The notes under the pieces are model-generated. The model was given only the letters and a program-made list of their open reading frames with translations. It had not been told where the DNA came from and did no database searches. 64,000 bases of DNA, taken from contig CBDCXV010000011.1 of assembly GCA_965223905.1 (NCBI GenBank), positions 1,472,001 through 1,536,000 on the forward strand, read 5' to 3'. Shown in pieces: positions 1 through 64,000 of the stretch. Made by a program: the position numbers and the translations under genes. The DNA comes from Candidatus Latescibacterota bacterium. GTDB taxonomy: Bacteria > Latescibacterota > UBA2968 > UBA8231. Numbering within the stretch: the stretch's first letter is position 1; each line of letters starts with the position of its first letter.

Positions 1-1058
1 GAGGCCACCGAATCCGGGTCGCGCTCGGCGAGACGGTCGGGGTTGTAGCTCGTGTTGGGAGAAACGGCATGGGCGATCACCACTGCCCCGGACATATCCC
101 CTTCCAGCCGCCGCAGGCGCCGCAGGAGCTGGATCCGGACCTGCTGCTCCACGAAGCCGACCTGCGTCGAGCGCTCGTCGTCGGAGGTGAAACAGAACTG
201 CAGTAGCTGCTCGCGGATGAACTGCTCCGGAGTCCAGCCGTAGGGGTTCACGTCAGCGGTCTTGCGGGTCCTGACGTTGGAGACGGTGTTCGGCGACGAG
301 TCGGATTGGCGGGGAGCGTAGAGGCGGACCGACCGAAACGGCGCGGGATTTTCGATGCCCAGGGCGCGCCATTTCTCCAACTCCTCCGGCTTGCCGGCGA
401 ACTCGGCGTTGGCCCGGTCCAGATGGAGCAGGTCCTCCCCCTTTGTATTGAAGACCAGCGCCCGGACGCTTTCCCGCCCGGCCCTTCCGCCCAGCAGATC
501 CATGCCCTGCTCGGTCTCCAGCAGTTGGTAGAGCAGAAACAGCGCGTAGGAGGTCTTCGTCGCGACTCCCGAAATTCCCGAGATCGAGACGTGGCCCCCG
601 GAGCGCCCATCCACGAAGCGCATGTCCGCATACACCGGCGCCCCTCCCAGGTCGAGGCCGAGGGGCAGCTTGCCGCGGATCATCTCGTCCTCGAAGAGGG
701 CGACCTCCCGGTGTTTTCCGGCGGCCCGGGTCACCACTCCCCCGGCATGGGGGGCGAGGAACAGTTCCGGACTCACCCGCAGTACCCGCACCTCGGCTCG
801 CCGCACCAGCTCTGCAGGAAGGGTCCGCTCGATAACGCGGCCTGTGTCCGAGGGAAGATCGGCTCCTTCGAAGCGGGAGAGCAGCTCGGTGACGATCCCG
901 TAGTGGATTACCTCCCGCCCGTCAGGCAGCTCGGTGGAAACGGTGACCAGCTCGTCGAGCTGGATTACGGTGTCGGCTTCCAGCACCACGTGGAAGGTCC
1001 GCGAGTCGCTGTCCACCGAGCCATCGATGAGCCCGATGCGTTTTTGCTCACCGCTCAC
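1..1058 (-). CDS. herA: HerA-type ATPase/DNA translocase (runs off the window start)
   Basis: Not in the ORF track; translated by hand from GTG at 1058: MSGEQKRIGLIDGSVDSDSRTFHVVLEAD...GGHVSISGISGVATKTSYALFLL...VFNTKGEDLLHLD. GISGVATKT is the variant Walker A of Thermus/Deinococcus-type HerA. Lies downstream of a NurA-like gene. Confidence 0.85.
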   Translation of the reverse strand, partial: MSGEQKRIGLIDGSVDSDSRTFHVVLEADTVIQLDELVTVSTELPDGREVIHYGIVTELLSRFEGADLPSDTGRVIERTLPAELVRRAEVRVLRVSPELFLAPHAGGVVTRAAGKHREVALFEDEMIRGKLPLGLDLGGAPVYADMRFVDGRSGGHVSISGISGVATKTSYALFLLYQLLETEQGMDLLGGRAGRESVRALVFNTKGEDLLHLDRANAEFAGKPEELEKWRALGIENPAPFRSVRLYAPRQSDSSPNTVSNVRTRKTADVNPYGWTPEQFIREQLLQFCFTSDDERSTQVGFVEQQVRIQLLRRLRRLEGDMSGAVVIAHAVSPNTSYNPDRLAERDPDSVA

Positions 1059-1137
1059 TTTTCCTGGCCTCCCATCATTTTCCTGTCGATTTGCTCCCTG
1101 CTTTATTGTTTCCCAAAGTCACTAAACAATTTCCCCT

Positions 1138-1656
1138 CTATGGGTCGGACATAATTTTAAAGAACTGATCAGCTCGATCAACTACCAGCCGAATGTCTTC
1201 AGTTCGATAAACCTCAGTGTAAAGCCGTTCACAGCCCACCGTTACACATTCAATAGCAGTCTTTTCCCAAAGATGTCTGCATGGCCATTATTTGACTAGC
1301 TTTAGAAAAGGTGTCGTCGTCTTGTGAGATCGCATCCTTTCGTTTACATCGGAAGCGAAACCTACCTTAAATCGGCCAGGATCCAATTCAGGCTCAAGCA
1401 AAATTAAATAGAACATCCCAGGGGATAGATCACTTTGGTCCTCATTTCTGACTTCGCCCTCCTCGACCAATAAAGTTTCCTCTAAGAGGTTATAATCATC
1501 TCTGGAAATGTGAGACAGCTTCTGTCCTCCAGCCTTCTCTGTTTTCTTCAAAACAGTGGAAAATCCCATACGCTTAACAATTTTGTGGATAGTCTGTCTA
1601 CTACGACCGTGCTGTTTTGCTATTTCAGCAATAGATACCAAGTTCTGGTACATCAC
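1138..1656 (-). pseudogene. AT-rich HTH + GIY-YIG/T5orf172-like protein interrupted by an in-frame TAA
   Basis: N-terminal HTH-like SIAEIAKQHGRSRQTIHKIVKR, then FYLILLEP..GRFKVGFASDVNERMRSH. After TAA (1288-1290) the same frame continues WPCRHLWEKTAIECVTVGCERLYTEVYRTEDIRLVVDRADQFFKIMSDP to TAG at 1138-1140. Confidence 0.65.
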
Positions 1657-2699
1657 AATCCTAATCCTTCCTTGTTGAGCTCCATCACCGCCGCACGCAC
1701 TGCGCGCAGGGCCAGGCGCGGGTCTCCCTGCAAATGGTGCAAATGGCGCTCCAGCCCGGCAATCGGGACCATGTTGACCGGCGCGCGTTCATCTCTATGG
1801 GGAGCGGAAGCGAACGCAGGAAGCCAGCCCGCGGCGGCATCCGCCGCCTCCACCGCCAATGCTTGGCCGACTCCGGCCGGCACCTCGATCCGCACGATCC
1901 CAGCCCACGGACTGGCCCACGGTCCCGGCATGCCCACCCGCAGGTAGCAGCCGTAGAGGTCGTCCCGCATGGAGAACAGACCGGAGCGTTCCCCGGAGGA
2001 CAACCCCGGCACCTGGCCCCAAGCCTCGGGTTCCAGCATCGAGCGGTGATGGGTCTTCACGTAGCCGATGACAGGGAGCGTGCGGGTGCGCCGGATGTGG
2101 TGCAGCGGTCCGTCGATCACTGTAAGCCAGTCCCGAACGGAGAGCCCCTCGGCAATGGCGGCTTCGGTATCGCGCATCCGCCGGCGCAGGCGCTCGCGGG
2201 CGGCCTCAAGTTCGTTGCTGGTGATCGAGTCTGCCTCCCAGCGCCACCCCCCTGGTTGTGGCGGCAGCTCGACCCGGTGCCCGTCGGTGAAGATCGCCGC
2301 CCGACCCACGGTAACCTGATCGAAGCGCAGCGGCCTCTCCCCCTCGACCAGCACCGCACCGGCTCCCCAGCTTCCCGCCAAGCCCGTCACCGTTCCCCGG
2401 TCATCAGTACGTGTCAGGCGCGCCTCGACGCGCATGGTTCCGTCCACGAATGCCAATCGCCGCGGCCGTTGCGTCTCCGCGGGCCGATGGCCGCGAAACA
2501 CCCCATCATCCTCCACCAGCTTGCATGCCTGGGCGTCGGCAGAATCGATGCCGACCTGAAAGCCGCCTCCGAAACCGGTATCGAACGGCTCCACGCCGAT
2601 GGTACTATTCAAGCCCGGTCCTTTGCCAGCGCCACCCAGAATGCGAGCGGCGTAGCCGGGCTCGATACTTAAGTACACGTCCGATTTCAACAGATACAC
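1653..2699 (-). CDS. nurA: NurA-like nuclease (start uncertain)
   Basis: Motifs LAFVDGTMRVEARL, LTVIDGPL, IGYVKTH and DERAPVNMVPIAGLERHLHH resemble Thermus/Deinococcus NurA; co-oriented upstream of herA. Confidence 0.75.
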   Translation of the reverse strand: MYLLKSDVYLSIEPGYAARILGGAGKGPGLNSTIGVEPFDTGFGGGFQVGIDSADAQACKLVEDDGVFRGHRPAETQRPRRLAFVDGTMRVEARLTRTDDRGTVTGLAGSWGAGAVLVEGERPLRFDQVTVGRAAIFTDGHRVELPPQPGGWRWEADSITSNELEAARERLRRRMRDTEAAIAEGLSVRDWLTVIDGPLHHIRRTRTLPVIGYVKTHHRSMLEPEAWGQVPGLSSGERSGLFSMRDDLYGCYLRVGMPGPWASPWAGIVRIEVPAGVGQALAVEAADAAAGWLPAFASAPHRDERAPVNMVPIAGLERHLHHLQGDPRLALRAVRAAVMELNKEGLGL

Positions 2700-2791
2700 T
2701 CAATGGCCGCTCCCATCCGTTGCCATACGCCCGCCCGAACCCTCAAGGTGCTCAGGCTGCATACCGGTAAGCATTTCCCGGATCCTATCCC

Positions 2792-3964
2792 TCAGGCCGC
2801 GGTCTGAAAAGGCTTCCAGGCTTCGCCCGCGGCCGCGGCCTGGCGCTCCAGCTCGCTGCGCCAGCCCACCACCTCACCGGACTTGATGCGATTGATGTCG
2901 AAGCCGGCGTAGCGGTCCTCGAGCGTGTCCCCCAGCTTCTGCGTTTCCGCCCAGCGGTCCCAGGCCGTCTTCATCCACTCGTGGGGCAGGGCCTCGCGCA
3001 CCGCGGGGTCGAGCTGCCAGGCCTGGCGCGCGTCCGCCACCGACGGCTCCCCGGTGAACGGGCCCTTCCACTTCGACCAGCCGACCGACAGGGTGTTGCG
3101 CTCGCGGTCGGGGACGGTGTGCCCGGTGTGGATCGTCGCCCCGTTGCGGATCAGGGCTTCGCCGGCCTTGAGCCGGATCGCCACCTGGCCAGGCAGGGGG
3201 TCGGTGCCGTTCCAACTGGGGGTGTACGGCACCCCCTTGTCCTTCATCCCCTGTGGCAGCAGGACATCGTGCTCGAGCGGGGTCCGCCACCGGTGGTGGC
3301 TCCCCGGAATCAGCTCGTGGCACTCGTCGTCGACCAGCGCCAGGAACATGCTGACGCCGTCCCGCTCTTCGACGAGCCTGGCGTTGTTGGCGCGGATCTC
3401 TTCCCAGCGGATCCTCTCGACTTCCTCGGAGTATGCCTCGGAGCCCTCCTGCTCGTTCCTCTGTGCGACGTAGGCCTTGCCGGTGCCCCACCAGGTCACG
3501 TCCCGATGCCAGCTCGGGCCGTTCTCGTGGCGCCGGGGATTGCACCACAGCAGCATACTCGTCATCACCATTTCCTCGGGCCCGAGGCCGTTGCACCAGG
3601 ACTCGACGAAACCGAGGAAATCGGGCGAGCCGTGGAACTCGGCAAAGCCCGGCTCCCCGAAGGCGGGGTGGGTGAGGCCCCGGATCGCCCACGGCTCCTC
3701 CTCCCGGGCGCGGTGCACGTACCCCTCCGAGCTGTCGATCCTGCTGTAGCCGTTCTCCGGCGCACAAGCCTCGGTGACGCGGCGGCCGGCTTCGCGGAGG
3801 ATGGGAATCCAGGGGTTGCCGACGAAGTCGTCGATGATGACGAAACCGTGCTCCTGCAGGTGGGCGAGCCTCTCCGGCGTGCCCCCGGGGGCGGCGAGGT
3901 CCGGCTTTGAGTCGGCAAAGGCGGTGGCCCGGTAAGACGGCGGCGACTGCGGCTGATCGTTCAT
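2792..3964 (-). CDS. Phytanoyl-CoA dioxygenase (PhyH) family Fe(II)/2OG oxygenase
   Basis: EHGFVIIDDF, WHRD, LIPGSH, AGEALI, TIHTG. Confidence 0.8.
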   Translation of the reverse strand: MNDQPQSPPSYRATAFADSKPDLAAPGGTPERLAHLQEHGFVIIDDFVGNPWIPILREAGRRVTEACAPENGYSRIDSSEGYVHRAREEEPWAIRGLTHPAFGEPGFAEFHGSPDFLGFVESWCNGLGPEEMVMTSMLLWCNPRRHENGPSWHRDVTWWGTGKAYVAQRNEQEGSEAYSEEVERIRWEEIRANNARLVEERDGVSMFLALVDDECHELIPGSHHRWRTPLEHDVLLPQGMKDKGVPYTPSWNGTDPLPGQVAIRLKAGEALIRNGATIHTGHTVPDRERNTLSVGWSKWKGPFTGEPSVADARQAWQLDPAVREALPHEWMKTAWDRWAETQKLGDTLEDRYAGFDINRIKSGEVVGWRSELERQAAAAGEAWKPFQTAA

Positions 3965-4123
3965 TTTCGCTCTTCCTTGCTGAGAGATGACGGGAAAGAG
4001 TTCTACGTGCAGGCTACCTTGTCGGGCCTTGCAGCGGTGAAGCTCGTCTTGCCGGCGGGGCCGGGCAATCGGCCGGGTTCGAGGTGCCGGGGCCGGGCAA
4101 CCAATGGGGGATTCGGCGAGCCT

Positions 4124-4285
4124 TCACTCACCTGCAGGGCCGTGTCCCGCGAATCCCCAGCGGCGCAGGAACTCCAGCCAGCGCCGGCGCCGCGGGCTGC
4201 CGCCGGGATCGGTCAGCCATTCGCGGTGGGGGCGCAGCAGCGGGAAGGTGTCGAACCGGGCCAGCTGGCTCGCGGTGAGGGTCAC
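4124..4285 (-). pseudogene. Internally deleted PhyH-like gene (53-aa mini ORF)
   Basis: GTG overlaps the upstream TGA. Reads VTLTASQLARFDTF|PLLRPHREWLTDPGGSPRRRRWLEFLRRWGFAGHGPAGE*: a PhyH-like N-terminus joined directly to a C-terminal tail. Confidence 0.5.
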
Positions 4286-5289
4286 GGGCCCACCTCCGTC
4301 CAACGCCGGAAGCTCTCCTCGTCGACGTTGCGCCCGCTGACGACGACCACCACGTCCCCCTCTCCGTCGAGATCGACGGCCCCGCCCAGGGCCGCGGCCA
4401 CGGCGATCGCCCCGGAGGGCTCGGTGCGCAGCCCGTGCCCGGCGTAGAGCCAGCGCATGGCGGCGCAGGTGGCGGCATCCGCCACGGTCACGGCCGCGGG
4501 CACGTGCCGGCGCAGGATCGGCCAGTTGTGCTCGCCGACGTCGTACGACAGCAGGCCGTCGCAGATGCTCTGCGGCTTTTCTATCCGCACCCGCTTTCCC
4601 CTGGCCAGCGACCGGCAGTAGTCGTCGGCCCCCTCCGGTTCGACGCCGACGATGGCGGCCCCGGGAAAGCCGCCGGCGATGGCGAGGGCATGTCCCGCCA
4701 TCAGTCCGCCGCCGCTGACCGGACAGAGGAAATGCGAGATTTCGCGGTCCTGCCGGCGCAGCTCCTCGACGATCTCGAGACCTCCCACCCCGTTGCCGGC
4801 AATGACGTGGTTGTCGTCGTAGGGGGAGGCCTGGACCGCTCCGCTTGCGGCGATCTCCGCGGTCAGGCGGTCCCGCTCGCCGGTCAGGTGGTCGCTGGCC
4901 AGGTCGTAGGTGCGGATCTCGGCTCCCAGCGAGCGCGTCAGCTCGAACTTCACCTTGGGAGCGCTCTCCGGCATGACGATGACGACCGGCTTGCCGTAGC
5001 GCATGCCCGCAAAGGCGATGCCGGAGGCGAAGTTGCCCGACGAGTGCGCCACCACCGGACGGCTGCCGATGGCGGCGAGGTTGTTCTCCATCCAGTTCAG
5101 CGCCCCGAGCAGCTTGAACGAGCCGACCGGGGTCCAGCCGTAGTCCTTGAGCCAGGCGCGGCGGCCGTCCGCCAGCCCGAGCTTTTTCTCCAGTGGGTAC
5201 GAGCGCACCAGCGGCGCCGGGGAGAGGTGCCGGCGGACCACACCGGCGGCGCGGCGCACGTCCTCAAGGGTCGCCGTTTGAATTGACAT
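4282..5289 (-). CDS. PLP-dependent threonine/serine dehydratase (PALP family)
   Basis: GSFK (PLP lysine), HSSGNFA, PVSGGGL, GVEPEG, TEPSGA, VVSGRN; ATG at 5289 (MSIQTATLEDV). Confidence 0.85.
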   Translation of the reverse strand: MSIQTATLEDVRRAAGVVRRHLSPAPLVRSYPLEKKLGLADGRRAWLKDYGWTPVGSFKLLGALNWMENNLAAIGSRPVVAHSSGNFASGIAFAGMRYGKPVVIVMPESAPKVKFELTRSLGAEIRTYDLASDHLTGERDRLTAEIAASGAVQASPYDDNHVIAGNGVGGLEIVEELRRQDREISHFLCPVSGGGLMAGHALAIAGGFPGAAIVGVEPEGADDYCRSLARGKRVRIEKPQSICDGLLSYDVGEHNWPILRRHVPAAVTVADAATCAAMRWLYAGHGLRTEPSGAIAVAAALGGAVDLDGEGDVVVVVSGRNVDEESFRRWTEVGP

Positions 5290-5392
5290 CCGGGTCACAG
5301 CTTCTAAACTCAGCGGGCCGAATCCGCCTGTAAAGAAAGAGAGGCCGCCTTCCCGCGGCTCTTCATCGGACTTACGCAAGGAACCAAGCGCC

Positions 5393-6568
5393 TTGAGAAT
5401 CCGCAGAATCACTCCCTGGTTGATCCGCGGCCCGCAGCCCTTCATGGCCGCCGCGGGGGAACCGCCCGGGGCCGAGCGTCCCTACCTCTTCGTCCAGGTA
5501 GAAACCGACGAAGGGGTGACCGGATGGGGCGAGGTCACCAACTCCACCCCGGCCCACAACGCCGCGGTCGCCGCCCTGCTGGCGCAGGCCAACGAGCTCG
5601 TGGCCGGCGACGACGCCGGTCACATCGAAGCGATCTGGCACAAGATCTTCCGCACCTACACCTACATGGGGTCTCGCGGCGCCGTGACCAGCGTCATCAG
5701 CGGCATCGACATCGCGCTCTGGGATATCCGCGGCAAGGTCGCAGGCCTCCCGGTGTACGACCTCCTCGGCGGCCCGGTGCGGGACCGCATCTCCCTCTAC
5801 GCCCACCCCAACGGCGGCACGTCGATCGAAGAGGTCGCGCGCGCCGCAAGGGCGATCGCCGACTTCGGGCACACGGCACTCAAGACCGACCCATTCCCGC
5901 TTACGAAAGAGGAGCGGACCTATTTCGGATATCTCAGCGGCGAGGTGGATGCGGCGACGGAGAACGCCGGCATCGAAAAGGTCGCGGCGATCCGGGAGGC
6001 GGTCGGCCCGGACATCGAGATCCTGATCGACGCCCACGGCCGCTTCGACGTGCCGACCGCGGTGCGCCTGGCGACGCGCCTGGCGGAGTACGACATCGGC
6101 TGGTTCGAGGAGCCGGTCCCCCCCGAGAGCTATGCGGCGCTCAAGCAGGTCAGGTCGGAGGTCCCGGTGCCGATCTGCGTCGGCGAGCGGCTGTTCACCC
6201 GCTTCGACTTCCTGCCGGTGCTGCAGGAGGGCTTGGCCGACTACCTGATGCCGGACGTGACTTGGACCGGGGGGATCACCGAGCTGCGGAAGATTTCCAG
6301 CCTCGCCGAGACCTTCTACATCCCGGTGTCGCCGCACGACGCCTCCGGGCCGGTGAACGTCCTGGCCGGGGCGCACGTGATGATGACGGTGCCCAACTTC
6401 TACAGGCTCGAGACCATGCGCGCCGACCTCGGGGCCTACGGCGCCTTCATCGACCACCCTCTCGACGTGCGCGACGGCTGTCTGCACCTGTCGGAGCGGC
6501 CCGGCCTCGGCATCGAACTCGACGTCGATTTCCTGCGCGCCCACGCCCTCCCGGTCGCCGGGGTCTGA
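5393..6568 (+). CDS. Mandelate racemase/muconate lactonizing enzyme family (galactonate dehydratase-like)
   Basis: SGIDIALWDIRGK, LLGGPVRD, ILIDAHG, WFEEP, VGER, GGITELRKI, SPHD, RPGLGIELD. Confidence 0.9.
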   Translation: MRIRRITPWLIRGPQPFMAAAGEPPGAERPYLFVQVETDEGVTGWGEVTNSTPAHNAAVAALLAQANELVAGDDAGHIEAIWHKIFRTYTYMGSRGAVTSVISGIDIALWDIRGKVAGLPVYDLLGGPVRDRISLYAHPNGGTSIEEVARAARAIADFGHTALKTDPFPLTKEERTYFGYLSGEVDAATENAGIEKVAAIREAVGPDIEILIDAHGRFDVPTAVRLATRLAEYDIGWFEEPVPPESYAALKQVRSEVPVPICVGERLFTRFDFLPVLQEGLADYLMPDVTWTGGITELRKISSLAETFYIPVSPHDASGPVNVLAGAHVMMTVPNFYRLETMRADLGAYGAFIDHPLDVRDGCLHLSERPGLGIELDVDFLRAHALPVAGV

Positions 6569-6569
6569 C

Positions 6570-7712
6570 CTACCTGTTCCCCGCCTCGCGGGCGAGCACC
6601 TTCACCGCCTCGACCAAAGCCTCGATCTCCTCCTCGCTGGTGTAGAAGGCGATGGAGATGCGGACCCCGGTCGGCTCGGTCATGCAGGTGGCTCGCTGCA
6701 CGATCTGCCAGCGGGTCCTCAGCGCCTTGTCGAGGTCGCCGCCGTCCATGCCTTCGATGGCGAAGGTGACGATGCCGGTCTGGGAGTCGGGTCGACGCGA
6801 GCTGACCACGACGGCGCCCGGCACCTCGTCGAGGCCCGCCTTGAGCAGGTCGGTCTTGCGCACGCACTCCCGCCGCACCGCCTCGACGCCGCCGATGCTC
6901 TCGATGAAATCGATGGCGGCTCCCACCCCGGCGTAGAGGGCGTGGGCGGGGTTGCCCAACCTGTACTGGCCGGCGCCGCCCCCGGGACTGTGGGGATGCA
7001 CGAGGGGCTTGAGCTTCTGCTGCGCCTCCCTGCTCACGTACAGAAAACCGGTCCCCATCGGACCGAGCAGCCACTTGTAGCAGTTGGAGGCGTAGAAGTC
7101 GCAGCCCATTCCGTCGAGATGCACGGGGATCTGCGCGGTCGAGTGGCATCCGTCCCACAGCGTCAGGATCTCCCGCTCGCGCGCCAGTTTGCAGATCTCT
7201 GCGGCCGGCACCGCCAGGCCGGTGTCGGTGGTGACGTGGCTCATGCAGATCATCCGGGTGCGCGGCGTCAGGGCCTCCTCGGTGCGCGCCAGCATCACCG
7301 CGGGATCGTGGTCGATCTCGACGACCTTGAGAACCACCCCCTCCCGCTGCTGGAGACCGAGCACGGCCCGGTGCGGAACCGGGTGCTCTTCGCTGGATAT
7401 CACCACCTCGTCCCCCGGCTCCCAGGACAACCCGGCGATCGCCGCGGCGTACCCGTCCGCGGTGCTGATGGTGAGGGCGATCTCCTCGGTCTCCGCCCCG
7501 AGGAAGGCCGCCAGCTTCCCCCGCGCCACCTCGGCCGACTGGCACATCAGGGAATGCCACTCGATCGGCGGCACGTGCTCTTCGTAGAGCCTGTTGAAAC
7601 CGGTTTCGATCGCATCCCGCACCTCGTTGGAGGGCAGACCGACCCCGCCGGTGTTCAGCTGAATGCCGCTCTGCAGGCCGGGATAGTGGGTGCGGATCTC
7701 TTCGAGGTTCAC
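6570..7712 (-). CDS. Aminotransferase class V (cysteine desulfurase/isopenicillin N epimerase-like)
   Basis: GTG at 7712 (VNLEEIRTHYP); LNTGG, EEHP, MSHV, DGCHS, NCYKWLLGPMGTG, VRIS. Confidence 0.85.
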   Translation of the reverse strand: MNLEEIRTHYPGLQSGIQLNTGGVGLPSNEVRDAIETGFNRLYEEHVPPIEWHSLMCQSAEVARGKLAAFLGAETEEIALTISTADGYAAAIAGLSWEPGDEVVISSEEHPVPHRAVLGLQQREGVVLKVVEIDHDPAVMLARTEEALTPRTRMICMSHVTTDTGLAVPAAEICKLAREREILTLWDGCHSTAQIPVHLDGMGCDFYASNCYKWLLGPMGTGFLYVSREAQQKLKPLVHPHSPGGGAGQYRLGNPAHALYAGVGAAIDFIESIGGVEAVRRECVRKTDLLKAGLDEVPGAVVVSSRRPDSQTGIVTFAIEGMDGGDLDKALRTRWQIVQRATCMTEPTGVRISIAFYTSEEEIEALVEAVKVLAREAGNR

Positions 7713-7740
7713 GGGCAGCGTCCTCCTTTTCGATTCACTG

Positions 7741-8554
7741 TCATTCTCCCATTTCGTCGAGCAGCCGCTGCACCACCTTCTTGCGGTGCAGGAACGAGGC
7801 CGGCTTCTTGAGCTCGTACAGGTCGGGTGAAATGCGGTCGCGGTACTCCTCCATGGGACCGCCCCCTGGCGACCAGGATGCGTACGAAGTCGTGTAGCGC
7901 ACAAAGGCGGTGGTGCGCGGGCTCTCCTCCGTCCACCTGCGGGCGCCGTGGCAGAGCGCTTCCGTGAACAGCACCGCGTCCCCGGCCCGCACCGCCGGGT
8001 TGGCGACCAGGGGCGGCCCGTCGTAGATGGTGACGCGGTCCGGCTTGGGAAAGTGGGCCTTGTGGCTTCCCGGGATGCAGACGAAGCCGGTGCCGGCCGG
8101 CACGTCGACCAGGGAGACGCCGGCGTTGAGGAAGGTGGCGAATATCCTGCCGTCGGCCGCCTGGTAGTCGTTGGCCGGGTGGTGGATGCCGCCGCTGACG
8201 CCGCCGTGGAAGGGCAGGTCGTCCGTCTCCCTGGTGTTCCGCGCCAGGCCGGTGCCGGCGTGCTGCGGGCAGTTGTCGGTCAGGACCAGCACCACCTGCA
8301 TGATCTCCCGGTTGAGCACCAGCCGCTCGAACACCTCGTCGGCGTACTCGGCCTGGAAGATGGAACGGGGGCTGGTCGGTTTCGTGCTGGCGTCGCGGTA
8401 GGTCGACAGGGGCGGGGGCAGCTCGCCCTCCTCCAGGGCGTGCCACTCGTCGGCGAGCCGCAGCATCCCGGCGACGTCCTCCGGGGATACCGCGTTCCGC
8501 AGCACCAGGTAACCCCTGGATGTCGAAATGCCATTTTTCCTCTTCGGTCAGCAC
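7741..8554 (-). CDS. PhyH-family oxygenase with one extra base near the 5' end (frameshift or sequencing error)
   Basis: GTG 8554 gives VLTEEEKWHFDIQG. Removing one G from the G4 run at 8513-8516 restores QGYLVLRNAVSPEDV..., joining the 7741..8505 ORF (IPGSHK, AGDAVLFTEALCHG). Confidence 0.8.
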
Positions 8555-8729
8555 GGGTCCTCTTTCTTCGGGGGCTGTCCTGGTCGGAAAGGAACCGCGA
8601 TAAGGGCGGGACCGCCCGGGGCGCTCGCGTACCGGCGGACAGGACGCGCGTAATCTGGCCAGACAGGGCCTGCGGCGCCACCGGGGGGGCCCGGGTTCCC
8701 CGCCGCGCCTGCGACATTTTGACCATGAT

Positions 8730-9632
8730 TTGCAGGGCCAGTACCTTGCGGAGAAACAGCAAACTGCCCCTCTTGCAGACCGCTTCGACATAAGCTTGAA
8801 CACGAACTTCGATTCCTACATCGAGGCCTGGCGGGAGCGCCTGAGCCGCGAGACCGCCGAACTGGACGAGTCGCTTGCTCAGGCCCGCGCCAATGCGAGC
8901 GCCTGTGCCGCGCTGCTGGTGGAGAAGTTCGGTGCCTCCGAGGTGTATCTCATCGGCTCCGTCAGCGGCGCGGGGCGCTTCCACGAGAGATCCGACATCG
9001 ACCTCTGCGTCCGGGGCCTCGACTCGCATCGCTATCTCCAGGCCCTGTCCGAAGCGGCTGAAATCGCCGGGCGGGACGTCGACCTCATACTCATCGAGGA
9101 GGCCCCCCCGGAGCTGGTCCGCGGCACGCAACGGGAAGGAGTTCTACTCCCCCGGAAGTTCCTGCTTCTCAAGGCTGACATCGACCGGGAAATTGCGCAG
9201 ATCGAGCGCCTGCTCGCCGAATCCCGAAGCGACCTGGGCGGCGTGGGAGGAATCCCGAGCCGCCTGGAGGTGCGCGGGGTTGCGAGCGTACTTCACGATT
9301 TCTATTCGGGGATCGAGCGCGTATTCGAGCGCATCGCGGTCGAGCTGGACGAGGAGCTGCCTCGAGGGGGGGACTGGCACAGCCAGCTCCTGAACCGGAT
9401 GGAGGAAGATGTCGAGGGTGTCCGCCCCCGGGTCCTGACCTCCGGCATGGCCGAACGGCTGCGGCCCTTTCTGCGTTTCCGCCAGCTGTTCCGGAACATC
9501 TACGGCGGACAGCTGCGCTGGGAGCGCAGCACCGAGCTGCTTCAAGAGGCGGATGAAGTGTGGCCGCTATTCAAGCAGCAGACAGAGGAGTTCAAGGGCG
9601 TGCTGGCGCAGCTTCACGACGGCTGCCAGTGA
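8730..9632 (+). CDS. Fused minimal nucleotidyltransferase (MNT) + HEPN/HepT-like protein
   Basis: N-half VYLIGSVSGAGRFHERSDIDLCV (GS..DxD) and VDLI; C-half LHDFYSGIERVFERIA...DWHSQLL...RFRQLFRNIYG; no stop between the halves. Confidence 0.8.
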   Translation: MQGQYLAEKQQTAPLADRFDISLNTNFDSYIEAWRERLSRETAELDESLAQARANASACAALLVEKFGASEVYLIGSVSGAGRFHERSDIDLCVRGLDSHRYLQALSEAAEIAGRDVDLILIEEAPPELVRGTQREGVLLPRKFLLLKADIDREIAQIERLLAESRSDLGGVGGIPSRLEVRGVASVLHDFYSGIERVFERIAVELDEELPRGGDWHSQLLNRMEEDVEGVRPRVLTSGMAERLRPFLRFRQLFRNIYGGQLRWERSTELLQEADEVWPLFKQQTEEFKGVLAQLHDGCQ

Positions 9633-10092
9633 AGGAGTCCCTCCTCATCCGGCGGGGCGGTTCACTCACCCCGGCAAACACGCAGTAGGCGCCCCAGGCG
9701 CTGTCGACGTAGAGATCGAGGCTTCGGTACCCGGTGCCGCCGAAGTGCACGAGCAGGCGCCGGCTGCCGTCGGGATGCGCGAAGGGCTCGTGCGGCCAGA
9801 CGATAGGGCGATGCCGCTGCGCGTCCGGGTGCTGCTCGCCGAAGCAGACCGCCTCTTCCGGAGTCGGCCGCCGCAGTCCGCGCCTGTGGAGCTCGGCGAC
9901 TCCTTCTGCCGAGGTGGCGATCCGCCCGAGGCCGACCAGCTCGACAGCGACCTCCGCCTGCGGCCGCGGCACCAGCGGAAAGTTCTCCTGGTCGATGAAG
10001 GAGTGCACCCCGTCGTAGCCGCCGGCGCGCACGATCTCGTCCATCGTGCGGCTGCCGCCGACCCTCACCGGAAACCGCCTTGCTTCCGTCAT
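9592..10092 (-). CDS. Hypothetical protein
   Basis: ATG 10092 (MTEARRFPVRV) just after the PKD gene; protein-like composition (ENFPL..VELV..GLRRPTPEEAVCFGEQHPDAQR..PIVW). Confidence 0.65.
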   Translation of the reverse strand: MTEARRFPVRVGGSRTMDEIVRAGGYDGVHSFIDQENFPLVPRPQAEVAVELVGLGRIATSAEGVAELHRRGLRRPTPEEAVCFGEQHPDAQRHRPIVWPHEPFAHPDGSRRLLVHFGGTGYRSLDLYVDSAWGAYCVFAGVSEPPRRMRRDSFTGSRREAAPARP

Positions 10093-10109
10093 GCCGCGAC
10101 CTGCCGCGG

Positions 10110-11180
10110 TCACTTCACCATCACCTCGTAGACCTTGACGCGCCGGGCCTTTCCCTCGGGGCCCTCGACGTTCAGGGTCACCACGAACGCGCCCGCTTCG
10201 CCGTACTGGTGGATCGGGTGCGGCTCCTCCGAGGTCGTGCCGTCGCCGAAGTCCCACGACCAGGAGTTGATCTCCCCGCGCGAGCGGTCGGTGAAGGCGA
10301 CCATGCGGCGGTCCATGTCCACGACGGTGTATTCGTACTCCGCCTCGAGCGACTTCAGGTGCTCAGGTTCCAGCGGCATCAGCCGGAAGGCGCACAGGTT
10401 CGAGGCGTTGTTGTCCATGCGGGTCTCGTGGGAGAGGTTCCAGAACCCCTCGTACTGGGTGTGATCCTCGTCGTAGTCGAGGATCGACCAGGAGAGCGCG
10501 ATCAGGCCGTTCTCGACAAGCTGCGAAACGCTGGCCCGCTCCGGCCCGTCGTAAGGGGCGTAGTCGAACGGGGTGATCCAGCACTCGAGCACGAGGTTGC
10601 CGCTCTCCCCCTCCTTGAAGTCGTAGGAATAGGCATGGTTGGCGTACGGGAGCTTGCCGATCCAGGGCTGGCAGCCCCAGACGAAGACCCAGTCCCGCCC
10701 CTCCCCGGGGGGCGTGAAGATGTGGTAGTTCTGGGCGTGCACCCCCTTGAACAGGAAGTGGCTCTCCCAGGGGTCATCGATCTGCGGGTTTGTGATGTTC
10801 GGCCCCCCCGAGCGGTCGGCGTCGACGGCTATCTCGAAGAGGTCGCCGCGGGCGTAGTACATGTTCCAGAAATCGTCGTACGCCTCGTACAGAAAGTAGA
10901 GGCGGTTGAGGCCGTTGACCCAGCCGACGCGCACCCTGACATCGAGGTCCTCCGGGTCGTGGTTGGTCCCCTTCCCCATCACCGTGTCCTTCAACTGGTC
11001 GGTGCCGTAGACGTACTCCTCGGGGACCATCTCCCAGTCGTCGGTGCTGCCGTCGATGCGGGGGATCATGTCCGCGGGAAACTGGAAGATTTTGAACTCG
11101 GTGTCGGTGCGCTGCAGCGCCTCGGAAGCGGTCGTGCCGAGCAACAGGGCCGCCAGCATGCAGAGTACTTGCTTCATCAA
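10110..11180 (-). CDS. Secreted protein: CBM9/DOMON-like domain + C-terminal PKD domain
   Basis: Signal peptide; PRIDGSTDDW; PKD motif AFTDRS..SWSWDFGDG..P.H.Y..G.F.VTL.V; AAGGAG RBS upstream. Confidence 0.8.
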   Translation of the reverse strand: MMKQVLCMLAALLLGTTASEALQRTDTEFKIFQFPADMIPRIDGSTDDWEMVPEEYVYGTDQLKDTVMGKGTNHDPEDLDVRVRVGWVNGLNRLYFLYEAYDDFWNMYYARGDLFEIAVDADRSGGPNITNPQIDDPWESHFLFKGVHAQNYHIFTPPGEGRDWVFVWGCQPWIGKLPYANHAYSYDFKEGESGNLVLECWITPFDYAPYDGPERASVSQLVENGLIALSWSILDYDEDHTQYEGFWNLSHETRMDNNASNLCAFRLMPLEPEHLKSLEAEYEYTVVDMDRRMVAFTDRSRGEINSWSWDFGDGTTSEEPHPIHQYGEAGAFVVTLNVEGPEGKARRVKVYEVMVK

Positions 11181-11341
11181 CTGTTAGCTCCTTTCGGTGT
11201 TCCTGTGGGATGACTCGCGGGGATTTCAATCTGGTTCCAGGCTGTCTATTTAATCGATCCGGAGGCGTACAAGATAACGCAGGGCAGCCGCACTTTTCGC
11301 CGCGGATGCCGCCGCCCAAATGCAAATGCTGGCACCACACC

Positions 11342-12553
11342 TCAGGTAGGTGTGCCCGCGGACCGGACTTCGCAACGAAGGGCGCGAACCCTTACCGCCA
11401 GTTCGCGGATGCGCGCCTGCAGATCGCCGATCATCCCCGACAGGTCGAGCGCGGCGACTTCGAGTCGTTTCCCGGCGTGACGAACCTGATGCACTACATC
11501 CTCCGCTTCGCCCCCGGCATAAACAAGCAGGCCCCCCGGCAGATCCAACGCGGTGGCATAGGCGAGAAGCTGGTACAGGTCGGCGTTGGGGACACGCTCA
11601 TCCTGGACCCGCTTGTACTTGGCATCACCGACGAATCTGCAGGTACGGCCGTCCCACCACGACAGGTCGGGCTTCAACGCGACTCTTCCCCTCTCGTCGA
11701 GGAAGACTCCGGATTTCTCCTCGTCGGACCGGAACGTCCGTTCCGAAAGGCCCAGTTCGTCGCGGAGAGCCCGAGTCACGAATTCCTGGAACACTTCGTT
11801 CATGTCCATCAGGAAACCTGCTGCCCGAACGGTGCCGCGTCCGACTTCGATGGCGGCGTAACGCAGGATGAGCCGTGCCAGGGTCACGACCTCCCGGTAG
11901 TGCTCGTTCAGCCGGTCGAACGCGACCTCCGGGACAGCGTTCGGCGGGAACTCTTCGAGGCTCACGTTGTCGAGCCTGGCGCCGATCCCGGCCAGCGCGG
12001 TACGGGACCGGGGACGGATGCGCAGCCGGCCGAGACTCGCGGCCGCGGCCTTCACCAGCCTGTTGGCCAGCACATCCTCCGTGAAGTCGTCGTAACGGAC
12101 TTCGATCGGCACCGGGAGAACGAAGCGCCGGCGAAGCTGCTCGCCGATGCGGATTCGCCCGCGGACCGTGTGCAGGGCCTCTTCCCTGATTTGATAGCCG
12201 TGGAGCAGCCCACCCGCAAACGCCCGCTGCGCCGCGGAGACGAGCGCGGGGGCCAGCGCTTCGACCAGGGTAGGTGCATCCTCGAAGTCGAAACGGTCCT
12301 CCCGGAAACGGATCCCGTCCATTGCGAAAGAAGCCAGGTAGAGCACGCGCGCGATCGGCAGCTTGGGACGGATTGCGACCGAGAGATCGCCGATTTCGAG
12401 CGCGCCTATGGTGGAACCGGGCGTCAGGTGGTACTCGTTCTTCGTCCCGGCTGCCGGCTCGACAGTGAGGATGTCGAGAAGCGCGTCTCGTTGGGAAGCT
12501 GAAAGCTGTACCGCTTCGCTTTTCTCGTGCTCCTTCAGGTCAAGCTTCGTCAT
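11342..12553 (-). CDS. mcrC: McrC family restriction nuclease subunit
   Basis: ATG 12553 overlaps the mcrB end; DMNEVFQEFV, LKPDL, GDAKYK, ADLYQLLAYA. Confidence 0.9.
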   Translation of the reverse strand: MTKLDLKEHEKSEAVQLSASQRDALLDILTVEPAAGTKNEYHLTPGSTIGALEIGDLSVAIRPKLPIARVLYLASFAMDGIRFREDRFDFEDAPTLVEALAPALVSAAQRAFAGGLLHGYQIREEALHTVRGRIRIGEQLRRRFVLPVPIEVRYDDFTEDVLANRLVKAAAASLGRLRIRPRSRTALAGIGARLDNVSLEEFPPNAVPEVAFDRLNEHYREVVTLARLILRYAAIEVGRGTVRAAGFLMDMNEVFQEFVTRALRDELGLSERTFRSDEEKSGVFLDERGRVALKPDLSWWDGRTCRFVGDAKYKRVQDERVPNADLYQLLAYATALDLPGGLLVYAGGEAEDVVHQVRHAGKRLEVAALDLSGMIGDLQARIRELAVRVRALRCEVRSAGTPT

Positions 12554-14141
12554 TGTCCGGAACCCCGCCTTCTTGCTGTTCTTCCTCATCCTGCCTCGTG
12601 GCGCTCTCCCGTCGGAGTCTATCGAGATCGAACTCTGCGCGGGGGTCGCGTTCCCCGTAGAGGCGCTCTTCGATGTAAGGGAGGACATTGTGCTCCCAGA
12701 TCATGCCGGCCTTGTCGTCGTCGAGCCTGTCCTTCTTAATGAAATAGCTCGGCCCGATGGATGCCTGCCGGTCGTCCAGCTTCTCGTTCGCCCGTTCGAC
12801 CGCGTCCGCCACCCAAACCATTTCCGGCGCATGCTTCTCCAGCCAACGCCTGAGCAAGCCCTGTACAGGCGGCCTGTCGGGATGGAACTCCACGAAATGG
12901 AAGCGGCGGCGCAGGGCGAGATCGACGAGGGCGATGGAGCGGTCGGCGGTGTTCATTGTACCGATGATGTAGAGGTTTTTGGGCAGGGCGAAGGACTCGC
13001 TGGAATACTGCAGGTCCATCTCCTCGTCGCGGTACTCAAGCAGGAAGTAGAGCTCGCCGAACACCTTGGCGAGGTTGCCCCGGTTGATCTCGTCGATGAC
13101 GAGGAAGTGGTTGGAATTCCGATCGGACCGGGCCGCTTTGGCCGCCTGGAGCAGAGGTCCGTTTCGCAGTTCGAAGCCGGGGTGTCCGTCGACAAGCCCG
13201 GGCCGGAAGCCCTGGACAAAGTCCTCGAACGCGTAGGACGGATGGAACTGCACCAGCTTGACGCGCTCCTCCGCCCCGGCGAGGCAGCGCGCCAGCTTCC
13301 GCGCGGCGTAAGTCTTGCCGGTGCCCGGCGGTCCCTGAAAGATGACCTGCCGTTTGTCGTCGAGCAGTTTCTCGATATTGCGAAGCTCTTCCACGTCGAA
13401 CAGCAACTCGGCAGCGAGCGCTTGCAGGTTGGGCGCTGGTTCCGTGGAATCCATTGAAACCTCTACCTCCTCATCCCCTGTCTCAGCGTCATCGACATCG
13501 GCTGCATCCGGTTGACTGTCTGCCTGGATTCCCCAAACCACCGACTGGGCCTCAAGAGGATTACTGGGTCTCTCAAGTCCCTTCGAGCGCGCTTTCTCAA
13601 CGAGGAACTCAAGGAAGTTCAAGGCATGCTCGTACCGAGTCCCTTCATCTGCCCTCCGGGGAAGGGAGGGATACCCGGTGAGTTTGTACGCATCGGAAAA
13701 GAGCTGCTCTCTGTAAGGGGGGTATCGATCGGGGTCCATCCCCATCAGCAGCACGGAGATCACGTTCAGGCGGACTCCCGGGCCTTTGATCACCTCCTCG
13801 GGAAACTGGCTGGCGAAAGAGCGGATGCGGGCACCCGGCCCTTGCTCGCCGGCGGACCAGAAGGCTAGCAGCGATGCCGATGCTTCGTCCGTGAATTCAT
13901 CTAGCCAGCGGATGACTTTTTGCCCATTACGCCAGTAGACCAGGTTGTTCCGGTTGTCCCTGATCGCAGCCTTGAGGAGATCGAGCCAACTGCCGTTTCC
14001 CGCGAGCAGGGCGTCCCGGGCGGCCGCCAGGTTTTTTCCTATCTCACGCTTGTAGACTATCTCCTCGTCATCCAGGCGACCGCTGTCGACGTACTGCCGC
14101 ACATCTTCGATGAAGCCGTCCCACTTGTTGTCTTCGGTCAT
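12540..14141 (-). CDS. mcrB: McrB family AAA+ GTPase with uncharacterised N-terminal domain
   Basis: GPPGTGKT, VQFHPSYAFEDFVQG, IDEINRGN, GTMNTADRSIA, ALRRRF; GGAGG RBS upstream of ATG 14141. Confidence 0.92.
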   Translation of the reverse strand: MTEDNKWDGFIEDVRQYVDSGRLDDEEIVYKREIGKNLAAARDALLAGNGSWLDLLKAAIRDNRNNLVYWRNGQKVIRWLDEFTDEASASLLAFWSAGEQGPGARIRSFASQFPEEVIKGPGVRLNVISVLLMGMDPDRYPPYREQLFSDAYKLTGYPSLPRRADEGTRYEHALNFLEFLVEKARSKGLERPSNPLEAQSVVWGIQADSQPDAADVDDAETGDEEVEVSMDSTEPAPNLQALAAELLFDVEELRNIEKLLDDKRQVIFQGPPGTGKTYAARKLARCLAGAEERVKLVQFHPSYAFEDFVQGFRPGLVDGHPGFELRNGPLLQAAKAARSDRNSNHFLVIDEINRGNLAKVFGELYFLLEYRDEEMDLQYSSESFALPKNLYIIGTMNTADRSIALVDLALRRRFHFVEFHPDRPPVQGLLRRWLEKHAPEMVWVADAVERANEKLDDRQASIGPSYFIKKDRLDDDKAGMIWEHNVLPYIEERLYGERDPRAEFDLDRLRRESATRQDEEEQQEGGVPDNDEA

Positions 14142-14438
14142 GGTTCCCTCCTCGAAGCCGGACTGCACTTGCCGCGCAGTCGGCCAGGTTTTGGTTGTTT
14201 CCAGGCGCCATGCCGTCTCACCCACTCCCTGAGCAACCGGCGCGAATCCTGCCAGGGATAACAGCTTTTTGAAACAATCGGGTCAAGCGAGATTGTGTTG
14301 CCGCTGGTGCCGGATGACCCTTGGCGGGATGCGGAGCCCGCCGGCAATAAACCTCGGCGGCCCGCAGCGAAACATTAGATTCCCCGGCGCAACGGTTTTC
14401 CCAACAGACTCATCGGTTCCCCTGCAGAAAGGCTTTAA

Positions 14439-16430
14439 ATGGACACAGGTCTTTTCACCCGTGAGGGCAGGTCCCTCGTCGGGCGCATCGGCAGCCTCGA
14501 GCTCTCCTGGGACCGCCACAAAGGCGGCCGCCTGTCGCTCTCGCACCGCCGCGGCGGTTCCCTCGTGCCGGTCGGCACCTTCTCGATGGAGGCCCGGCTC
14601 GAAGGGGCGGTCCTCCGTTCCGCGGACGACCCGGACCCGCGCCTGATTCCGGTGGAGGCAGGTCCCCACCGTCTCGTCCTCCGCGTCGTGCAGCGCCTGC
14701 GCGACGGCGACGGCATCCACCTCGGCGACGCCATGCAGGAGACCTGGGCCTGGGCCGACGGCCCGGTATACCTGAGCGCCATGCTGCGGCTCGTCCACCC
14801 GGGCAGAGGGGGCCGGCTGCTGGCAGCAGGCGCCAGTCTCCCCTTTGCCGGTGGCTGGAGCCCGGCAGGCGGAGATGGGATCCGCCTGGCCCACGAGAGC
14901 GGACTGCGCACCGCGGTCCTCAGCTACCGCGGCGGCGGACTCTGGGCCTTTCCTCCAGGGGTAGCCGAACCGCAACCCGCGGACGCTCGCAAAGCATGGG
15001 AGCTGGTGGAGCCAAGTGGCCCACCGTTCTACCGCTCCTGGGGCCCGTACTTCGAGCAGTGGGGCAGCCCTGCCGGCTGGTCCTCGCTACGGCTGGAGGA
15101 AGGACCGGCCCTGCGCGCCGCCTGGACGGAAGGGGACCCGTTGGACAGGGAGCCGGTCCAGGGTTTCCACGGGTTGCTCGCCCTTCTATGCGGCGAGGAG
15201 GACGAAGCCGTCGAGCGCCAGGTCCGCTCCTTCGAGCAGCCGCCGACCCCTTCCGTGACCGGGGGAACCGTCCTCTTCCACTCGCCGATGGATGGGTCGA
15301 CCACGGTGCGCAAGACCGCTCCGCGCATGACGGTGACCTACCCGGCCGGCGGGACGGAGGGCCGTGCACGTCTCTGCGTCCGCGGCATCGGTCCCGGTCC
15401 CGCGGTCCGCGTCGGTGGAAGCGAGGCCCTGCCGTTCCCGGTGGCCGGCGGCGGCGTCGACGACGACCCGAACGGCCCCAACCTGGTGCGCCCCGACGAC
15501 CGCCACGGACCGATCCTGACCGACGGGGACCGGGCCCCGGACGAGCTGCTGACCACCTTCGACCTCGCCGCGGGCCGCCAGACCGAAGTGGAGCTGGCCT
15601 CTGCACCGGGCGTGGCGCTGGCAACGCAGAAATGGGACGACCGCCGCAACCTCCTGCTGTTCTCGTCCGCCCAGCCCCGCGGCAACCTCGGCTCCCTTTG
15701 CCTGCGCGACCTGAAGATGCGCGACCTCAAGGTGCCGGGAGATACGGCGCCCTCCATGGCCCGCCTGCCGCTCTACTGGTTCCTCGCCAACGCCAACTCC
15801 GCCCACCACTGCCTCAACGAGCCGAAGTCGGTGGACCTGTTGGAAAACGGCCCGGACGCGGTCCGCCTGCGCATCACCTCCGAAAACCCGGCCGGCACCG
15901 CGGTCTCGGAAATCGACGCGACCATTCCCTACCTCGAGGACCGCCTGCGGTTCGATCTCAGGTGCCGCTTCAGCGCCCGGGAGACCTGGGACGTCGCCGC
16001 AATCCAGTACTGCAATTTCTTCCCCGAAGAGCGCCGCCACCCGCAGGAGTGGGGCACCGACCGCGTCCTGGTGATCTCCTCCGACGGGCAGCGGATGCTC
16101 GTCGACCACCGCGGCGCCGGGGAGCAGCGCATCCTGTCGGGCGAGAAGTTCCAGCAGTACGAGGGGAACCTGTTCGTCGCCCTCTACGGGGGGCCGCGCG
16201 GCGACATCCTGGCCCTGAGCCGGCCCCGCGGGATTCCCGGGGCGCGCCAGGAGTACGTGCTCTGCGAGTGCTGGCTCGACAATCACCTCAACCTCGGCTC
16301 CACGTCGGAGACGATCGCCGCCGGCACCTGCTGGGAGATGGACCTGACCCTGCTGCTGACCCGCCCCACCAGCGTCGACGAGGATATCGAGGCCCTCGGC
16401 CGCCGGGCCCTGGAAGCCGGGGAGCTGTGA
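14439..16430 (+). CDS. Hypothetical 663-aa protein
   Basis: Long ORF with GC3-biased codons and normal amino-acid composition; no family recognised. Confidence 0.75.
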   Translation: MDTGLFTREGRSLVGRIGSLELSWDRHKGGRLSLSHRRGGSLVPVGTFSMEARLEGAVLRSADDPDPRLIPVEAGPHRLVLRVVQRLRDGDGIHLGDAMQETWAWADGPVYLSAMLRLVHPGRGGRLLAAGASLPFAGGWSPAGGDGIRLAHESGLRTAVLSYRGGGLWAFPPGVAEPQPADARKAWELVEPSGPPFYRSWGPYFEQWGSPAGWSSLRLEEGPALRAAWTEGDPLDREPVQGFHGLLALLCGEEDEAVERQVRSFEQPPTPSVTGGTVLFHSPMDGSTTVRKTAPRMTVTYPAGGTEGRARLCVRGIGPGPAVRVGGSEALPFPVAGGGVDDDPNGPNLVRPDDRHGPILTDGDRAPDELLTTFDLAAGRQTEVELASAPGVALATQKWDDRRNLLLFSSAQPRGNLGSLCLRDLKMRDLKVPGDTAPSMARLPLYWFLANANSAHHCLNEPKSVDLLENGPDAVRLRITSENPAGTAVSEIDATIPYLEDRLRFDLRCRFSARETWDVAAIQYCNFFPEERRHPQEWGTDRVLVISSDGQRMLVDHRGAGEQRILSGEKFQQYEGNLFVALYGGPRGDILALSRPRGIPGARQEYVLCECWLDNHLNLGSTSETIAAGTCWEMDLTLLLTRPTSVDEDIEALGRRALEAGEL

Positions 16431-16507
16431 TCCAGGCCAGGGGAAACCGCTGCATGACCGGCACGTCGACCGGCCGGCAGGGGCTCGTTCGCGGGTTCCA
16501 GCGGTCC

Positions 16508-16704
16508 TCAGATCTCGCCGATCACCGCTGCGAGGGTGCGGTGGCGAACATGTACAGCCGGTCCTCGTAGTGGTGGATAACCATGTTCACCCCGTTCGCC
16601 CTCAGCGCTTCGGCGACCCCGGGCCACAGCTCGCGGTGGGCCTTCCTGTACTCGTCGGAGCCGCCCGGCTTCAACTTGAAGGTCTGTCCGGTCCAATACA
16701 TCAT
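16508..16704 (-). pseudogene. Truncated L-rhamnose mutarotase-like gene
   Basis: MMYWTGQTFKLKPGGSDEYRKAHRELWPGVAEALRANGV (EYxxxHxxxWP) stops after 60 aa; a possible terminal AVIGEI* follows out of frame. Confidence 0.7.
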
Positions 16705-16819
16705 CCACCTCTCTTTCCCGAGGATTCCGGCGCTTTCCCGATCCTTGGGGGAATCTATATTACCCGCCTTTCGCGGCCCCTTCCAAGGCCGTTCCCCTCG
16801 CTCCGGGAGCCATCTATCC

Positions 16820-17596
16820 ATGCATATCGCCGTATTCGGCGCCGCCGGCTGGCTAGGCCGCGCCCTGCTCGGCAACCTGAAGGAGAAGCACATTGTCCGC
16901 GCCGTCGACCGCTCCCCGGATGCCTGGCGGGCCTGGGAGGACGTCGACGGAACCTGGGAGGGAGAGGTCGTTCACGGGGAGATCACCGACTTCGCTTCCG
17001 TCGATACCGCGCTCGAGGGGATGGACGCCGCGGTCCACGCGACCGCCTTCTTCCCCACGGACCGCCCTGCCGAGGAGGAGGCCGAGACCGCCTTCGCCGT
17101 CAACGTGCGCGGCCTGTGGAACTTCCTCGAAGCCGCCCGCCGCCGCGGCCTCAAACGGGTCGTCCACGTCGGCTCCTGCCAAAGCCGGCATCCGGACGGC
17201 CGCTTCTTCACCGCGGAAATGCGCCGGCCCGACGCCTCCCTCTACGCCGTGACCAAGCGGCTGCAGGAGGAGATGTGCCGCCAGTACCACGAGGGCCACG
17301 GCCTCTCCATCGTCGTCATGCGCCCCGACTACATAGTCGACAGCCGCATCGGCATGGGCCGCTTCCGCGAGCAGCTGGTGATGTCGCACCTGGGAAGCAG
17401 CGGCTGGGTCTGCCGGCACGATCTGGCGGATGCCTGCAGGCTCGCCCTCGAGTCGGAGAACATCCAATTCGACATCTTTCACACGGTGGGCGAACCCGAG
17501 GCCGACGCCACCTGCGACGTCGCCCGCTCCCGCGAGGTCCTGGGGCTGACATACCGGGGGGACCTCGCCCAGTACCGGACCGCAGAGAACCCGTAA
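16820..17596 (+). CDS. NAD-dependent epimerase/dehydratase (SDR)
   Basis: MHIAVFGAAGWLG Rossmann motif, VNVRG, YAVTK (YxxxK). Confidence 0.88.
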   Translation: MHIAVFGAAGWLGRALLGNLKEKHIVRAVDRSPDAWRAWEDVDGTWEGEVVHGEITDFASVDTALEGMDAAVHATAFFPTDRPAEEEAETAFAVNVRGLWNFLEAARRRGLKRVVHVGSCQSRHPDGRFFTAEMRRPDASLYAVTKRLQEEMCRQYHEGHGLSIVVMRPDYIVDSRIGMGRFREQLVMSHLGSSGWVCRHDLADACRLALESENIQFDIFHTVGEPEADATCDVARSREVLGLTYRGDLAQYRTAENP

Positions 17597-17616
17597 ACAC
17601 GGAACGGAGACCCGAC

Positions 17617-18447
17617 ATGCCGCGGCGCGCGGACGCCCACATTCACCTTTTCGAGCACAGCCTGCAGGGCACCTTCCCCACCCGGCCGGGCGTGCAGATC
17701 GACGAGGCCGCCTGCTACGACTCGCTGGCCGGGGAGCACGACGTCGCCGCGGCCCTGATCGTCTGCCACAGGGGGGGCGGAAACGAGGGGAACAACGAAT
17801 ACGTGGCCGGCCTGAAACCGAAGTACGACTGGATCCGGCCCGCCGCTTACGTCGACCCGGGGGACCCCCCGTCGCTCGAAACCCTCGCGAAATGGCAGGA
17901 CCAGGGGTTCGTCGGCCTGGTGATGTACATCGACCCGGAGAACGTCGCGGGCCTGCGGACCTTCCCGGACGAGATCTGGGAATGGATGATCGCGCGGAAC
18001 TGGCTGCTCAGCGTCAACTCCAGGGGGGAGCTCTGGTCGGCCTGGCATGGGGTGCTCGAGCGCCACCCGCGGCTGCGCCTGGTGATGTCCCACCTCGGCC
18101 TGCCCGACCGGGTCGCCTCCCCCATCGGTCGGGAGCAGGCGCGGTCGGGGCTGAGCCACCAGACGGGCCTGGCCCGTTACCCGGAAGTGCGCGTCAAGCT
18201 CAGCGGGTTCTACGCCCTCACCGAACCCTGGTACGACTACCCCCACGAGCTCGCCTGGCCCTATGTCGAGGTGCTGATCGAGGCGTTCGGCGTCGAGCGG
18301 CTGCTGTGGGCATCCGATTTCACCCCCCACCTCAACCACCAGACCTTCCCGCAGACCCTCGGGCTGTTGTGGAAGATGCCCTTCCTCGGCGACGGCGACC
18401 GCGACCGCATCGCCGGGGAGAACCTGCTCGACCTGCTGGAAGGCTGA
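17617..18447 (+). CDS. Amidohydrolase_2 family (lactonase-like)
   Basis: DAHIH, MSHLGLP, VKLSG, LLWASDF; GGAG RBS before ATG 17617. Confidence 0.85.
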   Translation: MPRRADAHIHLFEHSLQGTFPTRPGVQIDEAACYDSLAGEHDVAAALIVCHRGGGNEGNNEYVAGLKPKYDWIRPAAYVDPGDPPSLETLAKWQDQGFVGLVMYIDPENVAGLRTFPDEIWEWMIARNWLLSVNSRGELWSAWHGVLERHPRLRLVMSHLGLPDRVASPIGREQARSGLSHQTGLARYPEVRVKLSGFYALTEPWYDYPHELAWPYVEVLIEAFGVERLLWASDFTPHLNHQTFPQTLGLLWKMPFLGDGDRDRIAGENLLDLLEG

Positions 18448-18510
18448 AGCCCCTCCCGCAGGCGCAGGGCAGGCGAATCGACCGATTTCCCAAGACAGGA
18501 AAGGAGCCCC

Positions 18511-19773
18511 ATGAAAGTCACCGCAGTCGAACGCATCGTCGTCGACGTCCCCTTCACCACGCGCCAGCAGGAGATCACGCGCCAGTCGGTCTACAACTGG
18601 TCGATCCTCGAGCTGTGCAAGGTCGTCACCGACAGCGGCCACGTCGGCTGGGGGGAAACCGTCGTCCACTACACTTACGGCCGCGTCACCGACGACACGG
18701 TCGCCAGCGCGATCGGGCGCAGTCCCGCGGAGCTGATGAACGAGGACGGCCTCGGCGCCGGCCTGCAGATGGCCCTATTCGACGCCGTCGGCAAGATCCT
18801 CGAAGTGCCCGTGCACCAGCTGATCGCGCCCAAGGTGCGGGACTGGACCCCGATCTCCTGGTGGTGCAGCCACTCCTCGCCGGAGAACTGGGCCGCGGAG
18901 GCGGCCGAAGCGGTGGAGCACGGGTACACGAGCCTCAAGAACAAACCGCGGCCCTGGAACGACATCGTCGCCCAGGTCGACGCCATCTGCAAGGTGGTGC
19001 CGCCGCACTTCCACCTCGACCTCGATCCCAACGGCTCCTGGGAGAACGCCGCCAACGCGGTGCCGATCATGAAACGGCTCGAGGCCTTCGAGAACGTCGC
19101 CATGTTCGAGACCCCGATACCGCAGGACGACATCCTCGGCAACCGCCAGATCCGCCGGGCGGTCAACAGGCCGGTGGCCATGCACTTCGGCTCGCCGCCG
19201 TTCACCACCGCGGTGCGCGAGGAGGTCTGCGACGGCTTCGTCATCGGCGGCGGGAAGTCCAACACCGTCAGGCAGGGACAGTGCGCCGCGGAAGTCTCGA
19301 TGCCGTTCTGGCTGCAGATCGTCGGCAACGGGCTCACTACCACCTGGGACGCCCATCTCGGGGCGGTGCTGACCCACGCCAAGTGGCCGGCGATCAGCTG
19401 CATCAACCTCTACAGCCACCACCTGCTGAGCGAGCCGGTGCGCGTGGTCAACGGACACCAGCGCGTCCCCGACGGCCCCGGCCTCGGCGTCGAGGTGGAC
19501 GAGGACGCGGTCGAGCGCTTCCGGGTTCCGCAGGAGGTCCTCGACGAGCACGCCAGCCGGGGGGAGCTGTTCATCCACCCGAAACCGCGGCTGATCAACG
19601 CCGTCGTCTATCCGGACGGCACCTGCATTTACATGGACGGCCTCGCGACCCCCGGCACCTACGTAGAGGGAGTGCGCACCGAGATTCTCGACGACGACGG
19701 CTCGAAGGAGTGGGCGGAGCTGCACGGGCGGGTGCAGCGGGAAGGGCAGGTGGTCAGCCGCTGGGAGGGGTGA
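18511..19773 (+). CDS. Mandelate racemase/enolase superfamily protein
   Basis: GWGE, MALFDAVGK, LKNK, LDLDPN, FETP, GPGLGVEVD; AAGGAG RBS. Confidence 0.85.
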   Translation: MKVTAVERIVVDVPFTTRQQEITRQSVYNWSILELCKVVTDSGHVGWGETVVHYTYGRVTDDTVASAIGRSPAELMNEDGLGAGLQMALFDAVGKILEVPVHQLIAPKVRDWTPISWWCSHSSPENWAAEAAEAVEHGYTSLKNKPRPWNDIVAQVDAICKVVPPHFHLDLDPNGSWENAANAVPIMKRLEAFENVAMFETPIPQDDILGNRQIRRAVNRPVAMHFGSPPFTTAVREEVCDGFVIGGGKSNTVRQGQCAAEVSMPFWLQIVGNGLTTTWDAHLGAVLTHAKWPAISCINLYSHHLLSEPVRVVNGHQRVPDGPGLGVEVDEDAVERFRVPQEVLDEHASRGELFIHPKPRLINAVVYPDGTCIYMDGLATPGTYVEGVRTEILDDDGSKEWAELHGRVQREGQVVSRWEG

Positions 19774-19877
19774 GGTGTCGAGGGTCGCAGAGCCCACGAG
19801 CCGGCGCCAGATCGAACGGGTGGAACCGCGGGGGGCAGTCGAAGCCTGATCCATTCCCGGTAGCTCCCGGGGGCGGT

Positions 19878-19911
19878 TTACGCTATTGAGTATTTTTACT
19901 CAGTAGTGTAA
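19878..19911. promoter_or_regulatory. AT-rich imperfect palindrome, putative operator of the defence operon
   Basis: TTACGCTATTGAGTA-TTTT-TACTCAGTAGTGTAA; arms match at 13/15 positions, perfect core TGAGTA-N4-TACTCA; ends 10 bp before ATG 19922. Confidence 0.55.
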
Positions 19912-19921
19912 TTTCCCGGGC

Positions 19922-21199
19922 ATGGAGCCCTTCCAACGCCCCCAGGTCGACACGCTCGTCGAGCGCCTGGCCGAGCCCGCCCGCCACATCATCGCCCTCT
20001 TCGGGCCGCGCCAGACCGGCAAGACCACCATCGCCCGCCAGGCCCTGGGCCGGATCGACCTCGAAAGCCGCTACCTCGCGGTCGACGAGCCCGAGGTCCC
20101 CGGACTCCCCGCCCCGCACGATGAGGATGCGGCCACCTTCCGGTTGCACCCGGAGCGGGACTCGAAATGGCTGGTGCGCCAGTGGGACGCGGCCCGAGAG
20201 CAAGCGGGACGATCCCCGCGCGGGTCCGTGCTGGTCCTCGACGAGATCCAGAAGATCGAGGGGTGGTCGGAGACCGTGAAGGGGCTGTGGGACGCCGACC
20301 GCGCCCGGGACTGCCCCCTGCGCGTGGTCATCCTGGGCTCGGCTCCGCTGCTCATGCAGTCGGGGCTGAGCGAGAGCCTCGCCGGCCGCTTCGAGACCAT
20401 CCGCGTCACCCACTGGTCCTTCGCCGAGATGTCCGCGGCCTTCGGCTTCGACCTGCCGAAGTACCTCTACTTCGGAGGCTGGCCGGGGGCGGCGCCCCTC
20501 GTCCGGAACCCCGACCGGTGGCGCGGCTACATCCTCGGTGCCCTCGTGGAGCCGAACATCGAGCGCGACCTCCTGGCCATGACCCCGGTGAAAAAGCCGG
20601 CCCTGCTCAAGCGGCTTCTCGAGCTGGGCGCCGACTGCTCCGGGCAAATCCTTGCTTACAACAAGATGCTGGGCGAGCTCCAGGACGCCGGGAACACGAC
20701 CACCCTGGCGCGCTATCTCGACCTGCTCGCAAGCGCCGGCCTGCTCGCCGGCCTGCAGAAGCACACCGGCAGCCCCGCTTCGAGGCGGGCTTCCAGTCCC
20801 AAGCTCAACGTGCTGAACACCGCCCTGATGACGGCCGGCTCGGGGTACTCATTCGATGAAGCGCAGGCCGACCGCACCTTCTGGGGCCGCATCGTCGAGA
20901 GCGCCGTGGGCGCGCACCTGTTCAACACCGCCGAATCCGATATGCGCCTCCTCTACTGGCGGGAGGGGTCGAACGAGGTCGACTTCGTGCTGAAACGGGG
21001 GAACCGCGTGGTCGCCGTCGAGGTGAAGAGCGGCGAGGAGCGGAAGCCCACGCGAGGCCGGAGGCCGTTGCCGGGGATGGCTGCCTTCGAGGGGCGCTTC
21101 GGTCCCTGCGGCCGTCTGCTTGTCGGGGTGGACGGGGTTCCGCTCAACGAGTTCCTCACGGCACCCGCCGGTGAATGGTTCGAGGAAGCATGGGGGTGA
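19922..21199 (+). CDS. AAA_14 ATPase with DUF4143 / PD-(D/E)xK C-terminus
   Basis: GPRQTGKTT, LVLDEIQ, ILGS, ESLAGRF, GGWP, ESAV, YWR..EVDFVL..VEVKSG. Confidence 0.88.
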   Translation: MEPFQRPQVDTLVERLAEPARHIIALFGPRQTGKTTIARQALGRIDLESRYLAVDEPEVPGLPAPHDEDAATFRLHPERDSKWLVRQWDAAREQAGRSPRGSVLVLDEIQKIEGWSETVKGLWDADRARDCPLRVVILGSAPLLMQSGLSESLAGRFETIRVTHWSFAEMSAAFGFDLPKYLYFGGWPGAAPLVRNPDRWRGYILGALVEPNIERDLLAMTPVKKPALLKRLLELGADCSGQILAYNKMLGELQDAGNTTTLARYLDLLASAGLLAGLQKHTGSPASRRASSPKLNVLNTALMTAGSGYSFDEAQADRTFWGRIVESAVGAHLFNTAESDMRLLYWREGSNEVDFVLKRGNRVVAVEVKSGEERKPTRGRRPLPGMAAFEGRFGPCGRLLVGVDGVPLNEFLTAPAGEWFEEAWG

Positions 21200-24100
21200 T
21201 CGTCTCCCGCACCTGCACCGAGATCCCGGACGGGGACGGGGATCGGCATCACCGCGAGGAACGGCAGTCCCGCCCTTTGAAGGAGTACCGGGATACGCCG
21301 GCCTACGTGCTGGTAGGCGATCCCGGCGCCGGAAAGACGACTGCCTTCGAGATGGAGTGCGAGGCACTGGGGGAGGAGGCCCATTGCCTGATCACCGCCG
21401 ATAATTTCCTGAGCTACGACGTGAGTACTCTTCCATCCGAATGGCGGGAGAAGACGTTGTTCATCGATGGACTGGATGAAGTCAGGGCAGGCGCACAAGG
21501 AGCGAGCGAGTTCAGGGAGATCCGGAAGCTTCTGCGCGCGCTGGGCAAGCCGCGCTTCCGGCTGTCGTGCCGGGAGGCGGACTGGCTGGGGGAGAATGAC
21601 CGGCAGCACCTGGAATCCGTGTCGCCGGACTCCCAGGTGAAGGTGCTGCGCCTCGATCCCCTGACGGATGCGGACATCGCCTCGATCCTGGAGGGCCGGC
21701 GGGATCTCGCAGGTGGCCGTGAGTTCATCAAGGAGGCGCGAGAGCGGGGTGTCGAAGGGCTGTTGACGAACCCGCAGACCCTGAGAATGCTGGCCGATGT
21801 CGTCGGCGGGGGAGGCGGGTGGCCGGAGAACCGCATGGAGACCTTCGAGAAGGCTTGCCGGCAGATGGTCCGCGAACACAACGAGGAGCGTCAGTCGGCG
21901 GAAGAGTGGAGAAGACCACCTGCTCCCAACCAGCTTCTCGATGCTGCGGGACATCTCTGCGCAGTTCAACTGATCTCGGGCGGGGCTGGGTACACCTTGC
22001 GCGGCGAGCCGGACGAAGAGTACCCCGCTCTGGACCAGTGCGACTATAACCGCCAAGCGCTCCGGTTCGCACTCGCCACGAAGCTGTTCAAGAGCGCCTC
22101 CAGCAACCGCTTCACGCCCGTTCACCGCCACGTCGCCGAGTTCCTCGGAGCCCGGCACTTGGCCGGGGTCATCGAGGACGGGCTCCCGGCCCGCCGGGTC
22201 ATCGCCCTGATGGTGGGGGAGGACGGCGGCGTGGTCACGGAGATGAGGGGACTTTCCGCCTGGCTCGCGGCCCATTCCAGGGACGCCCGGACGGACCTCA
22301 TCGAACGCGACCCCATCGGCGTCGGGCTGTACGGAGACATCGGGGAGTTCACTGACTACGAGAAACGGACGCTGCTGGAATCCCTGAACCGAGAGGGAGA
22401 GCGGCTTGGTTCGGTCCGGTGGACGGCTGGGGCCTTCGGCGCCCTCGCTGCGCCGGATATGGAACCGGTGCTGAGGGAAGTTCTGGAAGACGAGGACCGC
22501 GGCGCGGACCACCAGACGTTCACCGACTTTGTCTTGTGTGCCTTGCAGGAAGGGGCGCCTCTGCCAGGGCTCAGTGCACTGCTGATCGAAATCGTCCGCG
22601 ACGAGACGAGGTGGCCTCGCGTCAATACTTCCGCCCTCAATGCCTTCATCCACAACTGCCCGGACAGCGAGGACAGAACAGGCGAGCTCAGGGGGCTGCT
22701 AGCTGAAATTCAAAGCGGCTGCCCCTCGGACCCGGACGACGAACTTCTCGGAATCCTGCTCGCAAAGCTCTATCCGCGGGATCTCCCGCCCTCGGAGGTG
22801 TGGGATTTCTACGGCAGGGGAAAACCGAATTTTTTCGGAAGCTACTACTACTTCTGGGAAATAGACCTGGTCCAGAACTCCTCGAATGAGCAGGTGGCCG
22901 AACTCCTCGACCATCTGACCAAGCGGCTTCCCGAACCGGTTTCCTCTCCAGAGGTTCTCCCAGTGTATCTCCTGGCTCGCGGCCTGAAAGCGCACGGAGA
23001 CCAACTGGATCCTGCGCGCCTGTACAACTGGCTCGACGTGGGCTGCCGGAAAAAGGCCATCGGTGGAAACGCAACTGGAGCATTTGCTTTCCCCAGACGC
23101 GACGAAAGTATTAACCAGATCCGCTCCTGGCTGGAAGAGCGACCCGAAATCCAGAAAGCCGTCATCCTGGAGGGGGTTACCCACTGTCCCAATGAATTCA
23201 ACCTCGCTGCATTTCGGCATCAGCACCTGCACCTGTCCAGCCTGCCGCCAGACTTCGGCCTCTGGTGCCTGGAGCAGGCGGTCTCCATGGCCGACGCCAA
23301 GCCGTTGGTTGCAGAGCACCTGTTGAAATGGGCATTAGGGGCGCATCGGGATCATGTAGGGGATGCGGGTCTGTCACTCGAAGTCCTGAAAGAACGGACA
23401 CAGGAGAAGGCGAGGTTGAAGGACCGGCTGGATCAACTACTGTCACCTTCGCCCATTCTCAAGGAGCACCTGCAATACGAGGAAGAAGGACGCCGGCAAC
23501 AGGAGGAGGAACAGCAGCAGTGGCTCGACCATGTCCGGTCCAACAAGACAGAACTACTCGAGAACCGGGCGGCGCCGGCGCTGCTCCACCATATTGCCAC
23601 GCTGAATCTCCAGGGGCCGCAGACCCTTGAAAAAAGCCTCGCTAGCGAGCGGGACATGATCGATGCGGCCCTCCACGGCCTCCGGAACTCGATCCACCGG
23701 GAGGATGTCCCGGCCTTGGAGGAAATCCTGCGCCTCAGGGAGCAGAACAGGTTGCACTATCTCGGCGAGCCGTTCCTGGCTGGAATCGAGGAAGCCGCCA
23801 AGACGACGGACGTATCCCGATGGGACGCCGGCCTTGTCAGCCGGGCGATAGCGTTCCACTGCAACTGGCCCCTCTTGAACCGGAGCTGCAGATGGTATGA
23901 GCGGCTCCTGTCCGAGCGTCCCGAGATGGTTGCTCAGGTGCTGGTGAAATCCGCGGTCTCCGGGTTCCGCAGTGGCCGCGAGCACATCGACATGATCTCC
24001 AAACTCGCGCATGACAAAGGCCATGCCCAGGTGGCTCGGCACGCGAGCCTGCCTCTGCTGCGCGCCTTTCCGACGCGCTGCAGGTCGCAGCAGATCGAGG

Positions 24101-25314
24101 CGCTCGACCACCTGCTCAAGGCTGCCATTCAACATGCGGATCGGAGGTCCCTTCAGGGATTGATCGACACGAAGCTGTCACGGAAGAGCATGGACGACGC
24201 CCAGCGCGTGTACTGGCTGGCGGCCGGGGTCATCGTTTCTCCAGAGGTGTACGCGCCTCTGTTGAAAGAATTTTCAGAGGGGCGAGAGGGGCGGATCCGG
24301 CGTCTGACGGCCTTTTTCTCTTACCCGGGTTCCGTGAGATCCGTTGCCGATAAACTGCAAAGTCCAGCGCTGCAACTCCTCATCGGTCTGGCGGGAAGCA
24401 CCGTGGGGCCGGATGAGCAGTGGAACGAAAAGGTGACCTACTTCACTCCTGCAATGGAGGCTTCCCGGTTTGCTGGTGACCTGATTCAGCGTCTCGCCGC
24501 CTGTCCGGCCAAGGAAGCCAGCGATGCGCTGGCCAGGCTTCTCGAGGACGAGTCCCTATCGCAGTGGCGCGACGTGCTGTCGCGGGCACAGGATGAGCAA
24601 CGGGTGATCCGCCGTGACGCCGGCTATCGCCACCCCGATATCGCCCAGATCTGCAAGACGTTGAACGGTGGAATCCCCGCCAACGCCGCGGATCTCTCAG
24701 CTCTCTTGATGGACTTGCTCCAGGGGCCACCTGAGTGCCCTCGGTGCCCACGCGGACGAGCCGAGGCGCATGCACAAGGCTCTGTTCGAGGTGTGCCGCT
24801 CGCCCTGCAGATCCGGAGCGGCAATACCGACGGCTGGCGTCAGTACTGGAATGTAGATTCGAACGGGAGCCCCACGGGACCGAGGCACGAGGACGTGTGC
24901 CGCGACGCCCTGCTCTCCGCCCTGCGACACCAACTCCCCCAAGGGGTCGACGCCCAGCCCGAGGGGCAGTACGCCAACGATAACCGCGCCGACATACGGG
25001 TTTCCTTCCGGTGCTTCCAGGTGCCGGTGGAAATCAAGAAGAACATGAACTGCAAGAGCAGGCACCGCGACTTATGGAGCGCGATGCGAAACCAGTTGAT
25101 CGCCAAGTACACCACCGACCCGGACACTGACGGATACGGCATCTACCTTGTATTCTGGTTCGGCAAGGAACACACCCCGCCGCCGCCCTCCGGCCGCCCC
25201 CCGGCCGGCCCCGAAGAACTGAGAGAGAGGCTGGCATCGGAAGCAAATCTGTCGCCCGTCGAAGCGCGGAAGATCTCGGTCTGCGTAGTCGACGTAAGTC
25301 GACCGGATGAATAA
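21190..25314 (+). CDS. STAND/NACHT-like NTPase with long helical region and C-terminal PD-(D/E)xK-like nuclease
   Basis: GDPGAGKT, LFIDGLDE, LSCR, NPQTLRML, FTPVHRHVAEFLGA; C-terminal HEDVCRD..PEGQY..RADI..VPVEIKK..QL..KY; start overlaps the upstream stop. Confidence 0.8.
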   Translation: MGVIVSRTCTEIPDGDGDRHHREERQSRPLKEYRDTPAYVLVGDPGAGKTTAFEMECEALGEEAHCLITADNFLSYDVSTLPSEWREKTLFIDGLDEVRAGAQGASEFREIRKLLRALGKPRFRLSCREADWLGENDRQHLESVSPDSQVKVLRLDPLTDADIASILEGRRDLAGGREFIKEARERGVEGLLTNPQTLRMLADVVGGGGGWPENRMETFEKACRQMVREHNEERQSAEEWRRPPAPNQLLDAAGHLCAVQLISGGAGYTLRGEPDEEYPALDQCDYNRQALRFALATKLFKSASSNRFTPVHRHVAEFLGARHLAGVIEDGLPARRVIALMVGEDGGVVTEMRGLSAWLAAHSRDARTDLIERDPIGVGLYGDIGEFTDYEKRTLLESLNREGERLGSVRWTAGAFGALAAPDMEPVLREVLEDEDRGADHQTFTDFVLCALQEGAPLPGLSALLIEIVRDETRWPRVNTSALNAFIHNCPDSEDRTGELRGLLAEIQSGCPSDPDDELLGILLAKLYPRDLPPSEVWDFYGRGKPNFFGSYYYFWEIDLVQNSSNEQVAELLDHLTKRLPEPVSSPEVLPVYLLARGLKAHGDQLDPARLYNWLDVGCRKKAIGGNATGAFAFPRRDESINQIRSWLEERPEIQKAVILEGVTHCPNEFNLAAFRHQHLHLSSLPPDFGLWCLEQAVSMADAKPLVAEHLLKWALGAHRDHVGDAGLSLEVLKERTQEKARLKDRLDQLLSPSPILKEHLQYEEEGRRQQEEEQQQWLDHVRSNKTELLENRAAPALLHHIATLNLQGPQTLEKSLASERDMIDAALHGLRNSIHREDVPALEEILRLREQNRLHYLGEPFLAGIEEAAKTTDVSRWDAGLVSRAIAFHCNWPLLNRSCRWYERLLSERPEMVAQVLVKSAVSGFRSGREHIDMISKLAHDKGHAQVARHASLPLLRAFPTRCRSQQIEALDHLLKAAIQHADRRSLQGLIDTKLSRKSMDDAQRVYWLAAGVIVSPEVYAPLLKEFSEGREGRIRRLTAFFSYPGSVRSVADKLQSPALQLLIGLAGSTVGPDEQWNEKVTYFTPAMEASRFAGDLIQRLAACPAKEASDALARLLEDESLSQWRDVLSRAQDEQRVIRRDAGYRHPDIAQICKTLNGGIPANAADLSALLMDLLQGPPECPRCPRGRAEAHAQGSVRGVPLALQIRSGNTDGWRQYWNVDSNGSPTGPRHEDVCRDALLSALRHQLPQGVDAQPEGQYANDNRADIRVSFRCFQVPVEIKKNMNCKSRHRDLWSAMRNQLIAKYTTDPDTDGYGIYLVFWFGKEHTPPPPSGRPPAGPEELRERLASEANLSPVEARKISVCVVDVSRPDE

Positions 25315-25320
25315 GCGAGT

Positions 25321-28300
25321 ATGACCGGCCAACTCTTCACCCATTACTTCCTCACCGACGGCATAAAGGCCACCCCCGAGTGGCAGGCCTCGGCTGACCC
25401 GGAGGCCTTCGCCGCCTTCCGGGAGGCAGTGCTCCAGCGGTACGAGACCCTCAGCCGTTCCGCGGACCCCAACGAAGCCGCCACCGAGCAGGACCTGATC
25501 CGGCCGATCCTCGAGCTGCTCGGGTGGACCGACTACCTGCCGCAGCAGGGCACGGCCGGCAAGGAGGACATTCCAGACAACCTCCTTTTCGCCGACGCCG
25601 GCTCCAAGGAGCGCGCCACCGCGGAGCGCAACCCAGGTGGCCGCGCCCGATACGCGATCGCCGTCGAGGAGAGCAAGCGCTTCGGCCTGTCCCTGGACGA
25701 GCGCGACAGGGAGGCCGGCTTCCACGCCAGGTCCCCCCACAGCCAGATCCTCCGCTACCTGGCCACAGCTGAAATCGAGTCCGAGAGCCGGGTCCGCTGG
25801 GGCATCCTCACCAACGGCCGGGTCTGGCGCCTGTACGACTACCGCGCCCGTCCCCGCGCCAGCGGCTACTTCGAGGCCGACCTCGCCGACCTGCTTAATC
25901 CCGACAAGGAAGCGGATCTGCGCGTCTTCCACCTGCTCTTCCGCCGCGGCTCCTTCACGCCGCAGGAGGGAGCCGCGGCCTCCTTCCTCGAAGCCGCGCT
26001 CGCCGAGGGCCGCCGTTACGAGCAACATGTCGCCCAGGATCTTTCGGGTGTGGTGTTCGAAAGCGTCTTCCCGCGGCTCGTCCAGGCGCTCGCGGATGCC
26101 TCCCCGGCCAGCCTCCCCGAGGTCCACAAGGCCGCCCTGATCTTTCTCTACCGTCTGCTTTTCGTACTCTACGCCGAGGATCGGGGCCTGCTGCCGGTCA
26201 ACGACTCCCGCTACGACGACTACGGCCTTCGCAAGCGCGTGCGGGATGACATAGCCCGCAGGATGGCTGAAGGGGACACCTATTCCGCGCTGGCCACCAA
26301 CTACTACGACCGCCTCCAAAATCTCTTTCGGATCATCGACCGGGGAGACCCGTCCATCGGCCTGCCCCCTTACAACGGGGGGCTGTTCGCGTCGCAAGCC
26401 GCGCCCCTGCTGGAAACGGTCCGCCTCCCCGACGCCGAAGTCGCCCCGGTTATTTACGACCTCAGCCACGCCAGGGACGCAGAAGGCGAGCGCCGCTTCG
26501 TCAACTACCGCGACATGTCGGTGCAGCAGCTCGGCTCGATCTACGAGCGCCTGCTCGAACGCGAGCCGGTACGCGAAAACGGGGGCATCGCCATCCGCCC
26601 CAACCCGTACGCCCGCAAGGACAGCGGCAGCTTCTTCACCCCTCAGGAGCTGGTCGACCTCATCGTCGAACGCACCCTCAAGCCGCTGGCGGAAGAGCGT
26701 CTCAAAGCTTTCAAAGAGAAGGCTGCCGCACTCAAGAGCGACCGCCGGCCCAAGGACCAACGGCTAACCGAGCTGCTCAGGCTCGACCCGGCCGAGGCAG
26801 TCCTGAACCTCAAGGTCCTGGACCCGGCCATGGGCAGCGGCCACTTCCTGGTCACGGCGGTGGACTTCCTGTCCGACTACGTCGCCGAGCTGATCGAGAA
26901 GGTCGCCGCAGTCCCGGAGTGGCTCGACGGCGGGTACGCTTCGCCGCTGGTCGGGCGCGTGGCCGCGATCCGCAACGAGATCATCCGGCGTGCGGAAGAA
27001 TCGAACTGGGTCCTCGACCAAGCCCAGCTCACCGACCAGGCCATCATCCGCCGCATGGTCCTCAAGCGCTGCATCTACGGCGTGGACAAGAATCCCCTGA
27101 CCGTCGAGCTGGCCAAGGTGTCGCTGTGGCTGCACAGCTTCACCGTGGGCGCCCCGCTCTCCTTCCTCGACCATCACCTGCGTTGCGGCGACTCGCTGGT
27201 CGGCATGCGGGTAGCAGAGGCGGTGCGGGACCTGAACCGGTTGGGCGGGCTGTTTGCCCAAAGCGCCATCCAGGGCGCGGAGACCGCAACCGAAGGAATG
27301 CGGCTCATCGAGGAGATGTCCGACTCCGACGTGGCCGAGGTGCAGGAGTCGGCGGAGCTGTTCAGCGGGGTGGAGCGGACCACCGCGGACCTGCGCGGCC
27401 TGCTCGACATCCTCTGCGGCTGGCGCTGGCTCACGGCCGGCATGAAGAAGAAGGAGCGCGCGGCCTTCGAGGGACCGCTGGATCTGACGCTCGGCCGGCA
27501 CCAGGCAGACGCGTACAAGCTGTTGGCCCGCGGGCCGGAGTTTTTTGGCGACGATTCGCCCCAGTCCGGGGAGTGGCCGCGGTTCGTCGAGTGCTGGAAC
27601 GAGGCCCGCGCCATCGCCGACCGGGAGGGCTTCCTGCACTGGGAGGTCGCCTTTCCGGGGGTGTGGCGCCAGTGGCAGGACAGCCGCCCGCAGGGAGGGT
27701 TCGACGCCGTCATCGGCAATCCGCCGTGGGACCGCATCAAGTTGCAGGAAGTGGAGTGGTTCGCGACCCGTGATCCGGAGCTCGCCCTGGCGCCAACCGC
27801 GGCGGCAAGGCGAAAGGGCATTCAGCGGCTGCGCGACCAGGGATCGCCCCTGGCGTCCGCGTTCGACAAGGCCAAGGAGCAGTCGGAGGGCTTAGCCCGC
27901 ATGGTCAGATCCTGCGGCGACTACCCCTTGCTTGGAGGCGGCGACGTCAACCTGTACTCGCTGTTCGTCGAGCGGGCCACCGCCCTGATCAGGCCGGACG
28001 GCTTCGTCGGTTTGCTGACTCCTTCGGGCATTTACGCCGACAAGACCGCGGCCCCCTTCTTCAAGTCCGTTTCCACCGGCGGGCGGGTGGGCGGCCTGTT
28101 CGACTTCGAGAACAAGAAAATCTTTTTCAAGGACGTTCATGCCTCTTTCAAGTTCTGCGCTCTCATCTTCGGCGGCGAGGACCGGCACTTCGACCGGACC
28201 GAATGCGCCTTCTTCCTGCACGACACGAGAACACTCGCCGACGAGAACCGCTGCTTTCCGCTGGCCCCGGACGACTTCGTTCGGGTGAACCCGAATACCG

Positions 28301-29352
28301 GAACGGCGCCCGTGTTCCGCAGACGCCGGGACGCCGAGATCACCCGCCGCATCTACGAGCGGCATCCGGTGCTGGTGGACCGCTCCGGGGGTGAGGAGGT
28401 CCGGGCGTGGCCGGTGAAGTACGTGCGCATGTTCGACATGACCAACGACTCCCATCATTTCAAGACCGCCGCCCAGCTTGACGCGGAGGGCTTCTACCCA
28501 GTGCAGGGCAACCGCTGGAAACGGGGGTTGGAACTGTATCTGCCCCTATATGAGGGGAAAATGGTACAACCCTTCGATCACCGCGCCGCCAGCGTGGTGA
28601 TAAACCCGGAGAACCTGAACCGGCCCGCGCAGCCACAGGCAGCTACCAGCGAAGAACTGGCCGACCCGGATTGGGTCCCCAATCCTCAGTTCTGGGTCCC
28701 CAAGAAACCAGGGGAATGGCCCGAAACCTTGGGGTGGACCGTGACCTTTAAAAATGTCACAGCCGTGACGAACGTTCGAACTATGATCACATGTATAGCA
28801 CCGCGCGCCGGTTACGGTAACAGTCTGCCAATCCTGTTTCCAATCGCTCCCGACAAGACAGAGGAATACAAGGAGGGGTCATATCTCCTGGCTGCGAACA
28901 TGAGCGCATACGCTTTCGATTTTGTAACGCGGCAAAAGGTTCAGGGACAGAATTTGAATTGGTTCATTATCGAGCAACTCCCCGTAATCGCCCCCGCCGA
29001 TTACGACCGCCAATTCGGCGCCACCACCGCCCGCGATCTCGTCAAGGACCACGTCCTTCGCCTCACCTACACCTCCCACGACATGGCCCCCTTCGCCCGC
29101 GACCTCGGGTACGACGGACCACCCTTCTCTTGGGACGAGGAGGAACGCCGCCACCTCCGCGCCCGCCTCGACGCCCTCTACTTCCACCTCTACGGCCTCA
29201 CCCGGGAAGATGCGGGGTACGTGCTCGACACCTTCCCGATTGTCCGCCGTGAAGACAAGGTCGCTTTTGGGCGGTACCGCACCCGCGACCTGATCCTGGC
29301 CTACATGAACGCCCTGGCCGCCGGCGACACGGATTCGGTGGTGGCGGTGTAG
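25321..29352 (+). CDS. Type IIG restriction-modification enzyme (Eco57I-like fused REase/MTase/TRD)
   Basis: NEAATEQDLI..PD..EESK nuclease, LTNG, YNGGLF, GSFFTP, VLDPAMGSGHFL, YGVDKN, IGNPPW. Confidence 0.9.
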   Translation: MTGQLFTHYFLTDGIKATPEWQASADPEAFAAFREAVLQRYETLSRSADPNEAATEQDLIRPILELLGWTDYLPQQGTAGKEDIPDNLLFADAGSKERATAERNPGGRARYAIAVEESKRFGLSLDERDREAGFHARSPHSQILRYLATAEIESESRVRWGILTNGRVWRLYDYRARPRASGYFEADLADLLNPDKEADLRVFHLLFRRGSFTPQEGAAASFLEAALAEGRRYEQHVAQDLSGVVFESVFPRLVQALADASPASLPEVHKAALIFLYRLLFVLYAEDRGLLPVNDSRYDDYGLRKRVRDDIARRMAEGDTYSALATNYYDRLQNLFRIIDRGDPSIGLPPYNGGLFASQAAPLLETVRLPDAEVAPVIYDLSHARDAEGERRFVNYRDMSVQQLGSIYERLLEREPVRENGGIAIRPNPYARKDSGSFFTPQELVDLIVERTLKPLAEERLKAFKEKAAALKSDRRPKDQRLTELLRLDPAEAVLNLKVLDPAMGSGHFLVTAVDFLSDYVAELIEKVAAVPEWLDGGYASPLVGRVAAIRNEIIRRAEESNWVLDQAQLTDQAIIRRMVLKRCIYGVDKNPLTVELAKVSLWLHSFTVGAPLSFLDHHLRCGDSLVGMRVAEAVRDLNRLGGLFAQSAIQGAETATEGMRLIEEMSDSDVAEVQESAELFSGVERTTADLRGLLDILCGWRWLTAGMKKKERAAFEGPLDLTLGRHQADAYKLLARGPEFFGDDSPQSGEWPRFVECWNEARAIADREGFLHWEVAFPGVWRQWQDSRPQGGFDAVIGNPPWDRIKLQEVEWFATRDPELALAPTAAARRKGIQRLRDQGSPLASAFDKAKEQSEGLARMVRSCGDYPLLGGGDVNLYSLFVERATALIRPDGFVGLLTPSGIYADKTAAPFFKSVSTGGRVGGLFDFENKKIFFKDVHASFKFCALIFGGEDRHFDRTECAFFLHDTRTLADENRCFPLAPDDFVRVNPNTGTAPVFRRRRDAEITRRIYERHPVLVDRSGGEEVRAWPVKYVRMFDMTNDSHHFKTAAQLDAEGFYPVQGNRWKRGLELYLPLYEGKMVQPFDHRAASVVINPENLNRPAQPQAATSEELADPDWVPNPQFWVPKKPGEWPETLGWTVTFKNVTAVTNVRTMITCIAPRAGYGNSLPILFPIAPDKTEEYKEGSYLLAANMSAYAFDFVTRQKVQGQNLNWFIIEQLPVIAPADYDRQFGATTARDLVKDHVLRLTYTSHDMAPFARDLGYDGPPFSWDEEERRHLRARLDALYFHLYGLTREDAGYVLDTFPIVRREDKVAFGRYRTRDLILAYMNALAAGDTDSVVAV

Positions 29353-29499
29353 ATGGGCACTGTTGTGAGGACCGCGGCCACTTGGGATCCAGACCGCCTT
29401 GGCCGAAACGGTTCGACCCGACCAAGCCGTTTGGCGGCAGTTCCGTCGTAGAATCTCGGGCTCGCAAGGAAACATCGGACTCCTAACGGAGTGCACAGG

Positions 29500-32400
29500 A
29501 TGACGGAACAACGAAACGACGAATTCCCCGACCAGCCCTTCCTCAACCGTGTTCGTGATGCGCTCTGGCGTCGTCCGGGTCAAGCGTCCGTGATGATCGG
29601 CAGCGGGTTCTCCCGGAATGCCAGAAAGAGCCGGCCCGATGTCGGGGACATGCCCTTGTGGTCCGATCTGGCGGAGGCACTATCCAAGAGCCTCTCGACC
29701 TCAGGAGATAAACCGGCGTGCGAGGTCGATGCCCTGGAACTTGCGCAGGAGTACGAGCAGGCCTTCGGACGGGCGCGTCTCCACCAGTTCCTCAACGAGT
29801 CGGTGCGCGACGAGGATTTCAGCCCGGGCGAGCCACACCGCAGGCTGTTGAAGCTGCCGTGGAGAGATGTCTTTACCACCAACTGGGACACCCTGTTGGA
29901 ACGTTGCCTTCCGATGCCTGAGCGGGCGTACTCCCTGGTGACCTCGGCGGATCACCTGCCACTGCGCGCGCCTCCCCGCATCGTCAAATTGCACGGGTCC
30001 TTCCCAGGGACCTTCCCTCTGATCGTCACCAAGGACGACTATAGGAAATTTCCGAGGGTTTTTGCTCCCTTCGTGAACACCGTGCAGCAGGCGATGATGG
30101 AGACGGTCTTCCTTTTGCTCGGTTTCTCGGGCGAGGATCCGAACTTCCGGCGTTGGCTGCGCTGGGTCAGAGAGAACCTTGATGAAGCCGCCCCGAGGAT
30201 CTATTGGGCCGGATGGCTGAAGCTGGACGAGTCTGCCCGGGCGAAGTTGATGAAGAAAAACGTCGTTCCGATCGATCTTGCCCGGCATCCGAGAGCAGGC
30301 ATCTGGCCCGAGCCCCTGAAGCACGTGAAGGCGTTGGAATGGGTTCTCCGGTCCTTGGAGCATGGCCGGCCCTATCCACCGGAAGACTGGCCGAGCCATG
30401 TTGCGCCCAGCCGTCCTAGTGTGCTGGCGGACCTCGAGCCTGTGGAGCGGGTTCTGGTCAGGCACCCCAGGGAGGAACCCTCGGAAAAACCGCCGGGAGA
30501 GCCACACGAACCTGCGTATCTGGAGGAAATCAGAGCCCTCCTGCATGTCTGGCGTCACAATCGGAAGTGCTATCCATCCTGGCTGGTCATGCCCTCCGAC
30601 GCGGCGCAGGAAGTTCGTGCATACACGGATCACTGGCAGCCACTCATCCTTGCTGCGTTGCCGCACCTTGCCGGCGGCCCCGAGCGTCTTGGCGCTCTCA
30701 GTGAGCTGGTCTGGCGGCGTGAGGCGGCACTCGATCCGCTCTTCAAGGATCTCGAGGAGGCCGTTGGCGGTGTTCTCGAGGAGATCGACTGCGAGCGTCG
30801 TTTGGTCGGCGGCGAGGTGCCGGGGGATCTGGATTGGGGCCGTGTTCGGCGTCAGTGGCGGACGCTGGCAGCGGCTCTCGTGACGGAGGCCCGATTCGCC
30901 TACGATCGCCCGAAGTTCATGCACTGGATCGAGCAGTTGGCACCGTTCAAGGAGGAAGACGAAGACCTCGTCGAGCGAGTACAGCATGAGAAATGTCTGT
31001 GGGCGTTGAATCAGCAGGACTATGAGAAACTTGAGGGGCTGGTTGGAGAATGGCACCCGCAAGCCTCGGATCCCGTTTGGCTGTTGCGGAAAGCCGCACT
31101 CCTGGCAGAATTGGGCCGTACCGATGACGCAAGGGAACGCGCCCTCGGCGTGCTGGAGACGGTGCGGAGGTGGCCTGACGGTCCGGAGAGTCTGGCCGGC
31201 GTCTCAAGGGAGGCATGGGCCCGGCGGCTCGCCCACGTGACCGACGAGGATAGAAAGGACACGATCTCGAGTTTGCGGGTGTTGGAATCGAGGTACCGCG
31301 AGTTGGCGCAATATCGATGCGACCCGACAGCTGAGTTACAAGCCCACGAGCGGGCAGTCTTGGGCAGCCCTCCGGTCGAGAAGCAAAGGCCGTTCGATCT
31401 CGGCAGGAGGACCGCCGAGGGTTTGAGCTTCAGCAACGTGGCCAATCATCGGGCTCTGGCGGCCCTGCGCGCGATCCGGTTCGTCGAGGTCGTCGGATCG
31501 CCGAGTTTCGTCAGCGGTGACCTCCTGGGCCGTGCGGCGGAAGCGCTCCTACCCTACAGCCCGGAATGGGCCTCCGCCCTTACCGTCCGCTGCGCGGACG
31601 GTGGCGCTGATCGGCGGTTCTCGAGGACCCTGTCGCGTTGGCGGATCGCATTCATGAAGCCGGAGTTGGCCCGGTCTTTGGCGGAATCCCAGCGCCGTAC
31701 GATCGAGTTCGCACTCGAGCAAGTGGAACGCAGCACCGGTGCGGTTCAAACCTGGTGGCTCTGGAGCCAACGCCTGGAGGCGGCGATGGAGGCGTTGTCC
31801 CGGTTTGTTCTTCGCTTGAAACCCGAAGAAGTGGAGAGGGTGCTGCAGTTGGCGCAGTCCCTTTACCGCAATCCCCGGATCCACTCGCGCATTCAGTATT
31901 CCGAGCCCTTGGGCAATCTCCTGCGCAGGTCATGGGAGGCCCTTCCCGGTTCCCTCCAAGCGCAACATGCACTGGACCTTCTCCGCCTGCCCATCGTCGG
32001 TGTCGACGGATTTACTGTTGACATGGAGAACCACTTCAGGGATCCCGGTTACATCATCGACGCCGCAAATTCGGTACGGGACTGCCCTGCCCCCGACCGG
32101 TCCGAGGCCAATGAAAGTGCCTGGGTCGAAGTTGTTCGCCTCCTCGACAAAGGACTGGGTACCGAGGGCACGGCGCGAAAGCGGGCGGCGGTCAGGCTGG
32201 CCGTTCTGTCGCGTTGGCAGTGGTTGACGTCGGACGAGCGGCAGCGGCTTGCACGCGCGCTCTGGGACTTTGGCTTGGATTGCGATGGTCTGCCGAGGGA
32301 TGCGGACCTGCACCCGTGGGTGTTTCTGAAACTGCCGGAGCCGGAGCCTGGGCTGGCGGAAAATCGGCTTCGCGCCGCGTGGGTAAAATCCGCGAACTGG

Positions 32401-33318
32401 GAGGACGAGAGTAGGGAGTCGCTGGAGAAGGTCCTTGCCGGCGCGGGGACTGCCCTGAGCAACCTGCCAGCACGCGGACACGAGATCACGCTCACTAATG
32501 CCGAGGTCGATTCACTCCTGGCAGCGGTTGATCGCTGGGCAGCGATGGGACCCTCGACGATTCTTCCATGGAACCGCCCCCATATGTTGCAGGAGTGGCG
32601 CAGCACCTTGAGGAACGTCGCGGCGTTGTTACTGGAGTTGGAAGTGAGCCCCACGACGGCACAGACATTGCTCGACACCGTGCGGAAGCTGGGCACTGAA
32701 AAAACGCCAGCATACGAGTTGGTGCCTGGCATTGTGAAGTCCGATCATGGCCTGGCCACCTCCGCCTCCGCCCTGCTGCGGGTCGGGCTCGGGGGTTCGA
32801 CGCCTGAACAAAGTGAACAAGCAGCGAGCGCGTGGGGAGGTCTGTATTGGTGGCTTCGGGCTTCGGCCTTGGAAGATTCCGGTCTACCACGGGCACCTGA
32901 CCACTTGGTATTTGAGATGGGCGAAATCATCGCGGCCCCCAGGTGGTTTGTTCTCTCCCAGGCTCTTGAGATTGCGGCATGGGTGTTCGAAGAGGGAATC
33001 GAGGAACACCGCGAGTTGCTGCGGCCACCCGTCCTTTCCGGTCTCGACTTTCTCCGGCGGGCCCTTGTCTTTCGGGAGATTTCACCGAATCCCTTGGTCG
33101 AACAACCCCAGGTTAACGAAGATGATGTCGACGTGCCTTTGCTTCGTTGGCGCTGTGTCCGACTGGCAAAGGCCATGGACTCTGCCGGATTCGGAGGCGA
33201 GACGGCTGTCGCAGGTTGGCTGAAGAACGCGGAGATGGATCCATTGCCGGAGGTGCGCCTCACGGTGGCAGACTGGGGCGACGGCCGGGTTTCGAAAAAC
33301 GCTCCGGATTCAGAGTGA
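29500..33318 (+). CDS. SIR2-domain defence protein (Dsr1-like sirtuin)
   Basis: IGSGFS, TTNWDTLLE, IVKLHGS, LGFSGEDPNF, then about 1000 aa of helical repeats; no Walker A seen. Confidence 0.85.
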   Translation: MTEQRNDEFPDQPFLNRVRDALWRRPGQASVMIGSGFSRNARKSRPDVGDMPLWSDLAEALSKSLSTSGDKPACEVDALELAQEYEQAFGRARLHQFLNESVRDEDFSPGEPHRRLLKLPWRDVFTTNWDTLLERCLPMPERAYSLVTSADHLPLRAPPRIVKLHGSFPGTFPLIVTKDDYRKFPRVFAPFVNTVQQAMMETVFLLLGFSGEDPNFRRWLRWVRENLDEAAPRIYWAGWLKLDESARAKLMKKNVVPIDLARHPRAGIWPEPLKHVKALEWVLRSLEHGRPYPPEDWPSHVAPSRPSVLADLEPVERVLVRHPREEPSEKPPGEPHEPAYLEEIRALLHVWRHNRKCYPSWLVMPSDAAQEVRAYTDHWQPLILAALPHLAGGPERLGALSELVWRREAALDPLFKDLEEAVGGVLEEIDCERRLVGGEVPGDLDWGRVRRQWRTLAAALVTEARFAYDRPKFMHWIEQLAPFKEEDEDLVERVQHEKCLWALNQQDYEKLEGLVGEWHPQASDPVWLLRKAALLAELGRTDDARERALGVLETVRRWPDGPESLAGVSREAWARRLAHVTDEDRKDTISSLRVLESRYRELAQYRCDPTAELQAHERAVLGSPPVEKQRPFDLGRRTAEGLSFSNVANHRALAALRAIRFVEVVGSPSFVSGDLLGRAAEALLPYSPEWASALTVRCADGGADRRFSRTLSRWRIAFMKPELARSLAESQRRTIEFALEQVERSTGAVQTWWLWSQRLEAAMEALSRFVLRLKPEEVERVLQLAQSLYRNPRIHSRIQYSEPLGNLLRRSWEALPGSLQAQHALDLLRLPIVGVDGFTVDMENHFRDPGYIIDAANSVRDCPAPDRSEANESAWVEVVRLLDKGLGTEGTARKRAAVRLAVLSRWQWLTSDERQRLARALWDFGLDCDGLPRDADLHPWVFLKLPEPEPGLAENRLRAAWVKSANWEDESRESLEKVLAGAGTALSNLPARGHEITLTNAEVDSLLAAVDRWAAMGPSTILPWNRPHMLQEWRSTLRNVAALLLELEVSPTTAQTLLDTVRKLGTEKTPAYELVPGIVKSDHGLATSASALLRVGLGGSTPEQSEQAASAWGGLYWWLRASALEDSGLPRAPDHLVFEMGEIIAAPRWFVLSQALEIAAWVFEEGIEEHRELLRPPVLSGLDFLRRALVFREISPNPLVEQPQVNEDDVDVPLLRWRCVRLAKAMDSAGFGGETAVAGWLKNAEMDPLPEVRLTVADWGDGRVSKNAPDSE

Positions 33319-33404
33319 GTAAACGAGTCGACGGGACTGGGATTGGACTGCCGGTTTCACGGACAGCTTCCTTTATCGAGAACCCCTTGGCTCGGGCTGT
33401 ATGC

Positions 33405-33834
33405 CTTCATGGACAACGCCTGAAATTGGTTCGTGGTTAAACAGGTCCCTGTGCTGAGGGCAGAGAAGTACGACCCCCGATTCGGCGCTACCACCGCCCG
33501 CGCCCTCTGCAAGGACGTCCTCCGACTCACCTACACCGCCAACGACATGGCCCCCTTGGCCCACGACCTCGGGTACGCCCGCCCGCCCTTCTGGTGGGTG
33601 GAGAAGGAACGCGCCACCTCCCCCCACGCCCCGACGCCCTCTACTTCTTCCTCCACGGCTTCACCCGGGAAGACGCGGACTACGTGCTCGCCACCTTCCC
33701 GATCATCCACTGCTAAGACGAGGCCGCCTTCGGACGCACCCCACCCGCTCGCTGATTCTGGCTACATGAACGCCCTTGCAGCCGGCGATACGGAGACGTT
33801 GGTAGCCGTGAAAACCGGAAAGGTGCGAGGATAA
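33405..33834 (+). pseudogene. Frameshifted second copy of a type IIG R-M 3' end
   Basis: HGQRL/WFVVKQVPV..FGATTAR..VLRLTYT..DMAP.A.DLGY..YMNALAAGDTETLVAV parallels 28941-29352 (QGQNLNWFIIEQLPV..FGATTAR..YMNALAAGDTDSVVAV). Confidence 0.85.
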
Positions 33835-33912
33835 CATTTGGGGTTGACAGGGTCTTGCTGATCAGACACCATATGGAATGCCAAGCGATCCAAATACTGA
33901 TGGAGTTGGTGA

Positions 33913-34188
33913 ATGGATATTGGATTTGTATGGGATAAAGGCAAGTACCAAGAAGTTCAAGACAAACACCAAGTCCGGTTTTATGAGGCAGTATCCGCAT
34001 TTGATGATTCGAGGGGGTGCGAAATCGCTGATCCAGCAGGCCATGAAGATCGATGGATGTGGATTGGGGCAACTTTCAGCGGTCGCGTATTAGCTCTCGT
34101 TTACTCGGAAGAGAATTTACCGCTCTATCGGTTTATCACGGCATTTGATGCAAAAGGCAGATTCCTCGATGAGTACAAAAGAATTTGA
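33913..34188 (+). CDS. brnT: BrnT family toxin
   Basis: 91 aa; FVWDKGK...KHQVRFYEA..FDD..EDRWMWIG..VLALVYS...RFITA; GGAG RBS. Confidence 0.75.
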   Translation: MDIGFVWDKGKYQEVQDKHQVRFYEAVSAFDDSRGCEIADPAGHEDRWMWIGATFSGRVLALVYSEENLPLYRFITAFDAKGRFLDEYKRI

Positions 34189-35602
34189 CTACCAGGCTTT
34201 CATGAATAGCTCTCCCGGCCTTGGTGAAATCCATCGTGGGCCTAAGGCGCGGGACCAACGACGAACAGCCTCCGAAGGGCGGATTTCTCAGTGTGAGGAA
34301 TTGAAAGGGGTTTTCCAGATAATCCAGGAAATTACCAAAATCTCCGCCACCGGTGACTACATCTACCGAGGAGAACCTAAGCACTATAGCAAGGTGTCGT
34401 CGAGTCTCTATCGCGAATGGTCGGAGATTGATAAAGATATCAATGTGGTAGCTGTCCAAAATGAAATTCTGAAAGAAGCAAAGAGATTTGTTTACGATAA
34501 TGATGAACTGGAAATCCTGACCCAACTCCAACACTACGGAGGAGCAACCAACCTGATAGACTTTACTACCGACTACCTTGTAGCCATGTTCTTTGCCTGC
34601 GATGGCTCCGATCTCCTAAACCAAAATGGTAGAATCATTTTGCTTGAGAAAAGCAGCGAGATCAACAAACAGCTTGAAATCCCTCGCAATCCCAGGAATC
34701 GTGTCATGGCTCAGAAAAGTATTTTTGTTCGGCCACATCGCGGATTTATTGAACCAGATCATGTCGTTAATATTCCGAAAGCTCTTAAAACCCCCATCCT
34801 AAACTACTTGTGGAAATGCCACGACCTATCTACTGCTGCCATATACAACGATCTTCACGGCTTTATCAAATTCCAGAAGATTCATCATCGTTCGCATTCC
34901 AAGTATTTCTCTGGGCTTCTATGTCAAAAAAAAGAGGCTTATCGCAAAGCCATTGAACATTATACGGAGGCAATTAAACTGAATCCTAGGTTAATTGATG
35001 CTTATTGTAATCGCGGAGCTGCCTATAGCAACGAAGGCGTGTACCACCTTGCCATTGAGGACTACAACAAAGCCATAGAACTGGACCCGGACGACGTAGA
35101 AATCTATTTCAATCGTGGCCTTGCTCAGACGGGCAACGGCGCTTTCGACCTTGCTATTGAGGACTACAACAAAGCCGCAGAACTAGACCCGAATGACGTG
35201 GAAATATATGTTAGTCGCGGTCTGGCTCAGATAGGCAAAGGTGCATATGATCTTGCTGTTGAAGACTACAACAAAGCCATAGAACTGAACCCAGACGATT
35301 CCAGGATCTATTTCAATCGAGGCAACGCTCACCTAAAGCAAGGTGAGTATGATCACGCTGTCCAAGACTACAACAAAGCCATAGAACTGAACCCTAATGA
35401 CGCCAAAGCTTATTTTAACCGCGGAGTAATTTGGCTGTCCAGGAAAAATTGGCCACGGGCCCAATCAGACCTGACTGCTGCCAAGAACCTTGGCATTGAT
35501 ATTCTCTCGGCATTTCGTAACGACTACCAAAACGTCGAGGGATTTCAGCAACAATTAGGAGTTCGGCTGCCTGAAGATATCGTGGCAATGCTGACGTCAT
35601 AG
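34169..35602 (+). CDS. FRG domain + TPR protein with a BrnA-like N-terminal extension
   Basis: ATG overlaps the brnT end by 20 nt; YIYRGE..SSSLYR, LQHYGGATNLIDFT..VAMFFAC, NRVMAQKSIF (FRG); five 34-aa TPR units. Confidence 0.85.
   Translation: MSTKEFDYQAFMNSSPGLGEIHRGPKARDQRRTASEGRISQCEELKGVFQIIQEITKISATGDYIYRGEPKHYSKVSSSLYREWSEIDKDINVVAVQNEILKEAKRFVYDNDELEILTQLQHYGGATNLIDFTTDYLVAMFFACDGSDLLNQNGRIILLEKSSEINKQLEIPRNPRNRVMAQKSIFVRPHRGFIEPDHVVNIPKALKTPILNYLWKCHDLSTAAIYNDLHGFIKFQKIHHRSHSKYFSGLLCQKKEAYRKAIEHYTEAIKLNPRLIDAYCNRGAAYSNEGVYHLAIEDYNKAIELDPDDVEIYFNRGLAQTGNGAFDLAIEDYNKAAELDPNDVEIYVSRGLAQIGKGAYDLAVEDYNKAIELNPDDSRIYFNRGNAHLKQGEYDHAVQDYNKAIELNPNDAKAYFNRGVIWLSRKNWPRAQSDLTAAKNLGIDILSAFRNDYQNVEGFQQQLGVRLPEDIVAMLTS
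34949..35460 (+). repeat. 102-bp coding tandem repeats (TPR units)
   Basis: GACTACAACAAAGCC(AT/GC)AGAACT recurs at a 102-bp period (units starting 35051, 35153, 35255, 35357). Confidence 0.85.
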
Positions 35603-35702
35603 CAAGTCGCTGCCGCACCGAGAGGCGGCGTCTTCAGTTCCCACCCCCACAGACATCCGTTGCCCTCTTTTGCAGGGACCTTGAAATTCCCGCTTACCTC
35701 GG

Positions 35703-35724
35703 ATGGGCTACACCCATTTTTTTC
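35703..35724 (+). terminator. Possible weak intrinsic terminator at the island end
   Basis: ATGGG-CTACA-CCCAT hairpin followed by a T run; the stem is short. Confidence 0.3.
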
Positions 35725-35797
35725 TCTACAGGGCGTGGGATCAGGCATCGGGGCACCCACCGACATTTCCTTCCGAAAGGACACCCCCGCTCCCAAC

Positions 35798-36445
35798 TCA
35801 GAAAACCAGCCGGGTATAATCCTCCCACTGGTGGAAGCCCAGGGTCGTAAGGTGTGCCGTCGAGGAGTGCTCCGGGTCTTCCAGTCCCCCGTTGTAGTTG
35901 TAGCGGCAGACCGCGAAGGACCACTCCGCCCCCGGGCTCGGGGCTGAATCGAGGCCGAACGCCTTCCAGGGAATGCGGATCTCCACCGCCCACCTGTCCT
36001 CGAGCCGCCAGACCCGCCGCAGCGTCCCGCTGGCCGGTGCGATCACCTCCTCCCAAGTAACCTCCCCCGCAGTGAAGCGGTCCCGGTCGGGAATGTGGAG
36101 GTCCATCAGGAAGCCGTTTGGAGTGATGTGGATCTCCCAATAGTCGCTGCGCTCCCCACCCGGCTTGACGAAGAACTCGGCGACGTCTCCGAGGGTCCAC
36201 ATCCGCTGGTTGTCCGCGGTCGCCTGCGAGAAGATGTCGCTGTCGGTGAAGCAGGTGTAAAAGCTCAGGCCGTCTTCGGCGGCACCGACGCAGGCGCTTC
36301 CCCTTTCGGCCGGAAAGACCTCCGGCCCATCCCAGTACCGGCGCAGCGGAAGAAGTGCCGATTCCCGGTATTTCTCGGGCTGCTCGACGCCGAAGTCTTC
36401 GACGTCCCCGGAAACCCGGGGACAGCGGATCGAAGGGGTTGCCAT
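35798..36445 (-). CDS. Carbohydrate-binding family 9-like (DOMON) protein
   Basis: DSDIFS..MWTLGDVAEFFV..YWEIHITPNG..WAVEIRIPW..WSFAVCRY; GGAG before ATG 36445. Confidence 0.8.
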   Translation of the reverse strand: MATPSIRCPRVSGDVEDFGVEQPEKYRESALLPLRRYWDGPEVFPAERGSACVGAAEDGLSFYTCFTDSDIFSQATADNQRMWTLGDVAEFFVKPGGERSDYWEIHITPNGFLMDLHIPDRDRFTAGEVTWEEVIAPASGTLRRVWRLEDRWAVEIRIPWKAFGLDSAPSPGAEWSFAVCRYNYNGGLEDPEHSSTAHLTTLGFHQWEDYTRLVF

Positions 36446-37024
36446 TTCCAGAGCTCCTTTGACGGAAGGCAGGGGGAGATCCTCCCCGCGCGCGGCGATA
36501 CGGGTCCCCTCCTGAAATAGTTGAGGCACTGTTCCGGTCCAGGAACGATGGCTGCCTGGGCCGCGTTTGAGCGGCTCGGAAAATTCCGCACTCTCGATGG
36601 TTCCTGGACCGATCACGCCGAATAAATGGAACCAGATACCGGCAATTAACATGGTCTCCATCTGCTTCCCCCTCGCTTGACGGCCGCCTTGCCCGGGCGG
36701 CAGTTTGGTTTCCGGTCTCGCTTCCGACCCTTTCTGATTACATGAAAAAGTGATAAAACCGGAAGAAACCCCACCAGTATTCCACACCGACGGGCGAATC
36801 CGGCTCGGGAAGAAGCCGGGGACCGGGACCGTCATCGTCCGCCTCCCCTTCGTGGCCTCGGTGGATGGTGCCGTACCCAGGCAGTGCTGCCCGGCACGAT
36901 TTCATTCCCGGATTCGGGTTGTTGCATCCCGGCATCCGGCTCCTTTACCTGAGTTCGCTCGAGCAGGACACCGTACCGGTCCGCAACCTCCGCGGACCTG
37001 ACCCGAAGACTTCGAGGTGACGAC

Positions 37025-38224
37025 ATGAAGATCAAGAGCATCCGCGCCGTGCAGGCCCGTTTCCCCGAACCTTTCGCTGCCGGCCCCGGCCAGAAGCAGT
37101 ACAACACGGCGCCCCGTCCCTCATGGATGGAGAGCGGCCCGGTCGCCAACCCGATGACCCGGTACCCGCGCTACGCCGCCTACCGGCCATCCTGGACCCC
37201 GACCTGGAGCGGCTTCGGCTGCCTGGTCGAAGCCGAGGACGGCAGCTGGGGGTTCGCGACGGCCAGCCACGGGCGCCCGGTGGCGGCGATCATCGACGAC
37301 TACCTCGGACCCCGGCTCGAGGGGGAATCCTGCCTGGCCACGGAGAAGTGCTACGACATGATGGTGCGCATGGGGGCGCCCCACGGCGCCGCCGGCCTGC
37401 ACTCCTACGCGGTCAGCGCCGTCGACCTCGCCCTGTGGGACCTCAAGGGAAAGCTGCTGCAGCGTCCGGTGTACGAGCTCATCGGCGGCCCCGCCCGCGA
37501 CGAGCTGTTCTGCTACTCGACCGGCGGCGACACCGACTGGTACATGGAGCTCGGCTTCCGCGCGACCAAGCTGCCCTGTCCGTACGGCCCGGCCGACGGC
37601 CTCGAGGGGCTGAGGAAGAACGTCGAGCTGGTGGCCGGCACCCGCGAGCTGGTCGGCGACGAGGTCGAGTTGATGCTCGACTGCTGGATGGCGTTCGATC
37701 TCGAGTACGCCGTCCGCCTCGGGGAGGAACTGCGGCCCTGCAAGCTCAAGTGGATGGAGGAGGTGCTGCGTTCCGAGGAGCTCGACGCCCACGCCGAGCT
37801 GCGCCGGCGGCTGCCCTGGCAGACCCTGGCGACGGGAGAGCACTGGTACACGACGGCCCCGTTCCAGCAGGCGGCGAGCCGCTTCCTCGTCGACATCCTG
37901 CAGCCGGACATCAACTGGGTGGGCGGCCTCACCGCGCTCGTCAAGATCTGCGCCATCGCCGAGGCGGCCGGCATCTCCGTCATCCCGCACGGAGGCGGCA
38001 ACACCCCCTACGGCCAGCACGCCTGCTACGCGCTGCCGGCCATCCCCTGGACCGAGTGCTTCGTCGGCTCCGCTCCCGGCGTTCCTCCCGAGCAGGCGGC
38101 CCGGATACCGGGGGCAGCGATCCCGAAGGAAGGGCGGATGAAGCCGTCCGGCGCCCCCGGCTTCGGAGTCGAGCTCACCCTCGACCAGCTGTCTCCGTTC
38201 GACTACGGGTCTTCAGGGGGATAG
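37025..38224 (+). CDS. L-rhamnonate dehydratase-like enolase superfamily protein
   Basis: VANPMTRYPRY..R.SW, SAVDLALWDLKGK, KLPCPYGPADG, LMLDCWM, WMEE, TGEH, PHGG. Confidence 0.85.
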   Translation: MKIKSIRAVQARFPEPFAAGPGQKQYNTAPRPSWMESGPVANPMTRYPRYAAYRPSWTPTWSGFGCLVEAEDGSWGFATASHGRPVAAIIDDYLGPRLEGESCLATEKCYDMMVRMGAPHGAAGLHSYAVSAVDLALWDLKGKLLQRPVYELIGGPARDELFCYSTGGDTDWYMELGFRATKLPCPYGPADGLEGLRKNVELVAGTRELVGDEVELMLDCWMAFDLEYAVRLGEELRPCKLKWMEEVLRSEELDAHAELRRRLPWQTLATGEHWYTTAPFQQAASRFLVDILQPDINWVGGLTALVKICAIAEAAGISVIPHGGGNTPYGQHACYALPAIPWTECFVGSAPGVPPEQAARIPGAAIPKEGRMKPSGAPGFGVELTLDQLSPFDYGSSGG

Positions 38225-38270
38225 TCCCTTCGGCTTCCCCTTCCGCCTGAGTTTCCCCACCGAACCGAAG

Positions 38271-39215
38271 TCAGGAACCCGACGTCGCCGAGAGGATGCG
38301 CTTGTCCTTGCGGTCGCTGGCCTCGTAGAAGAGGCGGAAGCGGCCGTCGGGCAGCTCGGTGACGCAGGGCTCGGAAACCATGTGGCGGTCCAGCGGCGCG
38401 CCGAGGTCGAGGCAGGGCTCAGGTTCCTTGCGCCATTCCAGACCGTCCGTCGAAGTAGCCGTGAAGACGCCGCCGTTGATCCCCTTGCTCCAGGCGGCGT
38501 AGTACATCCGGTAACTGCCGTCACCGAGGCGGACGACCTCGGGCGAGTATACTGCGACGTTTTCGCGTTCCGTCTCCTGAGCGATGCGGGCACCCGGTTC
38601 GAACTCCCACTGCAGCCCGTCGCTCGACAGGGCGCTGAGGATCTTCTTCCCGGCCTCCGGATCGGGGCTCCGCGGATGGGGATACCGGTGGAAGTAGAGA
38701 CGGCGCCGGCCGTCTTCGAGGTAGAGGCAGCGTGGGGTGCCGTAGGACCATTCGCCGTCGCCGATGCGCACGCCTTCTTCCAACTCCCAGGACAGGCCGT
38801 CTGCTGAAACGGCGCTGAGGATGACCGTCGGCGCCTCGCCGCTGCGTGCTTCGTAGTACATCCGCCAGCGGCCGTCGGGCAGCGGCACCACGTCGGGGCA
38901 GAGGGTGCGCGTGGTGGCGTGGGGGCTGCTGAGGTCGACGCGGATCCCTTCCTCTTTGGTCCAGCGCTCGGCGTCGTCGGAACGGGCGCTGAGGATGTAG
39001 CCGACCGCATCGGGATCGGGATGAGCCGGTCCGAGGCCGGTGTAGTAGATGCGATAGCCGCCGGCCGGCAGCCGGACGACGTTGGGGGTCAGGATGCTGC
39101 CGGAGTCCAGAGGGCTGTCGAGATCGAGGGCGATCCAGGGATCCTTGGTCCAGTCGGTTCCGGGGTCGCGCTTGTGGTAGTGGACGGCGGTCAGGGGATC
39201 GAAGGGACGGGCCAT
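38271..39215 (-). CDS. Beta-propeller protein (glycoside hydrolase five-bladed-like)
   Basis: Repeated blades P.VV.L.DG.(Y/W)R.YY...I.SA.S.DG..W. Confidence 0.7.
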   Translation of the reverse strand: MARPFDPLTAVHYHKRDPGTDWTKDPWIALDLDSPLDSGSILTPNVVRLPAGGYRIYYTGLGPAHPDPDAVGYILSARSDDAERWTKEEGIRVDLSSPHATTRTLCPDVVPLPDGRWRMYYEARSGEAPTVILSAVSADGLSWELEEGVRIGDGEWSYGTPRCLYLEDGRRRLYFHRYPHPRSPDPEAGKKILSALSSDGLQWEFEPGARIAQETERENVAVYSPEVVRLGDGSYRMYYAAWSKGINGGVFTATSTDGLEWRKEPEPCLDLGAPLDRHMVSEPCVTELPDGRFRLFYEASDRKDKRILSATSGS

Positions 39216-39279
39216 GGCAGGGTGACTCCGGTGAAGGGAAGGAACGATATCGTCCAGCGGTCTCGGAGGCCAGGCGTCG

Positions 39280-41007
39280 CTAGCGGCTCTGCGAACCGCT
39301 GGGAGCTTCGCCGCTCCCGCGGGACCCTCGAAGACCCCTCAGCTCCGCGATCTTCCCCTCCGCCCCCTGGCGGATGAAGAGCAGCTTGTTGGCGGGGACC
39401 GAGGCGACCGTTTGCCCGCTTCCGTCCGGCCACCCGACCTCGACGGAATCGACCTCCTCCAGGGAACCGAGCCCGAAATGGGCGCGGATGTCGCTGGCCG
39501 ACAGGTAGCTCCCGGAGCTGTCTACGACCCGCACCTGGGTGCGGCCCCCCGCCCGCACCCGGACCTCGGCGCCGGCGCCGTCGCGGTTGGACTTCGTCCC
39601 CTCGACCTCGACCACGAGGCAGTTCCCCTCCTCCCGGTCGTTGCGCAGCAGGGTGGGGGTGTCGTTGAGGTTGACCACCAGGACGTCGACGTCGCCGTCG
39701 TCGTCGTAGTCGCCGAAGCCGGCGCCGCGGCTGACCTTCTCGACCTTCAGCCCGGGGCCGGCGGCGGCGCTGACGTCGGCGAACCCACCGCCCCCGTCGT
39801 TGCGGAAGACCTGGTTCTGCTGGCGGTAGCTGGTGCCGGTCGGGGCGTCGTCCACCTCGGGGAAGACGTGCCCGTTGGCGACGAACAGGTCGAGGTCGCC
39901 GTCGTTGTCGAGGTCGGCGAACTGGGTGCCCCAGCCGAGCCGGGTCAGGGTCACTGCCTCGAGGTCGGCCTGCACCGTGAAATCGGAGAAGCGGCCGCCC
40001 CCCTCGTTCCGGTAAAGGGTGTTGCTCTCGCGGAAGAAGTTGGTGACGTAGAGGTCGGGATCGCCGTCGCCGTCGAAATCGCCGCTGTCGACCCCCATGC
40101 CCGCCTCCTCGTCGCCGTCGCCGCTGTAGGCGACCCCGGAAACCAGGCCGGATTCGGCGAACGTCGCGTCGCCGCGGTTGCGGAAGAGCAGGTTCGGTGT
40201 CTGGTCGTTGGCGACGTAGAGGTCGACGAGGCCGTCGCCGTCGAAATCCCCCGGGAGCACGCCGAGCCCGAAATAGATTGCCGAAGCCCCGACCCCGGAG
40301 CTCCCGGTGACGTCTGCGAAACGACCGCCGCCGTCGTTGCGGTAGAGGACGTCGGCGGCCCCCTCCATGCCGAGGGGCCCGCAGTAGGTCTTGATCCCGC
40401 CGACGTAGTCGCAGTCGACGCGCGGATTGTCGCGCAGGTCGAAGCGGACGTAGTTGGCGACGTAGAGATCGAGATCGCCGTCGTTGTCGTAGTCGAAGAA
40501 GGCAGCCCCCGCGCTGTACCCGTCTCCGGCCACCCCGGCGGCCTCCGCTACATCGGCGAAGCTGCCGTCGCCGCGGTTCCCGTACAGCAGGTTGGCGCCG
40601 TAGTTGGTGACGTAGAGATCGCGGTCGCCGTCGTTGTCGATATCCCCGACCGCGCACCCGGCGCCCCACCCGGCGTCGTCGACCCCGGAGGCCGCGGCGA
40701 CGTCGGAGAAGGTGCCGTCGCCGTTGTTGCGGTAGAGGGAGTTCCCCGGACCGGAGCGCTCCTGGTAGGTCTCGAAGGTCGAGCCGTTGACGAGGTAGAG
40801 GTCGAGGTCGCCGTCGCCGTCGCTGTCGAAGAACCCGGCGCCGCTGCCGTGCGCCTCGAGGATGTACCTCTTCTCCATCCCTCCGAAGACGTTGAGCGCG
40901 GTGACGCCGGCGGCTTCCGCCTGATCGCTGAAACGGATCTGCGGCGCGCAGACCGAGGGAGCTGCCAGAATGGCCAGCAGGTGCGCGCCCGCCAGGACGA
41001 GCCGCAC
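39280..41007 (-). CDS. CRTAC1 family protein (FG-GAP repeats + ASPIC/UnbV)
   Basis: Many DxDxDGDLDLYV.N repeats, SNRDG.GA.V, GSYLS..D.R.HFGLG; signal-peptide-like start. Confidence 0.9.
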   Translation of the reverse strand: MRLVLAGAHLLAILAAPSVCAPQIRFSDQAEAAGVTALNVFGGMEKRYILEAHGSGAGFFDSDGDGDLDLYLVNGSTFETYQERSGPGNSLYRNNGDGTFSDVAAASGVDDAGWGAGCAVGDIDNDGDRDLYVTNYGANLLYGNRGDGSFADVAEAAGVAGDGYSAGAAFFDYDNDGDLDLYVANYVRFDLRDNPRVDCDYVGGIKTYCGPLGMEGAADVLYRNDGGGRFADVTGSSGVGASAIYFGLGVLPGDFDGDGLVDLYVANDQTPNLLFRNRGDATFAESGLVSGVAYSGDGDEEAGMGVDSGDFDGDGDPDLYVTNFFRESNTLYRNEGGGRFSDFTVQADLEAVTLTRLGWGTQFADLDNDGDLDLFVANGHVFPEVDDAPTGTSYRQQNQVFRNDGGGGFADVSAAAGPGLKVEKVSRGAGFGDYDDDGDVDVLVVNLNDTPTLLRNDREEGNCLVVEVEGTKSNRDGAGAEVRVRAGGRTQVRVVDSSGSYLSASDIRAHFGLGSLEEVDSVEVGWPDGSGQTVASVPANKLLFIRQGAEGKIAELRGLRGSRGSGEAPSGSQSR

Positions 41008-41196
41008 GGGAGCCGGTCGATTCGAAGGCCCTTCAGGGGTTGTAATGGCATCGCCGCAGGAGCCCCTGCGCACGCCAGGGCCGGACCCGGGATTCAACAA
41101 GCGGAAGTTGCCCGCACCAGGTTTTTCATCCGTTCTCATATGTACCGTAATTCTAAACGATCGAGCTGTTCGTCACCCGAAACGATACTCAGTGAG

Positions 41197-42087
41197 ATGA
41201 GCGACGCGAACCCCGGAAGCGAAACCGGCGGCGGTTCTCCGTTCCCGGTCCTGACCCCTGCACAGCGGATGTACCTCGAGGTCAACGGGTACGTCGTTCT
41301 GAAGGAGTTCATATCCGGCGAGCGGGTGCGGGAGCTGCTCGACACCATCCGCCGGATGGAGGCGGAGTACCGCGCGACCGGCGCCCTCCCTGGCTCCGAC
41401 TGCCACCTGTCGGCAACGAGCGAGGAGTACTTCCGCATCGACAACCTGCCCCACCTGGCTCCCTGCTTCTTCGACTACGTCACCGATCCCCGGATCGTCG
41501 CCGCGGCCGAGGAGATCACCGGCGGCACGGTGCGCCTCGAGCAGTCGGACGCCCACGTGCGCAGGCCGGGCGCCGCCAACGAGAGCTACGGGTTCCACCG
41601 CAGCATCAGCAACGGCTACGGCCACGTCAGCGAGTCCGGACTCTACCACTACTCGTTCGTCAAGGCGCTGACCAACCTCACCGACCTGGGGCCGGACGAC
41701 GGCGGCACCGCGGTGATCGCCGGCACCCACAAGGTCCCGCCCGAAGTCGGCAGGGAGGAAATGATAACCGCGGCCATGGAAGACCCGCGCCTCATCCACC
41801 AGGTCGAGGCTCCAACCGGCTCCACCTTGCTGTTCTTCGAGTCGCTCATGCACTCCCACGGGATCATGCGCTCCGGCCGCGAGCGCGTGCTCGTGATCGG
41901 CGGCTACACCCCGACGATGTTCCAGACCTGGCGCGGGTACGAGCCGAGCGCCGATTTTGTCGCCACCCTGCCGGACGAGCACCGCGCCCTGCTCACCGGG
42001 GAAGCGCGCTACGGTGTGCAGCGAAAGGGCCGCGACCTCGGAACCCCGGCGCGGACCACGCCTGCAAACGGAGAAACCGGATCTTGA
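41197..42087 (+). CDS. PhyH-family oxygenase
   Basis: LTPAQRMYLEVNGYVVL, GFHRS, LTDLGPDDGGT.VIAGTHK, GSTLLFFESLMH. Confidence 0.85.
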   Translation: MSDANPGSETGGGSPFPVLTPAQRMYLEVNGYVVLKEFISGERVRELLDTIRRMEAEYRATGALPGSDCHLSATSEEYFRIDNLPHLAPCFFDYVTDPRIVAAAEEITGGTVRLEQSDAHVRRPGAANESYGFHRSISNGYGHVSESGLYHYSFVKALTNLTDLGPDDGGTAVIAGTHKVPPEVGREEMITAAMEDPRLIHQVEAPTGSTLLFFESLMHSHGIMRSGRERVLVIGGYTPTMFQTWRGYEPSADFVATLPDEHRALLTGEARYGVQRKGRDLGTPARTTPANGETGS

Positions 42088-42869
42088 CCACCTCATTCGC
42101 AGACCACCTCGAAGCCCGCTTCGAGAAGGAAGGGTACGTCCGTCTCGGACGGCTGCTTTCCGACGACGAGCTGTCGGCCCTGTGCCGGCGCAGCGACGAC
42201 CTGATGCTCGGCAACGTCGTCATCGACGGGATCGTCTTTCAGCTCGACCCGGAAAGCCGGCGCTACCGGAACCTGCCGGGGGGAACCGCCGGTCCCTCCC
42301 AGCCCACCCTCGGCTACCGGCGCATCGACGAGCTTCACCTCGACCCGCTGTTCCTCGCCTACATGCAGCACCCCCTCTTCCGCGACCTGACCCGCCGCCG
42401 CATCGGCGAGAACGTCTCCGTGTTCCGCTCGATGTTCATGAACAAACCGGCCAGCAGGGGGACCGAGCTGCCCTGGCACCAAGACGTCGGCAAGGGCTGG
42501 GGGATCGATTCCGACCCCACCACCACGGTCTGGACCGCCCTCGACGACGCCACCACGGCTTCGGGCTGCATGCAGATCGTGCCGGGCAGCCACAAGCTGG
42601 GGATCCTCAACGAGGGGCACTTCACTTCCGAGGAGGACCAGGCCGCCCACTGCAGCCCCGGCAAGTTCATCGATCTCGAGGTCGAGGCGGGGGAGGCGGT
42701 GCTGATCCACAACTGGATGCTGCATCGATCCGGGATCAACAGGACCGGCAGGCCGCGGCGCGCCTTCAGCATCGCCTACATGGACGCCGCCACGAGAAGC
42801 CTCGACGGCGGTCGGAGCTTTCCGGTCATCTTCGGGGAAGGGGCCCTGGCCCCGCAGCAGGCTGCCTGA
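42084..42869 (+). CDS. PhyH-family oxygenase
   Basis: FEKEGYV, PWHQD, VWTALDD..SGCMQIVPGSH, LHRSG.N...RR. Confidence 0.9.
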   Translation: MTTSFADHLEARFEKEGYVRLGRLLSDDELSALCRRSDDLMLGNVVIDGIVFQLDPESRRYRNLPGGTAGPSQPTLGYRRIDELHLDPLFLAYMQHPLFRDLTRRRIGENVSVFRSMFMNKPASRGTELPWHQDVGKGWGIDSDPTTTVWTALDDATTASGCMQIVPGSHKLGILNEGHFTSEEDQAAHCSPGKFIDLEVEAGEAVLIHNWMLHRSGINRTGRPRRAFSIAYMDAATRSLDGGRSFPVIFGEGALAPQQAA

Positions 42870-43101
42870 TTCCCCCGGGCGCGGCGTCCTTCCAAGACGA
42901 ACCACCTTCCTTTCGCCGAGGCGTCCGTCTCTCAAGCCTCCTGAGCGGGCCGTCCAGGGGGGTTGTTCTGCGAGCCGGGGAAACCCGGGAACCGGGAACC
43001 GATGGGACCACCGCACAGATTTTCCGGGTTGGATTGAACCGGGGATTTCTCCATCGAGATGAAGCGGCCGCCGAATTCCCGCGGAGTTGCGCGTGCGGGC
43101 G

Positions 43102-44331
43102 CTATCCCAGGCGGCCCCTCTCCCAGGAAGCGAACCAGTTCTCCACCGTCATCCCCGCGGGCACTTCCTCGAACAGGTAGCGGGTCTCGCGGCCCTGGAA
43201 GCCGGGAAGGACGGTCTCCTCCTCCCCCTGCATGACCTCGTCGACCGGCTCGAACCGCTGCCACAGCAGGCTCGCCTCCTCCGGTGTGAAGCGCTCCCCC
43301 AGCGGCAGGCCCCACTGCAGGGTCATCGGGTGGACCATCTGCATGCGGGTCTTCTCGGTTTCGGTGAGTTCCTCCGGATCCCGGCAGCGCTGGTTGTAGA
43401 TGTGGCGCGCCGTCTTGCTCAGGCAGATCGTCGACTTGACGATCCCCTTGTCGCCGCGGCCGGGATGGAGCTCGTCGAGGGCGCCGCGGAAGGCCGCCTC
43501 GTCCCGGGCCATGGCGGCGCGGAAAGCCGCCTCCGCCGAGTCGATGTACTCCCGGGAGCGCCGGTGCCAGCGGGTGCAGGTCTCCTGCGCCGCCGGCGAC
43601 AGGTACTCCATCCAGCGGATGTCGTCCCACTGCGTCAGGCGGGCGAATCCCCCGTGGACGGTGCGCCGCATCTTCGTCGTGTAGTTGCTGCCCCAGTGCA
43701 GGATCGGCAGGATGTAGGCGACGCCGTCCCCGGCGTTCAGGTGGGTCTGAACCCCGCCGGGAACCGGGGCTCTCGGGTTGGCCGCCATCGACGCGTTCTC
43801 CTCCCCGGTGTTCGGGCGCACGTGGGTGCCCGGGACGACCCAGAGCACGTCGTCGTCGTAGAGGGGAATGTTCCACTGCACGTAGCGCGGGCCGTTCTCG
43901 AGGATGTCGTCCGCATAGGCCATCAGCGGGGCGTTCAGCGGCGGGTAGAAGTCGCGGTGCCAGGCAGCCGGCCCGCGGTCGGAGACCGGGTTGCACATCA
44001 TCATCATTTCGGTGTTGGGGGCGTCCTCTTCGGCCAGCAGGTGGCTGCTCACGCCCTGGGTGTTCTCGTGCAGCCACAGCTCGATGGCCGGGGCGGTCTC
44101 CCGGTCGTGCTCCGCACCCATGCCGTTGATGTGCAGGCGGGGCTGGTTCCCGGTCTCCCAGACGCCCCCGGGGGGATCGTCGGGGCCTGCCTGGCGGGCC
44201 CAGACCTCCCGCTGGCGCTCGACCAGGAGCTCGTGGCACCGCCGCATTCTTTCGAGATCCCCCGGCGCGATCACCTGTCGCAGGATGACGAACCCCTGCT
44301 CGAGGAACTCATCCCTGTCTGCTTTTATCAT
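43102..44331 (-). CDS. PhyH-family oxygenase
   Basis: ATG 44331 (MIKADRDEFLEQGFVIL), WHRD, VVPGTH, AGDGV, LHWG. Confidence 0.85.
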   Translation of the reverse strand: MIKADRDEFLEQGFVILRQVIAPGDLERMRRCHELLVERQREVWARQAGPDDPPGGVWETGNQPRLHINGMGAEHDRETAPAIELWLHENTQGVSSHLLAEEDAPNTEMMMMCNPVSDRGPAAWHRDFYPPLNAPLMAYADDILENGPRYVQWNIPLYDDDVLWVVPGTHVRPNTGEENASMAANPRAPVPGGVQTHLNAGDGVAYILPILHWGSNYTTKMRRTVHGGFARLTQWDDIRWMEYLSPAAQETCTRWHRRSREYIDSAEAAFRAAMARDEAAFRGALDELHPGRGDKGIVKSTICLSKTARHIYNQRCRDPEELTETEKTRMQMVHPMTLQWGLPLGERFTPEEASLLWQRFEPVDEVMQGEEETVLPGFQGRETRYLFEEVPAGMTVENWFASWERGRLG

Positions 44332-45194
44332 GACTCCCCCATCGCGAGCATCCGCCTCGCCGAGGCGATGACCTGCTTCGCTGTTTCTTCCGGCTCCTGC
44401 TTTTCCAGCTCGGCGTCGAAAGGCTCCACCGTCACCGGACCGTCGTAGCCGATCGCCTCGAGGCAGCGCACGAAACCCGCCGCGTCGATGATCCCGGTGG
44501 CGCAGGGCAGCCGCCGCTCGAGGTCCATCTGCTGATCGCGGCCGCGGCCTTCGACGCCGTCGTTGATGTGCACGAGGACGGTCTTCCGGTTGTCGAGAAG
44601 CCGGGTCAGCTCCTCCTCGGTGCCGCCGCTGGTGTACCAGTGGTAGCTGTCGAGCAGCACGCCGACGTACTGCTCCCGCGCCGGCGCGATCGCCGCCGCC
44701 AGGTCGAGCATCTGCGGCAGGGTGTGGACGAACTCGTACTTCATCTCGTCCCGCAGCGTCTTCGGTCCGATGAACTCGAGACCGAAACGGATGCCGTGGT
44801 CGGCCATCAGCCGCGCCATCGGCGCCAGGCGCTCGACGTGGAGCTGGAAGTTCGCCGCGTACTCGAGGTCGTCGCTGCAGGGCCGCGCCCCCGACACCCC
44901 GCGGTCGCAGCCGAGGCGCCGGGCGATGGGCAGCCACCTGCTCAGCTCATCCATCCGCTGCTCGTAGACCGCCCGCTCTCCGGCGTAGTCCCAGGGCGCG
45001 CCGAAGCTGCCGAACTCCAGGCCGGCCGAGGCCATCGCCTCCTCGATCTGCTCCAGGGAGAGGGTTTCCCTGCCCTCGCCGATGCGGCTCAGCGGCAGAT
45101 CGATTCCGCCGTACCCGTGGCGGGCCGCCAGCGGGGTCAGGTCTCCCAGGGGCAGGTCGATACCGACTGCGTCGGGCTGCAGGTTGATGTACAT
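44328..45194 (-). CDS. Sugar phosphate isomerase/epimerase (TIM barrel)
   Basis: GYGGID, GLEF, LLDSYHW, VHIND, R..C..G.ID, VTVEPF. Confidence 0.85.
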   Translation of the reverse strand: MYINLQPDAVGIDLPLGDLTPLAARHGYGGIDLPLSRIGEGRETLSLEQIEEAMASAGLEFGSFGAPWDYAGERAVYEQRMDELSRWLPIARRLGCDRGVSGARPCSDDLEYAANFQLHVERLAPMARLMADHGIRFGLEFIGPKTLRDEMKYEFVHTLPQMLDLAAAIAPAREQYVGVLLDSYHWYTSGGTEEELTRLLDNRKTVLVHINDGVEGRGRDQQMDLERRLPCATGIIDAAGFVRCLEAIGYDGPVTVEPFDAELEKQEPEETAKQVIASARRMLAMGES

Positions 45195-45391
45195 GTCCGC
45201 TTCCTTTCGATCTTCCGGGGCGTCTGCTACCTGGGGCGCGCCGGTCTCTTGCGGCTACGCATCAAGCGGAAGCAGCGGCCGGGCCGCGGCCCCGAGCCGG
45301 AAATCTGCTGCATTCCCCCTTCCGCGTCGATTGGGGGCGATTGCTCCTGTCCAGCGCGGCCGCAAGCCTTCGGGGCCGGGCGCTTCGGCAC

Positions 45392-46420
45392 TTAGAACAG
45401 GTCCTCGAAGGCCACCGGCGGCGACCCGGAGCCGGCTTTGATGAAGGAGATCAGGTCGAGGAGCTGTTGCACCGTGTAGCGGCTTGCGTAGGTATCCGGC
45501 ATGGCGGAACGGGAGGTCTGCTGCTCGCTGAGGACCCTGTCCTTGCGGATGTTCCGGCGCACTGGCGGAAAGCGGGTTACGTCGAAAAGCTTGACGCGGG
45601 TTTCAGTCTCCCCGAGACGAAGGACCTCGAGCGTGTCCCCCGCGGTCGTCACCAGCTCGATGACGCGGCCGTCCGGGATTGCGAAGAGGTTCGGGGTCAG
45701 GATCTCCCGCAGCAGCATCCGCGGCGGTGCCGAGGCCAGCAGTCCGAGCTCGGGACCTACCGCCGACCCCCTGCCGCCGATGGCGTGGCAGTGGGCGCAG
45801 CCGTGATCGTCGCCGGAGTCGAAGAAGAGGGAGCGCCCCCTGCCGGAGTCCCCGACGAGGCCGGAGGTTCCGCTGGGGACCGGAGCCGGTTCGGTGGTTC
45901 TTCTCACCCGGCGGACGTTCGCCGCGGAGTATCGTCCGCCCCCGAACACCGGGTCGGGGTCCCCGGGGGCGAGGTCCGCCAGCGTCTGGATGAACGAGAC
46001 GATGGAGGCGATCTCATCCTCGCTCATCCGGTCCCCCCAGCTGCCCATGGTCGAGTTGGGGATGCCGTCCCTGATAACCCGGCCGAGGTAGTCGGCGGGC
46101 AGCTTCCTGCCGCGCAGGCGCGGCCCCCGGCCGGCCCGACCCCCCTTGCCGTGGCAGTACCCGACCGAGCAGTTGCGGGCGAACAGCACCTGACCCTGGA
46201 AGAGGACGGAATCGTCGGCAGCCCCGGAACGCGCTGCGAGTTCGGAACCCCCTTCGACCTTTGAAGGCTCTTCCAGCTTGGAACGCCCTTCGGCCGTTCC
46301 GGGTGGATCCGCATGGTTCGAGGCCGCCTCCCCGGACACGGGTACGGCGGCGAGACATCCGCTGCAGACCAGAAGAACGGCGAGCAACCGACGGCAGTGC
46401 ACGGTCACGGCTCGGTCCAT
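45392..46420 (-). CDS. Periplasmic dihaem c-type cytochrome
   Basis: Signal peptide; haem motifs CSVGYCH and CAHCH; GP.L; SAMP. Confidence 0.8.
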   Translation of the reverse strand: MDRAVTVHCRRLLAVLLVCSGCLAAVPVSGEAASNHADPPGTAEGRSKLEEPSKVEGGSELAARSGAADDSVLFQGQVLFARNCSVGYCHGKGGRAGRGPRLRGRKLPADYLGRVIRDGIPNSTMGSWGDRMSEDEIASIVSFIQTLADLAPGDPDPVFGGGRYSAANVRRVRRTTEPAPVPSGTSGLVGDSGRGRSLFFDSGDDHGCAHCHAIGGRGSAVGPELGLLASAPPRMLLREILTPNLFAIPDGRVIELVTTAGDTLEVLRLGETETRVKLFDVTRFPPVRRNIRKDRVLSEQQTSRSAMPDTYASRYTVQQLLDLISFIKAGSGSPPVAFEDLF

Positions 46421-46646
46421 CCCCGGATCGGCACCGCCTTTCCCGTGATTAGGCGACCTGCCGCGTCGCTCTGAACAGCTTCCTGAAAGTTGCGGCCGGC
46501 TTTCCGCAGACTTGGCCCCTGGGCTGGCCGGCCCCCCCGCTTCTCCGCCCTCGCGCGCCCCGATCTTCGCCCGGCCCCCTTCAAGACGGCTTCCACCACG
46601 AGTTGCCGGAATCGGCGGAACTGGCGCCGCCCCGGTCGGCAGCCAC

Positions 46647-48326
46647 CTACTTCAGGGAAAACACGAAGAGCGCCCCGCCCCCGGGAAAGTCCTCCATCTC
46701 CGGCCAGATCTGCGGCAGCAGGCCGCCGACCGCGGAGCCCCAGCCGGAGGGCACGGCGATGTACTGGGTCCCGTCCACGGCGTAGGTGATCGGCGAGCCG
46801 CGGTGGCCCGACCCGGTATTGAAGCTCCACAGCACCTCGCCGCTCTCGGCGTCGAAGGCGAGGAACCGCCCCTCCGGGTCGCCGGTGAACACCAGGTTGC
46901 CCCCGGTGGCAAGCGAGGAGGCCAGCAGCGCGTACTTCGACCGGTAGGTCCACTTCTTCTCCCCCGTGACCGGGTCGTAGGCGTCGAAGTGGCTGTACGG
47001 TTCACCGTCCGGCGGCGGGCGCAGCTCAAACTCGGCGGCGATCCACTCGTCGCCCATCTCCACCTCCTGCTTCTCGGCGGTCACCTCCTGGCAGAACTCG
47101 AGGCCGGTCTGGTACAACAGCCCGGTCTTCGGGCTGTAGGCGGCGTGGTTCCAGCTCCTCCCCCCGCATATGGAGGGGCAGAGGAAGACAGGTACGTTCG
47201 GCGGCGGCTCGTTCCTTCCCAGCAGCTCGCCCTTCGCCCCGACCCCGGTGATCCAGGTGATGTTGTCCGCGTGCGGCCAGGCGCCGATGAACTCGCCGTT
47301 GGTGCGATCGAGGACGTAGGTGTAGCCCCCCTTGTTCGGGTTGATCAGCAGCTTGCGCATCTCCCCCTCCACCGGCAGGTCGATGAGGATCTGCTCGTAC
47401 GCGGCGTCCCAGTCCCAGACGTCGTAGGGGATCTCCTGGAAGTGCCACTTCCGCTCCCCGGTATCCGGGTCGAGGGCGATCATGCAGTTGGTGTAGAGGT
47501 TCAGGCCGCGGCGGTCCTCGCCGTAGAAGTCCGAGGAGGGGTTGCCGATGCCCCAGTAGAGCAGGTCGAGCTCCGGGTCGTAGGAGCCGGTCAGCCAGGT
47601 CGAGCCGCCGCCCAGCTTCCAGCTTTCCCCGAGCCAGGTTTCGTTCCCCTCCTCCCCTTCGCCGGGGATCGTGTAGAAGCGCCAGGCATGCCTGCCGGTC
47701 TCGGCGTCGTAGGCGTTGATGTACCCCCGGTGCGCGGAATCCCCCGCGGTCACCCCGACCACCACCTTGTCCTTCACCACCAGCGGCGCCCCTGTGATGT
47801 TGCAGCCGCACTCCTGCCAGTCCTCGATGTTGACGTCCCACACCAGCTCGCCGGTCTCGGCGTCGAGTGCTACCAGGTGGTTGTCTATGGTGCCCATGAA
47901 GACCAGCCCGTTGCCGAGGGCGACGCCGCGGTTCCAGGGGCCGTAGAGGAGGCCGAAGTCCTCCGGTTTGGGATGGTAGTAGTGCCACAGCTCTACGCCG
48001 GTGACCGCGTCGATGGCGAACACCCGGTTCCAGGAGGAGGTGATGTACATGACCCCGTCGGCCACCAGCGGGGTGCAGGAGAAGCCGCCGTCGACGACCC
48101 CGGTCTGGAACACCCAGGCCGCGGACAGGTCGGCGACGTTGTCGCGGTTGACCTGGTCGAGGGGAGAGTAGCGCCAGGCGTTGTAGGTGCCGCCGTAGGT
48201 GAGCCAGTTCTCCGGCTCGCCGGCGGCGTTTGCGAGGCGTTGGGTGTCGATTTCACCAGCCTGCGCCGGCGCGGTTGCGAGCAGCGCGAGGGCGGCGAGG
48301 GCCGCGGCGAGTTTTCCCGTTTTCAT
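46647..48326 (-). CDS. PQQ-dependent dehydrogenase (methanol/ethanol family)
   Basis: Signal peptide; WLTYGG, RYSPL.Q.N..NV, Trp-docking repeats, YWGIGNP, WHFQ..P.DVWDWD, SPITY..DG.QY. Confidence 0.9.
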   Translation of the reverse strand: MKTGKLAAALAALALLATAPAQAGEIDTQRLANAAGEPENWLTYGGTYNAWRYSPLDQVNRDNVADLSAAWVFQTGVVDGGFSCTPLVADGVMYITSSWNRVFAIDAVTGVELWHYYHPKPEDFGLLYGPWNRGVALGNGLVFMGTIDNHLVALDAETGELVWDVNIEDWQECGCNITGAPLVVKDKVVVGVTAGDSAHRGYINAYDAETGRHAWRFYTIPGEGEEGNETWLGESWKLGGGSTWLTGSYDPELDLLYWGIGNPSSDFYGEDRRGLNLYTNCMIALDPDTGERKWHFQEIPYDVWDWDAAYEQILIDLPVEGEMRKLLINPNKGGYTYVLDRTNGEFIGAWPHADNITWITGVGAKGELLGRNEPPPNVPVFLCPSICGGRSWNHAAYSPKTGLLYQTGLEFCQEVTAEKQEVEMGDEWIAAEFELRPPPDGEPYSHFDAYDPVTGEKKWTYRSKYALLASSLATGGNLVFTGDPEGRFLAFDAESGEVLWSFNTGSGHRGSPITYAVDGTQYIAVPSGWGSAVGGLLPQIWPEMEDFPGGGALFVFSLK

Positions 48327-48435
48327 GGCCTTGCTCCGTTTTCAGGTGATTGGCGGAACGGTCTCGACAAAAGCTGTTCGAGCGGGCCCTAACTAATCCC
48401 GTACCGGATGGCGGCGCAATCGGGGCGCGGTGCTT

Positions 48436-48790
48436 CCCCGGCGATTTCTCACGGCCCCGGCCGCTCACGGTTTCCTGTTGCCGGCCTCCCCTTGGAATGC
48501 AACTCCTCGGGGGCGGAACCGCCACTGTTGGCGGGAGGCATTCGTGGCTGCCCTGTTTCCTGGAATTTCCGGGCCTCTGCGCAGCCCTTCACCGGTTACC
48601 GACCTTGCCCGCGAAAGGGAGCCTCCGGGCCTCAGATGCCGACCCTCAGCAGTTGCCGGACTTCCCTGCGAAAGCGACCCCTCCCCGGGCGAAGGGGCGG
48701 ATTCGAGGGCTACCATGCCCCGGCGATTTTTTCTGGCCTCTGCCGCAGACCCTCCGCGGTTGCCGGCCTCCCCCGCAGAAGGCGAGGCTC
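48436..48790. repeat. Four degenerate ~50-bp repeats in the divergent intergenic region
   Basis: CCCCGGCGATTT at 48436 and 48718; GTTGCCGGCCTCCCC at 48477 and 48759 (both 282 bp apart); related cores at 48595 and 48652. Confidence 0.5.
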
Positions 48791-48994
48791 CCCGCCGGTG
48801 CGGCCGACTGTCGACCGCGCATTCAGGATGGCTCTTCCCCCAGGCGATACCCCGCTTCCCCTTGCCACAAGCGGCCCCTCACAGGGAGGCGCTACCAGTG
48901 TTGACGGAGCCCGGACGCCCCCCTAAGCTACCGGCCGCAAGGTGATGAAAATGCCCCGCCCCAGGCGCGGCGAACCCATTCCGGAGGACTCGAA

Positions 48995-49753
48995 ATGGCA
49001 GTGGAACGAGACAGTGCAGCAGACGACGTGCAGCCCGGTCCGGTAACTGAAGCCCGGCGCCGCGGCCGCGGCCCCCTGATCTGGCTGGCCGGGGACCCGG
49101 AGGACCTGAAGGAGTGGATGCCCCTCGGCATCGCCGGCATCGTCACCAACACGGTTGTGCTCAACCAGATGGTCAAGAAGTACGGCCCGGTGATCGACGT
49201 CGTGAAGGCCTACCTCGACATCACCGACAAGCCGCTGGTGGTCGAAATCGACGGCCATAGCGTCGAGGAGCTGCTCGACGTCGGCGGCGTCTTCACCGCG
49301 ATGTCGGACCAGGTCATCCTCAAGATCCCCTGCACCGTGAACGGCCTCAAGGCGTTCGCCGCCTTCCGCGACGAAGGGGTGGAAACCTACTGCACCACCT
49401 GCTTCTCGCTGACCCAGGCCGCGGCCGTCGCCCAGGCCGGCGTCAACCACATCCTGCCGTTCTGCGATCCCGTGAAAGCGGTCGGAGGGGATCCCACCAA
49501 GCTCATCCGCGAGTGCGTGCGGATGTTCGGCGGCTGGGAGCAGCGCCCCTTCATCCAGGCCGCCCTGATCCGCTCGGTGGATACCGCGTACGCCGCCTTC
49601 CGCGACGGCTGCGACGAGCTCGTCACCATGTGGACGGTCTACCGCGACATGATGGAGCATCCGCTCACCGATCAGTGGAACAAGACCTTCATGGACGAGT
49701 GGGTCGACATGCACGAGAACGGCATGCTCGAGGGGCTGCCTGTGCGCCTGTAG
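48995..49753 (+). CDS. Transaldolase/fructose-6-phosphate aldolase family
   Basis: GIVTN, VILKIP (Schiff-base Lys), GL.A, T.CFS..QA; GGAGG RBS. Confidence 0.8.
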   Translation: MAVERDSAADDVQPGPVTEARRRGRGPLIWLAGDPEDLKEWMPLGIAGIVTNTVVLNQMVKKYGPVIDVVKAYLDITDKPLVVEIDGHSVEELLDVGGVFTAMSDQVILKIPCTVNGLKAFAAFRDEGVETYCTTCFSLTQAAAVAQAGVNHILPFCDPVKAVGGDPTKLIRECVRMFGGWEQRPFIQAALIRSVDTAYAAFRDGCDELVTMWTVYRDMMEHPLTDQWNKTFMDEWVDMHENGMLEGLPVRL

Positions 49754-49786
49754 CCGGATCCTGCACCGGGATAGCAGGGAGTTCCC

Positions 49787-50971
49787 ATGGAATGGCGCGA
49801 TATCGCCAGGCGCATCGAGGCGGGTGAGGACGGGAAGACCGAATTCAAACGCGGCCTCGCTGAGCTTTCCGCAATCGGCCGGGCGGTCTGCGCCTTCGCC
49901 AACGCCGAAGGCGGGCTGATCGTCCTCGGGGTCGACGACCGCGGTGCTATCGTCGGGGTGAGAGAGGACCCGGATTCAGCGCAGGAACGGCTGACCGGCT
50001 TTCTCCACTCGGGATGCAGCGCCCCGGTTCCCGGACGCTGCGGGCGGCACCACCATGCGAACGGATGGGTGCATTGGATCGAGGTCCCCCGCCAGCGGGG
50101 GTTCGAGCCGCTTCACCATCGGGGGCGCGTCTGGATCAGGCGCGGACGCAGCAGCGTCGAGCCGTCGCCGACCGAGCTCCAGGAGTTGTACAACACCTTC
50201 GGCTTCGTTCTGACGGAAGAGCAGGTCATTCCCTCGGCGAGCATCGAGGACATCGACGCCGGAGCCTTCCGTTCCTTCCTGGGCGCCCAGGGCCTGGACA
50301 CCGAAGAACAACCGCAGCCGGCCATCGCCGACGATCTGCGCAACCGGCGCATTCTCGCCGAGTTCGACGGGGCCTTGCGCCCTACGCTCTACGGATTGAT
50401 GGCCTTCGGCAAGGAACCGCAGGCCCACCCCCAGACCGCGAGTTTCTTCGTCCAGTGCACCGCCTATATCGCCGAGGACCGGGCTTCGGAGGTCATTCTC
50501 GCGGGAGAGGGAAAGGGCCGTCTCGACGAGCAGATACGCCGGGCCGCCGGATGGGTTCGGGGGCTGGGATGGACCGAGCGCTACCACGGCCTCGAACGAG
50601 AGGACAGGCCGCTGGTCCCCGAAAAGGCGTTGCGCGAGGCAATCGTCAACGCCGTCGTCCACCGCGATTACGCGATTACCGGATCGAAGGTCCTGCTCGA
50701 GGTATTCCGGAACCGCATCGACGTGACCAGCCCGGGCACCCTCCCGAACCACATGAGGGTCGAGAACGTCCGCTCGGGCGGAAACCCCAGGTCGCGAAAC
50801 GAGCTGATGGCGAACGCCGTCCTCGTCGCCCGCCTGATGGAGCAACGGGGACGGGGATGGCCGGTGATGCGGCAAGCGATGCGGGAGTTCAACGGCACCG
50901 AGCCGGAGCTCGTGCAGGACGAGGGCGGGAAGTTCGTGCGGGTTACGTTCCGTTTACGGGCGGAAAGGTAG
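49787..50971 (+). CDS. Schlafen/AlbA_2 domain + HATPase_c_4 (RecG C-terminal-like) protein
   Basis: GEDGKTEFK, VCAFAN.EGG.IVLGVDD, ALREAIVNAVVHRDY, SPG.LP, SRN, EQRGRG. Confidence 0.88.
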   Translation: MEWRDIARRIEAGEDGKTEFKRGLAELSAIGRAVCAFANAEGGLIVLGVDDRGAIVGVREDPDSAQERLTGFLHSGCSAPVPGRCGRHHHANGWVHWIEVPRQRGFEPLHHRGRVWIRRGRSSVEPSPTELQELYNTFGFVLTEEQVIPSASIEDIDAGAFRSFLGAQGLDTEEQPQPAIADDLRNRRILAEFDGALRPTLYGLMAFGKEPQAHPQTASFFVQCTAYIAEDRASEVILAGEGKGRLDEQIRRAAGWVRGLGWTERYHGLEREDRPLVPEKALREAIVNAVVHRDYAITGSKVLLEVFRNRIDVTSPGTLPNHMRVENVRSGGNPRSRNELMANAVLVARLMEQRGRGWPVMRQAMREFNGTEPELVQDEGGKFVRVTFRLRAER

Positions 50972-50973
50972 GG

Positions 50974-52865
50974 GTGCCAGCCGTGGTTGAACTGCGGCCC
51001 TACCAGAGTGATCTGCTGCAGAAGGTCCAGGCCGCTCTGGCCACCGACGAAAAAGCGCGGGTGATGATGCAATTGCCCACCGGCGGCGGCAAGACCATCA
51101 TCGCCGGGGAACTGCTGCACTCCTGGCTCACAGGCGGGCGCAAGGCGGTTTGGCTGACCCATCGCAAGGAACTTTCCGAGCAGACATGCGGGATGCTGAC
51201 CGAGGCCCGGATTCCGGCAATGACCGACGTGAAATGGACGCCCGGAACCGATGCCCCGGCTATGAGTCATGGCGCCGTCATCCTGATGGCTCAGACAGTG
51301 GGCAGGCGAACCTCCAGGAGGGAAGTTTGGAACAGGTATAACGCCAACGACCTGATGGTGATTGACGAAGCCCACCACGCTGCGGCGGAAGGTTGGGAGC
51401 GGGCAATGCAGCAATGGCCGGGCCGCATTGTAGGTATGACTGCCACACCATGGCGGTTGTCGAAAAAAGAGGGATTCGACCACCTGTTTAGCGGGTTGTG
51501 CTGCGGACCTCAGGTCGCTGAATTGCAGGGAGACGATTGGCTGTGCGGTTCCCAGACCCTGTTGCCTCCCTTGGAGCGAAGGATCATCGGCGGCGAGTTG
51601 GACCGCACCGGAGATTTCACTGAAGCGGGAATTGAACGGACAAATCACCACAGTGTGATGACCGCGGGCGTGTGGGAATTCTGGAAAAAGCATGCCGGCG
51701 GCCGGCCAACCATCGCCTACGCCGTTTCAGTGGACCACGCTCATAACCTGACCGCCGTATTCAACAAAGACGGCATCTCCTCGGCCTCGATTCTCGGCGA
51801 TACCAACAGCGAAGACAGAAACAAAGCGATAGCCGGTTTCAGGGATGGTACGATCAAAGTGCTGGTCACGTCATCGTCGCAACCGAGGGGTTTGACCTGC
51901 CCGATGCATCCTGCATCGTAATTGCCCGCCCTACGATGAGCCTTGCCCTGTACTTGCAGATGGTAGGCCGGGGATTGCGCCCGAAAGATGACACCTGTCT
52001 GATCCTGGATTTGGCTGCCAATTCAGTAACCCACGGATTGCCCGAGGATTACCGGGAATGGTCTTTGAAGCCGCGTGCAGAGGATTCGCCTGGTGAGGCA
52101 CCGGTGGTCTGGTGTCCGGAATGCGAAAGCGTATCCCCTGCTGCCAGTCATTGTTGCCCGAACTGCGGATACGCTTTCGGTAAAGACTGCGGACGTTGCG
52201 GCAAATGGCGGGCATGGAAACGATGGGAATTTGAAAACCACTGCGGGGACGCCCACGAGTTGGTGTGCGACCTGTGCCACATTGATGCCCATATACAGGC
52301 GCATTTACCCGTTATCCCACCACTTGACGAGTTGGTTGGCCTTGAGGACATGGAGGACGGCCCTATGAATCCCCCTGACGACGACCTTGCCATCCGGCTG
52401 TCTGCTCTGCTGAAAGAGCTGTTGGAAGCTGAGCGGCTTAGCGTTACTGGTGCCAACAAGGATCGTCGACTCGAACTGCTTGAGAAGATTGAGCGGCGGG
52501 AAGCGGAATTGACAGATGATGACGAATTGGATGCACTGTTCGGAACATATATAGCTGACCTGCCAGAAACGAAGAGACCGAAGAGCCGAGTACAGGAACG
52601 CCGCATTTTCAACCGTTGGGAAGAGACCCTCAAGTCGGAACTGACGGACTGGAAAAAAAGACTCACAAACCTGGAGAGTCAGCCGATTGACAAGCAGGCA
52701 ATATTCACCACCGCATGCCAAAAAACCATGCACCTGTTGCGGCGTGAAGCACATGCCGCCGGCCTACTGCCACCAGAAGGAAGATCAGAACCATCAGACC
52801 AGGATGGGGACAGTAGAAAATGGAGGGACAATAACTCCTCAGCCTCCAAGGCCTACTGGGCCTAA
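50974..52865 (+). CDS. SF2 DEAD/DEAH helicase with Cys-rich zinc-finger region; frameshift at ~51868
   Basis: LRPYQ, LPTGGGKT, IDEAHH, MTATP. Adding one A at 51868 gives [41 protein letters not shown]; then CPEC/CPNC/CGRC/CDLC. Confidence 0.85.
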
Positions 52866-53133
52866 AGGGAATGAGGCCCTGAAAGATTATCTGATACCAG
52901 TTATCCGACTGATGAGAGATGGAAAACGCTACGCCGAGGCTTGCAGGTTAGTAGCTGCAAATCTGAAAGTCACCACGAACACCGTTCGCGATCGAACAAC
53001 GCGGGGTTTGGGAATCAATACTCAAAATTTTAATGAGTATGTCGAGAATGGTCGGATTATTAGGTTATTGAAAAATATATATCCCCAGCATATTGAATTA
53101 ATAAAGTCTGAATTGGAGCCTTTGTATTGTTGA
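52804..53133 (+). CDS. Small AT-rich HTH-like protein, or a frameshifted helicase tail
   Basis: LKDYLIPVIRLMRDGKRYAEACRLVAANLKVTTNTVRDRTTRGLGI in the frame overlapping the helicase end. Confidence 0.45.
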   Translation: MGTVENGGTITPQPPRPTGPKGNEALKDYLIPVIRLMRDGKRYAEACRLVAANLKVTTNTVRDRTTRGLGINTQNFNEYVENGRIIRLLKNIYPQHIELIKSELEPLYC

Positions 53134-53138
53134 AAAGC

Positions 53139-54038
53139 ATGTTCAGAATTCGCCCAGACGACGCTGAGAGAAGGGCCCAGGCCTTCGGCGGCAGCCGCCT
53201 CGAGGAGATCCTGGAGGCGATGGACCGGGACGGCCTCGTCGTGCTCGAGGAGGTGGTGAACCCTGAGCACGTGGAAAGGCTGGCGGTGCGGATGCGGGCG
53301 GACATGGACGAGGTGAGGGGGCGGCGCCCGATCGGCGAGGAGTCGTCGAACGAGAGCCTGCCTCCGCCGTTGAACCACCCCTGGCTGTTTCGCGACGTCT
53401 GCTTCAACGAGTTCGCGATTCAGGTCACCCACGCCGTGCTCGGGGACGGGCTCTACTGGAACTTCTACAGCTCCAACACCGTGCATCCCCGCGAAACCCG
53501 GAAGCAGAACATCCATCAGGACGCCAGGCCCCTGTTCGTCGGGGAGACCGACAAGCCGCTGCCCCCGCACAACCTCGTTATCAACATCCCCCTGACCGAC
53601 TTCACCGAGGCCAACGGCGCCACCGAGGTCTGGCTCGGCTCGCACAGGGAAACGCGCCGGCTCGAGGTCGGCGGGGGCGAGTACGAAGAGATGCTCGCCG
53701 AGCACCGGAAGCGGGACCTGATCGTACAGGCCACCGCGAAGAAAGGCTCGCTGATCATCCGCGACATGCGCCTCTACCACGGCGGCATGCCCAACCGCAC
53801 CGGCGAGCTGCGGCAGATGATCGCCATGGTCTACAACCGCTACTTCTACCGCGTGCTCTGCTGGATGCCGTTCGCCAGGGGCATGGCAGATTTCTTCCGG
53901 CACCCGGTCCTGCAAGCGCTGTGCACCTTCTTCGATGCGGAAGAGCTGGGCACGGACTACGTCTACGAGCGGCAGAAGAAGGGGCTCCCCGAGCTGTCGC
54001 AGGTGCCGGGAGTCGTCTGCGGCGGGACCCGGGCCTGA
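53139..54038 (+). CDS. PhyH-family oxygenase
   Basis: DRDGLVVL, IHQD, VINIPLTDFTEANGATEVWLGSH, KGSLIIRD.RLYHGG.PN. Confidence 0.9.
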   Translation: MFRIRPDDAERRAQAFGGSRLEEILEAMDRDGLVVLEEVVNPEHVERLAVRMRADMDEVRGRRPIGEESSNESLPPPLNHPWLFRDVCFNEFAIQVTHAVLGDGLYWNFYSSNTVHPRETRKQNIHQDARPLFVGETDKPLPPHNLVINIPLTDFTEANGATEVWLGSHRETRRLEVGGGEYEEMLAEHRKRDLIVQATAKKGSLIIRDMRLYHGGMPNRTGELRQMIAMVYNRYFYRVLCWMPFARGMADFFRHPVLQALCTFFDAEELGTDYVYERQKKGLPELSQVPGVVCGGTRA

Positions 54039-54216
54039 AGCGAGCGACCGTTCCGAAGGAGCAAGCGAGGCCATTGCTACAGGGTTCAATTGCGTCACCT
54101 TCATATCCATTTCCGGGTACGTAAACGGCGCCGACACCATGCGAAGTCGGGCGACATTTTGCGCACCGAACCGAGATACGATACGATACTTCGAGTTTGA
54201 ATCAGGAGTACCGGCT

Positions 54217-55422
54217 ATGGTCATCGAGCAAATTCACATCCAGAACTTCAAGGCGCTCAAAAACGTCGAGCTGAGGAACCTGCCCTCGCTGGCGGTTTTC
54301 GTCGGTCGGAACGGGACAGGGAAAACCACCTTGTTTCGCGTATTCTCGTTTTTGAAAAACTGTTTGGCGAACAACGTGCGTGTCGCCTTGCAAAACGAAG
54401 GCGGTTTCAACGGATTCAAGGAAGTGATTACCCGAGACACCGACACGTTAGATAGCATTGTCATCGAACTCAAGATTCGTATGTCAATAGCCGAAAGAGA
54501 GCGCTTGGTGACCTATCGCTTGGAAATCGGCCTGGAAGAGGGAGGCCCGATGGTTCGCCGCGAAATACTGCGCTACAAGCGTGCTTCTTATGGAGCGCCA
54601 TTTCACTTCATCGATTTTACCGGTGGCAAAGGCGCTGCGGTCAACAACGAAGAGGATTTCAGTAAACCCGACAAGGAGCTGACCAGGGAACAACAGGCGG
54701 TTGATCCGGACGTGCTGGCCATCAGCAGTCTCGGACAACTGGAGCGCTTCAAGGCCGCAAGGGCATTTCGGGATCTGATAGAGAACTGGCATATTTCGGA
54801 TTTCCATATCAACGACGCGCGCGGCAGGAAAAGCCTCGAGCCGGGCTTTCATCTTTCCAGTTCCGGAGACAATCTGCCTTCGGTGGCCCATCATCTCAAG
54901 GAAAGTTATCCCAATATTTTTGCAGAAGTACTGGAAAAGATGCGCCAGAGAGTCCCCGGCATCTCTCGTATCGAAGCCAAAACCGCGGAGGATGGAAGCT
55001 TGCTGATTCGCTACGCCGACGGGGCTTTCAAGGATCCCTTTCTCGATTTCAACGTTTCAGACGGCACCATAAAGATGTTCGCCTATCTCCTGCTGCTACA
55101 TGACCCTGAGCCTCACAAAATCCTCTGTGTCGAGCAACCAGAAAACCAATTGTACCCAAGGCTGATGAATATCCTTGCAGAAGAATTTGAGGAATATGCT
55201 CGCAGAGGAGGTCAGGTGTTTGTCTCCACACATTCACCACAATTTCTCAACGCCATACCGGTGGAGAGCCTGTTCTTCATTGGAAAACATGAAGGCGTGT
55301 CGAAAATCCTGCCTTTTTCCTCGGACCCGCTAGTCAGCGAACAGCTTATGGCGGGGGACAAGGCGGGTTACCTGTGGGAACAAGGAATGCTGAAGGGGTT
55401 CGCTGAAAGAGCCGCACAATGA
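54217..55422 (+). CDS. AAA_21 / ABC-type ATPase
   Basis: I..I.IQNFKAL, GRNGTGKTT, VSDGT signature, LCVEQPEN Walker B, STHS; AGGAG RBS. Confidence 0.88.
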   Translation: MVIEQIHIQNFKALKNVELRNLPSLAVFVGRNGTGKTTLFRVFSFLKNCLANNVRVALQNEGGFNGFKEVITRDTDTLDSIVIELKIRMSIAERERLVTYRLEIGLEEGGPMVRREILRYKRASYGAPFHFIDFTGGKGAAVNNEEDFSKPDKELTREQQAVDPDVLAISSLGQLERFKAARAFRDLIENWHISDFHINDARGRKSLEPGFHLSSSGDNLPSVAHHLKESYPNIFAEVLEKMRQRVPGISRIEAKTAEDGSLLIRYADGAFKDPFLDFNVSDGTIKMFAYLLLLHDPEPHKILCVEQPENQLYPRLMNILAEEFEEYARRGGQVFVSTHSPQFLNAIPVESLFFIGKHEGVSKILPFSSDPLVSEQLMAGDKAGYLWEQGMLKGFAERAAQ

Positions 55423-55968
55423 TCGTTCTCCTTACTGAGGAACCCTCCATGGAAGAATACTTGGAAATAATCGTTTCGGAGTTGTGGCCCAATTCCATTC
55501 CCGGGGTGGACTAGTTGGTTCTGTCCTTTCAGGGAAAAAGAGACCTCGAACAGTCAATTCCCAAAAAAATGAAGGGATGGGAACTATGGATGTCCGAACT
55601 TTATTATCTTGAGGGACAATGATGGCGGTGATTGTTTCGCGATCAAGCAAAAATTATGTGCTATAGCGGAACAATCTGATAAACCTTTTCACGTGGGAAT
55701 TGTATGCCAGCAGTTGGAGAGCTGGCTGCTTGGCGACCTGCAGGCCATCAAGCAAGCCTATCCGAAGGCGCCCATTAAAGACAAGGCGAAGTTCCGGGAC
55801 CCTGACCGGTTGACGAACGCCTCGCAGGAATTGGCGAACTTGATCAATGTCCGGGCAAAGATCGAACGGGCAAAGAACATCGGCAGGCATCTCAATTTTA
55901 AGGAAAACCGCTCCCGCAGCTTTCACGTATTTATAAACACCTTTACACAATTGGTCCACTCTGCTTGA
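55419..55968 (+). pseudogene. DUF4276 (TOPRIM-like) gene with a nonsense codon and a frameshift
   Basis: ATGA overlap with the ATPase stop; MIVLLTEEPSMEEYL..VD*(TAG 55512)LVLSFQGKRDLEQSIPKKMKGW, +1 shift near 55580, then FIILRDNDGGDC..LESWLLGD..NRSRSF. Confidence 0.8.
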
Positions 55969-56058
55969 CAACCTGATAGCGCTCAATTCTTCGTTTCCGG
56001 TCCCGGCAAACCCTGCCAGCCAAGCAAAGGGGAAGTCAACAACTATTCATCCTCATGT

Positions 56059-57651
56059 CTAAGCCGACAGCCGGTCGAGGATATTGCGCGTGATGCGGTC
56101 CACCGCGGGATCGCCCCCCTTCAGCCCCATGCACCAGTCGGTGCACCCGGTCGTCACCACGGTTCCCCCGCGGCTGAAGGCGCCCAGGACCGCGGCCCCC
56201 TCAGTCAGCCGCCGCCCGCCGCCGGGGCCGTAAATCGCTTCCGAGGCCATGGCGATCGAGTCGTCGGCGTCGCTGAGGGAAGCCGGCGCGGTGGCGAGGA
56301 TCTCGAAGCTGTCCGGGGTGCCGTCGCGGCAGGTCGGGACCGGCAGGCCGCCGGCCAGCTCGAACTCGCAGCCGTCGCACTCGTAGCTGACGATCCGGTC
56401 CTTCTCCCCGAGCAGGTCCCCCTGTTTGAGCCCGGTCCCGGCGAACAGCCAGTGGCCGGGGCGGTGGACGGTGTAGGCCCCGGTCTGGGGGGTTCCTGAA
56501 AAGAAGCCGTGGTACCCGCCGTAGGCGAAGCTGACCCCGGTGAGCCGGTTCTCGGGGCGGCCGATGAGGCGATGGCACCAGAGGGTCGACAGGGTGGCGT
56601 GGTCCCCGGAGGCGAAGTGCGGATCCCTTTCGATCTCCTCCTTCCAGCAGACCAGGGCGCGGCCTTCCTCCTCGCTGCGCACCTGCCACCAGCTGACGTT
56701 GCCGCTGAAGAAGGCGGCGTTGCCGCCGGCGCCGACGAACCCCTCCAGGCTGTCCCGCATCGGCGCCGACCAGTACTCGTCGTGCCCGACCGACAGCACC
56801 AGCCGGTACTCTTCCAGCAGCTCGGGTGTGCTCTCGAGGTCGCCGTTCACCGCGTAGTCGATGGCGTACCCGGCCGCCTCGGCCCAGGCGACGAAGTGCC
56901 GCTCCCAGCGATGCCAGCAGCTCAGCCAGGTCGAAAAGCCGTCGAGTACAAAAAGCTCGTCCTCCAGGTTCTCCACCGTCGACAGGAAGCCGACGTCGAG
57001 GATGTGCCAGCGCTCTCCGGGGCGCTCGACGTGCACCCTGGCCCAGGGGGAAACCGGAACCCCTCCCGCGGCCAGCGATTCGGCCAGGGCCTCCGAAACG
57101 ATCCCCCGGTCGAGGTCCGCGGCGAACTCCACGCTCACCGGGAACAGGAACCGTTCCTTGCCGGGAAACCCGGCGAAAGGCCGCTCGAAGGAGAGCCTGC
57201 GCGCAGGCCCCTGCGGGCCGTTGTAGAAGGTGGAGCCGCCAAAGGAGTTGTAGGCGGCTTCCGTGTTGGTCGGCCGCTGCAGCAGGATCGCGGCGTCGCG
57301 CCCGGGATGGGCGGAGCGCACGACAAAGGCCGCCTCCCCGCCCACCCCGAAGCCGGCCTCGTCCTCTCCCCGCAGCAGGGCGCTGTAGTACCCGGACGGC
57401 CAGTCATCGGCTACCGGAACGGCGAACGACACCGGCCAGCCGCAGCCCCTCTCCGAGGCGTCCGCGGGCACGGGATGCTCCCTGCCGGGAAGGCCCCAGC
57501 GCCTCCAGACCACCTCCCGGGTCGCCCCGATACGGGCGATCTCCACGCCGTAGAAAGGCAGATCGGTGGAGACGCAGAAGCCGATCTCGCCCCCCTGCGG
57601 CACGCTGAGCCGGTCGGTGTAGGCGTGGATGAAGGGGTCCTGTGCGGTCAT
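56059..57651 (-). CDS. N,N-dimethylformamidase beta-subunit-like (DUF6605) protein
   Basis: WPSGYY, NT.AAYN.FGG, LSFERP, LSVGHDEYWS, GGNAAFFSGN..WQVR, YECDG. Confidence 0.8.
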   Translation of the reverse strand: MTAQDPFIHAYTDRLSVPQGGEIGFCVSTDLPFYGVEIARIGATREVVWRRWGLPGREHPVPADASERGCGWPVSFAVPVADDWPSGYYSALLRGEDEAGFGVGGEAAFVVRSAHPGRDAAILLQRPTNTEAAYNSFGGSTFYNGPQGPARRLSFERPFAGFPGKERFLFPVSVEFAADLDRGIVSEALAESLAAGGVPVSPWARVHVERPGERWHILDVGFLSTVENLEDELFVLDGFSTWLSCWHRWERHFVAWAEAAGYAIDYAVNGDLESTPELLEEYRLVLSVGHDEYWSAPMRDSLEGFVGAGGNAAFFSGNVSWWQVRSEEEGRALVCWKEEIERDPHFASGDHATLSTLWCHRLIGRPENRLTGVSFAYGGYHGFFSGTPQTGAYTVHRPGHWLFAGTGLKQGDLLGEKDRIVSYECDGCEFELAGGLPVPTCRDGTPDSFEILATAPASLSDADDSIAMASEAIYGPGGGRRLTEGAAVLGAFSRGGTVVTTGCTDWCMGLKGGDPAVDRITRNILDRLSA

Positions 57652-58466
57652 GACGCGTCCCCTCCCTGGCGCGACAACCCGAGGTCCCGCACCCCCTGCA
57701 CGACCGCGGCGGCCCCCTCGCTGATGTGGCTGGTCGTATCGCCGAGGGCGAACCACTGCACCCCTTTGGCGAACCAGTCGCGGACGGTGCCGGGGTCGAA
57801 GCCGATGGAGGTGCGGACCAGCAGGCCGGAGGCGGAGGCCTTGGCGATCACGGTGTCGATCATCGCCGCGACCTCGGGGTCGTTGCGGTTTCCGTGCTTG
57901 CCAACCGACGCCGACAGGTCGCCCGGGCCGAGCACGATGCCGTGGACCCCGGGAGTCGCCAGGATGCCATCGAGATTGCGCACCGCCTCGACGTGCTCGA
58001 TCTGGAGAATGCAGAGCACCTGATCCCCGGCGGCGGCGACGTAGTCGCCCGCCGAATCGAAGTACATCATGTTGCGGACCGGGCCCCAGCCGCGCACCCC
58101 CTCGGGCGGATAGCGGAAGGCCCGCACCGCGGCCGCGGCCTCTTCGGCGGTGCAGACCATCGGCACGATAATCCCGGCCGGCGCCAGGTCGATGACGCGC
58201 TTGATGAGGACGGCGTCGTTCCAGCCGACGCGGACCAGGGCCGGCACCTGGGCGGCGCGCGCCGCCAGCAGGTGGGCGAGCACGGAGGGCAGGTCGAGGT
58301 GGGCGTGTTCGGTCTCGATCCAGAGGAAGTCGCTGCCGGCCTCGGCGGCGGCCTCGGAAGCGAGCGGATCGGTCAGCGTGATCTCGGTGCCGACCACCGG
58401 CCGGCCCTCGGCCACCGCCTCTCTGAAGCGCTCGACATGGTTGACGGATTTGCTTTGCTGTTCCAC
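57648..58466 (-). CDS. HpcH/HpaI aldolase family
   Basis: DFLWIETEH, LVRV, GIIVPMV, YPPEGVRG, QIEH.EAV.N, GPGDLS. Confidence 0.88.
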   Translation of the reverse strand: MEQQSKSVNHVERFREAVAEGRPVVGTEITLTDPLASEAAAEAGSDFLWIETEHAHLDLPSVLAHLLAARAAQVPALVRVGWNDAVLIKRVIDLAPAGIIVPMVCTAEEAAAAVRAFRYPPEGVRGWGPVRNMMYFDSAGDYVAAAGDQVLCILQIEHVEAVRNLDGILATPGVHGIVLGPGDLSASVGKHGNRNDPEVAAMIDTVIAKASASGLLVRTSIGFDPGTVRDWFAKGVQWFALGDTTSHISEGAAAVVQGVRDLGLSRQGGDAS

Positions 58467-58584
58467 AGGCACCTCGGCATTTCGGGCCGCCGGTCCGCCC
58501 TCCGGCGCTCCGGGGGCAGCCACGCTCGCGGCGGCCTCAGGGGGTTCTATGCTATCGCAGACGGGATTGCCACGGGGCCAACCC

Positions 58585-59697
58585 TCAACCCGCCAGCGGG
58601 TGAACGCGGTCCTGCAGCGGGATGGAAAGCCGCACACCTCCGGCGAGGTGGGAGGCATACACCCCCTGGACCATTTCGACGGTGTAGCGGACCGACCGGA
58701 TGCTCGACAGGGGCTCGCGGTCCCCGGCGATGGCCGCCATCAGATCGCGGGCCAGAATCCTGTTGCCGGCGTGCAGGAAGTTCTTCCCCTGCACCTCGGC
58801 GAAATGCGCCTCCTCGTGCCAGCCGGGAATCGTCAAACGCTCCCAGCCGAACCCGAGGTCCGGCAGCACCCGCGGCGCCGGATAGAGGAACACCTCCCCC
58901 GGCTGGCGCAGCTCGAGGCGGGCGCGCTCGCACTCGAGCGCCACCCCGAAGAGGTCGCCGATGCCGCGCTCGGGAGCGGCGAGGCCCGCGGTCGAGTCCC
59001 AGAAGCCGCGGGCGCCGTCGTCGAAGCCGAACATCGCCGAGATCGAGTCCCCGGCCATGAGACCGACCGAACCGTTGCGGGCGTCGCCGGCGGCCGCGTC
59101 CCGGTCCCCGACGGCCACGTGCCCGCTGACCCAGCGCGGCGGGCCGGCGAAGGCGATCATCAGGTCGAACATGTGGGTGCCGTGCAGAAGCAGCTCCTCG
59201 CCGCCGCCGCGGCTGTCGTCCTTGGGTCGGCCCCAGAGGCGCAGCAGGCGGCCGTGCTCCCCGGCGGCGACCTCGCGGATCGCCCGCTGCACCGGCGCCA
59301 TGGCCCGCCACTGGTGGGCGACCCCGACCTTGAGGTTGTCCGGCTCGACCGCGGCGAGGATGGCGTCGATTTCGGCGAGACTTCCCGCTGCCGGTTTCTC
59401 CAGGTAGATGTGGCAGCCCGCCCCGGCGGCCGCCTCGACCATCGGCACGCGCTCCCCGACCCACCCGGGGGCGATGACGCAGATGTCGGGCTTTTCGGCC
59501 TCCAGCATCCTGCGGTAGTCGGTGTAGAGCCGCGACACCCCGATCTTCTCCCCCGCGGCGGCCAATCCCTCGGGGTCGTGGTCCGCGGCGGCGACGACGC
59601 GCGCCTCCTCGAGACCGCGGAAGGCGAGGTCGAGGCCGTGGGCGAAGCCGCCGCGGCCGGTCGAGCCGATGACGGCGACGCGGTACCGGTCAGGCAA
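58585..59697 (-). CDS. Gfo/Idh/MocA oxidoreductase
   Basis: VAVIGSTGRGG, YLEKP, GGEELLLHGTHMFD. Confidence 0.88.
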   Translation of the reverse strand: MPDRYRVAVIGSTGRGGFAHGLDLAFRGLEEARVVAAADHDPEGLAAAGEKIGVSRLYTDYRRMLEAEKPDICVIAPGWVGERVPMVEAAAGAGCHIYLEKPAAGSLAEIDAILAAVEPDNLKVGVAHQWRAMAPVQRAIREVAAGEHGRLLRLWGRPKDDSRGGGEELLLHGTHMFDLMIAFAGPPRWVSGHVAVGDRDAAAGDARNGSVGLMAGDSISAMFGFDDGARGFWDSTAGLAAPERGIGDLFGVALECERARLELRQPGEVFLYPAPRVLPDLGFGWERLTIPGWHEEAHFAEVQGKNFLHAGNRILARDLMAAIAGDREPLSSIRSVRYTVEMVQGVYASHLAGGVRLSIPLQDRVHPLAG

Positions 59698-60790
59698 GGC
59701 CGCGCCTTCCCAGCACGAGGCTGCGGTCGTCGAGCGGCAGGTCGACGCGGACATGGCCGCGGCGGTGGGACTCCCTCAGGGCTATGGCGATCTCGAGGGC
59801 TTCGCGGCCGAACTCGCCGGGGCAGGTGCGCTCCTCCCCTTCCTCGATGGAGCGGCACACCCCCTCGATGGCGTCGACCATGGAGCTGCGCGGGTACCAC
59901 GGATTGGGGAACTGCCGCTGCAGGGAAGTGCCGGTATCCGGGTCCGTCGTCCACAGCTCGAACTGCGCGTGGGCGTTGCGCGACAGGATGCGGCCTCGCT
60001 CCCCGATGAACTCGACCGTCCACTGGTACCCGCTGTGCTGCTCGCAGCGCGAGTTCAGCAGGGCCCGCACCCCGTTCTCGTAGACGACGTACCCCGAGCC
60101 CGGAAGGTCGCCGCTCCCGGCCGCCTCGGCATCGCTGTCCATGTGGCCGAAGACCCAGCTCGCCGGGGCCCCGGCGAACAGGCGCAGCAGCGCCAGGGTG
60201 TGGCTGCCGATGTTGGAGAGCGAGGAGGTGCAGTGGCAGACCATCGAGCGCAGCTCGCCGATGGCGCCGGCGGCGATCGCCTCGCGGGCGCTCGTGTACC
60301 AGCCGTACCAGTTGAGGTGGCAGGCGATCGCCAGGATGACCCCGTTGTCGCGGCAGGCGGCGATCATGGCGTCCGCCTCGGCCAGGGTCCGGCACATCGG
60401 CTTGGTGGCGAAGATCCCCTTCACCCCCGCTTCCGCGAGGCCGATCACCACCTCGGCCCGCTCCTCCGGACCGGTGGTCACGGCGACGAGATCCGGTTTC
60501 TCCCGGGCCGCCATCTCGCGGTAGTCGCGGTACAGGGCCTCGACGTTCCAGCGCCGCCGGAAGTCGTCGAGCTTGCCCTCGTCGACGTCGGCCGCGGCGA
60601 CCAGCTCGGCGTTGCGCGCCTCGATGATGGCCGGCGCGTGCGCCCACGGCCACGGGTAGTGGGGCATGCCGATGTGCTCGTCGTCGATGGTGCTGCCCAT
60701 GCGGCCGCAGCCGACCACCGCGGCGCGGTGGATCCTTCGGGGACGGGTCCGCTCTACCTCTCGGAACGCTTCACCGCGAACAGGTGCCAC
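59690..60790 (-). CDS. Gfo/Idh/MocA oxidoreductase (start uncertain)
   Basis: AAVVGCGRMG, ATKPM, GAIGEL, GSH. Confidence 0.85.
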   Translation of the reverse strand: MAPVRGEAFREVERTRPRRIHRAAVVGCGRMGSTIDDEHIGMPHYPWPWAHAPAIIEARNAELVAAADVDEGKLDDFRRRWNVEALYRDYREMAAREKPDLVAVTTGPEERAEVVIGLAEAGVKGIFATKPMCRTLAEADAMIAACRDNGVILAIACHLNWYGWYTSAREAIAAGAIGELRSMVCHCTSSLSNIGSHTLALLRLFAGAPASWVFGHMDSDAEAAGSGDLPGSGYVVYENGVRALLNSRCEQHSGYQWTVEFIGERGRILSRNAHAQFELWTTDPDTGTSLQRQFPNPWYPRSSMVDAIEGVCRSIEEGEERTCPGEFGREALEIAIALRESHRRGHVRVDLPLDDRSLVLGRRGLA

Positions 60791-60965
60791 GTTTCGTGCC
60801 TCTCGCTTTCGTTTGGGGGACGGGAGTTGGATATTTCCGGCGGCTGCCGGCGACGGAAGATACCGGGCAGCAGGGGCTGCGACAATGCGCCGCGGCGGCG
60901 CTTTCCCGGACAGCTTCTGCCCCCCGAAACCGCCCCAATTTTCACTCCTCAGACAAGGACGAATC

Positions 60966-61706
60966 GTGAACGACTTCGAACAGGCTGTCCACGAGATCGA
61001 GATCTACGGCTTCACGGTGCTGGAAACGGTGCTCGACCCGACGGAAGTGGAACAGATGCGCGAGGCCCTGATCCGCTGCGAGCAGGAGGTCGGCACCGAG
61101 CAAACCCACCGGGGATCGGCGCGGCACGTCTCCAACCTGCCGGTGCTCGACCCGGTCTTCTTCCGCTGCATCGACCACCCGCGCACCCTGCCGCTGCTCG
61201 AGCACTTCCTCGGAGACAACCTGATCCTCGGCAGCCTCAACTCCCGCATCGTGCGCCCCGGCGACGGCTACCAGGAGTTCCACAGCGACATCCCGGTGGG
61301 GATGCTGAACATGGCCTCGCCGGTGATGATGAACACGGTCTGGATGCTCGACGACTTCAGCCCGGAGAACGGCGGCACCCGGGTGGTGCCGGGGTCGCAC
61401 AAGAGCGGGCTCGGGGTCCCTCCCGAGGGGTTCGAGGTCGCCCACGTCGTGCAGCCGCCGGCGCCTGCGGGGAGCGTGCTGGTGTTCAACGGCCAGTGCT
61501 GGCACGCCGGCGGCGCCAACAACAGCAGCGCCAACCGCCACGCCCTCTTCGGGCACTACCGCAAGCACATGCTGGTGTTCCAGCTCGACCCGCACGACGG
61601 GTTTCCCGCGGAGTGGTACGGGCGGCTCAACCAGCGCCAGAAGGAGCTCCTGCGCATGCAGCGCGGGCTCGGGGCCCTGCACGCCTCCGACAGCCACTTC
61701 CGCTGA
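60966..61706 (+). CDS. PhyH-family oxygenase
   Basis: GTG 60966; YGFTVL, FHSD, WMLDDFSPENGGTRVVPGSH, WHAGG.N...R. Confidence 0.9.
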   Translation: MNDFEQAVHEIEIYGFTVLETVLDPTEVEQMREALIRCEQEVGTEQTHRGSARHVSNLPVLDPVFFRCIDHPRTLPLLEHFLGDNLILGSLNSRIVRPGDGYQEFHSDIPVGMLNMASPVMMNTVWMLDDFSPENGGTRVVPGSHKSGLGVPPEGFEVAHVVQPPAPAGSVLVFNGQCWHAGGANNSSANRHALFGHYRKHMLVFQLDPHDGFPAEWYGRLNQRQKELLRMQRGLGALHASDSHFR

Positions 61707-61718
61707 GCCGGCCCGGGG

Positions 61719-62486
61719 TCACCCCTGCTGCGGGATCGCGGCCAGCAACTGCGTCCAGGCCTTGCCGAGATCCATGACGTCGCCGCCGCAGATGACGAGG
61801 TCGCAGCCGGCCTCCATCGCCGCCTCGAGCAGCGGCCCGGGAAGGGTGAAGATGCCGCTGAGCTTGCCCGCGGCCCTGGCCTTCTCGATGCAGGAGAGCA
61901 CCATCCCGCGCAGCCGCGGGTCGGTCATCTGCCCGGTGACCCCGAGGTTGACGGAGAGGTCCCCCGGCCCGAGGAAGATGCCGCTCAGCCCCTCGACGGC
62001 GAGGATCTCGTCGGCGTTCCCGACCGCGGCCTCGGTCTCGATCTGGGTGAAGAGGAAGGTGCGCTCGTTGGCGCGCGCCATCGCCCTCACCGGATCCTCG
62101 AGCCCGAAGTCCATGCCCGGGGTGCGGGTGTTGTAGCCGCGCGCCCCCACCGGGGAGTACTTGCCGTACTCGACCACCCTGCGGGCGTACCCGGCGTCGT
62201 CCACCATCGGCACGACGAGGATGCGCGCGCCCGACTCCAGGGCGCGCAGCACGTTGTTGCGCTCCCCGTCCGGCAGGCGCACCAGCGGGGCGACGCCTCC
62301 GGCCTCGGCCGCGGTGCACATCGCCTCGACGCGCTCGAACCCGGCGGGGCCGTGCTCCATCTCGATCCAGACCGCCTCCCAGCCGATGCGCGCCGCCAGC
62401 CTGACGAGAAGCGGCGAGCCGCTGTTGACGGTGACGCCGCGCACCCGCCGCGGCTTTCCCGCGGCGTCGAGAAACAGGTTGTCCAT
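61719..62486 (-). CDS. HpcH/HpaI aldolase family
   Basis: WIEMEH, LVR, VPMV, YSPVGARG, QIET, GPGDLS; AGGAG RBS. Confidence 0.88.
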   Translation of the reverse strand: MDNLFLDAAGKPRRVRGVTVNSGSPLLVRLAARIGWEAVWIEMEHGPAGFERVEAMCTAAEAGGVAPLVRLPDGERNNVLRALESGARILVVPMVDDAGYARRVVEYGKYSPVGARGYNTRTPGMDFGLEDPVRAMARANERTFLFTQIETEAAVGNADEILAVEGLSGIFLGPGDLSVNLGVTGQMTDPRLRGMVLSCIEKARAAGKLSGIFTLPGPLLEAAMEAGCDLVICGGDVMDLGKAWTQLLAAIPQQG

Positions 62487-62679
62487 TGCTTGCTCTCCTC
62501 GGCCCGGGAGCCCTTCCTGCAGGAGGCTCCCGCAGCCCGGGTGGTAGTTGAAACAGGTCCTTCCGCTTGCAGATGCGCTTCAGAGTATGGGAGCCGGTGG
62601 CAAAAGTCCATCCGCCGCGGCCTTGCGTTCCGGGCGGCGGGGAGGCTTTATCAGCAGCCTGCCAGCCCGTGAACGCTCC

Positions 62680-62916
62680 CTCCCCGATTCCCCTGCGATT
62701 CGACCCGGCCGCGCGCCCGGCACCTTCTGGGTGCAGGACCCGCGCGCCCTTCACCGCGGCACCCCCAACACCTCGGACAGGCCGCGGCCGGAACTGGTGA
62801 TCTGCTACTCCCTCTCCTGGTTCCGCATCAGCCGGCCGGTCGAGATCCACCGAGAAAGTTTCGAGCAGCTCGACGCACGCGGGAAGGAGCTTTTCAGCCG
62901 CGCCGAGGTGCTGTAG
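62680..62916 (+). pseudogene. 3' remnant of a PhyH-family gene
   Basis: PGTFWVQDPRALHRGTPNTSDRPRPELVICY..W, the PhyH C-terminal H-x-G-x-x-N...R region, with no N-terminal part. Confidence 0.6.
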
Positions 62917-63013
62917 TCCGGCAGGGATCGCCGCGGGCGTGGCCCTGGTTTCGCGAACTTCATCCCCTGAATCCGGCCGCCCCGTTCCTTCCGGGCCTGC
63001 CCCCGAAGACGCG

Positions 63014-64000
63014 CTAACCCTCTTCGGCAAGCACGCCGTCGAACCACTCGAGCACGCGCAGGGTGCGCTCGGTGCTCAGGTCGCCGTGCTTGCCGTCGTA
63101 CTCCTCGTAGATGTGCGGCACCTGCGCTTCTTCGAGGCGCTCGTGCAGGATGCGGTGCCCGAGGTGGAAGTGGTACTCGTCGCGGAATCCGCAATCGGTG
63201 AACAGGTGCATGCTGCGGAAGGCCGCGGCGTACCTCTCGTACGCCCGTACCGGGTCGAAGTGCAGCCACTTCCGCCACACCTCCTCGTCGAGGTCGCCGT
63301 TGGGAAAGCGGATCGGCAGGTCGCCGCAGTAGGGGGGGTTGTCCGGGTTGGGGGAATAGGCCGCGGCGAGGCCGTAGCAGATCCAGGAGTTGTAGTTGTC
63401 CCGGATCGGCCCGTTGAACCCCTTGGGCCAGGAGGAGTTCACCAGGTCGACGAGCCAGGGGACATGGGTGACCTCGAAGTAGATGTCGGCGCTACGGACC
63501 GCGGCCGCGGCGAAGATCTCGGGGAAGCCGCCGCCTACGTGGAAGGCCCCGATGCCGCCGCTCGAGACCCCGGTCACCAGGCGGTGGCTGCGCTCCGGCA
63601 CGGTGCGGTAATGGGCGTCGACGTAGCCGACCACGTCGTCGGCCACGTAGCTGGCGTAGTTGCCGTTGATCCCCGAATCGACCCACTGGCTGCAGCCCCA
63701 GCGGTTGTGGCCGTCCGGGGCGACGAGGATCATCTCCCGGCAGCTCTCCCCCTGCATCCGCTCGTCCGCGGCGTGCAGGAAGGAGCGCCAGCCCGGCCCC
63801 GAGGAGAGGGAGAAGTCGTTGGCCCAGGACCACGCGGTGCCGCCGAAGCCGTGCAGGATGTAGGCGACCGGGTAGCGCCGCGACTCCGACTCGCCGTAGG
63901 AACGCGGCAGCAGCACGGCGAGGTTGCGGACCGCGGGATCCCCCAGCCTGTTGTCTTCGAGATGGCGCCCGTGAATGGTGTCGATCTGCAGTCGTTGCGC
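63014..64000 (-). CDS. Esterase (enterochelin esterase/XynC-like alpha/beta hydrolase), start beyond the window
   Basis: Frame open to the window end (..LEDNRLGDPAVRNLAVLLP); YPVAYILHG, GVSSGG nucleophile elbow, DCGFRDE, YDGKH. Confidence 0.85.
   Translation of the reverse strand, partial: AQRLQIDTIHGRHLEDNRLGDPAVRNLAVLLPRSYGESESRRYPVAYILHGFGGTAWSWANDFSLSSGPGWRSFLHAADERMQGESCREMILVAPDGHNRWGCSQWVDSGINGNYASYVADDVVGYVDAHYRTVPERSHRLVTGVSSGGIGAFHVGGGFPEIFAAAAVRSADIYFEVTHVPWLVDLVNSSWPKGFNGPIRDNYNSWICYGLAAAYSPNPDNPPYCGDLPIRFPNGDLDEEVWRKWLHFDPVRAYERYAAAFRSMHLFTDCGFRDEYHFHLGHRILHERLEEAQVPHIYEEYDGKHGDLSTERTLRVLEWFDGVLAEEG

Follow-up and report, generated by a model that had tools for sequence, protein, structure and literature searches.

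Six co-directional genes, their open reading frames checked on the sequence, fill positions 19922-35602 of the window, the 64,000-nt stretch of Candidatus Latescibacterota DNA analyzed here. Three of them, encoding an ATPase-nuclease, a STAND nuclease and a type IIG restriction-modification (R-M) enzyme, follow one another with almost no intervening sequence. Do these genes build a single machine, or do separable defence systems share one strand? The original prediction suggested one functional unit, in which the STAND nuclease or the SIR2 protein encoded further downstream would guard the R-M enzyme. We consider it probable that the 15.7-kb stretch is instead a composite defence island of separable modules, working as proposed below, and not a three-gene machine.

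Layout of the island

The coordinates of all features are given in Table 1. The TGA stop codon of g1 (21197-21199) lies within g2, an overlap of 10 nt if translation of g2 begins at the ATG at 21190 and of 25 nt from the alternative ATG at 21175. The sequence GAGGAAG stands 5' of the ATG at 21190, and the database copy of the g2 protein (1374 aa) agrees with this start. Downstream, 6 nt separate the TAA stop codon of g2 (25312-25314) from the ATG of g3. Co-directionality, the AAA_14-DUF4143/STAND overlap, the 6-bp STAND-IIG gap and the SIR2, brnT and FRG-TPR genes 3' on the same strand had all been read from the sequence in the original prediction, and the open reading frames are as it described. 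Its failure to see mobility genes was likewise confirmed: the open reading frames scanned across 19.9-36.8 kb matched no integrase or transposase family, and the window contains no tRNA genes. Scans of positions 19500-36500 returned 4 promoter-like sites, against 2.1 expected by chance, and 13 terminator-like sites, against 14.7 expected. Of the contigs from 4 sequencing runs that were compared with positions 18400-37400, none reaches across the whole stretch. In an empty-site comparison with a genome of the same genus (G104), the orthologues of both island flanks lie 2 Mb apart.

Table 1. Predicted features of the island, numbered from the first nucleotide of the window.
Feature	Position	Strand	Assignment
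g1	19922-21199	+	AAA_14 77.4 bits, DUF4143 93.7 bits (Pfam); PADLOC PDC-S01
g2	21190 (or 21175)-25314	+	Erebus/Avs10-family NACHT NTPase; NCBIfam EruA NF058535 893.7 bits
g3	25321-29352	+	Eco57I/MmeI-type type IIG R-M (Pfam, PADLOC)
Direct repeat, left copy	29002-29349	+	3' end of g3
g4	29491-33318	+	SIR2_2 76 bits (Pfam); Dsr2 (PADLOC)
Relic of type IIG C-terminus	33433-33834	+	133-aa ORF, frameshifted; not a gene
Direct repeat, right copy	33469-33810	+	Inside IIG relic
BrnT-family ribonuclease toxin	33913-34188	+	Pfam BrnT_toxin 53.8 bits (cut-off 34.5)
FRG+TPR	34169 (probable ATG; ORF opens at TTG 34145)-35602	+	PDC-S15

An ATPase-nuclease gene coupled to an Erebus/Avs10-family gene

By its domains, g1 is predicted to join in one protein an AAA+ ATPase (AAA_14) and a DUF4143 domain of restriction-enzyme fold. 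The PADLOC model PDLC04791 (PDC-S01) matches it over positions 2-394 of 395 (E 2.6e-155, 515 bits). Walker A residues G28..G33-K34-T35, Walker B residues D107-E108 and the nuclease motif D354...E367-x-K369 do not vary in any of the 29 aligned partners, and these motifs predict a protein that is catalytically intact both as an ATPase and as a nuclease. The AF2 model of g1 has a pLDDT of 70.8, and its Foldseek matches are generic AAA+ folds only (ORC, 2fna). DUF4143 has been placed in the PD-(D/E)xK superfamily (PMC3424549). Passages of another paper describe PDC-S01 as a fusion of an ATPase with a PD-(D/E)xK-superfamily domain; it is catalogued there as a single-gene candidate still awaiting validation and is said to rank fourth among the commonest prokaryotic defence candidates (PMC12988326).

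The architecture of g2 identifies it as a NACHT protein of the Erebus (EruA)/Avs10 family with a C-terminal PD-(D/E)xK nuclease domain. No Pfam or PADLOC model matches g2, which was thus left unassigned by the PADLOC check that the original prediction proposed. The NCBIfam EruA model (NF058535) gives 893.7 bits, short of its equivalog cut-off of 1000, and in the genome search this match is split into 724.6 and 166.3 bits (profile positions 11-1158 and 1161-1318), two parts that between them span the entire profile. A plasmid-encoded EruA of 1336 aa, which matches g2 in length and layout, scores 1189.6 bits. The earlier description of g2 as a STAND nuclease is borne out by Walker A (GDPGAGKTT) and Walker B (LFIDGLDE) motifs, of which G48, G51, G53, K54, T55, D98, D101 and E102 are invariant among 24 sequences, and by D1273...E1286-x-K1288, invariant in the same set. 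A model of the C-terminal 280 residues (pLDDT 85.3) aligned with restriction-enzyme folds at Z 5-7.4, including OkrAI (Z 7.4, rmsd 3.6, 145 aligned), Can2 (Z 7.2), BamHI (Z 7.1) and McrC; these values are middling, so the nuclease call leans on fold and motif jointly. Foldseek returned nothing at E <= 0.001 for this model, the weak rows (E 0.02-0.2) being mostly nucleases, and the best sequence match of g2 to a solved chain reached only E 0.087. When g2 is compared with its counterpart in the same genus (L090), identity amounts to 64-90% across the first 500 residues and 34-56% across residues 551-950; for the flanking genes it is 87-97%. Passages of a paper and its preprint report that Avs10 (Erebus/Hypnos/bNACHT64) senses phage major capsid proteins (PMC13581612 and preprint). 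Analogy with these proteins would make g2 an NLR-like receptor that senses capsid protein and kills the cell, the capsid trigger being carried over from Avs10 homologues that share about 30% identity.

How closely are the two genes tied to each other? In the best 80 of 455 confirmed loci, which come from many phyla, g1 lies directly upstream of g2 in every case (80/80); this set overlaps the phylum genomes and contains loci of shared ancestry, so its counts do not represent independent events. Across 168 genomes of the phylum, all 34 places where g1 is found at at least 67% identity abut a g2 match. Stop and start codons overlap as a 4-nt ATGA in 63 of the 80 best loci and by 1 nt in a further 4. 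Pairwise identities of g1 and g2 are correlated over 54 loci (r = 0.91, equaled in none of 999 Mantel permutations), with means of 67% for g1 vs 48% for g2. The pair persists where g2 has fallen to 28-46% identity (8 of the 80 metagenome loci listed for the g1 query), and the genes around it vary between loci. The co-occurrence check suggested in the original prediction therefore finds the g1-g2 adjacency constant, and together these data support the view that g1 and g2 form one evolutionary unit.

It could be argued that g1 and g2 are independent single-gene systems (PDC-S01 and Erebus) that merely share a defence island. Both families do occur alone elsewhere: tblastn found no g1-like gene on 6 plasmids carrying bona fide or near EruA genes, of the 29 g1 homologues that the phylum genomes contain at 51-59% identity, 28 are not near g2, g2 is missing from 36 of 44 metagenome loci whose flank is long enough (among the g1 matches listed), and the PADLOC entry for PDC-S01 is a candidate of one gene. 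However, the same order and strand in every locus of both sets, the retained 4-nt overlap, the correlated divergence and the persistence of the pair while surrounding genes change make such independence most unlikely. A partnership of another kind would make g1 a safety device, its ATPase restraining the g2 nuclease until infection, as an antitoxin or chaperone would, or resetting it afterwards. An upstream, translationally coupled position is usual for a protein needed with or before a toxic partner, and the better conservation of g1 also fits, but a catalytic triad invariant in 29 of 29 partners would be superfluous in a pure inhibitor and unpaired EruA homologues exist without such a gene; we regard this alternative as rather unlikely. 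The plasmid homologues without a partner also suggest that g1 might be dispensable.

A single evolutionary unit of g1 and g2 remains the preferred reading. Prediction of a complex between g2 residues 1-570 and g1, run with alignments, scored 0.00 in two runs without folded controls, a value that argues neither for nor against contact. The pairing was not found in literature on DUF4143 and phage or in the surveys that treat COG1373, PDC-S01 or AAA_14, a scope outside which the original Erebus paper fell, and the names EruA and HyoA appeared with unrelated meanings only. The supplements of PMC13581612 that were searched contain no DUF4143, AAA_14, Avs10, Erebus or PF13635. A Paracoccus plasmid, on which a DUF4143 gene lies 105 nt after an EruA-like gene, was considered as an instance of the same pair and rejected, there being no tblastn match to g1.

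The type IIG gene and the cassettes behind it

Domains and motifs predict g3 to be a single-chain type IIG R-M enzyme, with an N-terminal nuclease, a gamma-class N6-adenine methyltransferase and a C-terminal region in that order. The Pfam Eco57I family scores 67.3 bits, MmeI_N, MmeI_hel and MmeI_Mtase are below cut-off, and PADLOC REase_MTase_IIG matches residues 21-412 (E 3.5e-76). Methyltransferase motif I, VLDPAMGSGHFL, is found at 499 and motif IV, NPPW, at 805; a sequence comparison with solved structures gave no match. DISARM was also considered for g3 and rejected, since the DrmMI match covers residues 431-803 only, the methylase core, and the scanned open reading frames of the island and its flanks include no DrmA, DrmB or DrmC.

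Does g3 belong to the same unit as g1 and g2? An IIG gene follows g2 in 9 of the best 80 of 455 loci, always co-directionally and across at least three phylum-level lineages, well above random placement in genomes of 4-8 Mb. Between g2 and the IIG gene lie 6 nt in this island, 10 nt in G103 and 13 nt in G167, leaving no space for a separate IIG promoter. Such adjacency, orientation and spacing make some functional tie in this lineage possible, and are what favors the original proposal of a three-gene unit in which the STAND nuclease or SIR2 protein guards R-M. Against this, 71 of the same 80 loci lack an IIG gene (64 of 71 when only loci with a downstream flank of 3 kb or more are counted), and only 5 of 37 full-length IIG orthologues in the phylum lie within 1.4 kb of g2, the other 32 being farther away. 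All 8 of the IIG loci examined away from g2 have other neighbors. Where the IIG gene does follow g2, gaps elsewhere are 76-1351 nt, and R-M families are matched by only 3 of 100 other downstream neighbors of g1-g2. Mapped onto the g1 tree, the adjacency implies no fewer than 4-5 gains or losses. Moreover, passages on Erebus/Avs10 homologues report direct sensing of capsid protein, and the Dsr2-like gene is a later insertion. Of the unit originally proposed, the g1-g2 portion thus stands and the IIG portion does not: the distribution makes the IIG gene a recurrent yet optional neighbor outside the pair, and a guard unit of all three genes very improbable.

What, then, of the SIR2 gene? g4 is a predicted Dsr2-like protein, with an N-terminal SIR2 NADase domain and a long C-terminal region. 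PADLOC Dsr2 matches residues 15-1049 (E 3.3e-148), NCBIfam Dsr2 scores 513 bits where its cut-off is 1400, and similarity to the solved B. subtilis DSR2 chains is confined to the SIR2 part (E 4e-5). The last ~226 residues are unmatched to Dsr2, so the trigger may differ. Imperfect direct repeats of ~350 nt (82-85% identity) flank g4, with a start-to-start spacing of 4461-4467 in repeat families D1-D4, and in L094, where the island otherwise matches, no g4 lies between the IIG and BrnT genes. These features identify g4 as a cassette inserted between repeats of the IIG 3' end; the claimed tie between SIR2 and R-M was not upheld, g4 being a stand-alone Dsr2-like gene.

The original prediction did not recognize the 133-aa reading frame between g4 and the BrnT gene as a frameshifted relic of an IIG C-terminus. 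By BLASTP its residues 1-59 correspond to g3 residues 1216-1275 and its residues 111-126 to 1328-1343, the middle being out of frame. Elsewhere, too, remnants of the IIG 3' end stand behind defence cassettes that have been inserted.

The last two genes are predicted to form a separate conserved pair. The FRG-TPR gene (Pfam FRG 54.2 bits plus TPR families) overlaps the BrnT stop by 20 nt when read from its probable ATG. Among 14 orthologous places of BrnT in the phylum, 10 have a TPR protein within 150 nt 3', and the BrnT and FRG-TPR pair also occurs in L094 and L180. No BrnA-like gene follows BrnT here or in either of those loci, the next gene carrying FRG and TPR domains only.

Proposed mechanism and relation to known systems

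The reading of the island as a composite is carried directly by the family assignments, the intact motifs, the g1-g2 linkage, the optional presence of IIG and Dsr2 genes and the repeats; we infer the trigger, assembly, the role of g1 and co-transcription as follows. The first module (g1 and g2) would be an Erebus/Avs10 NLR-like system in a variant form made of two genes. Here g2 would act as both switch and sensor, its fast-evolving helical middle most likely binding a phage structural protein, which by analogy with Avs10 would be the major capsid protein. Binding could lead to NACHT-dependent assembly of g2 and release of its C-terminal nuclease, aborting the infection. g1, presumably co-translated with g2, may take part in that pathway, either as a co-effector directed at DNA or as a licensing partner. 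The second module (g3) would be an autonomous type IIG R-M enzyme, probably co-transcribed with g1-g2 in this genome, and the third (g4) a Dsr2-like SIR2 NADase that came in as a cassette between the IIG 3'-end repeats. The fourth would pair a BrnT toxin with an FRG-TPR protein where the antitoxin gene is expected.

For the lineages that have the IIG gene 6-13 nt behind g2, a more elaborate arrangement can be envisaged, although we judge it quite improbable: a layered three-gene operon whose IIG 3' end is an integrase-free docking site for cassettes. The IIG enzyme would cleave phage DNA that lacks modification, g1 would act on the ends or on IIG-bound DNA, and g2 would kill the cell once capsid protein signals that restriction has failed. 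The IIG 3' end would be a slot for swapping cassettes (Dsr2, CBASS-like, BrnT-TPR).

The composite island has implications beyond this genome. Erebus/Avs10 is regarded as an immune receptor of one protein, and here it is locked with PDC-S01 in a large clade that crosses phyla. This clade offers a concrete handle on the role of DUF4143 ATPase-nucleases and suggests that there are two-component systems among the bacterial NLR-like receptors. The island also illustrates how a restriction gene could be an anchor for accumulating cassettes, a pattern that can help to predict new defence genes, for example BrnT-TPR pairs.

The families do map to separately described systems or candidates (Erebus/Avs10, PDC-S01, type IIG, Dsr2, BrnT and PDC-S15), with the exception of the role of g1 as a partner. 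As in MmeI/Eco57I type IIG enzymes, g3 combines a nuclease region, methyltransferase motifs I and IV and a C-terminal region in one chain, but it differs from MmeI in that the MmeI-specific Pfam domains fall under cut-off. g4 resembles DSR2 in its N-terminal SIR2 domain, long C-terminal part and match to the PADLOC model, but it falls short of the NCBIfam cut-off and resembles the solved chains in the SIR2 part only. BrnA normally follows BrnT; here the BrnT_toxin domain is present, but an FRG-TPR or TPR-only protein takes the antitoxin place (10 of 14 places). PrrC is an anticodon nuclease kept silent by the type I R-M enzyme EcoprrI, and the island resembles that system in placing a suicide nuclease gene next to a co-directional R-M gene. 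In contrast to PrrC-EcoprrI, the R-M linkage here is optional and not obligate (9 of the best 80 of 455; 5 of 37), no type I R-M enzyme is present, and the g2 family is reported, in the passages cited above, to sense the phage protein itself; nothing seen calls for a PrrC-like guard relation. g1 shares the AAA_14 plus DUF4143 (COG1373) layout of PDC-S01 with a full-length model match, but whereas PDC-S01 is catalogued as a single-gene candidate, the g1 clade was not found apart from g2 in the best 80 of 455 loci or at the 34 places in the phylum. Finally, g2 has the Erebus/Avs10 order of N-terminal NACHT P-loop, long helical region and C-terminal PD-(D/E)xK domain. It is ~28% identical to bona fide EruA and, unlike the EruA profile, has a ~25-aa insertion before the nuclease domain. 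Erebus EruA and Avs10 are taken to act as single genes, and the Avs10 passages and supplements searched name no upstream ATPase-nuclease gene, whereas g2 is strictly coupled to one and by genomic context (best 80 of 455 loci) appears to have a partner.

The first two genes of the island

PADLOC, which the original prediction had looked to for genes left unassigned, matched the ATPase gene g1, the type IIG gene g3, the SIR2 gene g4 and the FRG-TPR gene; the NACHT/STAND gene g2 had neither a Pfam nor a PADLOC match. g1 carries AAA_14 and DUF4143 domains (Pfam) and aligns with the whole of the PDC-S01 model PDLC04791 (E 2.6e-155). Its ATPase and restriction-enzyme-fold motifs are invariant in 29/29 sequences, and DUF4143 is included among the PD-(D/E)XK families (PMC3424549); the role of g1 is only a predicted one. 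g2 scores 893.7 bits against the NCBIfam EruA model, under the cut-off of 1000, and weakly matches HyoA (NCBIfam). The EruA profile aligns in two segments (11-1158 and 1161-1318), split by a short stretch inserted in g2. Comparison of 24 full-length relatives shows no variation in the Walker A and B residues or in D1273, E1286 and K1288. When the last 280 residues were modelled (pLDDT 85.3), the best structural alignments were to restriction-enzyme-fold nucleases (OkrAI, Z 7.4; Can2, 7.2; BamHI, 7.1), followed by McrC, Card1, HamA and NucC, and Foldseek returned the same kinds of fold weakly. Because these Z values are middling, the C-terminus is called a predicted nuclease from fold and motif combined.

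One genome per species was scanned, giving 455 loci that encode a g2 relative; the best 80, which were kept, span more than 10 phyla by record titles. At all 80 of these best loci a g1 relative (54-80% identical; partial at two) ends at the start of g2, the stop and start overlapping by 4 nt in 63/80 and by 1 nt in 4/80, and the genes surrounding the pair vary. Within 168 genomes of the window's phylum, g1 relatives form two identity groups: at ≥67% identity all 34 places abut a g2 match; at 51-59%, a g2-like gene lies within 2 kb at just 1 of 29, and there the gene order differs. In six inspected loci of the latter group, g1 stands alone, neighbours a type I HsdR gene, or follows a g2-like gene (37% identical) at a distance of 1.7 kb. 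Both samples, which overlap, were drawn from one species collection, and related loci do not count as independent events. Scanning metagenome contigs with a g1 alignment recovered relatives at 48-59% identity only. At 8/80 of these g1 loci the next gene downstream is g2-like (28-46% identical), and seven of the eight belong to the 44 loci whose flank reaches 1.5 kb or more, so the pairing predates the close clade, yet is not universal. No g1-like sequence was found near six plasmid EruA-like genes (~25-33% identical to g2), taken from 43 records with a match.

The two genes diverge in step (r = 0.91; 0/999 permutations as high), g1 being the more conserved partner (mean pairwise identity 67% vs 48%). 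The g1 tree is at odds with taxonomy, which suggests transfer between phyla. In a syntenic same-genus island, flanks are 93-97% identical, g1 87%, the IIG gene 89% and g2 61%, and the drop in g2 is deepest at residues 551-950, as would be expected for a phage-facing sensor.

Linkage to the type IIG gene

g3 encodes a single-chain type IIG enzyme (Eco57I, 67.3 bits; PADLOC REase_MTase_IIG model) with motifs VLDPAMGSGHFL and NPPW. Is it a constant partner of the pair? The original prediction was that all three genes may form one unit in which the STAND nuclease or SIR2 backs up or guards the restriction-modification (R-M) enzyme, as PrrC guards EcoprrI, and the tight co-directional junctions on which it drew are borne out by sequence reading: the g2 ATG at 21190 lies inside the overlap with the g1 stop (21197-21199), and the g2-g3 gap is 6 nt. 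Across genomes the ATPase-STAND linkage held (80/80 of the best 80 of 455 loci) and that of the IIG gene did not, as it lies downstream of g2 in only 9/80, co-directional every time (7 full-length, one cut by the contig end, one fragment); downstream flank reached at least 3 kb in 71/80. Elsewhere in the phylum, full-length IIG orthologues (69-90% identical) occupy 37 places, 5 of them within 1.4 kb of g2 and a sixth at 3.1 kb. In one genome the IIG gene near g2 is reduced to a fragment, and eight inspected IIG loci away from g2 have other neighbours.

A 64-row g1 tree, from which the gene caller dropped one IIG-positive locus, requires 5 changes in IIG adjacency, and well-supported branches force at least 4 of these; the mean for shuffled labels is 8.6 (0/500 as low as observed). 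Adjacency is thus clustered and exceeds random placement by far, but it was gained or lost repeatedly. Other downstream neighbours were scanned as 100/114 cluster representatives (left out were the IIG cluster, a single 2,584-aa protein and the shortest 13); 17/100 matched PADLOC models (Avs2, PLD-helicase, QatC, AbiEi, HEC-01 and others), only 3 of those 17 being methyltransferase matches. The g1-g2 pair sits in defence islands of varied make-up that share no constant R-M partner, and a guarded three-gene unit is unsupported as a general rule. In lineages whose g2-IIG gap is close to zero it is a possible, if unlikely, reading; across five phylum loci the gap is 10, 13, 76, 657 and 1351 nt.

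In three genomes, all among the eight IIG loci inspected away from g2, a 445-461-aa protein lacking a Pfam match lies 15 nt upstream of an IIG orthologue, in the slot held by g1-g2 in the window. In 4/4 public runs, contigs at ≥90% likeness covered g1 (window 19.7-20.9 kb) and IIG (25.4-29.8 kb) 10-100x more deeply than g2 or Dsr2; because depth sums other organisms, this only hints at many near relatives of g1 and IIG in the sampled communities.

Layout of the island and its cassettes

Six co-directional genes occupy 19922-35602, a modular defence island flanked by metabolic genes, with enolase-superfamily genes on each side. GC is 67-70% in the window flanks; g2 and g4 are lower, at 62-65%, and the 33-36 kb stretch is at 49-52%. 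As the original prediction had noted, no integrase or transposase was found in a family scan of island ORFs; no tRNA gene was found in the window. In same-genus genome G104, orthologues of both island-flanking genes (94% and 95% identical) lie ~2 Mb apart, placing the island at a break in synteny there; G104 yielded no empty site.

Coordinates of features in the window and at related loci
Feature	Location	Strand	Remarks
NurA-like gene, small HTH gene	1288-2699	-	low-GC stretch at window start
Fused nucleotidyltransferase + HepT-like protein	8730-9632	+	
McrBC-type pair	11342-14225	-	McrBC-family gene (171 bits), AAA_5 GTPase/ATPase gene; 5.7 kb upstream of island; kept in same-genus genome
g1, ATPase	19922-21199		
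g2, EruA-like	21190 or 21175 to 25314		1374 or 1379 aa; NF058535 'NACHT domain-containing antiphage protein EruA'
g3, type IIG	25321-29352		
g4, SIR2	29491-33318		Dsr2-like (Pfam, PADLOC, NCBIfam)
Direct repeats	29002-29349; 33469-33810		82-85% identical DNA
IIG relic	33433-33834		133-aa ORF
BrnT	33913-34188		downstream of g4 (Pfam)
FRG-TPR	34169-35602		after BrnT; PDC-S15 type (Pfam, PADLOC)
Schlafen AlbA_2 + HATPase_c_4 protein	49787-50971	+	weak PADLOC matches to pAgo-associated models
AAA_21/AAA_15 ATPase	53935-55968	+	HEC-01 (PADLOC, 568.6 bits); adjoins DUF4276 protein (HEC-01 models); low GC (51-57% vs ~69%)
IIG 3'-end relics elsewhere	L094:16406-16654; L182:3527-3652; L184:13897-14197; L006:17553-17813		
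445-461-aa protein	L179:4697-6034; L184:5032-6369; L181:9656-11041		
Nucleotidyltransferase-domain and Cap15 cyclic-dinucleotide-receptor-domain genes	L090:17094-18679		between IIG and Dsr2; CBASS-like pair, absent from window

The direct repeats flank the Dsr2-like gene, and the two ends of the relic ORF align to the IIG C-terminus, its middle being out of frame. A locus of another genus (L094) has the order g1-g2-IIG-relic-BrnT-FRG-TPR without Dsr2, and in the same-genus L090 a CD-NTase-like and a Cap15-like gene precede Dsr2. Three further loci have similar relics beyond other cassettes. In the window and elsewhere, the distance from an intact IIG gene to the relic downstream of it is 0.8-4 kb; the intervening cassettes include Dsr2 (window), a ThiF-domain protein (L184) and an unknown 473-aa protein (L182). 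The 3' end of the IIG gene looks like a place where recombination has repeatedly brought in cassettes.

Other BrnT orthologues in the phylum have a TPR protein within 150 nt downstream in 10/14 cases (4 of the 10 carrying the FRG part), and 5/14 lie directly 3' of an IIG orthologue. The TPR protein takes the place of the BrnA antitoxin in the window (33913-35602) and in G102, G136, G139, G146 and other genomes of the phylum; BrnT and the TPR protein could be an unusual toxin-sensor pair.

Comparison with known receptors

The literature searched did not describe an Erebus/Avs10-type receptor coupled to a PDC-S01 ATPase-nuclease, and this obligate coupling is the only feature of the island not found in print. 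Avs10, equated with Erebus/Hypnos/bNACHT64, is described in a 2026 Nature paper (PMC13581612) and preprint as sensing phage major capsid proteins. A plasmid EruA protein that scores above the family cut-off (1189.6 bits) shares its length and layout with g2.
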